A stretch of DNA of 64,000 bases from Hamiltosporidium tvaerminnensis FI-OER-3-3 (taxonomy: Eukaryota > Fungi > Microsporidia). Numbering within the stretch: position 1 is the first letter of the stretch; the number at the start of each line of letters is the position of its first letter. The position numbers and the translations under genes were made by a program. The DNA lies in the NCBI GenBank assembly GCA_022605425.2, contig CM061251.1, positions 1-64,000 on the forward strand, written 5' to 3'. The notes beneath the pieces were generated by a model. That model worked only from the letters and a program-made list of their open reading frames with translations. It was not told where the DNA came from and did no database searches. Shown here in pieces: positions 1 through 64,000 of this stretch.

Positions 1-574
1 CCCTAACCCTAACCCTAACCCTAACCCTAACCCTAACCCTAACCCTAACCCTAACCCTAACCCTAACCCTAACCCTAACCCTAACCCTAACCCTAACCCT
101 AACCCTAACCCTAACCCTAACCCTAACCCTAACCCTAACCCTAACCCTAACCCTAACCCTAACCCTAACCCTAACCCTAACCCTAACCCTAACCCTAACC
201 CTAACCCTAACCCTAACCCTAACCCTAACCCTAACCCTAACCCTAACCCTAACCCTAACCCTAACCCTAACCCTAACCCTAACCCTAACCCTAACCCTAA
301 CCCTAACCCTAACCCTAACCCTAACCCTAACCCTAACCCTAACCCTAACCCTAACCCTAACCCTAACCCTAACCCTAACCCTAACCCTAACCCTAACCCT
401 AACCCTAACCCTAACCCTAACCCTAACCCTAACCCTAACCCTAACCCTAACCCTAACCCTAACCCTAACCCTAACCCTAACCCTAACCCTAACCCTAACC
501 CTAACCCTAACCCTAACCCTAACCCTAACCCTAACCCTAACCCTAACCCTAACCCTAACCCTAACCCTAACCCT
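1..574 (-). repeat. Telomeric array (CCCTAA)n / (TTAGGG)n
   Basis: 95 perfect CCCTAA units plus CCCT at the window start, ending abruptly at 574. Confidence 0.99.
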
Positions 575-1639
575 GCGCATGCATGAAATCTTTTTAGGTT
601 ATGATTCCTGCCGGTTCTAAGTACTACTAAGATTTAGCGTCGGTTTCGAATCAAAAAAAGGTTTTGAAGTATATGTACGCTGCAAATTAGTTAATATGGA
701 AAGTTCAAAGGTTCGAAACCTTTCGAAGAAATAGAAAAACCAAGAATAAAATTCGTGATCTGGAATGGAATCAAAGGTTTTCCTATCCAAAACGATAAAG
801 GTGAGAATTGATGAAACCCAAACTATTATGTACGTAATAAGCTTCTTTAGAATGAGCAATAAAAGTACGGGAAAAAACCCAAATCATTTTCGATCTTATT
901 GCAACAATTGTAGAAGATTATTTAGCAGAGAAAAGCGAAAAATATTTGCAAGGTGTTACTTAAGAGAAAAAAAGAGCCAGTAAAAGTAACAGACCCAGAA
1001 ATCACTAAAAAGACAGTGGGAAAAGCTGTATAAATAATAGAAGCACCTAAAATCTATGAGAAGAATAAGGTACGGATATAATCGAAAGTAGTTACACGAG
1101 GGTGCGATCGCACAAGTTTTAGCTAGGAATCTTTTTTTCAAATCAATAAATATATTTTTATATACTTTAGGGTATTAGAAGGAATAGAACATTGATATAA
1201 GCCTATCTTTGAGATCCATTGATTATTAAATTAAAATACGTGATAAATTAAGATTTTCTGACATAGAAAACATTTGATCCTAATATAAATAAAAAATTAA
1301 AAATGATGTATTGATGTTTTTAAAGACTAACCGCGCACCTAGTAAGAGAGAGTCCTGGATCAGATAATAGAAGAAACCTTATTTGACTACACTAAAAGGA
1401 AGAATTGAAAACATTTTTGAACGAAATAGAAATATAAAAAAAATAGAAATAAAAAGTTAAAAAAATTTAAGTGCGATTTTTCAATTTTCAAGGGTAGAAC
1501 TTGTGAGTTTCTTGAAAACGCTAATATAAGAATTAGAAATATTAGATCGGGTCAAAAAATATTAATAAAATTGCTTTTTACAATATTGGTAGTATTTATA
1601 ATATACAAGTTAAAAAAAAAATAATTTTTAGAGTAAATA

Positions 1640-2440
1640 ATTTTGGCATAGTAGCATCTGCTGAAAAGTGGCGATATACGTTAGAAAATTAAAATCCAGA
1701 TTATATGGTAATTGCCTGTAAGAAATCTAAAAAAAAATCAAAAACAGGTGTTCTAATTCCGAGGAAATGTTGATGTTATCGGAAGAATTAATTTAATATA
1801 GTATAATTGAAGATTTGACTAAATTCGGTGTTTGTAGTAAGGTACAAAAATATATTCTAATTTTCATTTACAAGTCACGTTTAAATAATGCAGTACATTT
1901 ACGAAAGGCTAAGCTTGGAAAATTTGCTGATATGAAGATATTAAGCTAAGGGGCTACAATCTGGATAATGCAGTAGCATACGAACAATTTGTTCTCTAAA
2001 AGCACGCAGATTTTGGATCTTATGAAATGAAAATATATTCTTTTACTTTTTAAGCACTAGAATAATGTTCTACTCTAGCATATGTACTTTTCAAACTTTA
2101 AGGTAAGACCGGAACTCCATAAAATTAAAATTTTTAATCACAAACTGAAAAATGTGTTTTTGAATAGAGCTAATTTTACATTAAATTCTAAGTTTAATAC
2201 TAATTAATGCAAAGATGAGACGCTAAGAAAACTTTTAGGCAAGAAAATTAAAGTTTTAACTTCCAAGAATGAATTCTGTTGAATAAATTACCGAATGAAG
2301 AAAAACTGAAATTATTGCATGATGTTTAAATTGAAGCATCGAAGAGTTTGCAAATAAAAAGACAAGTTTCTCATAAACTGCACAACCCTATCATAGCTAA
2401 ATTAAAAAGAATCTGAACAGCTGTGAGAACGATAACTGAC
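1640..2440 (+). mobile_element. Decayed Ty3/gypsy pol remnant (RNase H and integrase fragments)
   Basis: Short readable peptides FGIVASAEKWRYTL (~1642-1683, like RNase H LAIVxAxxKWRHYL) and IEEFANKKTSFS*TAQPYHS (~2338-2397, like integrase core TxPYHP), in gypsy order; many stops. Confidence 0.4.
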
Positions 2441-2899
2441 TTAAATTTTAAAGAAATTTAAGAGTTGATCGGAAAAATGAAAGGAAGATTAGTTATCTAG
2501 ATAGAGCTAATTCTAATATTAGAATTCAAATCCGGTTAACGATTTGGTTTAGTAAGGTTGTTCAATGTAGTAAAAAAAAGAACGCGTGTGTTGGTAAATA
2601 AATACGAAGATTATGGGATAGTAGTGAGTAACAATAATTCAGTATTCTGTTGCCACTATATAAAGATTCAGTTAAAAAATTTTATGACAGTCTTAATTAT
2701 TATCAAAGAGATAAAGGGGATATTTTAGTTAGTATAACCTTATGTTGAATTTGAAAAAGGAAATAAAGCTACTAGGGCCTATTAAGTCTGGTGTGATTTT
2801 AGAGAGAAAAAATGCACTTGTATAAACAGGTTCACTGATATATTTCTTTCATTTAAATAATTATTTTAATTCTTCTATTTTTTTGCGAGAAGTACCAAA

Positions 2900-3900
2900 G
2901 GCGTGAAAACTAAATACAATTACAGCAATAAAAAGGATAAATAAATTATACAGGAATCTCGCACTAATGAAAAAACTTGTAAATTGTTTGAAAAGAGCAT
3001 ATTTACAAAATTCGAGTTAGTTTTTTAAAAGAAAAAAACTAGTTACACACGGAATAACTCAACCTTTACCAATAGCCTTCAGATAGAACATATTTTAGAA
3101 AGTGGTAGTGATATTTTTTGCAACGATCGATATCAAATCAGCTATGATACGATCAAAAAAGAAGCTTGTATAGGAACCTTATGTTGTATCAAGAGTTTAT
3201 TCCGAAGAATACTCTATTGATTGCAGAATTACTTTAGAATAAAAGACATTTATTGATAAAGTATAATCAAAAATCAAAATTTACTACGGTTTGCAACGAG
3301 TTACCGCAAAGAACTGGGATATTCTTAAGTTTGTTCGATATTGTTCTTGATTAGTTGATTTTCTATGTCTCTTCTCAGCTGAGGAATAATATATTTAGCT
3401 ATGCAGAAGATTTTTTGCTTTATCACAGTAGTTTGAAACAGATTAAGAAGAATATCAGATGCATATAAAGCCCTTCATCTAATAATGCATTTTTTTGAAA
3501 GAAAAGAACTACTCTTATAATTGCTGAAATATGATTAAAATATTTATTAATAATATTAGTGTTGAAAACCAATGCCTTTTCAAGTATCTTGATATTAATT
3601 TTATTTAAAAGGCGTTGATACGAATTTTAATGTCAGACAAACAAGAAAAAGGGCTTTAAAAGCTGCAATTGTATTACAAAACGTCTCCTGTAAAAAATAG
3701 TCGAATAGAACTGCAAAGTCTTCTAAACTCGTGTTGAGAGGCTATGTTGGGTATGTTAGACTTATATTAGATTATCAATTCTTAATTTTCTCGGCTCATA
3801 ACACGTTTTTAGCAACGGAGAGAATTGAGATGTGTCTTGAAGTACTGTTTGGGGATGTTTTATAATACACCTAGTATTTTTCCATATGCTCTACTACTAT
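2900..3900 (+). mobile_element. Decayed non-LTR (LINE) reverse transcriptase remnant
   Basis: Ordered degenerate RT motifs NYTGIS (2944), YAED (3400, YADD position) and FKYLD (3579, FKYLG position) with plausible spacing; no intact ORF. Confidence 0.55.
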
Positions 3901-6900
3901 AGAAACAACTTAGCAAGATCAGTGTGTCCCACTCTTTCCCTTGGCTCTAAATTTATTAATGAATAAAATTAATATTCTTAAGGAATTAATGGAAAATAAT
4001 ACTAAAATTATTGTTATATTAAAACTACATATCAATATTATTTTAATAATACTAAAGTGATTCCTAAGTAAATGTTGAAGGATTTTAAATAAGCGTGAAT
4101 TCTGGGAAACAAAAGAATATTCAAAGACATCAACATCGTACGTTATTATGATGTAAAGAGAATTACTAATTGTGGCTTTAAGGCATTTATGGAATATGTA
4201 AGAGGACAAAATAGGATGATTTTGACGCTGTTATTCGTTTCTTCAGAAAGAAAGACTGAAAATTACTATTTTTTATGTTGGTGTCATGCTCTACTAACAT
4301 GGAACGTGTCTAATTTGTTTAATAATACGAAATTTGAGTTTTAAATAAGGCTAAAGCGTGAAGTATTTTTAATTTTTCTAGTGGTCCAAATGTTTGTTAT
4401 TAGGTTCCTAATCTATATCTTCTTTAATATACTTTTTTCCATTTTTTTATTTCCTGTTTTGTTTGTGTGAATTTGCTTATATTATTATTCTACTACGTTA
4501 TTATATTAACAATCACTTTAGTATGGTATCATTTTTTAGATCTAACATCCTTTTCTATTTTCTATGTTACTTGACACTCATGCAAACATTTTTTTCTCAA
4601 CTAAATCCAATCTGGTTAATTTTATCTTTAATTTAGAGATTAGAGTTACCTTTTTAGAACTAATGTCTAATTTTATTTTTTTTTTGAGAAATTTATGTTT
4701 ATTTTATATTCATTCATCTTGAAATTTCGTATTTCATTTAAAATGGTCAATATAGGATATATAATTTAGTAGTATTACTTCTCATATGATTTTAAGGTGG
4801 TAAGTCTAATTAGCTTCTAAAATTTAGCATAATTGGAAGTTTTTGAATGTTAGGTATGGGATATTTTTTTATGTTTATTTGGAACATTTGGAATATTAAA
4901 ACCATAAGTCATAATCTAAAAATAAGATTTTGTAATCTTGGTCATAATATGTTGTGTTCAGCCTAAATATGGCAGTATTAAATTTTTGTAAATTGTTGTT
5001 AAAAGGCCTAAGCATATTGATAGAAATATTAAATGTATAGGGTATTCATACGTAACTTTGGATTTCTATATACCCTTATACTACTTACTTTTCTCTTATT
5101 TATAGAAACTGCCAAACATATTTATATTTCTATTGTTTATTTTACTTGACAAGAATATAATCTAAGTAAAAGAAAGATATACATGTGAAAGGATATTTAA
5201 ATATTATTATACTACTCTTAAGAGAATAAATCAGAAAAGTAATATTATTGCCAGTCTTGAAATAAATTTGATATTATTTTAGATTTTAATTTATACGGTC
5301 TTTAATTTTTTATAAATATGCAAAAAATCTATATTAGTGGATTTTAAGATTTGCTTATTCTTAGTATATCCACATACATAAATAGTTTATTTTTATTCTT
5401 TAGTAAGATTTAACTAACTTAAATTGCTATATATAATTATTTTATTGTAAAAAACTAAATAATTATATATAATCGAAAAATTTTGTATATTAAAATCTTA
5501 AAGTAATAAATTTGTTTTTTCTAGCCTATTTTTATATTAAAAATATATTTCAATGATAATTCTACATTAATTATTTGTTTATTTTAAAGTTCTTAATTTA
5601 TCTACCTATTTAAAGATAAACGATACACCTAAATTTTAAATAGTAGGGTTATCTTTTTTATAGTATTCCTAGATCTTTAATTTTCTTTGGACCAATACGG
5701 ATTTACACAAACAATAATTCAAAGAAAAAAATTTAGATAATATTTTAATTTAGTATTAAGATAGGGAATTTTCAATGAATATATAGTTCCGTCTAAACTT
5801 AATTTATACCTCATTTTTTAATATACATATGTTTTAATAGAGCTTTGAAGCCATGAAAAAATCTTCAAAAATGAAGAAACACCTATACTAATCTGAATTA
5901 GAAGATATTGGTAACATTTTTATATCTAGATATATCTATAAATGGATATTACATCGGAAACATATAAAAAGAATATTGGCTTTATGAAATCAGTCGAATC
6001 TTATAATTCACAAATGAAATTTTTAAAATGGTGTTTGATGATTTATAGATTATCAATTTGAAAGTATTATTTTTCTTTTTTCAAAAAAACAGAAAGACTC
6101 TTATTATTAAAAATTACAAAACTATAAATAGGCTGAAGTTTTTAATGTCGAGAAATCTTCTACAATTGAGTTAGGACCATCTTATTGTGAATCTACTGAA
6201 TCTTCCTTGTATTTATAAGAAAATTCCTAATGTAGAAGCCATAGAACTCATGCGAAAATCCACCGATATATTTACTAGAAGATTCGAAGGTGAATTTATA
6301 TATTCTAAACTACCTAAGCTGATTTGATTATAAAAGGGTATTGGTAAGGCTATTTACATCTGTTACAACTATGATCCAAAGTTTAGTGTCAAAGAACTCT
6401 TCCGATCTTAGTTAAAGTCGGGTCTACCTAAATAAGTGGATTAATTTATTAGAATATAATAGTAGATATTCCTACTAATATCATTAACTTAAATAAAATA
6501 ACTCCAAGGTAAACCTTCGAAATAGGACGCAATTGCCTATTTGAAAAGATTCAAGGCTCAGCTATATATCATAAAGATAAAAAAAGAATAAAATAATGTG
6601 CTGTGGTTTGTAACCCAAACTTTCCAAAATTAATACCTTTATTTACTTGGATACAGCCCGATATTCTTATAAAATATCTTGATATATTTCTTGTAAACAT
6701 GTAAAAAACCTATCTCCTTTTATGATATATGATTGAGTTGTTTTCTTTTTGAATAAATCTATTTTTCATAACTCGTAATCTCTTCCTATTTTTTCCTTCG
6801 TAAGTTTATTTTTTTAGGATATTAAAAAATTATTCTTCTAAAAAAACCTCGAATAATGTCTTTTTTCGCATAAAGTTTAAGTTATAGCCCCAATTCCTTC

Positions 6901-7464
6901 TTTGATACTCTTTTATACTTCAGTACTGAGCTTTTTTATCTTTTGCTTTCTCAAGAAGATTTTTGGAAAATACTAACTTGGAAATCTTAAATTTTAAATT
7001 TCGTTCTAAATGAATTTACTTACTATTTATATGTCTATTTTTCATAAATAATTTCATGGGCCTTTTAGTAGAAAATAAATAATAATGACGAATAACACTG
7101 TTAGTTATATAAAAGAAATAAAATCTTAAATTTATAATGCATAAATGCTTATTTCAATAAAATGTCTAATTATGAAGTATACTATGAATAGTATATCCTT
7201 GCTCAAACATTTGGATTGTTTAATAAATAATAAAAAATTTAAATAGACTTAACTATATTTTTCTAATCTAAAACAATGTACCTTTAAATTATTCATTGAC
7301 TTTATTACTTTATTAAAAAAAATTAAATCTAAATAAAAAAAACCAAATAAAATTTTATTAAACCGTAAGTTATAATTAAAATCAATGAGAATTTAATATA
7401 AATAAATATATTGTAAATGAAAAAATCATAAATCCGAATTTTGATATAAGAAGTGCTTTATTCA

Positions 7465-8718
7465 TCAAACGATACCAGCTTTACGTTTTTGTTCTACCAA
7501 AGCGGTATGAACTTTTGGATATTCTTTGGCCACAGCACTCGGGTTTTCTGAATAAGCAAATAAAAAGGCTTTGCAACCCGAATCAAACATTGTTCCGAAA
7601 TTCATCGTAGTGTATAAAACAGATACAATACTAAAAATTATAAATCTGTCTTTTAACTTTGCAATAGTATTTTCAAAGTGATAACCATTGTATAAAATAA
7701 ATATCGCAATATAAATTGCTATCCACATAAATTCAAAAAGAGCAATAATTGGTAAAGTACACAAAGAATTCAAAAGTATTTGATTTCTAGAGGATGTCAA
7801 TTTTTCAAATGCACTTTTCATAGATTTTGCATAACTTTCACCTTTCACTGCCATATAACAAAAACACCAATCATTAGCAAAAGAAATTATATCTTCTAGA
7901 ATTGTCAAAATGAGTGTAATTAAGACCTTTAGGATTACTGTAAGTATATTTTCTCTTTCACCACGATCATTACTTTTCTGTACCAAATGTTTCATCGTAT
8001 GAACAACTGCTATAATTAATCCGCCAAAACAAATACTACCCAAACAAAACAAAGTATTCTTTACACTTTCTTTAGCTATTGACGAATCTTGTGTTTCTTT
8101 AAATATTTCCATGCATACAATAGTGCTTATACAAACTCTAAGGAAATAAATAGAATTGAAAAATAGCCAACTTCCATAAAGAATTACTATTGCGTAAAAA
8201 AGTGGTTGTAATTTTTCTAGAATTATTTTTCTATCAAAAAGAATATCAATTCCCATTACAAGTACAAACAAAATAGAATACATCCCAAGAATGGTAAGTA
8301 TATTTTTACAAATTATTCTGGTTGTAGCTTTCAATACTTTTGCAGAATATTTTATGTTTTTCCTGTAGAACAAGAAATACATCAGGTAGCCTATTACAGC
8401 TCCGATTATTGCAAAAATAATAACAATTATATTGTTTGTAAGAACTGCAATTGCAAGAAATAAAAGTGGTGAAACCAAACATCCAAAATGCATGGCGAAA
8501 GCTGGAAAGAATAAAAAGCTTCCTATCATAGTGGATATACATATTACAATATATAATAAAGTAATTAGTGCAAAACCCATATCAAAATTAAACTCCATTT
8601 GCGATTTTACTTCAGTACCTACTAATAAATACGTAATCACACCTATAGTAGATGCAAGAAACAAGAAAAACGCCCAAGCATCATTAAATCTTCTCTTCAC
8701 TACAAATGTCCTATTCAT
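7465..8718 (-). CDS. Choline transporter-like (CTL/PNS1 family) multi-pass membrane protein, 417 aa
   Basis: RFNDAWAFFLF N-terminus, GSICFGGLIIA motif, NDWCFCYMAVKGESYAKS (family NxxAxxxxAxxGxxYxxS), about 9-10 hydrophobic segments; CCC immediately before the ATG. Confidence 0.9.
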   Translation of the reverse strand: MNRTFVVKRRFNDAWAFFLFLASTIGVITYLLVGTEVKSQMEFNFDMGFALITLLYIVICISTMIGSFLFFPAFAMHFGCLVSPLLFLAIAVLTNNIIVIIFAIIGAVIGYLMYFLFYRKNIKYSAKVLKATTRIICKNILTILGMYSILFVLVMGIDILFDRKIILEKLQPLFYAIVILYGSWLFFNSIYFLRVCISTIVCMEIFKETQDSSIAKESVKNTLFCLGSICFGGLIIAVVHTMKHLVQKSNDRGERENILTVILKVLITLILTILEDIISFANDWCFCYMAVKGESYAKSMKSAFEKLTSSRNQILLNSLCTLPIIALFEFMWIAIYIAIFILYNGYHFENTIAKLKDRFIIFSIVSVLYTTMNFGTMFDSGCKAFLFAYSENPSAVAKEYPKVHTALVEQKRKAGIV

Positions 8719-8731
8719 GGGTTTTAAATTT
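8719..8731 (-). promoter_or_regulatory. Microsporidian-type AAATTT...CCC start-proximal motif
   Basis: Minus strand reads AAATTTAAAACCC-ATG. Similar motifs precede SPC25 (AAAACCCCAG-ATG), Ran (GACCCCT-ATG), TAP42 (GCCCACGATTTAAA-ATG) and TBCA (AAGGGCAA-ATG). Confidence 0.7.
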
Positions 8732-11700
8732 TTTTTTTTTTTTATTTCTATTTTTTTTAATTTGAAACAAATGTAAGAAAAAGGAGCAAATTTATTTTAA
8801 ACCAACCGTTTAATGTAAAATATATTGTACCTTTTTGGGTTTATTAGTAAAAATTTATTTTATTTGTTTTCTATATTTGGATAAATTTTTTAAATGTTTG
8901 TTTTTTTAAAATATGGTTTGATTTTTTTATTGGTAATTTTATTATAATTTTAACCCTTTGTTGGTTTTTTTAAAAGAATTTTTAATTTTATCTAATTACA
9001 AAGTTTTAAGTTGAAATTGCAGCTTATTTAATACAGAAATATATTTTTATTAAGTGATAACGGTTTTTGTTTCAATAAATTTATATTAAATTAATTTTTA
9101 GGAGTAAATATAAAAGGGGAAATTTACATAGAAATTTATTTAAAGGAGAAATAAAATTTCTATAAACTGTAAATTAACAAATATATTTAACAATTTCAAT
9201 TACATATAATTCATTTTTTTCATTTAATATATATGAGGTCAGAGTTAAAAGGATTCTAATTTTATTAAAAAATTTGAATTTATTTGTAAATTTAATTGCA
9301 GTCTAAATTTATAAGAATTATTTATAAATCAAGTTTTATCTGTATAAGATATAAATCATAATAATCATAAGCAATTATTTCTTTTTGATTTTTTATTTTA
9401 AATATTTTTATTCATATTTGTGACTGAATATATTTTTTTATTCTTTTTAAGTGTCGCAAAAGCACATCTATATGAATTTATTGAAATTTTAAAAGTGTGA
9501 TTTTTGTTTATACAATATATTTTTTTCTTTCTATAGTGATATATTAAAAAAAAAATTATTTCTGCTATTTTTGGATAAATTAAAAAGAAAAGATATGAAT
9601 TAATACATTTTTTTAAAAAGGATTGAGTTGTATTAAATTATAATTTGTATTAATTTATTTGTGTTAATAGAGAATTAGATTCAATATTATTTATAGTTTA
9701 CATTTTCATAAGAATATATTCAAGAAGCTTTTATTTGTTGAAAATTTGATTGGTTTGTTTTATTTTTAAGAAATTTTTATTTGAAATTTTATATAATTTT
9801 AAAAACCAAAAATAAATATAATTGTTGAATATTTTTGTTAGATTATAAAAATTCACTAAGAATTGCGGTTTAAATATGAAAAATTTAGAGAAGTAAATTT
9901 TCTGTTTAAATTTTTAATTTGAAAACTAAAGTTTCTGATGTATAAAAATATCTGTTAGAAAGATCCATTTTTCTTTTTTTAAAAATATGTGTTTAGTTGC
10001 AATAAATAAGCAATTTATGACTTTTATATTTCTACCGATCAATTTCTAATATAATATTTTGTATCTTCGTTATGTAGCAGAAATTTATTAACAAATTCAG
10101 AGATGTATAGAAATAGATCATATTCGTTTGACACTATGACGAATATAATGCATCGAATTTTATTTAAGAATGGAGTCAAGTAAAATTATTTATGACAACA
10201 TTTTTGGTTTACAATGCATGTTCTTAATGCAATACAACTGTTTGTATATAAAAATATTTTAAGTTGGTTTTATATAATTATACGATTTTTAAAAAATTCA
10301 AAATTAATGTATTTGTAAAAACATTATTTGTATTGTATATTCTAATGGTCTGTGTTTATATTTCACAACAAAAATATTCTAAATATATTTAAATTTAAAA
10401 AAAATTCTACTATTTATCAGGATGTATATTAAAATATCTTTATAAAATTCGATATATCAAAGTTTAAGTTGAACTATTTCCTTTATATTTCTTGGATTTT
10501 GCAGTCTATTCATAAATCGCTAATTTTATTGCTTCAAATGAGCATGGCATTTGGATTCTTTAGATATATCTAAATTAAATTTCAAAAAAATATATTTATA
10601 TCGAAAATTTATATTGTGAACAGATAATTATATAAACTTTGGTTGTATGTTTTAATACAAATTTTTTTTCGTAAGAAAAGAATTTAAAAATTTAAATGAA
10701 AAAATTACTAAAATATCTTTAAAATATTTGTTTAACTGATACAATAAACATTTAAATTGATTTTATACATTATAGTAAGGTTTTTATTATCAAAATTTAA
10801 TTTGATTCTTTCTATTTAGAAAATTAAATACTTAAATATTTTGAAATATTTTTAAAAAATTGCTTTTAGAAGTATTTTTCTTCAGTAAATATTATATTTC
10901 AAAGTGTAATTTAAGATTTTATTCACTTTAAAAATATTTTGAAAGTAAAATTAAAATTCTATATAAAACTTCCTTTATCTTAATTAAAATTTAAAAGTAT
11001 AAATAAGTTAAATATTTGAATAAAATGGTTTTTTTTCTTTGTGAATATAATATGTCGAACATAGCTACATTGTTGTGTCTTTTATTACTGTTAGTTTATT
11101 TTTGTAAAAAAAATAGATCTTTTACGGATATTTATGATAAAAAGGTTATATTTTTCGAATTTGGAGATTTATATTCTAAAATTGAACATAATATTCTATG
11201 TTATGCGTTTTACATGACGATTTTATTGATAAACACTTCACTTTTGTTTTATTTTACATTAACAAGATATCTTATGAATAATTCTATATCTGAAAGTTTA
11301 TTGGTGGTCATTGTTATGCTTACGAAAATTTATACTGTAAATTTGTTGTTCTTTCAAATCATATTTTGTATTTTTATATTTTTTTAAAAATGATACAAGT
11401 ATTTATAAAACAATAATAACTTGAAAATTGTTACTAATTACACTTCAAACATATAGTTTTGAAGCAACTATATGCTCTATATTTGTAATTATTACAACCA
11501 CAGCAAACTCTGGATACATTTAATATTACAAATATTGAAAAATATATTTATCTTGTCACATTCAGATAACAAAATAAATTTTTTTATATAAATATATATT
11601 TATCACATAATTTGATAATTTATACGGTGTTTTTTGTTCCTTTGTATTGTATATACACAAAGAATTTATTTAAAATACTTTTTAATAGAAATAATAGTTA

Positions 11701-13714
11701 TGATATCAACTTTTTTGTTGTAAAAATACCAAGACATTCTTTATATTGTATTTTCAAATATCTTCTTTATATAAGTCTATTTATAATTTTAAAATCAAAT
11801 TAGAGAAATTAATTTAATTAATATTTTCTAATTTTTTACTTTGATTATTATACGAGGTATATCATCTTAATGCAAAAAATTGAATAAAATAGACAAATCA
11901 TTTGATTATACTGTATTTAGAATAAACATAAAATAAAAATGTTTATTCGTATAATAAAGAAACTGTTTTTATCTTTAATAGATTTTTTTGATCAAAATTA
12001 GAATTTTATGTTACATTACACTTTGTTTGAGTTAAAATATAATAATAAGGTTTGCATAATATTATCAAAGGATATTTTTTATGGCAAATAAAGTAATAGA
12101 CGGGAAAGTTTAATTACGTAATAAAATGACAATTGTGCATTCTTTATTTTAGTCTTGATTCATTTATTCTTGTTTTTGAACATTTTCTATAGAAATTCAC
12201 TGTAAATATTTTATATTGTTTGGGAATTTCAATTTCTTTGTATCTTTGCCAACTTAAAAATGTATATCAAAAAAAAGTATTTCATAACTATTTTTTTAAT
12301 GAATAATCGTTATTAATGGTTAAGTAAGTTTTAAAATGTTTGTTTTTCTTGCTAAAGTTAACCAACAGAAATTCAGAATTTAAATTGATTGTTAATTGAA
12401 ATACCAGTTTTTCAGATTATGTTATTTAGATTTCTTTTTGGATACTATTATAATATGTCAAGACTATATTTTCACTACCAAATGTATTGCCTTAAATAAA
12501 TTTAAAATACAATAGTATTTTACTTTTTATATCTAAACAGATGGTATAAATTTTTAATTTTATAATGATTTCGTTATTACTATTAATTAATCATATATTA
12601 GAATACGATAAATATTGTGATTATTTCAAAGAAAATCTAAACATTTACTTCAATAAGTATAAATATATTTCTTTTACTTTGAAAGGTGGAATATTCTAAC
12701 ATAAAATATGGCTAACATTATAGATTTTAGAAAATATCGACATCAAATGTTAAAAGCTTATAATTTAATGTAATTGTTGAGGCCAAAATATTTTACAGAA
12801 GATAAATAATTCATTTCTAGTTTACAGGTAGACGTTTCATTTTATCTTGGAAATTTAATTAAAATATTTATTACTGTATTTAGACATAAAATCTAATATT
12901 TATTTGTAAGTTAGAAGAAAATTTGTATTACAAAGTACTTATAGTTCTAAATATAAAAGGAAATCGATGATTTCATTAGTTTATTCTGCAGTGAAAGCTA
13001 TATCATGACTTATCTTAAATATTTATTATTGAAAAAAATAAGTCACTAAGTATAAAGAATATAATCAAAGATAAATATTCATTGTACTTATAATAAAGAT
13101 TTGCATATTATCCTTGGTAGTATTTAAATTGTTAATCACAAAAACCAAGTTTAATATGTTCAATTTAAAAATCAAACATGATTAATATAGGAAGAAAATA
13201 CTAAACTTATCATAGTTAATTAAACACTTAATTACTTTTGCCTAATGTTTAATTACAATAAATAAATAGTTATTAACTGTTGACATTTAACTAATTACCT
13301 ACAATATTTTTGCATGTTTAAACAGTTAAATATTTTGAAAATAGGGTTTATCTTATTCTTGATACCAATAAGTACATAATATTCTACTTTTTAGTTTTTT
13401 TTTAAGTATTTAAAATATCTATATTACCGATTTCTTTTATTAAAAAAATTTTAATAAAATCGTACTATATTATATTTTCGAAAAGTTAGAAAATATAAAA
13501 ATATTTTTATAACCGAATAAATGAATTAGGCAGTTAAATGTATTTAGTTTACGATATTTTATTTATTTTAGGAAAGTATAGTATGTTTTAAAAGAAAATA
13601 AATAATCATAGAAAATATTATTACTTACATCTTTAATTTAAACAGTCATACAACATCTAGCTTTTCTTTGAATTGAAGTATTCTTTCAAAAAAAGTGACT
13701 GATTTGTCTTCGAA

Positions 13715-14902
13715 TTAAGAAACCCAAATCGTTAATTTATCCAGATAAAAACCATCTTTGGTTGTTAACACACGTAAACTATTATAGAATAATTCTCCTT
13801 TTCCTTCTTTATTCAATGCTGAATCGATAAATGTTAAAGCCATATTTCTTTTTATATGAACAAAGAGCACCCATAGGCTTATTATAACATCTATAAATAG
13901 AAAATAAAAAGTACCTATAACAACCGTTGGTAATGTTCCATTTTCTAATTTAATCTGCAACATATCAGATGAATAAAAATATTTGAATCCTGTCATAAGA
14001 GATATCAGCATTACAAATTTACCAATGGTATGTTTTTCATACCCGTAATTTTCATATAACCTATAATTTGGCTCAATTAAATTGAAAGTACTAAATTTTG
14101 TTTTAAAGCCTCCAAATATTTTTCATTTATTATAACTACCTTTTTAATATATAAATCTATGAAAAAGCGAACATATTTTCGTTAAAATTTTCATTTGGGG
14201 AAGAATAAATTTCATCGGGTTTGAACCCTAAACTTTTAAGTTCATCAATAATTTTTTTTTCCAATTCTATATCATCAAGTTTTTTTGTTGTTTTAGTAAT
14301 ATTTATTTCAATTAGTGCTCTGACGAGTATTCTGAAAAAATAAAATATTGCAAATATAATTAAAAATATAGCAAATTTAAACATACCTATACTTTCTAAT
14401 ACTTCTATTAAGTATATTACAATAAAACTAAGTATGGATAAGCTAAGGGCTTCAATAGCATAATCAGTAAGGGTTTTCAATATACTTTTTGCAGGTGAAA
14501 CAAACGAGGAATATTTTTTTTTCAATATTTCATGTGTAATTGTCTCTAATATAATATTTGTCAAATAATCAAATTTATAAAAATAAATACATAAAATATC
14601 TGTTTGAAGTAAAAATTATCTTCGAATTTTATATATTTTTCTATGGATTCATACACTTCTATAGGTAAAAGGAAAAATATAAACGCTATTATTAACAGAT
14701 ATCGAACTATATCATGGATAGAATATCCAATCAATCTTTCTAGATTATACTTTTGAAGTTGTAAAAAACTTTCATTATCTAATTCTTCCGTATTTATATC
14801 TTTATTTTTAACAGATGCAACCATAATATATTTTTGTATCAAATATAGTAGTCTTACTATTAAGCTACTGATAGCACTACCTATCCAGAAATATTTAATC
14901 AT
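13715..14902 (-). pseudogene. Fragmented STE24/CAAX prenyl protease (peptidase M48)-like gene
   Basis: Three consecutive minus-strand ORFs (14561-14902, 14157-14564, 13715-14011) with TM segments. KLDDIELEKKIIDELKSLGFKPDEIY...ENMFAF resembles STE24 PLxDGELKxxIxxLAxxxxFPxxxIxV...NAYF. Frameshifts and in-frame stops separate the pieces. Confidence 0.65.
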
Positions 14903-17039
14903 TTTTATTTATGATATGTCGATATTTATACTTTTATCCCATAAATTGACCTAATTTAAAACTAAATTGTTTTTAATTACTGGTTAATGATTAAAATAAT
15001 TTATGTTTTTTGTGTATTAAATTATCTTCATTTACCTATAATTCATATTATTGTATTTATTTATAGCTACAATTTATATCTAATACTTTTATAATTTTCT
15101 CGATTTGCACTTTCATATACTTTCGATTTATATTCAATTATCTTGATTTATATCGGTATATACCCACAATTTATATTTAATTATTTTCATTTATATTTTG
15201 TAATGTATTAAATTTATTTATACTTAACAAATCTTTATCTGTAACGGTAACATTAGAAGTTTAGCAGAAACAATTTTTATAATTGAGACTTTTAAAAATG
15301 TAAATTATCTGATTAGTACAATATTTATTGATTTGGTTCGATCAATCTAGTTCTTTAGAAAGATTTATAATTTATTATAAATTTAAATTCCGAATGTTTA
15401 TATTTACTAATATATTTGTGAGAAAAAAAACTTTAAAATTATTTTTATTTTGATTTTTTAGTTAAATATTAATTTATATATTTATTAGTTGTGAGGCTAG
15501 TCTCAGAAAACTGAATTTAACATTATATTGAATTTATTCCTCTTCTTAATTTAATTAGCTGAACTCTAATTTTTTAATCTTTTTATTTAGGTTTTTGTAA
15601 CCTTATCAAAATTTTTTTCTGTAAAAATTTTTTTGTTGTTCATATTGGCATTTTTATCAGCGGTCGAGTAATTTTCAAATAGAAATCCAAGAGTTGTTTT
15701 ATTGACATTGTTTTCCTTTTCTGTTCTATATACTTTTGGTTTTTTTACAGGTTTGTGTGATTGCCATTTTCGTTCTGTTGAGTGAAGCCTGGGATTTACT
15801 TCTATTACGTTTTCCCTTACCTAGGCATTTGTTCATCTGTGCATTTCTAAGTCTGTAAAAACAGTTTTTTTATGTAGCAGAATGTATTAGTAGATTAAAT
15901 ACTTCCATTACTTCCTTTTATTTAGATTGAAAATGTTTGAATTTATTCAGGTATAAAATTCCATGATATTATTCAAATCATAGTCGTTTTAACGGCCTAT
16001 TATTAATAGTATAAATAAATTGCCACAAAAAGATCTTTAGAAATTGATTCGCCTTAAAATTTTTTATGTATTGATAAAATTAATACAAATCAATCCCGAA
16101 CCGAGTTTCAAATCAATTCTATTTAAAAAAATAAAAAAAATCGATATCTTTCTTATGGTATACTAAAATTATTGAATACTGTTATGAACAGTAGACCAAA
16201 TATTGTTTTGACCAAATTAAATCTAGGAAAATATCATATTATACTTCCAATCACTACTATGAATTATGTAAGATTTATGAAAATATCATAGAAGCCATAT
16301 TTTTGATCGGAACAATTATTAATTTCTTTCATTTTATTAAATTTAACAATCCAAGTTGAGTAGTCGTCACCATGGCATTTTCCGATTATATAAGAATGGG
16401 AAAGTTTTAAAAGAGGAATATCAAATTCATAACTAGTTTATTTTAAAAGTAAATATTTCAGTAGAAATGCTTAATTATCAGAGTTAGCTAAAATATCGTA
16501 TTTTGATAAAATTTTTACGCGAAGAATTTAATTATTTATAAAGAATCAAATCAACTAAAAATTTTGTGAAATTATATGTAAAAAATATTTGATATTTTTT
16601 TATGAAAAATTATTTGACAAAATAAATTTCTTACTTATCTTCTCATTTGTTTTCTTGATTCAATATTAGTATTTTTTTTATAAAATACAGTTTTCATCCT
16701 CTTTGAATATTTATTGCGTTCTAAAATATAATTGGATTGAATATAAACACATAAAAATTATTCGCTTCTTAACGATCAGGCAAATTGCTGTGAAAATCAT
16801 TATTAAGAATTTGGGTGGGTTGAAAAATATATTAGATTTTCGGGTTTCCTTTGATATTTGTATATGAATAAAGTTCATTAAATTTATATAACTTTTCTGC
16901 AAAGTTACTTTATTGTTTTTCACGGGACTAATTCGAAAACCACGGGAACATGCACGTAAATTCTACATAAAAACATGGACACTCTGTTTTACTTACTTCG
17001 GTTAAAAGCTTAGCTTAAAGAGATAAAAAAATATACCCT

Positions 17040-17300
17040 TTTGAAATCCGGTAATGGTAGTACCTGTTGATATGAAATTGGAACCTATAGATGGACTTAG
17101 TGTAAATGCCAATCTACTTATGACAAATTATCTATCGATTTCGGTAAGTAAAGAGAAAGTGTGATTGCTGCCGATTCTCGCGGAGCTCGAAGTGAGGTTA
17201 GACTGCGATAACGGCGTGAAACAAAAATTAATGACCTCTAGATTATTCCTCACCATTACATAGGATCCCTACTTTTTAGATGAAAATCTTTAAAAATGGG
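17040..17300 (+). mobile_element. Possible retroviral-type integrase remnant
   Basis: Peptide scraps TYDKLSIDF, LDCDNG and SSPLH in integrase-core order; heavily decayed. Confidence 0.3.
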
Positions 17301-19254
17301 TGTCTTAAACGATAACAATGAAGTGTTATGGAATGGTTATATTATCTTAAATTGAGAACAGCGTTATATCCTTAAAAATTATTAAAATATGCCCGATTTA
17401 CCAAAAATGTATATAATGAATTAGAGTCACTTGTAATGAACCATAATAAAAATATGAAAAAATTCAATCAAAATATATTTAAACCTTTAATAATGTTTAA
17501 ATATGAATTAAGTTATCGTGGAAAGTATAATAGTAAATTTAGATGTTTTCATCATGTCTTTGTATTTAACTTGGATTTATCGGTTTCCGAAAATAGGAAA
17601 ATTCTAAGTTCTTTTTTTTGAGATCAATTAACTTATACAGGGGTATATGTTCCGTTATTTTTACAAACAAGTTCAAAATTTCTGATTAATGAATATTTTA
17701 AGCGTGAAACTCAACATGTCAAAACAAAACGACTAATAGATCTCAAAAAGCCGAAAATGTAATTCCATAGTATATTGTATTCTCATCTGTTAAAAAAAGA
17801 AAGAATCCTTTAAAAATAGATCTTTCTTGAGCAGAATTTCATCTGCAGGGTTTTTTGAAGTATTCATGACATATATATTGTATAAAGTCTGTAAGTAATA
17901 TGTTTTATAATATGTTTTATGACGTTTGAAATGGTATATCGTGTTTTTGCGACTCCCAAACATAAAATATGGATTGAGCATAAGATATCTTGTCTTTTTA
18001 GAACTTCAGCAAAATTGTTTTTTTTAAGGTTTTACTCGGCGCCATTAAGTTGATTTGGAAATCAAAATAATAGCTAATCTAAATTTATATTTGAAAATGA
18101 AGAACCGATTTATATGTTTTAAATATGTAAAAATATAATTTTTTAAAACAAATATATGTCGGTATTAAAAATATGTGGCAATGCAGAGGATTTTTACTTG
18201 AATTTTAGGCAAAAAGACTCAATAGACTGATCCCATGGGTCAAATATAGAATATTATTTTTCTTTCGATGGTATGCAGCTAACATCATGATTATATGGGC
18301 GTGCAATATTATCTAAAAAATAATGTTTTTAAGATTTATTAGGTTTATTTAGTTTTAACCGAAAAATCAAAATTTCGAATAATAAATCTTTATATTTTAA
18401 TCAATAGAATCTGCTTACATAGCCCAAAAATTCCTTATCAGTTTGGCTTTGACGAAAAATGGGGATATATTGTTTATATATGTGATATATCTCACTATGT
18501 ATAATTCAAATCTTAGATATAAGGTAAAGATGAAGGAATTATAAATTTAGTAGAATTAAGATATTGCAGAAATGTTTTTAAGCGCAGAAACCTCTATACA
18601 AATACTAAGCAAAAATTTATGCTTTTTAATTTCAAAACCATAATAAATTAAGGCTAAATACAATGAAGTCAGTAATTTACTTTCTAATGACTAGTCTGAC
18701 TCCGTGAAATTTATGTCACAAAATGTCTTCGAGGCAATCGGACCATTATTTTACAGTAAGTGACTATTAGAATATATTTACGTGCTTTTTTATGTTGTAA
18801 TTTAAATGAATTTTACCAATTTTTTTGCTTCGAGGCAATAAATGCATCATTTAGAATAAATAACTGATTTTAATAATTTAAACTCTTCATTCACGGTAGT
18901 AGTTCATAACATTACAATACAAATACTTTAACGTCTATAAACCACAAATTACCCATAATTTTCTAAATAGCAAACAATCTTAAATCAATTTCAATACCAT
19001 GTCTTCTTGAGACACAAAATAATCACACAAAGAAACAAACCAATATATTATAGGATGAAATTTTCCAAAATTTAAAAAATACTGAGAGACTACTTTCGGA
19101 ATATAAATTTAAACGCAAAATAAATCAAAATAAAATCGCATAGATAAAATGATTTCGATTATTTTTAGAATCCTTTGAATGAATTAGTTTTATTTGCTTA
19201 AAATATTTTTTTAAAGACATAATAGATTTTAAATCAAAGAATAAACATTTTTAA

Positions 19255-19791
19255 TTAATCTTCCTTTTCAACAAAAAGATTTTTTAAATCTTCAAGAAAT
19301 ATTTCATGAATCATTGCTCCATCTTTATAAAATAGTTCGTTTACCTTTTTAACATATTTCCTCGGTACTTCAATTGCATCTTTATATATTAAAAGATTAT
19401 AAGTAGCATTTTCTACATCAGTAAAACTTGAGATTTTAAAATTTTCTTCAGTACTTCCACCCATAAAAATATATTTACTACATCCTGTAATTCTAATAAT
19501 AAAATCACCAAGAAAATTTATTAGGAAGTAAGTGGTAACTCCTGCCACACATAATTGTTTATAATCCTTAAAGTCTTGATTCACAGATAAATATGCTATA
19601 ATTACTGTAATTATAACAGATATCATACCAATAAATATACGTAAGTTACTAACAAAATTACATTGTTTATATTTCATTTCATACTTAAGGAATTGATATA
19701 ATAAATCATCTAATGCCACTTTTATATCCGATAATTTGTATATTTCTGCTTTTATAGGATTTCTAGAAAATTTCTTTTTTAGTTGCTCCAT
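19255..19791 (-). CDS. SPC2: Signal peptidase complex subunit SPC25/SPCS2, 178 aa
   Basis: IYKLSDIKVALDD, NLRIFIG, two TM helices with CVAGVTTYF, C-terminal VNELFYKDG; CCCC upstream of the ATG. Confidence 0.85.
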   Translation of the reverse strand: MEQLKKKFSRNPIKAEIYKLSDIKVALDDLLYQFLKYEMKYKQCNFVSNLRIFIGMISVIITVIIAYLSVNQDFKDYKQLCVAGVTTYFLINFLGDFIIRITGCSKYIFMGGSTEENFKISSFTDVENATYNLLIYKDAIEVPRKYVKKVNELFYKDGAMIHEIFLEDLKNLFVEKED

Positions 19792-20846
19792 CTGGGGTTT
19801 CTTAAAAGTGAAATTTAAGAAAAAAAAAAATAAAGTAATTTTTAAGTAGGTTAGGTGATAATTTTTTAAATATATTGGAGAGAAATAAATTTTGAATTAT
19901 TTTTAGAAATTAAAAAAATCATTTATTTAAGATAAACAAAATCACATATTTAAATGAAATATAAAGGGTTTTTAGTATGCAGATATTTTATATAAGCAAT
20001 TAGGTGTTCGCTTTATCTATTTTGCTTTATTTAGATTTCTGTCGACGTGTATTTGATAAAATTATATATGAATTCTTTTTTATGTTTGCAGTTCTTAATA
20101 TTTATTTTTAAAATTAATATTTTTTTAAACGTTTGTATGAAACGTTTATTTTTGTCGAGTTTTACAAAAAAAGCTTTTCTTTTTAACTTATAAGATATGA
20201 TATAAATATTTTCTGGCTAATGTATTTGAAGCCTCTAAATATTATAATGTGTTGTTTTCTAACAATACCATTCTAAGTTATTTTTTTTTAATAGCTTACT
20301 CCTTCCTTATGGATGGAACGCAATCCAAGAATGAATCATAGGATTAGCCAGGTTATAGGTGTTTCAAATACATTTTTCTTTTTATTGGTTACATTGTCAG
20401 CCCAACGCAAACTTTTGGAACAAAAGATGAAGAGGGCACAAACTGGATCCCAGATTAATACTCAAGGAATTTTTCGAAATTTTTTTTGCAAATAGAGCAA
20501 AGTGTATTCAATATATGTCCTTCCCGATTATTATTTTATTTTCATAATATATTTTCCGTTAAACTGTAAGCTTGGCAACCATATTTGTTCTAAAATTTAA
20601 TTAATCGTTTAAAATGAACATATTAGATATTTTATATAAATTTAGACTCAATTTTGCATATTTTTGTTTATGAGTTTATAAAAATTATGGAAAAACTTAA
20701 AATATTGTATATAGCATTATAAAAACACAATAGATATTTATACATAATAGAACAACTAGAAGGTGCAGAAATCTAAACTAAATGAAAAGATTCTTAAGCG
20801 AATTAATTTTAACTATTTTACTAAAACCAACACACAAATCGATCTC

Positions 20847-21381
20847 TTTTTTTAAAAATGTTATATATTTTCAAAACCGTGGCTAGTATTATATTATTTC
20901 CATGAAATTAACGCGGTTCTGTATTTAATATAGATAATTACTCTCTAACACTCTATCGGTATATGTTAAGATACCTAAATTTCAAAGCCTTTTGTCTAAA
21001 CGGTGTGTAGAGCCAGATTATTTGGTGAGGAAGCTGCTCGGGTTGTTCAATGTGCCTTGCCTGGTGTGTAATCGTAGGTCGAAACCTACCCTTGGCCCCT
21101 TCAGGGCATCGCACCATTTTTGCGTATTATACATTTCCGAACCTAGTAAAATCCTGCCAAGATATATTTCGGCATTTATATGGATCTAACTAGGCAGTGC
21201 AATGTTATATCGAAAAACATAGCCTGGTACTTTACTTTTCCAGCTTTATACAGATCACATAGAAAAATCGAAAAACTAATATGGTTTTATTCCCACCAAA
21301 AATCTAAACATTGATATTCACACTAATCTCACATATAATGGCCAACCAGGTGGTTGTTTATGTAGATATCCTTATCTCACC
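20847..21381 (-). mobile_element. ~720-nt structured element, diverged internally deleted copy (copy E)
   Basis: Reverse complement aligns to 33314-33445 and then 33630-34040 (e.g. GATTTTTGGTGGGAATAAAACC, ACATTGCACTG, GAAATATATCTT, AGAACCGCGTTAAT). Confidence 0.85.
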
Positions 21382-22513
21382 TAAAAGCATACTAAAAAAC
21401 TATTTGGGAATTAAAATTTTGTTTTTTATAAATTATATTTAAATTTGATGAGGTCTTTTATTGAATTTTTTAACATACTTTTGGTTATAAATGGTTATAT
21501 TTTTTCTAGTAAAATTAATAGACACAATAAAATCAGTAATCAACTAATTTTTTTTGAAATAAAATATTTTAGGTTGTTCTGAATACAAAATTATTTGTTA
21601 AAGGGTTTTTTTTATCTTTATAACCCGTTGCTTTCGTTTATTTCCTTTAAATTTCTGCAAAATACTATCTTTTATATCTTCAAACCACTCAGCACCTATC
21701 GCATTCGAAAATATAGGTTCATTTTTAGTCTTTACATATTTTTTTCCCCCAATATTAATCCATTCTGCTTTATTTTGTCTATCTATTCTATGCCTAATAA
21801 TATCAGAAATGTATAATGGATTCGTGTATACGAATATGCAAAACATACAAAGAAAAATTACCATGATTTTGCAATCAATTGCTTATTTATAATTATAAAT
21901 TCAAATTAGTTGCAACTTAATGATAATTGTATTACTAATACTTTTGAACTAATTGCAATTTACCTTTTCCGTTCGACAAAATTTTAAGGTAATTGATATA
22001 TCATTATATTGATAACCTCAAACTTAAGATAAAATTTATAGAAAACATATGATTTAACACCAATTTTTCGATTTTTGTTGGTAAAACATTCGATTCTTCA
22101 AACTATCATCAAATTGTTTAACATACCTGACTAGAATAAATGCGTCATGATTTATCTTTTGTACAAAATGTTTGCTTATAAAATGTTCAACATGAAAATT
22201 TAACTAGAATATTTCTTAATTTTATTTTCTTGTTTACTAATAGTGCTTTTTAGATGTTTAAAAACCAAAGTTTTCGCTGATTTTTTATGAAAAAAATCTT
22301 GCTCTTAATATTTAATTTTCAACAGTATGTTAAGTATTATATGCGATTCGATATCATTGATATTTTAATATTAATCCGATTTATAAAGAACAACGATTTA
22401 CCTAATTCATTCTCTTTTATCTCTCGATGTCGAGGATGAACATATGAAAGTTTACCATTTGCTTCTTTTATTTCGTTTTGATGCAGGAGTATAGGGGATG
22501 GGCCTATAGATCT

Positions 22514-22613
22514 AGTGGTTTATATCCCGAAAAAATGGCAACCATGAATTTCACACCAATTCTACGCACTTATTGCCAACCAGATCGTTTTTAATGTGGT
22601 TATTCTCTCTACC
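22514..22613 (-). mobile_element. 5' ~100-nt fragment of the structured element (copy F)
   Basis: Minus strand GGTAGAGAGAATAACCACATTAAAAACGATCTGGTTGGCAATAAGTGCGTAGAATTGGTGTGAAAT...ATAAACCAC aligns to 33314-33413. Confidence 0.8.
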
Positions 22614-22704
22614 TTATGAAGAACAAAACATTAAATGATTCAATATCTATAAAAATTGATTTTTATTTATTATTTAAATTTAAAATATATTTCATACCTT
22701 TTTG

Positions 22705-22799
22705 AGTCTGATTTAGAAAAAGAAACAACAGTGGTAAAAGAGTTAGAAGAATATGTATAAAAATGGTACAAATATTTTAACCCAGAATCTTATTAAAAA
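22705..22799 (+). mobile_element. 95-bp 5'-truncated insertion of the RLE non-LTR retrotransposon with 16-bp TSD
   Basis: Encodes (E)SDLEKETTVVKELEE, matching the C-terminus ESDLEEETTVVKQVEE of the 46100 ORF, then AATATTTTAACCCAGAAT as in that copy's 3' UTR. Flanked by ATTTCATACCTTTTTG at 22689-22704 and 22800-22815. Confidence 0.9.
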
Positions 22800-22910
22800 A
22801 TTTCATACCTTTTTGTATACTGATGAAAAATCATATGATATCAAATATTTGAATTTTCTTTACAAATTGCATAATATTAAAAACATTTAAGATTATATTT
22901 TTTTTATACT

Positions 22911-24515
22911 CCCACTCTTCTTGAAAGAATAGGTATTTATACATAGTTTGGAGTAATAGAAGATAGCAGAAGAATTCCAACAAGTAAGTCGTTTGAGGAA
23001 TTACAGACTAAACTTATAGCCCGAGTAGAAAGACTTTGTCACATGAGATTAAATGGAGGAAATTAAATATAGTCCTCAATCAAAATGTGATTTCTTTACT
23101 AAACTATCATATAGATACACTCGACTAGAACTGGCTCACTTCTTTAAGTTAGATGATGCAGTGCTTGCGGTGTTTTTAAAGAACAAAATACATATTTGCC
23201 CAAGATGTAAATACCCTCTATACTTTTCTCGTAAAAAACTTGGAAGAGGTTTTTATAGTGTCGAGTTTAAAAGCGAAAATATGCTTTTGCAAGTCTTGGA
23301 TTGTTGGGAAGAACAAAAAGATACATCAGCTAGAAGAGCAGAAATCCTAAAGGCTGTGAATAATAATAAAACTCACTTTTCTCTAATTAAAAACTTGTAA
23401 AAAATAAAATACGGTTTAGAAGAGAAAGTCACAAAGATCAAATTGCAAGAAGCTCAAGTAGCAAACATATATAACAAAATCAAAAAGCGAAAACGACATT
23501 CGAAGTTATATAAGCTCGAAATAACGAGCTAGTAGATGTAAATGACTCCTCAAGATAGTTAAAGAAAGGGTGTGTAAGACACGTGATGATGTAGTGTTCT
23601 GTTATATCCAAGATAGAAGTGTATTATATGGTGTAGAAGGTATAAGTCAACACTGCAACCGGTCTAAGAAAAAAGTAGACCACTTAGCAATGAGATGTTA
23701 AAAATGCTTGGTCATGACTATACTAGATGACACAATGAAGTGGTACGATGTATACATTTACTATTTCATAATAAATATAATTTTGAGTCTTTAAAACGAA
23801 TTAAAAGCCAGTCAGTTCAAGAAATTATTGATAAAGAGTATGCAGAGATAAGAGTGGACACCAGAACAAAAACCGATGTTAAGATTCGGGGTAATAGACC
23901 CGATATAATTATTTTAGACAAGAGACAGACTAAGATATCACTCATCGAAATAAGAATCACATCCCAAGAATCTCTTCAAATAGTTGAAACAGAGAAGCTT
24001 AAGAAGTATGACCTATGTGCAAATGAGTTAGATCTTATTTATAAATGTAGTGTAGAGATAATTCCTTATGTGATGACCTGAGACGGTATTGTGACAAAAT
24101 ACCATAAGACGTATGTTAAGAGACTGCAAATACCCATGAATGTAGAGGCATATATACAATCAATAGTACCAAGAAGACAGTCGAAACAATTTCTTTTGAT
24201 CGACGAAGAGGACTTGAGTCTAGACCAAATGCCGAAGAGAGCTGGGAGAGAGCATCATAAGGTGCTATTGAAGGGGCTGAGATGCATAAACAACCAACAC
24301 CCCTTTTAAAGCAAGTAGACAACGAGAAAGATGGTGTTTAAACGGAAAATACAAAAAATATTGTACCCCTTAATATGGATGCATAAACACAGCTAAGGAA
24401 CCAAAAACTAATACAAATGAAGGGTTGGAGTTGGAGGAAGAGCAAGAAGTGGTTGAAATGGTGGAAAAAAAATATATAAAAGAGAAAAAATTGTAAACCC
24501 TGAATTTAATTAAAT
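22911..24515 (+). mobile_element. 5'-truncated, decayed copy of the RLE non-LTR retrotransposon
   Basis: ORF pieces 23053-23400 and 23740-24081 are homologous to 46100-47950 (KLDDAV, EYAEIRVDTR, RPDI, VETEKLKKYDL); many stops and frameshifts. Confidence 0.93.
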
Positions 24516-25537
24516 GTTATAGGGTTGTTTGACACTTAATTATATTTTTCATTTTCTTTTTGTTGGAATCAAAAAGAAATTTTTACACATTTTTGTATAA
24601 AATTACAGTAAATTTAATATTTTGCTGGTCAAAAAGCATTTTCAAAATGAACAATAATTCAAATCAAATATTTATTTCTTGTTTTTTTTGACTTGTAAAT
24701 ATATTTTTAGAAATTGTTTAAATTTAAAAAATTTAACTCTCAAAGGCACACTAGATAGATATTTTTCGTCATATTAGTCACCGAACATTTTTTTAAACTC
24801 CTGGCTATAATTATCTAAAAATTTGTACAAAAACTTTTGTAGATTATTATAATATTAGATAAATTCTCGATTTATTGCTTCGCATTGTTTATAATATATT
24901 ATATCAGTGGTTTTAGATATTTCAATTTTATTTAAACATAAATGATATTCTATATAAATTTCTTTAAATCATCTTTTTCTTTTACAAATATTTTATATTC
25001 GAATACTAATATAACAAACCAGTGTTTCTATTTCGTTGAAATAAAAAGTTAAGCTGAAATAAAAAAATAAAATATTAAACTAATCAGTAATTATTAAATT
25101 TACCAATATAGATTTTTATATTTTTATTGGTAACCGTTATTTCAAAATCCTCTGTTCATATTCAATCCTTCTTTGTGAAAAAAATTCAAATATTTAAAAA
25201 TTTAGAGTCAGTAAATCAATCACAAATTTAAAATTACAATAAATAAAGTTTAAATATAATTTTCTTAAGATTATAAAAAGGTTACAAAGTTTGATCGAAG
25301 AAAAGATGTTTTTTTTTTAAAAATTGTAAAAAAAATTAGAAAGACTACCAAATTTAGAAAAAGTAAAAAAAATAGAAATATCAAAAACCTAAAAAATATT
25401 AGAAAAGTAAAATATTGATCAAAGTAAACCTCGAAACCAGGATGTAAAGAGAACCAGAATATGTAATAAAACTTATGAAATGTTGTTTTATTAATATATT
25501 CAGCATACAACAGAGCTCCTTTATTCTTTAAATATAT

Positions 25538-26278
25538 TTAGCCCATCCCATACGTATTTCCCCTTTTATTAAAAATTTCGTCTTTCAATTCATCTAATCT
25601 TCTTAATTCTTCTAAATTTTCTTCCTCCCCGCTCTCGCTATCATTTTTCTGTATTTCCTTTTGATTTTCACTATTTTCTCTCATTCTTAAAATTTCTCTA
25701 TCCGCAAACTCATCCAAATCCATCGTAGGTTTATTTCTATTAACCATAACACTACTCCTTTTTCCTCTTTCATCTACTCTTATAATATTTATTTCTTTAT
25801 TTTGAAATTCCTCCTTTTCTTCCTTCAATGCTTTAATAATTTCTCTTTCATGTAAAAGAAAATAAATTTCTTCAAATGCTAAAATATACAAATATTTAAG
25901 AACAGAAAAAATATATTCTCTATTGTCCCATAGTCGTTGTATTTCTCTAAATTCTTTTTTAAAATTATACAAAAATAATTTTTGATCTCTCGTTATTCTT
26001 TGTTTAACCGTATTTTCTTTAATTTTTATTAAAGATTTATTAATTATTCTATAATATTCTACTTCTTCACAATACCTTTTGTAAAATTCTATACATTCTT
26101 CTTTATCCGTATCACTTATCAAATATCCCTGTATAAAATATATTGACATACATAGCAATGCATTGTCACTCATTTCTTCTACACTTTCGTTCAAAGAATA
26201 GTTCCTTTCTAAGTTCATTTTTATTGAAATTACCTTTTCTTTATTTAGTATTTTTTCTAAAATATTTGATATTTCCAT
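25538..26278 (-). CDS. TAP42: TAP42/alpha4 (IGBP1)-like PP2A regulator, 246 aa
   Basis: YSLNESVEEMS near the N-terminus, TRDQK, KPTMDLDEFADRE and terminal RRLDELKDEIFNKRGNTYGMG match TAP42-family motifs (FSxNExxEExST; PTMxxxE; RxxDxxKD...GN). Confidence 0.8.
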   Translation of the reverse strand: MEISNILEKILNKEKVISIKMNLERNYSLNESVEEMSDNALLCMSIYFIQGYLISDTDKEECIEFYKRYCEEVEYYRIINKSLIKIKENTVKQRITRDQKLFLYNFKKEFREIQRLWDNREYIFSVLKYLYILAFEEIYFLLHEREIIKALKEEKEEFQNKEINIIRVDERGKRSSVMVNRNKPTMDLDEFADREILRMRENSENQKEIQKNDSESGEEENLEELRRLDELKDEIFNKRGNTYGMG

Positions 26279-26637
26279 TTTAAATCGTGGGCTTTCTTTC
26301 TTTTTTTTTATATTTTTTTATGTTTTTTTATATTCGTTTATATCGTTTAAAATTTTCCTTTTTGTATTTTTTTTAATTCGTTTATATGAGTTTCTGATAG
26401 AAAAATTGGTTTTTTTATTTATTTTTGCCGGTACAAACTTTTATGAAGTGACGTATCAAAATGTATTTAAATATTTAATTTGTTAATTTTTTTAATACAA
26501 CTTAAACATTTTAAAATATATTTATATTCTTATTTGTAGTTTGTCTTAGGAGGTTTTAAGTTTTCATTTCTATTCAATCAATTATATTTATTTTATATTT
26601 ATTTATTATATATTTGTAAGTTTAAGATTACATTTGT

Positions 26638-26787
26638 AAATTTCTAAGTTTTTAATTTCTAAGTTTCTAATTTATATGTTTTACTAAGTTTCTAAGTTTT
26701 TCTAATTTATATGTTTTTCTAAATTTCTAAGTTTCAAATTTATATGTTTTTCTAGGTTTCTAAGTTTTTCTAATTTATATGTTTTTC
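26638..26787. repeat. AT-rich minisatellite of TTTCTAAG / TTTCTAATTTATATG units
   Basis: About four ~35-bp imperfect units visible directly. Confidence 0.75.
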
Positions 26788-27617
26788 TTTGCTTTTTTTA
26801 TTCCCCACACTTTATAAAAACTCTTTAAAACTTATTTATGCTTTTTATAAATTGTCTTAAAATTTATTTTTGAAATTTGTACATTTTACAGTAAAAATTT
26901 GTAAAAAATCTTTACAAATTGAAAGAAAAAAAATAAAAAGGAAGAACAAATTTAAAAAAAAGTTCATAAAAAATACCAAAACGCATTTATTTACAAACTG
27001 TCAGTTTATAGAAAGAATTATAAAGCTGAATATCAATATTATAAACGCACGTATAAAATAATGTTTATTTCCTTCTATAGCAAGTCCCATGTATACAAAA
27101 AACAGTGACTGTATAAAAAGAACTTCTCCTTTTAAAAAGGGGTGTTTTATTTATGTGTCTATCAGAAAATACATCCTCATTGGTCAGAACAGGTCTGCGA
27201 ATGAATTTCATCATTTAAACACAGGGGTTTTTAAATAAATGAATATATATAATTTTATGTGGTAATACGATTATAGGTTAACGAATAAAAAGGTGTTAAT
27301 TATTAGAATATATGTTTAAAGGGTGTTAGTAACAAGTATATGTATGAGGGTGGTAATTATTAGAATGTATGTTTAAAGGGTTTTATTAAGTGTAGTTGTT
27401 AATACGGTGTTAAATGTTTATTACACTACAATTTTCTTAAACCAAAATTTCTGTAAAAAAAAATATTTTTTAAAAACTTAGAAAAAATTGAAAAACTCAA
27501 AAAAATAAGAAAAATATAGGAAAGTAAGAAACAGATAACAATTTAAAAAACTAAGAAAAACTAAAATGTAAGAAGAATTAAGGAAAATGTAAGAAAATTA
27601 TAGAAGTATTCAGAAAA

Positions 27618-27716
27618 CATAAGAAATTAAAAAAAAATATAAGAAATTAAAAAAAAATATAAGAAATTAAAAAAAACAAAGGAAATTAAAAAGAACATAG
27701 GAAATTAAAAAAATCT
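27618..27716. repeat. ~20-bp tandem repeat ATAAGAAATTAAAAAAAAAT
   Basis: About five units, the first three nearly identical. Confidence 0.75.
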
Positions 27717-27834
27717 ATGACGCAAAAATAAAAAAAGAAGCAAGAAATAAAAAAAGCCCAAAAAATTTAAGAAAAACTAAGAAAAAAAGGAGAAATAAAA
27801 ATTTATTAAATAAAGAGAATAAAAAGAAGGGCAA

Positions 27835-28101
27835 ATGGATAGAAAAATAATCTTAGAAAATGCACTTAAAAGACTTTTAAAAGAGAAGAAATATTATTTA
27901 AAAGAATTAGAAAAGCTTAAAAGTAAAGAGAGTAATAATATGGATGAATATGAAATACGTAAGTATAATGAAAAGTGTAGTGAGTGTGTTGGTTGTATCA
28001 GTGAGTGTAATATTAATATACAAAAGTTTTGTTGTGAGTTAAAAGATATTTTAGAGAAAAGTGGAGACAATAGCGAGGTATTGAAAGAAATAGAATGTTA
28101 G
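27835..28101 (+). CDS. TBCA: Tubulin-specific chaperone A (TBCA/Rbl2)-like, 88 aa
   Basis: ILENALKRLLKEKKYYLKE and DEYEIRKY..SEC match TBCA IKxxxxKRLxKExxxYxKE / DxYxIKKQ; GGG upstream of the ATG. Confidence 0.8.
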   Translation: MDRKIILENALKRLLKEKKYYLKELEKLKSKESNNMDEYEIRKYNEKCSECVGCISECNINIQKFCCELKDILEKSGDNSEVLKEIEC

Positions 28102-28219
28102 TGTTAATTATGGAAAAGAAGGGTTTTTAAGTGATGATTGATATATGGGTTAGTATCCTGGATAAAAAAGTAAAAGGGTCTTGTTTAAGGGGGGTTTCGG
28201 GATCAGTATTTTTACGTTA

Positions 28220-28485
28220 ATTAAAGGGGTCTTATTTATTATGTCTTTTTTTATTTAAATTTACAAATAAAGGGGGCTTAATAAACAGTTTATTTTACGG
28301 TAATTAAAGGGGTCTTATTTATTATGTCTTTTTTTATTTAAATTTACAAATAAAGGGGTCTTAATAAACAGTGAGTTAACAGTAATTAAAGGGGTCTTAA
28401 TATATGCTAATATTTGAAAGTAAATATACAAATAAAGGGGTCTTAATAAACAGTATTATTATTATAATTTAAAGGGGTCTTATTA
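28220..28485. repeat. ~83-bp minisatellite with seven AAAGGGGTCTTA cores
   Basis: Cores at about 28223, 28269, 28306, 28352, 28388, 28434 and 28471 (two per 82-83-bp unit). Confidence 0.85.
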
Positions 28486-28608
28486 ATTTCTAATTTCTAC
28501 AGAATTTTCTAGCTAAGATTTACGTTTAAAGAAATTTTTTAATCATTTTGTGGTACAAAGTTTCATTTTTATTCTTTTATTTGTATTTTCCGTGTTACAG
28601 AAAAAAAA

Positions 28609-30381
28609 ATGATAGGGAAAATATTTATAGGTAAATTACCTACAAATGTAGAGAAGATATGTGGTTATGGAGATGAGGTGGTAATTAAAGGAAAGGATAA
28701 ATTGTATTTTTACAATTTAGTAGGTAAAATATATAAGGATGTGGTATGTGACATGGAAATAGAGAAGATGGTGGTAGTAGATGAATATTTGGTGGTATTG
28801 AGTGAAGACGGACGTTTATATTCCATGGTATTAGGTGGGTGTGAGTTAGAAATGGTGGCAAATAATGTTAAGGTGTTTAAGGTATTTAAAAAGGTGTATT
28901 TTATATGGAGATGTGGTGTTTACAGATTAAAGATAACGAGTGAGGGAATTAAAAAAATGAGAATTTGTAATTTTGAGGAAGGAATAACCGATTTTTGTAT
29001 TTTTGAGAACAAAATAAATTTGGTGGTGAAAAAAAAAGTATATTTTGGATATTTCGATTATAGAAAAAAAGATTCCAATATTTTTGGGGAAGCTTCTTTT
29101 TTAGAGAATTTGGATGTGTATAAGATAGAGTTTTGTGTTACAGGTTGGTGTGTGTTTGAAAATCAAACCGATTTATTTATTTTAAGTCCCAACTGTTTAT
29201 ATTCTGTAATCAAAAAACCAGAAAAATTTTATAAATTTTTCTTAACTAAATTTCACATTTTTATTTTAAGTGAAAAAGTACAAATTTATTCTTTATTGGA
29301 TTTTAAATTGGTGAGAGAATTATCATTAACTGCATTTGGGGGTAATTATGACAATATATATGAATGTATATGGCTCTATTCTAATATATTATATGAATTT
29401 AATATAAATGAATGTAATAATAATATATATCAGAGTTTGATACAAAATAAGTTATTTAGAGTGGCATTCAAATGCTTTCCAATAGAATTTAAAAATATAT
29501 TTTTAAATTATTCTATTTATAATTTTGATAGATCAATTGTAAAAAACGGTATAAAATTTTATGTTTTATCTGGACAAAAAATAAACTTTGAACAGAAAAA
29601 TATTATAACTATTCTCAGAAATAAGAAAGACAATACAGATTTTTACAATTTAAAGTTTGTATTTAATTGTAAGTCTATAAATGTAAGTCACAGAATAAGT
29701 TTAAAGGTGATTATTGAGTTTCTATATAAAAGATTTAAACTTTTTTACAAAGATTACGATTTTCTTGGATATTTTTTTTATCTAATCAAAGATGTAAAAA
29801 ATTTTAAGCGATTAGTGAGACATCTGAAGAAGAAAAATTTAAATTTAAATTTTATTTTAAGAAAGAGATATCTTATCAAATCAAACACTGATTTGCATTT
29901 AATTGCTTATTATTATAAAAAAACAGATTTTTTGAAACTCTTAGAATTTTATTTTGAAACGAAATCTTTTAAAAAATTTTGCAATTTACTGATCAAAAAG
30001 CCGAAATATTGTACCAGAGAAAACCTTTACAAATACATTTCAATTGTTGTTTTATTTAAATCAAAAAGAATCACCAAAATATTTTCTGATATGTTTAATA
30101 CACACGTATTATATTATATGACAAAGCATAAGGATTATAGAAATCTTTTTTTCTATTTAAAAAATCACTTTTGCTTTTCTTCTGACACACAACTCGTCTG
30201 TAAGATTGTAATTACTGCTGAACAATCTCTGAAATTTAAAATTTTGAAAATGTTTTGGACAAAGAAAGAAACAAATGATAATTATTTTACTTTTTACAAC
30301 ACACTTAAGTTTTTAGTGTTTAAAATTACAAATATTAAAATATCAGATAAAAGTAATCATTCAATTGTATTAAAATACTGA
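28609..30381 (+). CDS. Divergent VPS18/PEP3-like protein (beta-propeller + helical region), 590 aa
   Basis: LTKFHIFIL and IWLYSNILYEFNINE...IYQSLIQNKLFRVA resemble Vps18 LTxFHxLLL and FWxYxxxxIFExxxxxE..WxxYLxxxxFxxA; a long ORF in very AT-rich DNA. Confidence 0.55.
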   Translation: MIGKIFIGKLPTNVEKICGYGDEVVIKGKDKLYFYNLVGKIYKDVVCDMEIEKMVVVDEYLVVLSEDGRLYSMVLGGCELEMVANNVKVFKVFKKVYFIWRCGVYRLKITSEGIKKMRICNFEEGITDFCIFENKINLVVKKKVYFGYFDYRKKDSNIFGEASFLENLDVYKIEFCVTGWCVFENQTDLFILSPNCLYSVIKKPEKFYKFFLTKFHIFILSEKVQIYSLLDFKLVRELSLTAFGGNYDNIYECIWLYSNILYEFNINECNNNIYQSLIQNKLFRVAFKCFPIEFKNIFLNYSIYNFDRSIVKNGIKFYVLSGQKINFEQKNIITILRNKKDNTDFYNLKFVFNCKSINVSHRISLKVIIEFLYKRFKLFYKDYDFLGYFFYLIKDVKNFKRLVRHLKKKNLNLNFILRKRYLIKSNTDLHLIAYYYKKTDFLKLLEFYFETKSFKKFCNLLIKKPKYCTRENLYKYISIVVLFKSKRITKIFSDMFNTHVLYYMTKHKDYRNLFFYLKNHFCFSSDTQLVCKIVITAEQSLKFKILKMFWTKKETNDNYFTFYNTLKFLVFKITNIKISDKSNHSIVLKY

Positions 30382-31164
30382 AAATTTGCTCTAAATTTTA
30401 AATAAATATTAATTTGAGAGGTAGTGATTGAGAAAGCCATAAACAATCTTAAATCTTAACTTTAGTCTTTTGTTAACACTTATTTTTACATAGGAGAAGT
30501 AAAAACAAAAAAAAATACTTAAAATCTGAAGTTTGCTTTTAAGAATAGAATAGAATGTTTTATTTCCAGATTTTAATATAAACTAAGCTTAAATTAAATT
30601 TTATTTAAACATGCTCTTTAGTCTATAAAATGTTCTGTACGAAACAAATAATTGAAAAATATATTTTTTCTAATTAATTTGATTTTTAGTAATCTCCAAT
30701 TAAGAAAATAATATAAATTTAATAAAATATTTTTTTGGTGTATAATGTAAGTATATAATTGTATACTTATACACTAAGAGTATTAAAATATTAACTTTAA
30801 TCGTAATTAGTTTATAACTTATATTTATTCTCTATTTTTCTTAAATTTTTTTTATTAAATATTTTGTTTAAACAAATTTACCAAAAAGACAAATTGATAA
30901 AAAAATGTAATAATTTTATTCTAAAAGATAATTTTTTAAAAAATTGAATAAAATGTATTTTTGATTTTAATTTATCATTTTAAGAAAATGCAAAACAAAA
31001 TATTAAAATTTATGATAATTAAAGCAATTTGATGTTTTATAGAAATAAATTTTATGTAATGTTTTTTTATTAAATCTATGATTTATAATTATAAAAAAAT
31101 ATATTCTTAAAATCCAGATTGTAATTATTTTATTTTATTAAGATTTTCTAATTAAATATATTCC

Positions 31165-31349
31165 TAAGATTGTAATTATAAATTTATATTAATGCTATTC
31201 ATAAGATTGTAATTATAGATTTATATTAATGATATTAATAAGATTGTAATTATAGATTTATATTAATGATATTCATAAGATTCTAATTATAGATTTATAT
31301 TAATGCTATTCATAAGATTGTAATTATAAATTTATATTAATGATATTCT
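31165..31349. repeat. 37-bp tandem repeat x5 (TAAGATTGTAATTATARATTTATATTAATGMTATTCA)
   Basis: Unit starts at 31165, 31202, 31239, 31276 and 31313; degenerate units flank the array. Confidence 0.92.
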
Positions 31350-31788
31350 TATCTAAGTTATTCTTAAGATTACAATTTTTTAAAAAGATATTCTTAAGAT
31401 TGTAATTATTCTGTATTAATGATATTCTTAAGAATTATAGTCTTGAGTTTTCTAACAAATGGCATTCTGTAATTTTAAATAATTTTTTATTCAAATAAAG
31501 TTATTTCTATAGATTATAATTTTATTTGAAAGTAAAAGATTAAAAAATAATATTTTATAAAACTTTAGATTTGGTTGGTTTTTGTCAATATATTTATTTC
31601 TTAATAAAGAAACATAATTTAAAAGAAATTGAAATTTTAAAAAAATCATTATCAGTGACCAATAATATTAACTTTGGCAATTTATTGTTTTTAGATTCCA
31701 AAAATTTACCTTAAACGGGATATATTAAAGGAGGGAATTCTCCTTTAAGTCTACATTATTTTTAAATTTTTTTCATCTAAAAAAACAC

Positions 31789-32328
31789 ATGGTTCTTCAT
31801 AATAGCGATATAGATAATACAGTGTGTCATATGGATGAAACGTATGATGCTAATTTTGGAGAATGGATACGTAATGAAGAGAATGCACGTATAGTTGGCT
31901 GCAATCTAAAGAAATATATAAATGAGTACCAAATAGCAGATTTTGTGGTGGTTCTAAAATGGATAGTTAAAGATTGGACATTACGATCTATTATAGTTTT
32001 GGTAAAGAAAATGATTGTAGATGATTTATATAGATCTTCTAAAACCGAGTATAAAAGACGAATTCAACTTATAAAAGAGCTTATATGTACATGGAATCCT
32101 ATATTTATATGTGAATTTATACTTTCGGTTACTAAAAATTTTACTGTATCAGAAAAAGTAAAATTTATTACACATCTGTTGTCATCAATTGAGAAACAAA
32201 AATCTACAGATATTATTTATCATCTTATAGATAAATTAGATCCCAAAGTAAAAAATATGATACGAAGAACACTCGTTGATAGAACTAATAATACTAAAAG
32301 AAACAAAGAAGGCTGTAGAGCTTTATAA
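31789..32328 (+). CDS. Hypothetical alpha-helical protein, 179 aa
   Basis: ATG-initiated ORF with protein-like composition and higher GC than its flanks; AATAAA shortly after the stop. No family recognised. Confidence 0.75.
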   Translation: MVLHNSDIDNTVCHMDETYDANFGEWIRNEENARIVGCNLKKYINEYQIADFVVVLKWIVKDWTLRSIIVLVKKMIVDDLYRSSKTEYKRRIQLIKELICTWNPIFICEFILSVTKNFTVSEKVKFITHLLSSIEKQKSTDIIYHLIDKLDPKVKNMIRRTLVDRTNNTKRNKEGCRAL

Positions 32329-33313
32329 CGAATAAAAAATTGTAGAAATTAAAATACAAAAAATCGACCAATTGAATGATAAATCAAACCTACATATATA
32401 CGTAATTTGTTTTATTAAATATTTATTTTACGTTTTTTATATATTATAGTTTAAATTTTTCGAGTTACACTTTTTAGAAAAAACGTTTTAACACTTAAGT
32501 TCTTTTTTTATACATATTAATGTTTTCTAATTTATTTGTCTTTTAATAAATAAATTTCGAATACAAATTTAATATGGTTAGCTTATCAAAGATTAATTCG
32601 TAATGAATAATATGCCTAACTTTTTTGAAAAAATATATTTTATAACAATAAACTATCATCTAGATTTATTATCCTTGAACATAATAAATAAATATGTTTT
32701 ATTAAGTTTACTACTTTTCTATAAATATCTTGGTCGATTATAAAGTTTTTTAAAGCCCAAATAAATCCGTCCCTAAGTCATTTTTTAAGAATCAAAATAT
32801 GTAAAAAAATATATTATCTATATTTGAGCAAAATTCAATTTTAAAAAAGATCAATCTTTCCTTTATAATTAACTAAATAGTATGATAGAATCATTAAATA
32901 AAATTTTAAATAAATAAATATAAATCTAAAAAACATTAGATTTTTAAATGAAATTATTGTGAAAAAATATTTTTATTGATTTTTCTAAATTAAACTAATA
33001 TGTTTTAATCATTTTTCATTCAATAAATACTTTTATTTGTAATATTACATGAAAATACATAAAAAGCACAAATGAATAAAAAAAATGATTATTTTAAAAG
33101 AAGTTGGCTGAAAGTGTAAGAAGTAGGTAGTATGTTAGGTTTTTCCTTTAAATAATTGTATAAAATACTATAAATTTACAAAATTTCTAGAAATATAATA
33201 TATGTCATTTTTTTTCTAAAAAATCCATAATTTTCTTTTTATCGTAAATTAAATAAATTAAAATTCAATTTTGTAAATAAAACAAATTAATATTTTTTGT
33301 TAAAAATAAGAAA

Positions 33314-34050
33314 GTGGAGGGAGGATAACCACATAAAAAACTTTCTGCTTGGCAATGAGTGTGTGAAACTGGTGTGAGATCATTGTTTGGATTTTTGGTG
33401 GGAATAAAACCACACTACATCTTCGGTTGTTCCATGGGAGTTGTTATGAGGAGGAGAGGTCTAAGAAATGGAGAAACTTTTTCCACAAATTTATTTGTAG
33501 TTTTTTATGTAACCAGATTGCAGACCGCAGCTGAACATGTAGGTAATTGCCATGTAAAAACATGGAAACCTAGCCTTGCTCACTCGGGTTAGAAGACTTA
33601 GCGCCTGGGAGATATAAAACAAAAAACCATTTAAAGCCGGGAGAGCTAAGTAGCAGGTTATACCTGTTGGTATGACATTGCACTGTCTAGGTGGACCCCA
33701 TGCAAATCTCTGAAATATATCTTAGCTAGAAGTTTATTGGGTTCAGAAAGTGTAGAGTAAGTGGGAATGCTGCATAGTCTTGGGGGAGCCCAGGGGGGGC
33801 TTCGGCCTTCGATCACACTCCATGCAACGGACATTAACGAACTCCGGGCAACTTCCTCGCCTATTAATTAGGTTCTACACACCTGGTAAATGAAAGGCTT
33901 TGGGACGTAGGTATCGCAGGGTTACCGATGGAGTGTTGGGGTAGCAGTCATTTATGTTAAACCTAGAACTGCGTTAATGTCATGAAAACAAATATAACAC
34001 TTGCCACTGTTTTAAAAAAGATGTGATACTTTTAAATAAAGTTTATTTTA
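33314..34050 (+). mobile_element. ~720-nt structured non-coding SINE-like element (copy A) with 19-bp TSD
   Basis: TTTTGTTAAAAATAAGAAA at 33295-33313 and 34051-34069; near-identical to 44461-45185; GC-rich relative to flanks; many internal helices. Confidence 0.92.
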
Positions 34051-34689
34051 TTTTGTTAAAAATAAGAAAATATTTTAAATTATCTGCAAATTTATAATAT
34101 TTAGAAAGAATTTGGAATAAAAACCAAAAATACGTTTTAATTGTAAAAATTTATCATATTTTACAGATTTAGGATTATTTTTCAAGAAATTTAAAATATG
34201 TTTTTTTATAAGAATTTAAATTTTTTTCAAAACTTTAGCTATAAAATAATAATTACTTTTTAAGTTTTTACATGCGAAAAAAAAATATTTTGTAAAATAC
34301 GATCGAATTAGGATAAATCATGTGGAAGACTTAAAGAGTTATTTTTTGATGTAAATCATAGGGAATATTTAAATATTATTAAAAAATTAGACATATGTGA
34401 ATGCAATATTTGATTTACTTTATATCTTAAGAAAATTAATTGGTACCTTGGGTCACCATGGGTTATATGTCTACATATATCGAGAATCTGTAAAAACAAT
34501 GTATAAAATCCAAATGTCCATCCGAAAACCCTCATTACCAATTCTAATATCTTTTCGTATAAAAATGACTTTATATTTTCGATCACAAAACTCAAAAGTC
34601 TTGATTTTTCTAAACTATGAAATACTTTTGTAAATAAATTTTAATTATATTCTGGATAAAATTCTAAAAACTTAATCTCTGAAATATCT

Positions 34690-35550
34690 TTTTTAAGGTC
34701 AAAATGGAAGGCTGTTTAGGAAATATATAGTCAAATAAAAGCCAAAAATCACTAAAGATTCCAAAAATTATCAATGAAAATACAGATATTCTATAGGGCC
34801 CTTCATCTGGCACAATTCTTATTCTTAAGTTTTTCGCTCATGATTGATGGAACTTGAATTTCGCTGTAACAATGAGATAGATTAAAACGATAAAAAAATG
34901 GAAAATAATGGATTGGCTTAATAGATACTAAAGCGGATAGTTCGTCTGAACACTAATATAATTAAGGATAAGAATCATGCGAAAAACTTCGAGGCATGGT
35001 ACTCCGTGTTCTTGGAATTCCCTTATAGTAGTTTATTAGGAACTACATCTTTGTAGAAGGAATTATCATTCCGACGTATATTTTCAAAAGGTTTATCTTG
35101 TAAATATTTGAACAATATGCACCTATTCTGGATCAGAAAACAGCAAGTTATATTTACAGATATTAAAGAAATATCTAATGCAATCTAAACAAATTTTATT
35201 GCATATAAATTAACATTTAGACCAATGTTGTGTGAATGTTAGTAAAGGAAAAAGCAAATAGAATTTAGTTTTAATAGTTCAAATGAAATATAATTTACAG
35301 CAAGCCATGAAATGATAGTTTGGTTTACTGGTCTAAAGGCAGCTAAGAACTGCAATAAAGGGCCTTCTAGGTTGCATTGGAAGGCGATAGTTTAATATAA
35401 AATAACTGCCGATGAAAAATTTTTGAAAAAAGGCAAAAGAAGTGTACGTAAATGAATTATAAACAAAAAAAAGTTTTACTTCGACAGAATGAAAGTTAAA
35501 ATTAAAATTGGAATACTATATGATGTACCACATGAGAATCTGGATACATT
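34690..35550 (+). mobile_element. Possible very decayed non-LTR RT remnant
   Basis: Scraps YRALHL, EGIIIP, FTDI and KLEYY in RT-like order; weak. Confidence 0.25.
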
Positions 35551-38500
35551 ATATTGAAAGAGATTGATCGATATATTTTTGTTGAATTAACCTATCAAAC
35601 AAAGAACATTACGAATCGGGTTAAAGTTTAATTTTTATTTCCTAACTGTTTCAGTCGTTTGCCAGTAACTTATAATTGTATAGATATTTGCAAGTAAAGT
35701 AATTTAAAAACGAAAATTTGCCTGAATATTTAAAGAATTTCTTAAAAACGGGAAGAGAACTGTTTGATATAAATCTCCTTTTGTATACAATCGTTAATTT
35801 TATTAAGTCTAAAAAATAGCTTGTAATAACAATCCTTAAAAAGGCCACACAGACAGTTCTTCTTAACATCATTATCAAACTTACTGAGTTTCTAAGGAAA
35901 ATTAAAGAATATACGTAGCAACTATACTAATAGAAAGGCAGATAAGTCTGATATAAGATAAATGCTGTAATTAAAAGATTTTCTTGTAACAAATGATTCA
36001 ATCATAAGCATATCTTTGCACAGAACTGGAAAACTGTTGTTATGGCATCATATAGGTGATGGAATGTATGAGTATAAGAATTTAACCTGAAAACTTTTGA
36101 AATTAGCTAAATAAATACCATGGAGCTAGGAAATGTTGTTGGCTAAAAAGAATATATTTTATAAGAATTTAAAACATAATATAAAGATGTTTAGGTCATT
36201 ATACAGTCATTTTGACGTGAAATGATTCTGACGATAATAAATGTTAGAAAATCGAAAAATATGGAAAAGTCTAGATGAGGTTCTTTGGTGTGAACCTTGG
36301 AAATATAAAATAAATAATGACAGATAAAATCCTACAAGGCCAAGAAATTATTTCAGGAACTTAAAAAAACTTATAAAAGATAAACTTTTTGCAATTGATA
36401 TTTAATCTTATAAATGGATAAAAAATGAATTTAGGTTGTATAAACTAACTTTACCACCTTTTTTAGAAAGTAACTTTTGGTGTACATTATACAATTGTAT
36501 CTATCCCACGCTTAAAAATCAACAGAAATTACTGCATTTGCATTTCATCGATGTTTACGGCATGTGAAACAAAATTATAATTCGAAATACTTTTTAAAGA
36601 AGTTATCTTATTATTTTAAAGAAAAGCAAAAAATGCCATCGTAAGTGAATGTAGCACTGTTTAATATTTTTTCGCAGAGAGAAAATGATGAGTTATCAAA
36701 TATTGAATAATGCTTAGGCTCTTCACAACTAGCAAAAAATAAACTATAAATTCTAAACAATGCATTTGAGACATTTTATCAATCGTAATCTGCTTATTAT
36801 TCTGATTTTCGCCTTAAAATTCTTTCGAACTAAATTTTCTTTTCTACTTTATATATTTAATCAACAGAAAGAAGCAAAACAAGAAAAAATTATAGAAAAG
36901 TATAGAATTTACTAGTGAAAAATTAAAATGGTGTATGAAAAAAGAGGACTTTTTAAAAATTCATCCAGGGTAAATGTGATAAGCACTTGTGGTGATACTC
37001 TTAATGCGATTTGCAAAATGATTCTCTTATTCTTATATTCTAATAAAAAGCTTTGAATACAGCTTCAAGCAATAATTTTTGGAAGCTTTTTTTGGATAAA
37101 ATCAATTATTTTGTTTTTTTATTCCTTTTGATGACTGTAAAATTTCTTTCTTCGTAGAACTACTAAATCAGGATGAAACCTAAAGTAAATAAAGTGTACA
37201 CTCATATCTCGTGTCATATGGCCCACGCGTTTAAATCGATATTTAAGCGATATAGTCGGGGAATATTCAATATTGTTCAATAATTTATGTGATATCATAT
37301 ATTACTGCCTCAATATCTCTTCACTACTTTGCTTTATGCTTCTCTAGATATTTCTTTATTTCAGACTTTAATAATATTCTTCAGGATTGCATCTTCTTGT
37401 ATTTAACAAAAGTTTCGTCTTGAAGACTTCTAAATGTCTGATTATGGTTTGTTAATTTTTCTTTTTGATGTCTGATAATTGTCAAACACAATTTGTTTTA
37501 TATTATTCGATTAGTTTTTTAGATATATTTTATCGTGTTTATTGTAGGCTTTGGATGATGTCTGATAAATGTCTCAACTTTATCTTGCATTTATAGCTGC
37601 TTTACTCTTAAAGTAGCGAAATTTTAGAATTTGCCCATATTTTTTTACCGTTTGTTTAATAGCTTTTTTTCTTTATTTTTTGAATAGTAACCCGCGCACT
37701 TTCTGGAAAACATGATTTTAAAGCACATTCAAAACAACTTATACTGGATATATCTGTAATTGTACACCAAGAAACTGTATACATTCTGAATTTAAACTCA
37801 AAATTTTAGGTCAAAATTATCTGTTTAGTATTTCCGCAATCATTATAATGCATCTAAATACGGTCTGATGAAAATTTTTAGTTACCGTCTTAAAAGCATC
37901 ATTACTTTTGAAATTTTAGTGATATTGATATGTTTTAATATATTTTTCTGTTCTTTCTACTTCAAACTCGCAATATTTTACTGTGAGTTCCTAGTGCATT
38001 GCTTTTTTGCCAATATGACTAGAAAGATGTATAGAGCCAAAAACTTCAGCTTTTGCCAAGCTATTATCTTTCATATTACTTCTTTAATTTATTGTAACAT
38101 CCGTCGTATAGACTTATTATTTTCGATATATATCGGCTGCTCGCTTTTAAAATCATATTTCGGATTGAATTTGTCTCTAAAGCCAAATTCCTCAAAAATT
38201 AAACTACATTTGAGTCTTTTTTCCATATTTGCCACAAACATATGTTGTTCGGATTTTTTTATCTTAAAACTACAATATATTTTTCTCCTTCAAAATATGA
38301 GTCTAAACAAATATATGCGAAACGAAAATATAAGAAGGTTTAGTAAAAGATGATATATTAGACTTTGTTTTTAATTTAATTGTGTAATATCGCTCGACGG
38401 GAAATATATAATATTTTTCACTTCGCTATTTAAGAGTTTTAAACTAGTATGGTGATCATTCAATTTTGTATATAATTTCAAACATGTATCTTATACAATT

Positions 38501-39013
38501 TGAATTTAAATTTGTAATATCACAATGTCTCATGCATTCTTCAAGCTTGAAAACCTTTTCAATAGCTATTTCTTTTCTGTTATCTTCAAATTCTAAGCCT
38601 GAATAAAGGAAACTGTGTTGATTGGTGTAGAATATTTTCTCAAATAAATCATATTTTTATCCAACCGAACAAATTACGAATGACAAAAAAAAGTTTTTGC
38701 AGTTTTAACTTAAAATAAAGAAGATTCTTAGAAGATCCGAGATCTTAAGGTTGTGACCCAGTGGTTTAAGTAAATAAAAAACCAATAATTTAAAATGCTT
38801 TATTGCAATTTTTTAGGCCTATTATAATAAAAAAAAAAGTGTTTTTAGTTACATTTTGATCAAAATCTTAACCTGCTAAAATTCACATAAATTTTTTTGC
38901 TCTTTAAATACATTTTTCAAATTTTTTTTTTAAAGTCTAAGAATTTAATTTAAAAAATCTCGTCTGTGAACTGGAAATATAATTATTTATAATGACAAAT
39001 TTTGCCTTAAAAC

Positions 39014-40480
39014 ATGGGAACAATACTTTTAACACTATTAATAATTCAATTTGGGTTGCTTTCGGATAGAAAAAAAACGAGAGGAATAACAAAAATTTTC
39101 GATAATACGCGTAACCAGTCTGCTACTTCAATTCGGAAAAGGGTTCATACTGATATGATAAAAAAACACAAGCGCATAAGCCAAGCACAAATTCTGAAGA
39201 CACAATAGTAAAGAATTTTGAAACTTTGAATACTAATTTAAACATTTTGCTATGCTTATCGCAGGTTAGTAACAGTAAGAAAAATGAGTATTGTAAAGAA
39301 GAGTATGCGATTTTTTCGTTAGCCAAAATAAGATTAGCTAAATTTTTAAAATACAAAGCGCTAATGGTCGTAAATCTGATCTATACCAAAAATAATAAAT
39401 CTGTTCAATTATAAACCGAAGAAGATTTTATTTATGAACTAAATCAAATGGGAAAATATCAGAAAGCTACTTATATTGAAGAGTCAGAATTTCTGGACAA
39501 AATATTCGAATTCTCTCAAAAATTTTTTCTGTTGAAAAAACAATATATTATTCTTTTACAAAAAATGATATGATTTTAAAAGCAGAAATATTGAATTTTG
39601 TAAATACCATAAATGAGATTCTGAACAAAAAACTATACTTTTTCATGTGCGATTTAATCGTTTTTTCTTTGATTAACCGAGAAGATTTTCGATCCAAGTT
39701 ACAAGAAGGTTATATTTTATATGCATCTTTTCTGTTGGAGGTGATAGAATCACAAATTGAAAAAATCATCGAAAATACTTCGAAATCAATAAAGGTACCA
39801 TTAAACACCACAGAGAAAAACGACAATACATATAAATTAGAAAAAGGATTTTTACACATAAGACTGTTAGTTTCAAAAATTTTATTTGTTATGAAAGACA
39901 ACAATTACTCTGCAAACGTTTATTTTCCACAGAGTTTATTAAGTTTCTTTAGTAGTTTAACCATTCAAACATTAGATGTGATTGAATCACCTTTATTTAA
40001 GGTTTTTATAGATTTATTGTTTCCTCTAAATTTTTATGGAGGAGAAAAATTTGCTATCAGTTCGTTAAATGCGATATTTGATCTAATAACTAAACTAATA
40101 TCTAAAATTCCTACAAAAAGAACATCTATTTTACAAACGGCAAGAAATATTTTGATAGGTTATTCGGATGAAAAACTCGTACATTTTAGTTTCGAGACTT
40201 TGAATTTTCTTTTACAAAAATACAAAAATGAAGTAATTCAAGATTACTTTAGCAGATTAAATAACAAATATAAGACCTTATATTGCGAAGAAAATATACC
40301 ATCAAAAGAAAGTGATGTTAAAAACATTTATAAAGTTTTGATACAAAGTCAAATGTGCTTGTATTCATATAAAGTATATTTACCTGAGTATTCTTTATAT
40401 TTAGTCAAAGATTCTGTTCAGAATTAGGAAAAAGACATCATAGAGGAACTGTTTGAGGCTCTTGTTAACTTTCAATTTTG
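39014..40480 (+). pseudogene. Disrupted gene for a putative secreted protein
   Basis: Signal-like MGTILLTLLIIQFGLLS, then open segments 39226-39414 and 39570-40427. Protein-like reading continues in frame past the stops at 39414 (TEEDFIYELNQMGK...) and 40427 (EKDIIEELFEALV). Confidence 0.55.
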
Positions 40481-42019
40481 AGCAAAAACACTTTTTAAAT
40501 AAACTTTTTTTAAAAAAACCTATATTTAATCAATGGCAGATAAAAACCCTAAAAAATTAAAGATTTTCCAAAATATACTTGGGATATGATTTAATGGCTT
40601 AATAAGACAATAGAAGTATATTTAATGTAACAGGGCTTTTGGAAATAAAACTTAAGATAATTTATTTCTTGAAATCTCGAGAAATGTGCCACTCAAATAA
40701 AAATATCTTGCTTTTAGCATATATTTTTTGATTTGGCAGTTCATAATTTTTATGAATTACTTATTCTGCTAGCTAATCAAGGAATAACATTTTTGTAAAT
40801 TTATATTATATCCATTGTATTAAATATAACAATCCAGATATTAAGCTCATAAAAACATACTTTTTTTGCATTCTAAGAAAAAAAATGCCAAAAAATCTTA
40901 GAATTCGTTATTTAGCCATAATTCATCAATAAAAATTTTATACTCTCACCTAGTCTGTTTCTTGTATTGTTTTTATTTCACATCAAATTTTTAGTATTCT
41001 TCAGACATTCTCAATATAATTTAGGTTTTTTCATTTGCATATTCTTCTTCTTCTTTTTTCATAAATTTCAATTTTACAGAACTTCAGCTCGGTTTTAATA
41101 GTTAGTCTGGTCACTTTCCACCTATTTTTATTAATTCTATCCTATTTTTCAGAGAAATTTTTTCTTTGAAATGTTTTATTTGTCTGAAAAAACCGTGTTT
41201 TTTACTATCCTACATTTATTAATCTATTTGTTGTATTAAGTTCTTAATCATTTTTACTAAAAATGTTTTGATTTAATCAAATATAAAGTTCCATTTAGCC
41301 TTTGAAGCAAAATTATAATGTGAAATTATTATTGATAATATAAATAAATTGTCCGGAAGAGTGATAGAAAAGTATCAATCTTATCATAAAATTTTTTATC
41401 TAGCAGTAAATTCTTAGAATAGAAACCTCAAGCAAGTGATTTAAACCCTTTTTAAACAGAATAGGTTAGAAAAAGTAAAAAAACAAATTTATTATGTTAT
41501 TCTTGCTGGATACTACAATTTAGAAGAAAACTTACAATTTTTATTTAAATTACTTTTTTAACCAATGAATCTTTTTAATTGTTTTATGTTCAGTTCTACT
41601 CACTATTATTGGTTGTGTAAGATTTATGAACAAATAGAAAGAGACATATCTAAATTAAAGCACGCTTATTGGTGTCTTAAATTTTTTTAACCAATTAAAC
41701 ATTTCGAGGTAAGTCGTCGTCAGGACATTACTGAATTATATAAATGATGATGATTTTAAAGAAATCTATTGAAGAAATGCAATCATTTAAAGCCACTTGA
41801 TTCATTATGAAATATTTTATTAGACTTTATCCCGGTATCGCATATAATATAGTTAGTTATATGATCTTCGTAAATATATATTTGCTATCATTTCGTTTTA
41901 GAAAGATATGGGTTTTGGGTTAGCTTGAAAGTTTTATTTATGGAATATAGTTTAAAACTTTTAAATGGTTATTATATTTTACTAACATGTGGTAACAACA
42001 CTTTTTTCGCGGTCTAAAA

Positions 42020-42700
42020 AACGATCCAATGTACAACAAGCTCCTGGTTGGTTCAGATGCATCCCTTCCTAATATTTTTAATATCCGCGTTATTTCCAAT
42101 ACTTTTTTAGATTCCTTGTAAAATATTTCACCTTAAAACTCGCAGATATTATAAAAAAAAGAAGTTTTTTTAAGGAATTTGTTGTGTACAAGCCAAAAAT
42201 TTCTCATATAGCCGCACAATTAAATTTTCCACAAAGAAAATTTGTGCAGAATTTAGAAATATTTCACCAGTAAAAACGAATTTTCAAACATTAATTTTAT
42301 AAAAGAATTAAATTAAATATAGTTTGTTTGTTATTGAAACCGTAATACATTGACTTAATCATTTTTCACCTTGAACTTGTTATTCATAAAAACTTGCCAC
42401 AATAAATAAAGAATCTCATAGAAGAGTCAAATGAGCTTTTTTGTCTTTTTATTTGTCTCAAAGTTTTTTGATTAAGAATTTATATTCAACAAGACAAATA
42501 ATCCGAACAACATTTTTTTCCTTTATTATGATTCCATTTTTTTAATTTTTAAATAGCAGTTCTATCAGTGCATCTATTTTTTTGTAGTTTTAGATATCAT
42601 CTGTTATTATAATAGTCATCTACGTTTTTGATTGATTGATTTCTTCGGCAACTTTGCAACTATTTAGGCTCTGCCGTGTATACTTCGTATTTTCATCCTA
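42020..42700 (-). mobile_element. Decayed Ty3/gypsy RT-RNase H remnant
   Basis: Minus-strand scraps YEVY, NVDDY (YxDD position), GKFN and RDASE (TDAS position) in pol order. Confidence 0.35.
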
Positions 42701-43029
42701 AATATTTTGATAAAACCTATTGGACTATAACCACCGATATATTTGCTTTATTTTATCTTATTATGCTTCCAGAAAGAGAATAATTAAAATTCGAGCGTCT
42801 AAAGAAAAGCATTGTGTTGTGCTGATAACCCTACTGATCAAAAGAAACATGTCTTTGAACGCTTGTAACTTAACAAAACTATAATTCTTTCTAAATTGTG
42901 CTCCATCCGTAGGGAAGGAACGAGCTATTAAAAAAAATAAAAAAATAACTCTAGATTTGTTTTTTGACTAATTTGATAATTTTTTATAATCATAAAAACA
43001 TGATATTGTGTCAAATTTATCGCTTTTGA

Positions 43030-43470
43030 TCATTCGAACATATTTTCTTCCGAGCATCTTTTATAATATGATTCACTTGTCAAACATGGATTTTGTTAAT
43101 TCGATTAGTAATATTTTATGTATATAAGGGTAAATTTTGGAAATAGCGAGTGGTGGATTAGAACGAATCAAGAGATCTATGAAATATATCAAGAATTCAA
43201 TATTTTCACAGAATAAAACAAAAAAGACTTAGGTGACTCTGTAAGTAGCAAAATGGTTACAGATTGAGCTGTTAGTAACAATTTTAAAACGTTACCTGAA
43301 AGTACAGAATATAAGCCAGACCAAAAAATGTAATTAGATTAAAGTTAGGAAGATCTAATGAAGCTTACTGTGCTGTGATGGAGAATTTTGGGCAAAATAG
43401 AGAGGAATGTGGAGTAAAGTTAAAAGACCCGAGCCATTCAGGGGTTGTTGTGCTGCGGAGTAATTAAGTG
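43030..43470 (+). mobile_element. 3' fragment of an RTE-clade non-LTR retrotransposon
   Basis: CQTWIL (43078), EWWIRTNQEIYEIY (43148), IKQKRLR*, EDLMKL..WRIL, NREE and AIQGL follow the RTE C-terminal consensus (CETW; WRxRxNxELYxxY; IKxxRLRW; DLxxL..WR; DRxxW; AxxGL). Confidence 0.75.
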
Positions 43471-44460
43471 ATTATTTTATGCATATATTTAACTTGGAAC
43501 ACACAAATAAGTTCCAAAGAAGCTACCCGTAAACATCAGCAGTCATTATATTACATTTCCACTGAAATAATAATGTGACTAAAAGGAACTATCAGTAAAT
43601 CCTTCACCGCATGTAAATCCTTTTTATTTTTCTCAATACTAGACCATCTATTATTTATGTGTCAATTACATCGAGAATTTAGCAATCTTGATCAGTTAGT
43701 TTAGTACCAAAAATCTAAAGAATCACATATATCGTCCAGTTTTTAAATATGCAGCTCGTAACTTCTTTATCGTATATTTTTTTTATAATTTAAATTCTTT
43801 GGCATTGTAGTTTATATACATTTATACATGGAATGTGTTTTCTGAAACGATATATTCATTAATAATATTAAATTTTGTTCAAATTATGTGTCTAGAAGAG
43901 TACAATACTTTTTTAATTTTGTTTCTTTGAAATAAAGTAAAACAAAAAGCTGCGAAGAAGCGGTAGAAAGAATAAATAAATATTTTTTACCATTATTTTC
44001 ATATGCAATATCCTGTTTCTCGAACAAACGAATGTTAAAAAGGTATGAATTAAATATGATATCAGGAATTTATAAGGGTGACAGGAGATGAATAAATTTT
44101 AGACATGGCCATACGAGGATGCATAAGAAATAAGGAATTCGTAAATGTTTAAAGGGTAATAGAATATTGTTAGCTTGTTAGCAATGACATTAATTAATAA
44201 TAAATCTATTGTCATTTCATATTTATTTTATAGTATTTTCTTAAATATTTTAAGAATACGATAGCAATAACTTGATTTGCAAGACCAATTATTTTAAGAT
44301 TAAATTCAATATTGTTTAACTACTGTTTTTTTATTTCTGTATTTTTATTCATTTTTTTATTTTTGCTACTTTCATATCAAAAAATTAAAATTCATAATCA
44401 ATTTACGAGACAATGAGTAATTTAACAATTTAAGTGAATAATCTATTTTCATAATAAATG

Positions 44461-45185
44461 GTGGAGGGAGGATACCCACATAAAAAACTTTCTGCTTGGC
44501 AATGAGTGTGTGAAACTGGTGTGAGGTCATTGTTTGGATTTTTGGTGGAAATACAACCACACTACATCTTCGGTTGTTCCATGGGAGTTGTTATGAAGAG
44601 GAGAGGTCTAAGAAATGGAGAAACTTTTTCTACGAATTTATTTGTAGTTTTTTATGTAACCAGATTGCAGACCGCAGGTGAACATGTAGGTAATTGCCAT
44701 GTAAAAGCATGGAAACCTAGCCTTGCTCACTCGGGTTAGAAGACTTAGCGCCTGGGAGATATAAAACAAAAAACAATTTAAAGCCGGGAGAGCTAAGTAG
44801 CAGGTTATCCTGTGGGTATGACATTGCACTGTTTAGGTGGACCCCATGTAAATCTCTGAAATATATCTTAGCTAGAAGTTTATTTGGTTCAGAAAGTGTA
44901 GAGTAAGGGGGAATGCTGCATAGTCTTGGAGGAGCCCGAGGGGGCTTCGGCCTTCGATCACACTCCATGCAACGAACATTAACGAACTCCGGGCAACTAC
45001 CTCGCCTAGTAATTAGGTTCTACAGACCTTGTAGATGAAAGGCTTTGGGACGTAGGTATCGCAGGGGTTACCGATGGAGTGTTGGGGTAGCAGTCATTTA
45101 TGTTAAACCTAGAACTGCGTTAATGTGATGAAAACAAATATAAAACTTGCCACTTTTTTAAAAATATGTGATCTTTTAAATGAAA
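44461..45185 (+). mobile_element. ~720-nt structured element (copy B) with TSD
   Basis: Near-identical to copy A; TTCATAATAAA at 44448-44458 and 45186-45196, extendable to TTCATAATAAA(T/A)GGT. Confidence 0.92.
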
Positions 45186-45354
45186 TTCATAATAAAAGGT
45201 TTTACTTTGAAATTGAAATACCAAAAAAAAATAAAATATATTTTAAGGAAGATTTACAGTCAGGATTTGTACTAAAAATATTTTAATTAACATTTTAAAT
45301 TTAGAAATCTTTTTTAATTTCTTTTTTGATATCAAAATTAAATATTTTTCTTAT

Positions 45355-45705
45355 TTAGAAACAATCTTCAATCAAACTACTATAAGTATTTCTATAATCA
45401 GTCTTTTCTTCTTTAATAACAACATTTTTAGCAATACCACTGATAATGTATGCAACAGGTGTTTTCATATCTTCTTTATTCATAACTATAGCTTTAACTA
45501 CTGCCTTTTCATATTCTACTCTTTTATCCGTATATTCAATAATTACATTTGATACGTTTTCTATCTTAACTGTTATCTTCTTTAATGAATTTAATACAGC
45601 TAGTAGTTTTAAACCAGCAACTTCTTCTTTTGAAGGCTTGGGCCTCATATGTCTCTTTCGTGGACCTGAAGGTCGATCGAATTGGGAATTATGTCTATTG
45701 TTCAT
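45355..45705 (-). CDS. Nascent polypeptide-associated complex beta subunit (BTF3/EGD1)-like, 116 aa
   Basis: Basic GPRKR motif, LKKITVKIENVSNV and VAYIISGIAK fit the NAC domain pattern; first ATG at 45705, preceded by TCCTT. Confidence 0.6.
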   Translation of the reverse strand: MNNRHNSQFDRPSGPRKRHMRPKPSKEEVAGLKLLAVLNSLKKITVKIENVSNVIIEYTDKRVEYEKAVVKAIVMNKEDMKTPVAYIISGIAKNVVIKEEKTDYRNTYSSLIEDCF

Positions 45706-46066
45706 AAGGACTAGCAAACATTTTTTGAAAAAAGAAAATAAAAAATAAAAAAAATATTTTTTTGAATAATTCGAGATAAATAAAAGAAATAAAAATATTT
45801 GTAATTAAATCGAAAATTCTTTAATTTTATTTACATTAAATATTTGATTTTTAGTTTTATTTTGCTTACCATACTGTTTGATAAAGTTTTTTTTTTAATT
45901 TAGTCTTTTCTTTAGTAGTTGATTGAATATTTGGTTTTAATTTTTGATTCTATCTTTACTGAGATTTTTAGAGCATGATTTGATAACATAAATTTTTTTG
46001 ACAGCTTTACAATCCAAATTCGTTATAAAGTGTCGGGTTTTGATACTTTTAGAGTTTTTTCAACCA

Positions 46067-49000
46067 TTTTATTTAATAAAATTCTGGGTTAAAATATTTT
46101 TACCAATTTTTTATGTTTTCTTCTACCTGTTTAACCACAGTTGTCTCTTCTTCCAAATCCGACTCTTCATTTATGTTATTGGTCGATTCCTCTAAAGTGG
46201 TTCCTCCTTGTAAAATAAAGGGGGCTTTATATTTTGGTTTAAAATTTTTGGCACCATCTTCCTCTGTTTTCGCTTCTTTTAAAGGGGGTATTGGTTCCTC
46301 ATGCATCTCTGATCTCATAATAACACCCATTGACGCTCTCTCCCAGCTCTCTTCGGCATTTAGTCCTGACTCAAGTCCTCTTCGTCGATCAAAGGAAATA
46401 GTTTCGACTGTCTTTTTAAGTACTATAGACTGAATGTATGCTTCTACATTCATGGGTATTTCTAGTCTTTTAAGATGAGATTTATGATATTTTGTCACAA
46501 TACCGTCCCAGGTCATCACATAAGGGATTATCTCAACACTACACTTATAAATAAGGCCCAACTCATTGGCTAGCAGGTCATACTTCCTAAGTTTTTCAGT
46601 TTCAACTATTTGAAGTGAATCTTGGGAAGTGATTCCTACTTCAATGAGTGTTATCTTATTCTTCTTCTTATCTAAAATAAATATGACCGGTCTGTTATTC
46701 CGAATTTTAACATCAGTTTTAATTCTGGTGTCCACTCTTATCTCTGCATACTCATTATCAAGAATTTCTTGAACTGAGTGGCTCCTTATTCGTTTTGAAG
46801 ACTTAAACTTATATCTATTTAGAAGGAAAAGGAGAAGGTGTAGGCATCTAACCACTTCATTATGCCGTCTAGTGTAATCATGGCCTAGCATTTTTTCACA
46901 TCTAGTTGCTAGATGATCCACAGTCTTACCAGACTTCCCGCAATGTTGACACACACCATCTGCTCCCCAGAATACATTTCTATCCTGGATATAGCAGAAC
47001 ACAGCTTCATTTCGTGGCCTAATATTTCCTCTCTTTAGCCATCTTGAAGAGTCACTAACACTCACAAGCTCATTTTTCCTTGCATTATATAACTTTGAAT
47101 GGAGTTTTCGTTTTTCTATTTCGTTATATAGTTTTGCAAGTTGAGCTTCTTCTAAACTTTTCTTAGTGACTTCTTCTACCAACCTGTACTTTACTTTTAA
47201 GAAGCCTTTTATTAGTGCAAGATGGGTTTTATTATTATTCTCCACCTTGAGGATTGCTGCTCGTCTAGTTGATATTTCTTTACTTTTTTCCAGACAATCC
47301 AAGAGTTGCAGAAGCATATGTTCGCTTCGCAACTCAACACTATGTAGGCCTCTTCCAAGTTCTGTTCTAGGAAGATACAACCGCTCTTTACATCCTGGGC
47401 GGAGATGTATCTTATTTTTAACCAACACCGCACGCACTGCATCATCTAACTTAGAGAAGTCAGCCGGTTCAAGTCGAAGTACTCCTATGTGGTAGTTGAT
47501 TAACGATATCGCATGTTGATTGATTGCAGAAAATAAATTTTTTGCATTTAATCTAGTGTGACAAAGTCTTTCAACTCTTGATATAAGTTTGCTCTGTACT
47601 TCTTCAAATGAGCTACGTGTTGGGATTCCTCTGCTATCTTCTATTATTCCTAAATATTTGTAAACACTAACACCTTCTAGAAGAGTAGCAGTATCTTCAC
47701 AACACGTATCATTTGTGGCTGACTTCTCTTTGTTAATCTCTAAGCCAATCACCTCTAAAAATTCCTTTGCCTCGCCTGTCATAGCACTCAATGTGGAGCT
47801 GTCTTTTGCAAGGAGCTTAAGATCATCAATAAACAAGAGATGATTAGTAGAATGGGATTCTGCGTCTGTTTGTACTGTCACTTTTGTGTATTTTTCATTA
47901 AGCTTTCGGCTTAATGGATCCATACACAACACAAATAACGATGATGACAAACTATCTCCTTGCAGAATCCCTCTCTCAATGTTCTTTCATGCTTTTTTCG
48001 GGCTTCATATATAAATTTCAATTTTGATATAATTACCTTGATAATTTCAGAAGCAATCAAGATAAGTAAGGTTGATGCATTGAGTTAAATAAGCATAATC
48101 TATTGAATCATTAGCTTTTTTAACATCAATCCATGTTGCCTTAAGATTATTTCCATACTCTTTATTTAAGGCAATATTCAGTAGAGCCTGCTCTTTCGCT
48201 CCCTGCACACCTCTTACCGCCCCTAATTGGTTCTCTGCAAGCAACCCTCGCCTTTCCACTTCAAGTTGAACGACTTTCGTTACACACTTTGTCGTTAACT
48301 TATAGAGGTTAGACATACAAGTGATTGGCCTGTAGTCAGAGCCTCTTCGTGGAATTCCTTTCGGTATCAAATACGTAAGCCCGCTGTAAAACCAATCAGC
48401 TTGAGTTGTTTCTTCTAAACATATATAACTTTCACAATATCATAAAGATATTTGTGAAGAGTTGTAAGTTTCTTAATGAAAAAATTGTAAATACCATCAA
48501 TTCCAGCAGCTTTCCAATTGGGAAGCCAATTAATGATATTTACAAATTCATCAAGTGAAGGAAACGTGGTCGGATGATTATCTGATACAAATGGAATCAA
48601 ATAATCATCGTACGTGACTGTGTCATCATTTTTGTTCCACATTGTAGACCAAAAACTCACAATTTCATCACGGCTAACCACATGCTCGGATTCTACACGC
48701 TCAGATAACCCACGATAAAATCGACCTCGGAAAAGCTCAAACATACGATTCTCTTTTCGGAATTGCTTCCTACTTTCATGCATCGTAATTTTTTTCTCGT
48801 AAACATTCAAAGACTCATTCTTCTTAACTAAAGCCTCAGAAAGATCAGTTACGCTGCTCAAGTTTAAATTAAACTCTCGCATGATTTTCTTAAGGCTCTT
48901 CGTTTCCGAAGTGGTGAGCTTTTCCTGCTTACGAGCCTTCTCGAGAAGATCTTTGGAAAGTACTAACTTAGAAATTTTACTTTCTATGTTTTTCTCTCAA

Positions 49001-49870
49001 GCGGATCTAGGCTTCTCTTTACGTGTTGCCTCGTCATAGCATATCTGCGCAGCTTGCATGATATACGCGGCTTCCGTAATTGACTCAGGTACATGAGCTT
49101 TGGCTTATTCACCGGCTACTAGATTAATGAGATCAGAACTTTACTATCAACCAATTCATTTGGATGTTTTCTAGTTCGGACCACCACTTTTCCAATTTCG
49201 TTCTCCGAGATTTCTTTGATTTTACTCAAGAATTTATCTCTTAGATTTATGTACTCCGTGGTGTCGGTCAAGGTGCATGTATCAGCGAGACAAGTGGCGA
49301 TTCTACGTCGCTCTCCATTCTCTTCTGATTTTACTTCCTTTCCCATCTCACTTTGTGCCAATTTTTTTAACACTTCGAGAGTTTCAGTGCAGCCGAATTT
49401 CTCATTATAGTACCTGTGAAGCTCTGTCCAGCCATTTCTTGGCATTCTTTCAAACCTTGTCTGTACTGCAAAAAAAACAATTCGAGGCCATTCCTTCGGG
49501 TCGGCTGTTACGGAGTCGAATATCGTCCGCAATGCCATTAGCCTGTTACCTTCCGGAATAGCTAGAGTACAGGGGCTTGTCATGTCGTACGATGGCTCGC
49601 ACGCAGAGACTTCAACCGAAGAGGGAACTGGTGCATTAGGCGAAGGTAAGATGTCAAGCCCACTATTTTGCATTTTACTGCATGTTTGGCTTGGTGGTGG
49701 AGGTGTTATTGTTGTGTAGGAGGAGGAAGGTAGGGGAATCGCCGGTGGGTGTAGCTTACATTTTTGTATCTCACTATCACTCTTTTTCACCTCATCAGCG
49801 TCGTTTGCAGCCTTTATTTTGGTATTATTCGATATTTCGCTGCTAACATTTTTCTTTCTACCCATAAAAC
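46067..49870 (-). mobile_element. Near full-length but disrupted RLE-type non-LTR retrotransposon (R4/Dong-like): RT, CCHC knuckle, restriction-like endonuclease
   Basis: ATG at 49865; WKAAGIDG, YRPITC, WIDVKKANDSI, RGILQGDSLS, FIDD, YKYLG, CQHC..HLATRC, RHN, RPV..IEV..KLRKY. Split into four ORFs by stops and frameshifts. Candidate TSD TTTTTTCAACCA at 46055-46066 and 49871-49882. Confidence 0.95.
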
Positions 49871-49927
49871 TTTTTTCAACCAAATTGCTATATATTTTTA
49901 ATATTTTTATATATATTTTATATTTTG

Positions 49928-50605
49928 GTGGAGGGAGGATAATCACGTAAAAAAACATCTGCTTGGCAATGAGTATGTGAAATTGGCGTAAAGATTATTG
50001 TTTGGATTTTTAGTGGGAATAAAACCACAATAAATTTTCGGATGCTCCATGGGAGTTTGTATGAGGAGCAGAAAAGGTCTATGAAATGGCGAAACTTTTT
50101 CTAAAAATATATTTTGTAGTTTTTATGTAACCAGATTGTAGATTGCTGTTGAACTTGTAGGTAATTGCCATGTAAAAGCATAGAAATCTAGCCTTGCTTA
50201 CTTGCGTTAGAAGACTTAGCACCTAAGAGATATAAAAAGTTTGTATGACATTGCCTTATCTAAGAAGATCCTGATTTTGTTGGCGAGTTATATCTTAGCT
50301 GGAAGTTTATGGGGTTCGGAAGGTGCAGATTATATAAGAATCTTACATAGTCTTGGAGGGGTTAATATGTAGGTTTGACCTACGATCGCAGTCTATGCAA
50401 CGAACATTAACGAACTCCGGAAAACATATCCCTTATCAATTGGGTTCTACAAACTTTTTAGATGAATGGCGTTGGCGTCGTAGGGGGTGCCTATCCATGG
50501 AGTGTTGAGGTGCAGTTATTTGTGTTAAACCTAGAATGCGTTAATGTCATGAAAACAATGTAACACTTGCCACTGTTTTTAACGATTTGATAGTTTTTAA
50601 ATAAA
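49928..50605 (+). mobile_element. Structured element, diverged copy C (~45-nt internal deletion)
   Basis: Starts GTGGAGGGAGGATAA like copies A and B, colinear to ...AACACTTGCCACTGTTTT...TTTTAAATAAA; lacks the equivalent of ~33620-33665. Confidence 0.9.
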
Positions 50606-50903
50606 AGTTACTGTTATACCTTCTAGAATATTTTCTATTATTTTGGTCCATTTTAATATTTTTTCAATAAAATATTTCAAAAATTCACTTAGTTTTCAAA
50701 TTTACAGTTCTTTATTTTAATTTTTCATTCTTCACATAATTCTATATTTTTCATGCCTTTTAAATATTAATTTTTTTATTATTTCATTTATTTTTTCAAA
50801 TTCATATTTTTTATCTTTTTATTTCTAATCTTTCATTTTCTTAAATTTTTTAAAAAAAATGTTTCAAAAAAAAAGTATTTAAAGATATTTCTTACTGACC
50901 CCT

Positions 50904-51575
50904 ATGGCTCGTACAGAAAGAGATCTTTACGCTTTCAAGGTAGTTCTTATCGGTGATGGAGGTACAGGAAAGACAACATATATAAATCGAGTCAGACAAG
51001 GTGGCTTCATAAAAGATTATGTTGCTACTGTAGGTGCAGTGGTACATGAAGTAAGATTTACAATAAGTGAACAGCACGACATTCTTTTCTACGTGTGGGA
51101 CACTGCTGGTCAAGAAATGCACAGCATTTTGAATGAAACGTATTATTTGGATGCGGATGGTGCAATTATAATGTTTGATATCACTTCCCGTATTACGTTT
51201 ACACATGTTCCTTTCTGGTTACAAAAATTGAGAAATGTAAGTTCTTTGAACAATAACGAAGTACCGGTCGTTGTTTGTGGTAACAAAGTGGATATTAAAG
51301 ATAGAAAAGTCAAAGCCAAACAAATTATGGAAGGACTTTCTCGAGATATTTTACATTACACTGATATCAGTGCCAAGAGTAATTATAATTTTGAAGTTCC
51401 TTTTCTTGTTTTAGCTCGTAGACTTACTGGTATTAATAATTTAGTATTTCTTGCTAATATTAGTCTTGCACCTGCTGAAGTATCTATGAGTGAAGAAGCT
51501 CTTAGAGAATCTATGAACGTTATGCAGGATGTTTATCGTGCCAGAACTATTGAATTACCTGAAGATGAATTATAA
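50904..51575 (+). CDS. RAN: Ran/GSP1 nuclear GTPase, 223 aa
   Basis: GDGGTGKTT, YVATVG, WDTAGQE, CGNKVDIKDRKVKAK, ISAKSNYNFE and acidic tail LPEDEL. Confidence 0.97.
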   Translation: MARTERDLYAFKVVLIGDGGTGKTTYINRVRQGGFIKDYVATVGAVVHEVRFTISEQHDILFYVWDTAGQEMHSILNETYYLDADGAIIMFDITSRITFTHVPFWLQKLRNVSSLNNNEVPVVVCGNKVDIKDRKVKAKQIMEGLSRDILHYTDISAKSNYNFEVPFLVLARRLTGINNLVFLANISLAPAEVSMSEEALRESMNVMQDVYRARTIELPEDEL

Positions 51576-51961
51576 TGAGGATATTTAAATAAAGAAATGA
51601 TTTGGTGAAATTTAATTTTTGATTTATTTTTAAATTCTATTTATGTTTGGTGGGTGCAATTTAAATTCTTTCTAATATTTTTTTTAAATATTTTTTTATT
51701 CGTTTTTTTTGTTATCTCGTTTTTAATTCTCGGTTTGTAATAGAAAAATTTTTTTTTTCATATTTTTTTTATCGTTTTTTTTTGTAATTGTCTTTTATTG
51801 TTTCTTGTCGTAGAATAAAAAAATATTTTTGTTCGTTTTTTTTATAAAAATTTACATTAATTGAATCTGTTTTTGGTTTTATTAAGAAAAATAAATAAAT
51901 ATTTTGAAAATCGAAAAATATTTTTTTTTAATTTTTAAACATTTTACTCTTTCTTTGGCAA

Positions 51962-52585
51962 TTAATCTGAATTGGTTTCATCAAATGAATATTCTTCAGA
52001 TTGAATTTCATCGATATCATCGTTTTTAAATTGAATTTCATCAGAATGTTTTTCGTCAGATTGAATTTCATAGACAGGATCTTCTTTAAAATGAATCTCA
52101 TCGGAATGGTTTTCTTCTTGCTGAAGTTCATCAAAATATGATTCATTGACATTTTTTTTCTTTGAATAATTGTTTGAAGACTGGATTTTATTAGAATTTC
52201 TGGAAGACTGAATTTTATCAGAGTTGTTTTTAGAAGAATTAATTTTAGCAGTATGGTTTTTAGAAGATTGATTTATTTCGGTGTAATTGTCAGAAGATTC
52301 GTATAAATCGGTATGATTTTTTTCAGCTTCAAGAAATCTATACTTCTTATATTGATCAACTAAAACTACCGGGTTAGCTTCAGATAAAAACGTAATAATA
52401 CACATATCATTGAATCTAGGATGATTTATTTGTCTATGTCGTTCTTCTTGAGACACAATATATCCGTCGGTACCAAATCCGCATAATATTTCAACATTTT
52501 CAGTTGAATTCCCATTTTTGTGTTCGTTTGTTTTTATTCCACACACAGCCACTACAATGTATAAATATAAATAAAATATTTCCAT
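51962..52585 (-). CDS. Putative secreted protein with 10-aa tandem repeats, 207 aa
   Basis: Hydrophobic N-terminus MEIFYLYLYIVVAVCG; C-terminal half made of ~10-aa units (NHSDEIHFKE, KHSDEIQFKN, NNSDKIQSSR). Confidence 0.75.
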   Translation of the reverse strand: MEIFYLYLYIVVAVCGIKTNEHKNGNSTENVEILCGFGTDGYIVSQEERHRQINHPRFNDMCIITFLSEANPVVLVDQYKKYRFLEAEKNHTDLYESSDNYTEINQSSKNHTAKINSSKNNSDKIQSSRNSNKIQSSNNYSKKKNVNESYFDELQQEENHSDEIHFKEDPVYEIQSDEKHSDEIQFKNDDIDEIQSEEYSFDETNSD

Positions 52586-52627
52586 TTTTATATTTCTTAT
52601 CCGCGTGTATTTATACTTTTAAATTTA

Positions 52628-52794
52628 ATTTCAACAAATCTATAATGTTCTTATTTCTTTAAAAAGAAATACTCAATTGTATTTAAAAGTATGTTTGTAT
52701 TTAAACTTTTAAGGAAATATTAACTTATTAAAGTATAAAGATTCTGAGTATTTAAACATTTAAAGAAATAAGAATATTGTAGATTTATTGAAAT
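52628..52794. repeat. 36-bp inverted repeat (3 mismatches) with ~95-bp spacer
   Basis: 52628-52663 ATTTCAACAAATCTATAATGTTCTTATTTCTTTAAA versus the reverse complement of 52759-52794; inner extension AAATACTCA/TGAGTATTT. Confidence 0.85.
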
Positions 52795-54289
52795 AGAATA
52801 ATAAATATCAATGGACCAAAATTTTCTTGTGTATTTAGACATTTTAAGAAATTTTATCAAATATGTTTTTAAAAATAAACATTAATTTATGATAGTAACA
52901 AATATTTACTTTTAAAGCTTTGAAGGAATATTCTTTGTATAAAAAAAATAAAGTAAGAATCTATTCGTTCTTTAATATTTTTTTTATTATAAAGTATAAT
53001 TTAATTAAAAAATAGAAATATTTTTCAGGCAAATTGAACACATTATTTTAGAAGAAACAGGTTTTAGCAAAAATTTATGGTTAAGTATATAAATTTTTAT
53101 AAGAATATTGAATATAAATTTACTTTACATAGACAAATAAATAATAAAGGTAATGATTTAAGGAAATTTATTACTTTCGAATTGAGCATATTAAATAACT
53201 ATTTTTTCATTTTTGAAGTATTTTTTTACATTTTTTAATTATTTGTGTATAGAAATAGCTTATTGGATCAATTAAAAGAAATTTTATATAAGTTTCAAGA
53301 GTAAGAGTCTATTTGATTTATAAAATATATCAAGAAAAGCTTCAAAAATGTGTTGCCCTAAGAATAAAATTCATTTCAAAAATCAAGGAGAATAAAAGTA
53401 AAAATTTGTTTAAAATTAAGTCTTATTTAGACGCAAATTTTATATTCGAAAGTTATAAAAGTTTTGAATATAAAATTTATACAATATTAGATTATTTATT
53501 TATATATGTTTTTTTCATTTTTCCGCTTTCGTTTAACTGGCTCAAAATATCACTTTCGGTCTTATGTCTTCTAAACTTATAGATTCGATAATTTTAGATT
53601 TTTTTGCTAATATACTTTCCCAGTTGCTAAATATTTTTACGATTTTTATGGTTGTATAGTATATTTGCTATTCTGGTAGAAATAGAGAACAGTGGGCCTT
53701 TTACTCTGACATTTATTATTATAGAAGTATGGATTGATGCAGCAAAGTCTCGCGCTGCTAAGAGCAAAATGTAAAAAACTAGTGACAAATTATTACGTGT
53801 AACGAAAAAAATATCATGATGAATATAGAGCAGGGTAAAGCATGTTCAATAGGATAAAATCTAAATACTTGCCTATTTAAAGTCAAGGAGAGGTTTAAAA
53901 ACCCACAATATAAACTGTTGGAATCGGTTCTTCAAAATTTTTTAAACAAATGACCAAAACATATAAAAAATATTTAATAAAATAACCTTAAATCTATTTC
54001 ATCGCCACCTTAATTTTCTTCTACGGATGGCAAGTCAGAAAACAGAGGAGAGAAACTACCACTAATTTCTTCAAAAATGATTCCTTAAGATCGTAAGTAC
54101 CAGTGTAAGAACCCACGTATATTCCGCTACAAAGATTCAAAATGATTTATCTGAGTATGATATGATATTTACATTTGATTAAAGACCACGTACCTGGAAT
54201 TGTAATCGTTTCGAACCGTCATTTTCAGGTGTTTTAAACAGGAAAGAGGTCGATGGTGAAATAAAGATTATCCCCGAGATCATTTGTTC

Positions 54290-54550
54290 CTAATTTTAGA
54301 TATCCTTGCATAGCTCTTTCCAGAATTTGAATCATGACCCCAATCCTCTTTTCAATCAAAAAAATCAAAATTGGTTTTTTGGCTATATACGACTGATTTT
54401 AACTCTCTGTCCTTACTGGTAAGCTTTTAGAGCATAATATGCCATGTTGTACAATACCATCCAAAATTATCACATAAAGAGTTATCTCTATATTAAATTT
54501 ATAAATAAGACCCAATTCATTGGCTAAAAATCCGTACTTCCATAGTTTGT
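54290..54550 (-). mobile_element. Old 3' fragment of the RLE retrotransposon family
   Basis: Minus strand encodes KLWKYGFLANELGLIYKFNIEITLYVIILDGIV, homologous to KLRKYDLLANELGLIYKCSVEIIPYVMTWDGIV. Confidence 0.85.
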
Positions 54551-56018
54551 GGTGTGAGAATTCGAAGCGACTTTTTTAAAACAATTCAGATAAAAAATAG
54601 CTATCTTATTAAATCAATAAAAACATTAATCTTTTAATTTTTTTTTGTAAGTCTGCTTGAATATTTTTTGTTTTTTGATATCCGATGAAGAGAATATTCT
54701 TAAATTCTATGTTTGTGACATAAATTATTTTTACATTTTTTCTTTATATGATACAGTCAAAAACAAAAAAAAAGTGAAAATCAGATTTTTTTCTATTTTC
54801 TTTTCTTGTAAAAAAAATAATTGAATACATGGGTAAAATAAGAATTAATTAATTAACTAAATGATTTTTAAATATACAAATAAGCGATAAAAATTTTCTT
54901 TTTATTATTCAATGTAAGGGTTAATTGCTATTTTAATATTTTTAAGCAACCATTACAATTCAAAGAAAAGCTAAATGATTTTAAAAGAATTCTATATTTA
55001 AAAGAATTTCTAAATCGAAAAAATTGCGATATTTTATAGTAAAAAACAACCAATCATTTATGCGTATTTGTCTTTTTCTATTAAATTCAGAATATTTTTT
55101 CTTTTTTAAATTTTCCTTAAAAACTTATTTTCCTAAAATAAACTTATATCACTTTTTAATTTACTTTCTCAATTTTCGTTCTCACTAGATTTTAAATTTT
55201 TAATAATGTATATTTTCTTTATTTTTTTTATTATTTTTATAAATTGCATGAACATTAATTCTATATCTTTTCTTATCTAATCAATATTATAATATACTAA
55301 TTATCAATTTTAATTTACTTCAAAAGTCTAACAAGTGAATTTAGGCTTTTTGGTGTTATTAAAGATAAACTTCAAATTCCTTTACATTTGAAGATCTTTT
55401 AACAAAAAAAAATATTTCCATTTTTTTTATTCAAATAGATATCTAGACAAAACCTATAATTTGTTGGAATATCATCTAACAAGGAACAACATAAATAAAA
55501 AAAAATCAATAATAAAAAATAAAAAAATTATATATAAATCAATAAAAATAGAGAATTAAAATATAAAAAAAAACAGGTATAAAACCAATTAAACAAACAA
55601 TAAAAGCTACTGTATTAAAATAATACATTTATTTCTTTATTTGATATAATAATTTTAAAATTTACCAAAAATATAATTTAATAGATTTTTTATAGTAAAT
55701 CTATTTAATTTTTTCTATAAAAGTATCAAACAATAGAATTTATTGTATAAATATTTTAATAACCATTCATATAAATATTTATTTTAAAAAATTTTCAAAT
55801 TTTTTATTTACAAATAAGTTAAAGTATTATTTAGTTTTAAATACAACTTTATTTCTTTCTTTAAGAATTAAGAAATATTAAAATTATTTTTTTTAAATAT
55901 TTTTTCTTTAATTTAACGGTATTTCTCTTTTATATTTGCCTCTTCTTTTTTTATTTTTTTAAAAAATTAATTTATCTTTATAAAAGGGCCTCTTATAGAA
56001 AAATAACTACAAATAAAG

Positions 56019-57623
56019 ATGAATGAGTCTGATACAAATTTTACAAATTATAAAGATATAAACTGCAATTCAGAATCTACTTTGAACATATTGATACATG
56101 AATATCTTGTAAAGAAAGAATTTAGTGGTGCAGCTAAAATTTTCAAATTGGAGGCAAATGTTTCTGATTATGTTGAATCTACTAATTCACCTGTATTGCT
56201 GGAGTGGTATAGTGTTTTTAATGAGATATGTATGGTTAGATCGGGTGTTTGTACAGATCAAGATCAATTATCCAGAATAGAAGGAATAATGATGAAATTG
56301 GAAAATGAAAAAAGAAGACACGCAAATATAATAAAAACAGATCATCCTGTACCGTATCCATACAGATTTGAAGAAGATATGAATATTTATAATAGAAAAT
56401 ATGCTGTAAATGATCCATACGCATATATGCCACCTCCACAGTTTCATCCAATGTATGGACCAGATAGAAGAAATATACCACCAGAGGAATATCATAGACA
56501 ATATTATAATAACAGAACGCCGGGACCAGAATATTATGATCATATGAAAGGACATATGCAATTTAGAGGACCGCGTGAAATGTCACCATACGCAGATCAA
56601 TATATGAATAAAAGATCACCCAAACCACCAATGAATTATAAACAACAGTCACCAAAACTAAAACCAAAAATTGTTGAAATTCCAGAAAAGACTGAGCAAA
56701 TCCCCAAAGAAGTAAATCTAGAATCCAATAGAAAAACACTTTCGCTCATAAATACTTTTAAGTTACACACACAAAAAATTACGTGTATGGCAATTTCGTT
56801 AGAATCAAAATATTTATTTACCGGTGGAAGCGACAAATTTCTTAATATCATAAATTTACGAGATATGAAAAGAGAACTTAATTTTGAACCTTTTAATAAA
56901 CAAATTACCGATATAAAAGTCAAAGAAACCCGGACAGAAATATATATTTGTGTCAGCTCATTAGAAAAAGAATTAAAACTTTTTAAATACAAAATTTCTG
57001 AATCCGCAGAGGAAAACAGATTGGAATGTATTTCTCTATTGAACGGACACAAAGGTGGAATATTGAGTATAGATTTTGCAGAAGACGGTGTTTTTAGTGT
57101 TGATATTGATGGAGAAATACGAAAATGGAATATGAAAGGCGAAATACTAAAAACAGTTCCTACAGGAGACGGTGTCAAATCAATTTGCTATTTCGGTAAA
57201 AATTCCTTGATAGTCAGCGACCGTAATAAAGTTTATTTGATGGATTTTTATAAAAATGAAATTATTAGAGAATTGGTAAAAGAAAGTGCAACCACCATAA
57301 AAAGATGCCCAGGTGGATATCTGATGTGTCTCAGAAACCAAGTTGCTGTTTTTGATGAAAATTTAAATAGAATCAATACTTTACCATCGGCAGGAGACAA
57401 ACCACAATCAGCATGTCTACTTATGGATAACTCTGTACTAGTAGGATGCTACCAAAATATTTTTCAACACGGAATTGGTTCAGTAATTAGTATTAAGGCA
57501 CATGATAATATGGTGACTTGTCTAGATTCAATAGTAATATTTAATAAGTGTTATGTCGTTAGTTGTTCACAAAGTGGTGAATGTAAAATATGGGGATATG
57601 GAATGAGAGAGACAAGTAAATAA
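56019..57623 (+). CDS. LisH/LUFS + P/Y-rich low-complexity + WD40 protein, probable transcriptional co-regulator, 534 aa
   Basis: LNILIHEYLVKKEFSGAAKIFKLEA (LisH) plus LLEWYSVFNEI (LUFS extension); WD repeats HTQKIT..LFTGGSDK, GHKGGIL..GEIRKW, AHDNMVT..GECKIW. Confidence 0.85.
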   Translation: MNESDTNFTNYKDINCNSESTLNILIHEYLVKKEFSGAAKIFKLEANVSDYVESTNSPVLLEWYSVFNEICMVRSGVCTDQDQLSRIEGIMMKLENEKRRHANIIKTDHPVPYPYRFEEDMNIYNRKYAVNDPYAYMPPPQFHPMYGPDRRNIPPEEYHRQYYNNRTPGPEYYDHMKGHMQFRGPREMSPYADQYMNKRSPKPPMNYKQQSPKLKPKIVEIPEKTEQIPKEVNLESNRKTLSLINTFKLHTQKITCMAISLESKYLFTGGSDKFLNIINLRDMKRELNFEPFNKQITDIKVKETRTEIYICVSSLEKELKLFKYKISESAEENRLECISLLNGHKGGILSIDFAEDGVFSVDIDGEIRKWNMKGEILKTVPTGDGVKSICYFGKNSLIVSDRNKVYLMDFYKNEIIRELVKESATTIKRCPGGYLMCLRNQVAVFDENLNRINTLPSAGDKPQSACLLMDNSVLVGCYQNIFQHGIGSVISIKAHDNMVTCLDSIVIFNKCYVVSCSQSGECKIWGYGMRETSK

Positions 57624-58391
57624 AATATTAATTTTTACCCTTTTTTTAATTTATCAAATATAAAAATATTTTATAATTTTTTTTCTAATGTATTGGATAT
57701 TTGAAAGTAAACTTTATCTAAGATTTTTGACTATAAATTTAGGATTTGGAATTTAATAAATTATTTTAAATTGCGAAATATTTTTTTAAGATTTTTAAAT
57801 TTATGATTTGCATTTTAATAAAATTATTCTAAATTGCAAATTGATGCTTTCTAAATTTGTTTTGAATTTTTTTCAATCCAAATTAAATAAAATTATTGTA
57901 AATTACAAAATATTTGTTAAATTTACAATCTAAATTCAACTAACAACATTTTAAATATCAAAATATTTCTTTTTAATTTCTTTTTGATTCTTGACAATTA
58001 AGTTTCAAATAAAATTATTCAAAGTTTTTTTTACTCATTTCATAATAAATTTACAACAAATTATAAAGCAATATTGAAATATATTTAATAAATAAATTTA
58101 AAGTAAATTTTAATCAAATATCTATTATTTCTTTATATGTTACTTTAAACTTTGTGTTTCTAATTCCTATTTATTGTCTAATATCTTATATCAATGATTT
58201 TGTTTTTATTTGTTGTTTTTTTTCAATTTGATTGCTTATTTCATATCTTATATCAATAACCTTATTATTATTGGTAATTTGTCTCAATTCCTTTATTTTT
58301 TTAGTAAACAAATTAAAAAAAAATTGTTTTGAATTTTATTTTTTGTTTTGTTTATTTCTATAAAAATAAAAAAAAAAATAAAATCCTTTAC

Positions 58392-58592
58392 ATGAAAGAC
58401 GATGACAATAATGAATATAAATTTTTAGAATCACTAAAAAATAGTGAAAGACAAATGTTAGAAGGAGCAACATGTCCTTGTTGTGATAAGTATTATTCTA
58501 ATTACAACAGTGTAAACAAATCTTCTAGGCATCGTAATAAATCAAGAAGGTCTATTACACCACCTGGGTATTGGGATTTATATATGGACTAA
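58392..58592 (+). CDS. Minimal SAE2/CtIP/Ctp1 C-terminal-domain protein, 66 aa
   Basis: ERQMLEGATCPCCDKYY (RxxLxGxxCxxCxxYY), SRHR and TPPGYWD match the SAE2/CtIP domain; first ATG at 58392 after an A-run and CCTTTAC. Confidence 0.85.
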   Translation: MKDDDNNEYKFLESLKNSERQMLEGATCPCCDKYYSNYNSVNKSSRHRNKSRRSITPPGYWDLYMD

Positions 58593-59691
58593 CATATGGG
58601 GTATTAAATAATTACAATATACTTCTTTGTTTTTTTATAGTTTTATTTCTATGTTCTTCAAATTTTCTTGTTTCGTTAAATAAGTAAAACATTTCTTTTC
58701 TTTATTCCTACGTTTGTTAAAGTTGTTTTATATCTTTAAATAATTATGAAATATTTCTGTATTTTCTAGCAAGGAAATGTAATAATAGAATTTGTAGTAA
58801 TAAAAGGGGATTTTTACTTGAAATTTTGCAATACATTTATTCAAAATCAATAAATTTATTGGACATCTTTTGTTGCATTTGGTAAGTTACAATCCATTTA
58901 TTTAAATGTAGAATATAGTGTTTTAATAGCCCACCATCTATATAAAATAAAAAATTTTATTTTTAAAGTTATAAAGAAAATGTAAATCGGAATGTATGGT
59001 GAAATTACCGGGATTTATAATAATTTATTATACTTTTAAATTTGTAAATAAAATATAAATTATATTAGAATTTGTATTAAATTATGTTCACATTTACTAT
59101 AAAATTAGTGTAAATTTTAAAGTTAATTTGTATGAAGACAAATTATATATTGGTCATAAAAAGTACAGAATAATAAAAGCAGTAATTTGTTAAAAAGACT
59201 CTTTTATAAGTTAAATTCCAATATAAAATAACAATCGTTTATAAAAACTGGCTGTTAACTCTGTAGAAACGAACTAAATTTTAAAGTTGGCGGAAAAGAA
59301 GTAAGATCGAATAATCCGATTAAGCTCAATTACCGAAGCCATGGTTTTTCTTTCTTTTCAATTAAAATTTTATAGCCTAACCTATTTTGTTTACTCGTAA
59401 ATTATTTGGTTTTTAATATTTGCATTTTAAGCCTAATCTGAGATATTAATATAAAAAATCAAAATCTTTAATACATTTCATTAAGTGAATTTTCAGCATT
59501 CTGTTTGTTTGCGGTAACTTTCCCGGTGGCTTTGACTCATTATTTTTTTTTTGCTCATTTAAGTTAAATATATTTTATACCCTTCTGTATTTTTTTCATT
59601 TAGATACTTACGTGCAGTGTTTTCTTTGTCTGTAAAATCGGGTTTTCTGCGCTTATTATAATTAGAAATTCAATAATTTCATAACTTTCTT

Positions 59692-60412
59692 GTTAGAGGA
59701 AGGATAACCCCATAAAAAACTTTCTGCTTGGCAATGAGTGTGTGAAACTGGTGTGAGATCAGTGTTTAGATTGTTGGAGAAACAAAACCACAACATTACA
59801 TCTTCGGTTGTTCCATGGGAGTTGTTATGAGGAATAGAGGTCTAGAAATGGCGAAACTTCTTCTACCGATTTATTTGTAGTTTTTTACGAAACTAGATTA
59901 GAGACCACGGCTGAACTTAGGTAATTGCCATATAAAAGCATGGAAACCTAGCTTTGCAGACTCTTGTTGGAAGACTTAGTGCCTATGAGATTTAAAAATA
60001 TAACCCTTTAAAGACCGGAAAGCTAAGTAGCAGGTTATACCTGTTGGTATGACATTGCACTGTTTAGGTGGACCCCATGTAAATCTCTGAAATATATCTT
60101 AGCTAGAAGTTTATTAAGTTCAGAAAGTTTCGAGTAAGTTAGAATACTAATAGTCTTGGGGGAGCCTAAGGGGGGCTTCGGCCTTCGATCAAACTCCATG
60201 CAACGGACATTAACGAACTCCGGGCAACTGCCTCGCTTAGTAATTAGGTTCTACACACCTGGTAGATGAAATGCTTTGGGAGTAGGTATAGAAGGGTTTA
60301 CCGATGGAGTGTTGGGGTAGCGGTTATTTATTATAACCTAGAACTGCGCTAATTTCATAAAAGCAAATATAACACTTGTCACTATTTTAAAAACATGTGA
60401 TACTTTTAAATA
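59692..60412 (+). mobile_element. ~720-nt structured element (copy D)
   Basis: Colinear with copy A over the full length; possible eroded TSD ATAACTTTCTT (59681) / ATAACATTCTT (60421). Confidence 0.92.
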
Positions 60413-63400
60413 TAATTGGTATAACATTCTTTTTGCATATATTACAAAAGTTTTAAATTAATCAGTGTGTATTTTACTGCATAAAAATAGGTCATTGGAT
60501 TTTCTTAAAAAATATAAGGCTATAATTTTATACGACTCTTAATTATGGAAGAAATAAACAAGCAAAATAGCTGAACAAATTCTATAAATAAACCTTTATA
60601 TTAAAACAACTATTTAGTTTTACGGTGACCAAATCATTTATTTTAGAAGATAGAGCCAGTCTCTAGCAAAGATACTTTTCATTTTGGTGACTGCCTCGAG
60701 AAAGGATACGAAACAAAGTATAAAATTCCATAAGACTATTCGGGCAACTGTTTTTATATTCTAAATACAAATCCATAAATAAAAAGATGTTTATATCATA
60801 AACTCACTTCTACAATTTTTTTTTGTATAAGTATAAATTCCTGTAACGCACACTTTTAAAATGAGCTTTGAACTAAATGTTAAACACAAAAATGCACCTA
60901 AAAAATGTAACAAAAATATTTGTAATGTTATTCGTATGATGTGAAACAATCTAAAAATTTTTTAAGGATATTTAGAGCGATTATTTTTTTGAACTAATTA
61001 TACCTTTTAAAGTGTTCCTTCTCCTACTTCTTAACATTTTTATCGATTGTGTAGGATGTATGAACTAATCATAGGAGGCATATTCTCAATAGAAACCCTT
61101 GCATTTGTGCCTTACATTCCGAATCAATTAAACTTAGATGAATTATTTCACGGTGACATTATTTGAAAGTATAAATTATATTGTATTTTAAAATATATTT
61201 TGGGTTTTGCTCATTCAATTTTAGTTTAGAAATAAAAAAACGTTTTTTTCTGTGCATTTTTTGCATTCTTTTAAAAGAACGGGACTGAAAATCAATTCAT
61301 TTAGAAAATATTTCTTATAGTAAAATTAGAATTCTTAAAAGTTATTTGACAAAAAAAATATTTTACAAAAAACAAAAGTGAGAAAATCCCAGTTTTTGGG
61401 TTTAGTATGTGTGCATTTCATTTGTTTTTTGATTCTGATTTAAAATTAATGTACCTTATTGTTTTCATTTTAACTTAGGCGCTGTGCGATAACTCAGTTT
61501 ACAAAGAATTTATTATAATAAAAACTGAAAAATAATCTAAATATATATGAGCTTATTTGGTTTATTTTAGCTTATATTAGTATTAAGAACAAAAAAAATA
61601 TCAAAAAGCTGAAATTGCCTCAAAAAATTAAATTAATACAAAATTTTTTGAATAAGGAAACTATACTTTAATTGAAAAAATATTTAATATTAAATATTCG
61701 AAAAAGATTTTTAAATGAAAACAAAATATCTTTAAAAGCCGAGGATAGATGATTTTTAAAAACAGGTATCTACAAATCAAGAAATATACAAGAGTAGAAA
61801 TACATATGACTTGATTACTGTGCATATCTAGTTTTGATAAATGGTTTTATCTCTAAATTTATACTTTAAGTTTTATGTATCATTGAGATCAAAATATTTA
61901 TAATAATTTGTGATCCTACTAACTGTTTACTTTTGTTTTAGTGTAATAAATAATTATCGATGGTGTCTATTATCAGTCGCGTAATAGGTGATTATTGCAA
62001 ATATTTAAAAGCCACCTCATATCTTTTTTTCGCAATATTTAAATTTTTGCGAATATCAGCATTTATTTGGTGTTATTTGTAAAAAAAAGGTTATTTCCTA
62101 TTGTTATAGTTAATTCTGAAGATTAAAATGTTATAATTATTCGGTGATACAAATTTTTGTTCTAAAAATATATTTGCATTGGAATAATCCAAGTTTTATG
62201 AATAAATAAGCTTTTCGAATAGATTATTCATATATTTAATTAAAAAAATATACTTTCTTTTGCGTTATTAAATTTTTAAGGTATAAGTTATAAGAATAGT
62301 ATATTTTAAAAAGTCGAGATCTGTTGATTGATATAAAAAGTTTTCTCATTAAATTTTCAACCAATTGTATTTGGGTTACAAAATGATATGTATCATTTTA
62401 ATCAGTAAATATTAGGATAATAATTTTATGATTTCGAAAACAGACATGATTATACTTGATGGTATAAAGTCTATTTCTGTTTCGATATCTACAGCTCACA
62501 AATAAATTAAATTAAAGTCTTTAAAAGAATAAAGAGTGTCTATATATACTTTTCTTAAATATATATAAGTTACGATCTTCAAAATGAACAAAAAGTCACA
62601 CTGTATAAGAAATTTTCGAATAGTGAATGCACGAAAATAAAAAATCTCTTAATTAGAACTGATTTGAAAATTGAAATTATTTACTAGAAATATTTACTTG
62701 AATCAGAAGTAAATAAGAAGAAATTTACGGAGGTCGAGAAGGCTTCCCGATTCGATCTGGATCATTTAAACGACAACAAAAGAAAGGTTGATAGGATGGC
62801 AAGTTATTTGTGTCTTATCACTGGATCCAATGCATATATAATTTATTATATGGTTTTTGGGATTAAATAATATTTAAATATCATAGGATAAATTTAGAAA
62901 GCTCGAGATACCATTATAAATTGAGTTATATGTTTAAGGTATAGCACTAAAAAAACAATAAAACCCAATTTTCTGATTGCGAATCAGTTTTGAGTTAAAA
63001 TCAATTTCGATAAGTGTCAGGAAGAAAATCCAGGATGTAAATTAATATAGTAAGCACATGCACGATCGATATATACATTCATCTTATTATACAGAATTAA
63101 TAAAAATACTATATAAGCAAAAACAATAATCAATTAAGTCCAAAAAGTAGTTAAATTGCCGAGACCAAAGCATAATTTCAATAATAGAAAAAGATTCAAA
63201 TTTAAAAGACATAATCAATATATTAAAGAGAATGTAAGCCAAAGAAAAGCAACCTTAGGTATAAAAATAACTCGATTTTAACAAAGATTTGTGTTAATCT
63301 AATAATGATATATCGAGCTTATTTTTTTCAATTATTTTTTAATTTGCATTTAGCTTTATCAGTGTGTATCTCACCATAGAATATTCTTTATTTATATACG

Positions 63401-64000
63401 CAATTCTTTATATGAAAAGTAATTTTTGAGCTACTTCACGAATTTGGCTTATTTCTAAATATTTTAAATAACTTCTTTGATTTTTTGTTATTTATTGAGT
63501 AATATTATGGTTTCTCTCTAGTAGTATTTAGAAATGTTAAATATAGTTTTTATATTTTATTTTTAATTATTATACAAAATATAACAAATGCCATCAAGTA
63601 TATCATTATATATACTTCTATTCTGACTGGTATTAGATGCTTTTGGAATCAAACGGGATAACATGGCTGCGATCTTGTTTTAATTTATTGAATTTTTTGT
63701 TGTTTGAATACAAATTTTATAACAAAGAATCAGTGAATCTGTTAAAAAATTGTATATTCTAAGTTCAAAAATTTTACTGATTGGGCATGCAAATACTGTA
63801 ATTTTTTATTCGATAACCACAATAGTTAATTTATAATTTCAAAAAAATATATTGAACTGTATCTTAGAATTTTGATAGTATTTTTTTATGATGTCACCTC
63901 GGATTTCATTATACCTATAGTGATGATATCTAGACCAAAAAAAACTTATTTGATTTTAAATTTTCTTTCTATCAAGACAATATATGCCTGTCAATAAATT

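Follow-up and report, generated by a model that had tools for sequence, protein, structure and literature searches.

Copies of the element in the window and in the genome

A non-coding repeat of about 730 bp lies at 33314-34050 of the stretch of Hamiltosporidium tvaerminnensis DNA analysed here (64 kb; hereafter the window), and its presence raises the question of what kind of mobile element it is and which enzyme moves it. BLASTN analysis with this repeat (copy A) as the query located the following copies in the window.

33314-34050, + strand: copy A, full length, with AAATAAA followed by a U-rich trailer of 10 nt; polymorphic, lacking in H. magnivora IL-BN-2
44461-45185, + strand: copy B, full length; 95% identity to copy A (BLASTN match 44461-45190); present in H. 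magnivora IL-BN-2
59696-60412, + strand: copy F, full length; 88% identity to copy A
49928-50605, + strand: copy C, old, 75% identity to copy A; internal deletion of ~45 nt; ortholog in H. magnivora IL-BN-2
20846-21372, - strand: copy D, old, 72-77% identity to copy A; lacks element nt ~127-318
22508-22610, - strand: copy E, fragment of element nt 5-109; 76% identity; nested with LINE fragments
16743 to ~17460, + strand: copy G, full length; ~65% identity

Six of these copies had been placed by a preliminary description of the window, with which the BLASTN coordinates agreed within a few bases, and copy G is a new, seventh one. Together they make up ~4.2 kb, or 6.6% of the 64 kb. The common 5' start that had also been described was directly visible as GTGGAGGGAGG in the sequence. 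The claim of abundance was borne out by 1,446 loci across the genome sharing words with the element, which is far above chance, the figure being a first-look count of candidates and not a census. All 40 candidate loci that were scored were full length with 97-100% identity; the copies analysed were mostly the top-scoring ones and are consequently biased towards full length. The element was 727-737 bp long, which is at or above the upper limit of the size range of SINEs (~80-700 bp), and its first ~105 nt were among the better conserved parts; another conserved block spans nt 631-690.

Identity among the copies of H. tvaerminnensis ranged from 99% down to 65%, and copies in H. magnivora showed 92-95%, with one at 70%. 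This wide range, together with the H. magnivora copies, indicates long-lasting activity. We considered copies C, D, and G as representatives of separate active subfamilies and rejected this idea, as each was nearest to the main family and had no closer relative. Scans of metagenomes and GTDB with conserved 23-26-mers gave no match. An nhmmer search was also negative for the 14 kb sampled from each of Astathelohania contejeani and Vairimorpha apis, which is too little for the result to carry meaning.

Target-site duplications and an empty site

Copies A and B were flanked by direct duplications of the lengths expected from the preliminary description.

33295-33313, no strand: upstream target-site duplication of copy A, 19 bp, TTTTGTTAAAAATAAGAAA
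34051-34069, no strand: downstream target-site duplication of copy A, 19 bp
44448-44458 and 45186-45196: target-site duplication of copy B, 11 bp, TTCATAATAAA

Such duplications of variable length were general, as had been supposed: 38 of the 48 young copies carried exact duplications of 10-19 bp (median, 13 bp), and in the control only 0.7% of mismatched flank pairs reached 9 bp. Insertions occurred in AT/T-rich DNA, and the flanks of 30 copies were mutually unrelated.

Orthologous loci (L074-L077) were then compared for copy A from a 179-aa gene onward. In H. magnivora IL-BN-2 (contig PIXR01000058, locus L074) we observed a precise empty site holding a single unit of the 19-bp duplication, so that the empty-site check proposed earlier gave a clear answer. 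Both H. tvaerminnensis isolates carry the insertion at this site, as does H. magnivora BE-OM-2. The precision of the empty site indicates that the element was inserted as a discrete unit and has been mobile recently. Each copy is a discrete insertion of ~730 bp with an exact 5' end, and insertions are polymorphic between lineages. General duplications, unrelated flanks, and the empty site all agree with the earlier reading that the element is a non-autonomous retroposon whose insertion proceeds by target-primed reverse transcription.

The 3' end of the element

The element begins with GTGG... and ends with ...AAAGT, the end common to the copies being ...CTTTTAAATAAAG(T), and AAATAAA is found at the 3' end. 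Approximately 12 copies carried a related trailer of 9-13 nt resembling GTTT(T)ATTTT, and poly(A) of A4-A15 preceded the duplication in three of the 48 copies (loci L004, L027, and L059). Polyadenylation sites of H. tvaerminnensis have A[A/U]UAAA ~20 nt upstream (PMC10542269). Accordingly, the tail described earlier is AT-rich but not simply A-rich: a short U-rich trailer follows a poly(A) signal, and true poly(A) occurs in only a few copies.

The 3.8-kb LINE

A LINE lies between copies B and C, and older members of its family lie elsewhere in the window.

46067-49866, - strand: putative autonomous partner LINE, 3.8 kb; one ORF (reverse transcriptase with C-terminal CCHC and restriction-like endonuclease), here broken into three ORF pieces
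46055-46066 and 49871-49882: its 12-bp duplication, TTTTTTCAACCA
22704-24515 (22704-22800 and 22906-24515), + strand: old fragments from this LINE family, truncated at the 5' end, 76-84% identity, both ending at the LINE 3' terminus

This LINE is absent from H. magnivora IL-BN-2, which has an empty site of its own for it. Among 12 sampled LINE copies, 11 retained an intact ORF of 1,253 aa, the single ORF of the LINE, which begins at its second base. Pfam recognised only RVT_1 (7e-28) in the protein and found neither Exo_endo_phos (AP-endonuclease) nor an N-terminal zinc-finger or Myb domain. The PDB matches obtained by phmmer were R2 proteins only, with a weak E value (8e-4), and the alignment spanned the CCHC...RHN...PD...EV...K stretch of the endonuclease. 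Judging from this predicted order of reverse transcriptase, CCHC, and restriction-like endonuclease and the lack of an AP-endonuclease, the LINE fits the R2 superfamily, with whose members it has in common a single ORF encoding a reverse transcriptase followed by CCHC and a PD-(D/E)xK-type nuclease. R2 and most of its relatives use one specific site (for example, rDNA), whereas this LINE is dispersed with duplications of 12-19 bp; all 12 copies had unrelated flanks in AT-rich DNA, without site specificity. R2, R4, and their kin are typically, not universally, site-specific.

At its 3' terminus the LINE has TTTA(TT)AAATAAA(A), after which come 0-2 nt and occasionally a trailer and an A11 tail. 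Candidates for its 5' end numbered 363 versus 1,285 for its 3' end, which indicates frequent 5' truncation. LINE subfamilies with 80-91% identity retained the motif TTAACCCAGA in the 3' UTR.

Evidence on a probable partnership of the element with the LINE

The element and the LINE have the terminus TTTAAATAAA in common. This terminus is ~10 nt long and of low complexity in a genome of 74% A+T, and the window contains 17 occurrences of TTTAAATAAA. Target preferences were also alike. Relative to the start of the duplication, positions -8, -2, and -1 were enriched for T in both elements, with T in 29, 29, and 25 of 38 element sites, respectively, and in 9, 7, and 9 of 11 LINE sites; these 38 and 11 sites are the whole basis of the comparison, and the position of the junction is partly ambiguous. 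In one element copy and one LINE copy (loci L014 and L038), the first ~20 nt were duplicated at the 5' junction. Abundance was similar (1,446 element candidates and 1,285 LINE 3' ends), as was age, young copies of both being 97-99% identical. These results suggest that the 3.8-kb LINE, with its restriction-like endonuclease, is the likely mobiliser of the element.

Derivation of the element from the LINE was examined separately and rejected: blastn, alignments of the ends with shuffled controls, and blastx against 120 reverse transcriptase proteins were all non-significant. In the alignments of the two ends, 51 and 71 of 300 shuffles reached the observed score. We also rejected targeting as the cause of the LINE 5' ends found 50-67 bp from an element head in the window and at loci L032 and L033, since the spacers were unrelated. 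These head-to-head pairs reflect selection bias, because the query held the element head and such loci were ranked at the top.

The non-significant 3' homology is also what would be expected if an element of the same kind were moved by a different reverse transcriptase, encoded by another or an extinct LINE family that may share a longer 3' tail with it. The element lacks TTAACCCAGA, and if this motif were the recognition element, the element RNA should not serve as a template for the 3.8-kb LINE. The literature lists 12 LINE families for H. tvaerminnensis, of which our comparison covered the 3.8-kb LINE and its close relatives. However, the duplication length, terminal motif, T-rich target, 5' junction, age, and abundance of the element all match those of the 3.8-kb LINE, of which many intact copies exist, and three divergent LINE subfamilies matched the element sequence no better than the main LINE did. 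We therefore regard a different reverse transcriptase as rather improbable.

Coding content, promoter, and RNA structure

The longest ORF of the element was 77 aa and had no homologue by protein search; just short ORFs occur, and the preliminary description had noted none conserved across the copies. No tRNA was detected in the element by ARAGORN. The Rfam search that had been suggested returned no family at the gathering score and only chance-level matches at E<=10, and it revealed no HDV-like or hammerhead ribozyme as a source of the exact 5' end. Matches to A and B boxes occurred at chance frequency, with none in the first 270 nt. The earlier statement that the element has no A/B box and no tRNA, 5S, or 7SL head thus held in all of these searches.

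Runs of T5-T6 generally terminate transcription by RNA polymerase III. The element has three such runs, T5 at nt 79, T5 at nt 165, and T6 at nt 188, which were retained in 49-50 of 50 copies. The relatively good conservation of the first ~105 nt and the high divergence of microsporidian small RNAs, which Rfam models can therefore miss, could be taken to point to a true Pol III SINE with a head from a diverged or unrecognised small RNA. Against this reading stand the negative tRNA and Rfam searches, A/B boxes that are both chance-level and misplaced, the three conserved T runs within nt 79-193, and an AAUAAA end with occasional poly(A) tails, and we consider it very unlikely. By its head, boxes, and T runs, the element does not appear to be a SINE in the strict Pol III sense; the SINE label of the preliminary description can be kept in the loose sense in which it is used for EhSINE.

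A conserved RNA fold that might serve as a handle for the reverse transcriptase was not found by MFE or RNAalifold analysis. The MFE z-scores were -0.84 (sense) and -0.99 (antisense), and RNAalifold with 14 copies of 65-100% identity gave -8 kcal/mol with a positive, that is, penalising, covariation term. By eye, a UUCG hairpin (copy A nt ~484-499) was seen in which pairing was maintained despite two-sided changes between old and young subfamilies. With weak z-scores, penalising covariation, and this single local hairpin, the idea of a structured RNA was dropped.

LTR elements and DNA transposons

Copies B and C have the same orientation and bracket a reverse transcriptase ORF, an arrangement that could be read as two LTRs and the copies in general as solo LTRs or as the end of some longer coding element, whether LTR, DIRS-like, or other. 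However, copies B and C are only ~74% alike, the reverse transcriptase element between them (46067-49866) has its own ends and duplication, and a host gene lies between copy B and the LINE. Moreover, H. magnivora IL-BN-2 has copies B and C in place without the reverse transcriptase element, by which the LTR reading is refuted at this locus. Elsewhere, the duplications are variable (10-19 bp) instead of fixed at 4-6 bp, the ends are not TG...CA, and the flanks of the 30 copies are unrelated. The possibility named earlier, that the copies are mostly solo LTRs or UTRs attached to a longer coding element, was not borne out, and an LTR origin is scarcely credible.

Equally little can be said for a non-autonomous DNA transposon (a MITE or a Helitron derivative): such elements are reported in microsporidia including H. 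tvaerminnensis, but comparison of the first and last 30 nt gave no inverted repeat, in line with the earlier observation, the duplications vary in length where a DNA transposon family has a fixed one and Helitrons have none, and the ends are asymmetric, given a poly(A) signal and, in a few copies, A tails.

Proposed mechanism

Taken together, these findings indicate that the family probably consists of non-autonomous non-LTR retroposons of Hamiltosporidium mobilised in trans by the 3.8-kb LINE, which are SINE-like in the loose, EhSINE sense. We propose that transcription of a source copy starts at its first base and is most likely carried out by RNA polymerase II, which is favoured because the conserved T5-T6 runs would stop RNA polymerase III within 200 nt. 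The RNA would be cleaved ~10-13 nt past AAUAAA, after the U-rich trailer, and then polyadenylated. The LINE protein, with its reverse transcriptase and restriction-like endonuclease, would nick a T-rich target, and the nick would prime cDNA synthesis on the element RNA in trans. Priming would usually occur just past ...UUUAAAUAAA(G/GU), the terminus common to the element and the LINE, and more rarely within the trailer or within poly(A). An RNA this short would nearly always be copied to its 5' end, which would account for the uniform 5' start, whereas the 3.8-kb LINE is often 5'-truncated.

Members of the R2-superfamily clade are known to be strict in recognising their own 3' UTR. A more specific and considerably more doubtful proposal is that here an R2-superfamily LINE mobilises in trans an unrelated non-coding Pol II RNA, with which it would have in common only the terminal motif of ~10 nt (UUUAAAUAAA) and the U-rich trailer.

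Comparison with known elements

Like the canonical Pol III SINEs derived from tRNA, 7SL, or 5S RNA, the element is short, non-coding, apparently LINE-dependent, flanked by duplications, and of high copy number; unlike them, it lacks both a Pol III head and A/B boxes, and terminator-like T runs lie within it. The R2 'SIDE' elements of Drosophila are non-autonomous, internally deleted LINE derivatives with no Pol III head, and their endonuclease superfamily is the same as that of the 3.8-kb LINE. The trypanosome pairs RIME/ingi and NARTc/L1Tc are, like the present system, partnerships of a non-autonomous non-LTR element that has no Pol III head, in their case an internally deleted derivative of the LINE (PMC2996970). 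In RIME/ingi, NARTc/L1Tc, and the R2 SIDEs, clear sequence is common to the two partners over the whole length or at both ends, whereas the element and its putative partner have only the terminal decamer in common.

The closest precedent is the EhSINE1/EhLINE1 pair of Entamoeba histolytica (PMC2996970, PMC1635306). Both EhSINE1 and the present element are non-coding retroposons of 500-730 nt that occur in large numbers in the AT-rich genome of a parasite, with conserved ends, no tRNA- or 7SL-like region, and no plausible ORF; both have long and variable duplications (22 bp in an EhSINE1 example) and dispersed sites with T-rich DNA upstream (PMC2996970, PMC1635306). EhLINE1, like the 3.8-kb LINE as predicted here, has an endonuclease of the restriction-like (REL-ENDO) type without strict sequence specificity, but it has two ORFs instead of one (PMC2996970, PMC1635306). 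At the 3' end, EhSINE1 has ~70 bp in common with EhLINE1, compared with ~10 terminal nt for the element and the LINE (PMC2996970, PMC1635306). Transcripts of EhSINE1 are abundant and polyadenylated (PMC2996970, PMC1635306). For the present element, a search of indexed sequencing runs gave 19 good DNA-type matches from 7 studies and no RNA run. The hosts also differ, Entamoeba being an amoebozoan and Hamiltosporidium a microsporidian.

Implications for Hamiltosporidium genomes

Hamiltosporidium, a parasite of Daphnia, is a model for the tenfold size differences among microsporidian genomes. We found no description of the element family in the literature searched, in which no SINE-type element is listed for Microsporidia either. 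The element is real and apparently undescribed, and its kind is already known from other AT-rich parasites. The element and the LINE would form a concrete LINE/SINE system that was apparently active recently, and their near-absent 3' homology is a feature that transposon specialists would want explained. Isolates, as well as the two Hamiltosporidium species, differ in the insertions they carry, so that the presence or absence of an insertion could be used as a marker in population and coevolution studies of this Daphnia parasite.

In the published H. tvaerminnensis assembly, interspersed repeats make up 39.6%, of which 25.5 points are labelled 'other' (PMC10542269). The element family alone plausibly explains several of these 25.5 points. 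If an R2-superfamily LINE does mobilise an unrelated RNA, relaxed template choice would have taken an RNA of ~730 nt to ~1,400-2,000 copies, or ~5-7% of the genome, and this would account for part of the 25% of 'other' repeats that underlie genome expansion in microsporidia with vertical transmission.

Copies and boundaries of the short element

A BLASTN search of the window with copy A of the short element recovered all six copies given in the preliminary description, and revealed a seventh (copy G), which showed approximately 65% identity to copy A.

33314-34050, plus strand: copy A
44461-45185, plus strand: copy B
49928-50605, plus strand: copy C
20846-21372, minus strand: copy D
22508-22610, minus strand: copy E
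59696-60412, plus strand: copy F
16743-17460, plus strand: copy G, full length

The whole-genome search gave 1,446 first-look candidate loci (loci sharing words with the query, which is what copy numbers denote here). The 40 that were scored, a set skewed to high-scoring copies, each spanned the entire element at 97-100% identity. Further copies, encountered by chance beside other loci, had identities between 95% and 65%, indicating that the family combines a recent burst with old remnants. The nearest relative of the old window copies C, D, and G was the main family. Contigs of H. magnivora BE-OM-2 contained copies with 92-95% identity and one old copy at 70%.

All 30 fetched copies opened with GTGGAGGGAGG, in agreement with the uniform 5' start described previously, and ended in ...CTTTTAAATAAAG(T), and their flanks were unrelated, differing from locus to locus. 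Variable target-site duplications proved to be general as well: exact duplications of 10-19 bp (median 13) surrounded 38 of 48 young copies, and 9 bp was reached in 0.7% of control trials pairing flanks from different loci.

Copy A adjoins a gene for a 179-aa protein, the product of which was identical in four draft assemblies. In H. magnivora IL-BN-2 (PIXR), the site of copy A was precisely empty, with the upstream flank, a single TTTTGTTAAAAATAAGAAA, and the downstream flank; the empty-site polymorphism among isolates proposed as a check was thus observed for copy A. By the strain key of PMC6944219, the copy was present in H. tvaerminnensis IL-G-3 and FI-OER-3-3, and also in H. magnivora BE-OM-2, judging only from the 5' junction and 28 nt at a contig end.

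The presence or absence of copy A cuts across species labels, since BE-OM-2 (filled) and IL-BN-2 (empty) are both H. magnivora. Ancestral polymorphism, introgression, or taxonomy could account for this pattern.

Nature of the short element

We also considered other classes of element. A solo LTR is excluded by the long variable duplications and by ends other than TG...CA. The case envisaged against a non-LTR nature, namely solo LTRs of a longer coding element, was not borne out; its only instance, copies B and C as an LTR pair around a reverse transcriptase (RT) element, dissolved, because the RT element is bounded by ends and a duplication of its own, because a host gene lies between it and copy B, and because it is absent from H. 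magnivora IL-BN-2 with B and C still in place. Copies B (95%) and C (75%) were both found in that isolate, as expected if identity tracks age.

A Pol III SINE is made very unlikely by the lack of any match to tRNA or, even at E<=10, to Rfam, by A/B-box patterns no more frequent than in shuffles (none within the first 270 nt), and by internal T runs; T5, T5, and T6 at nt 79, 165, and 188 were kept in 49-50 of 50 copies. These searches likewise found neither a parent RNA nor an A/B-box head, as first noted. The element is non-coding, as had been stated, with a longest ORF of at most 77 aa that had no homologue among 5.8 billion proteins. There was no detectable sign of a structured RNA: neither strand had an unusual folding energy, and the consensus fold was weak. 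A MITE or Helitron is excluded by the asymmetric ends, the variable duplications, and the absence of inverted termini.

We conclude that the short element is a real, abundant, and recently mobile family of non-autonomous retroposons, very probably propagated by target-primed reverse transcription (TPRT).

3' end and source RNA

In most copies only G or GT stood between AAATAAA and the duplication. About a dozen copies carried mutually related U-rich trailers of 9-13 nt (GTTTATTTTA, GTTTTATTTTA, and similar), followed in three copies by A4 (locus L004), A8 (L059), and A15 (L027). In H. tvaerminnensis, the mean distance from A[A/U]UAAA to the mapped poly(A) site downstream is 20 nt (PMC10542269). 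The form of the 3' end suggests a polyadenylated template, and a Pol II transcript is somewhat favoured as the source RNA. Judging from the junctions, this RNA would be made by Pol II, then cleaved and polyadenylated a short way past the signal it carries. Priming of reverse transcription would as a rule be internal, directly after ...UUUAAAUAAA(G/GU), with the trailer or tail as an occasional start.

The probable partner LINE

46067-49866, minus strand: 3.8-kb LINE copy (the RT element), with its own ends and a 12-bp duplication

An intact 1,253-aa ORF was found in 11 of 12 sampled LINE copies (including loci L032-L042), and the family looks currently competent from its sequence; in the window copy the ORF is in three pieces. 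The ORF opens at base 2 of the element, leaving essentially no 5' UTR, and the 3' UTR is approximately 35 nt. The best protein matches of the RT ORF at 46100-47950 (minus strand) were from H. tvaerminnensis (<=99% identity). RVT_1 was the only Pfam domain; the only matching solved structures were R2 retrotransposon proteins, and the alignment takes in the CCHC motif together with the restriction-like endonuclease stretch RHN / PD / EV / K, indicating that the LINE, though dispersed, belongs to the R2 superfamily. First-look candidates numbered 1,285 for the 3' end and 363 for the 5' end; this 3.5-fold scarcity of 5' ends corresponds to ordinary 5' truncation.

The 3'-UTR motif TTAACCCAGA was kept among LINE subfamilies with 80-91% identity, and a related element of Astathelohania contejeani ends in ...ACCCATTTAAATAAAA (loci compared: window ~46067-46100, minus strand; L066-L068; L072). 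TAACCC also matches a single unit of the C-strand telomere repeat, perhaps by coincidence.

The two elements resemble each other in several respects. LINE duplications of 12-19 bp mirror those of the short element, and the LINE terminus is TTTA(TT)AAATAAA(A) followed by 0-2 nt, with a trailer and A11 in one copy. Both show extra bases at the 5' junction, one copy each with the first ~20 nt duplicated, T over-representation at -8, -2, and -1 from the duplication start (SINE, p about 6e-6 at -8; LINE, p = 0.006), young copies of 97-99% identity, and similar abundance (1,446 SINE candidates against 1,285 LINE 3'-end candidates). On the other side, no significant common sequence was found past the terminal decamer, the short element lacks TTAACCCAGA, and its best-conserved block (nt 631-690) has no LINE counterpart; one LINE lineage was examined, and twelve LINE families are reported for H. 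tvaerminnensis. Taken together, the short element is probably mobilised by the 3.8-kb LINE. Because of the little common sequence, the missing motif, and the single lineage, our confidence is high for TPRT, fair for this partner, and somewhat better than even for Pol II.

At three loci (window 49866-49928; L032 ~1573-1640; L033 ~5306-5357), a LINE 5' end lay head-to-head with a SINE head, 50-67 bp apart, with mutually unrelated spacers. The arrangement is probably a ranking artefact rather than targeting, as the query included the SINE head. At L015 (G000:C5:648672-652403), a young SINE copy lay in a LINE copy, within ~60 nt of its end. Fragments of the two families were nested or adjacent at many loci (L003, L011, L016, L024, L029, L050, L059; window 22508-24515), indicating that the two cluster.

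Genomic setting

1-574: telomere, 95.7 perfect units of CCCTAA

With this telomere at its start, the window (26% G+C) represents the outermost 64 kb of a chromosome (contig C6), and its repeat density is subtelomeric. The assembly comprises 17 contigs totalling 21,638,905 bases. For this microsporidian parasite of Daphnia, the published near-chromosomal assembly has 21.64 Mb, 17 contigs, and TTAGGG telomeres, with 39.56% interspersed repeats, 25.45 points of these being "other" (PMC10542269).

Across a 590-aa ORF (28609-30381, plus strand), G strongly outweighs C (skew +0.45 over 28-30 kb; region 28001-30381); the ORF has no Pfam domain and is conserved in other Hamiltosporidium assemblies. 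Several intergenic tandem arrays, AT-rich and with repeat units of 20, 30, 35, 37, and 83 bp, occur at 26633-28488 and 31151-31433.

Comparison with known systems

The surveys of microsporidian transposons that were consulted name LINEs, LTR elements, Helitrons, Mariner, Merlin, piggyBac, and MITEs, and no SINE-type family. Among described systems, EhSINE1/EhLINE1 of Entamoeba histolytica comes closest. There, EhSINE1 is an abundant, polyadenylated, non-coding element of 500-600 nt without a tRNA- or 7SL-like region, with long duplications and T-rich insertion sites; EhLINE1 carries a REL-ENDO nuclease whose sequence specificity is not strict, and the Entamoeba authors stated that elements of this sort fall outside the strict definition of a SINE (PMC2996970, PMC1635306). 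The 3' tail common to SINE and LINE is about 70 bp in Entamoeba, whereas it is nearly absent in Hamiltosporidium. Unlike EhLINE1, the Hamiltosporidium LINE is single-ORF and leaderless, and its host, a microsporidian, belongs to a different phylum.
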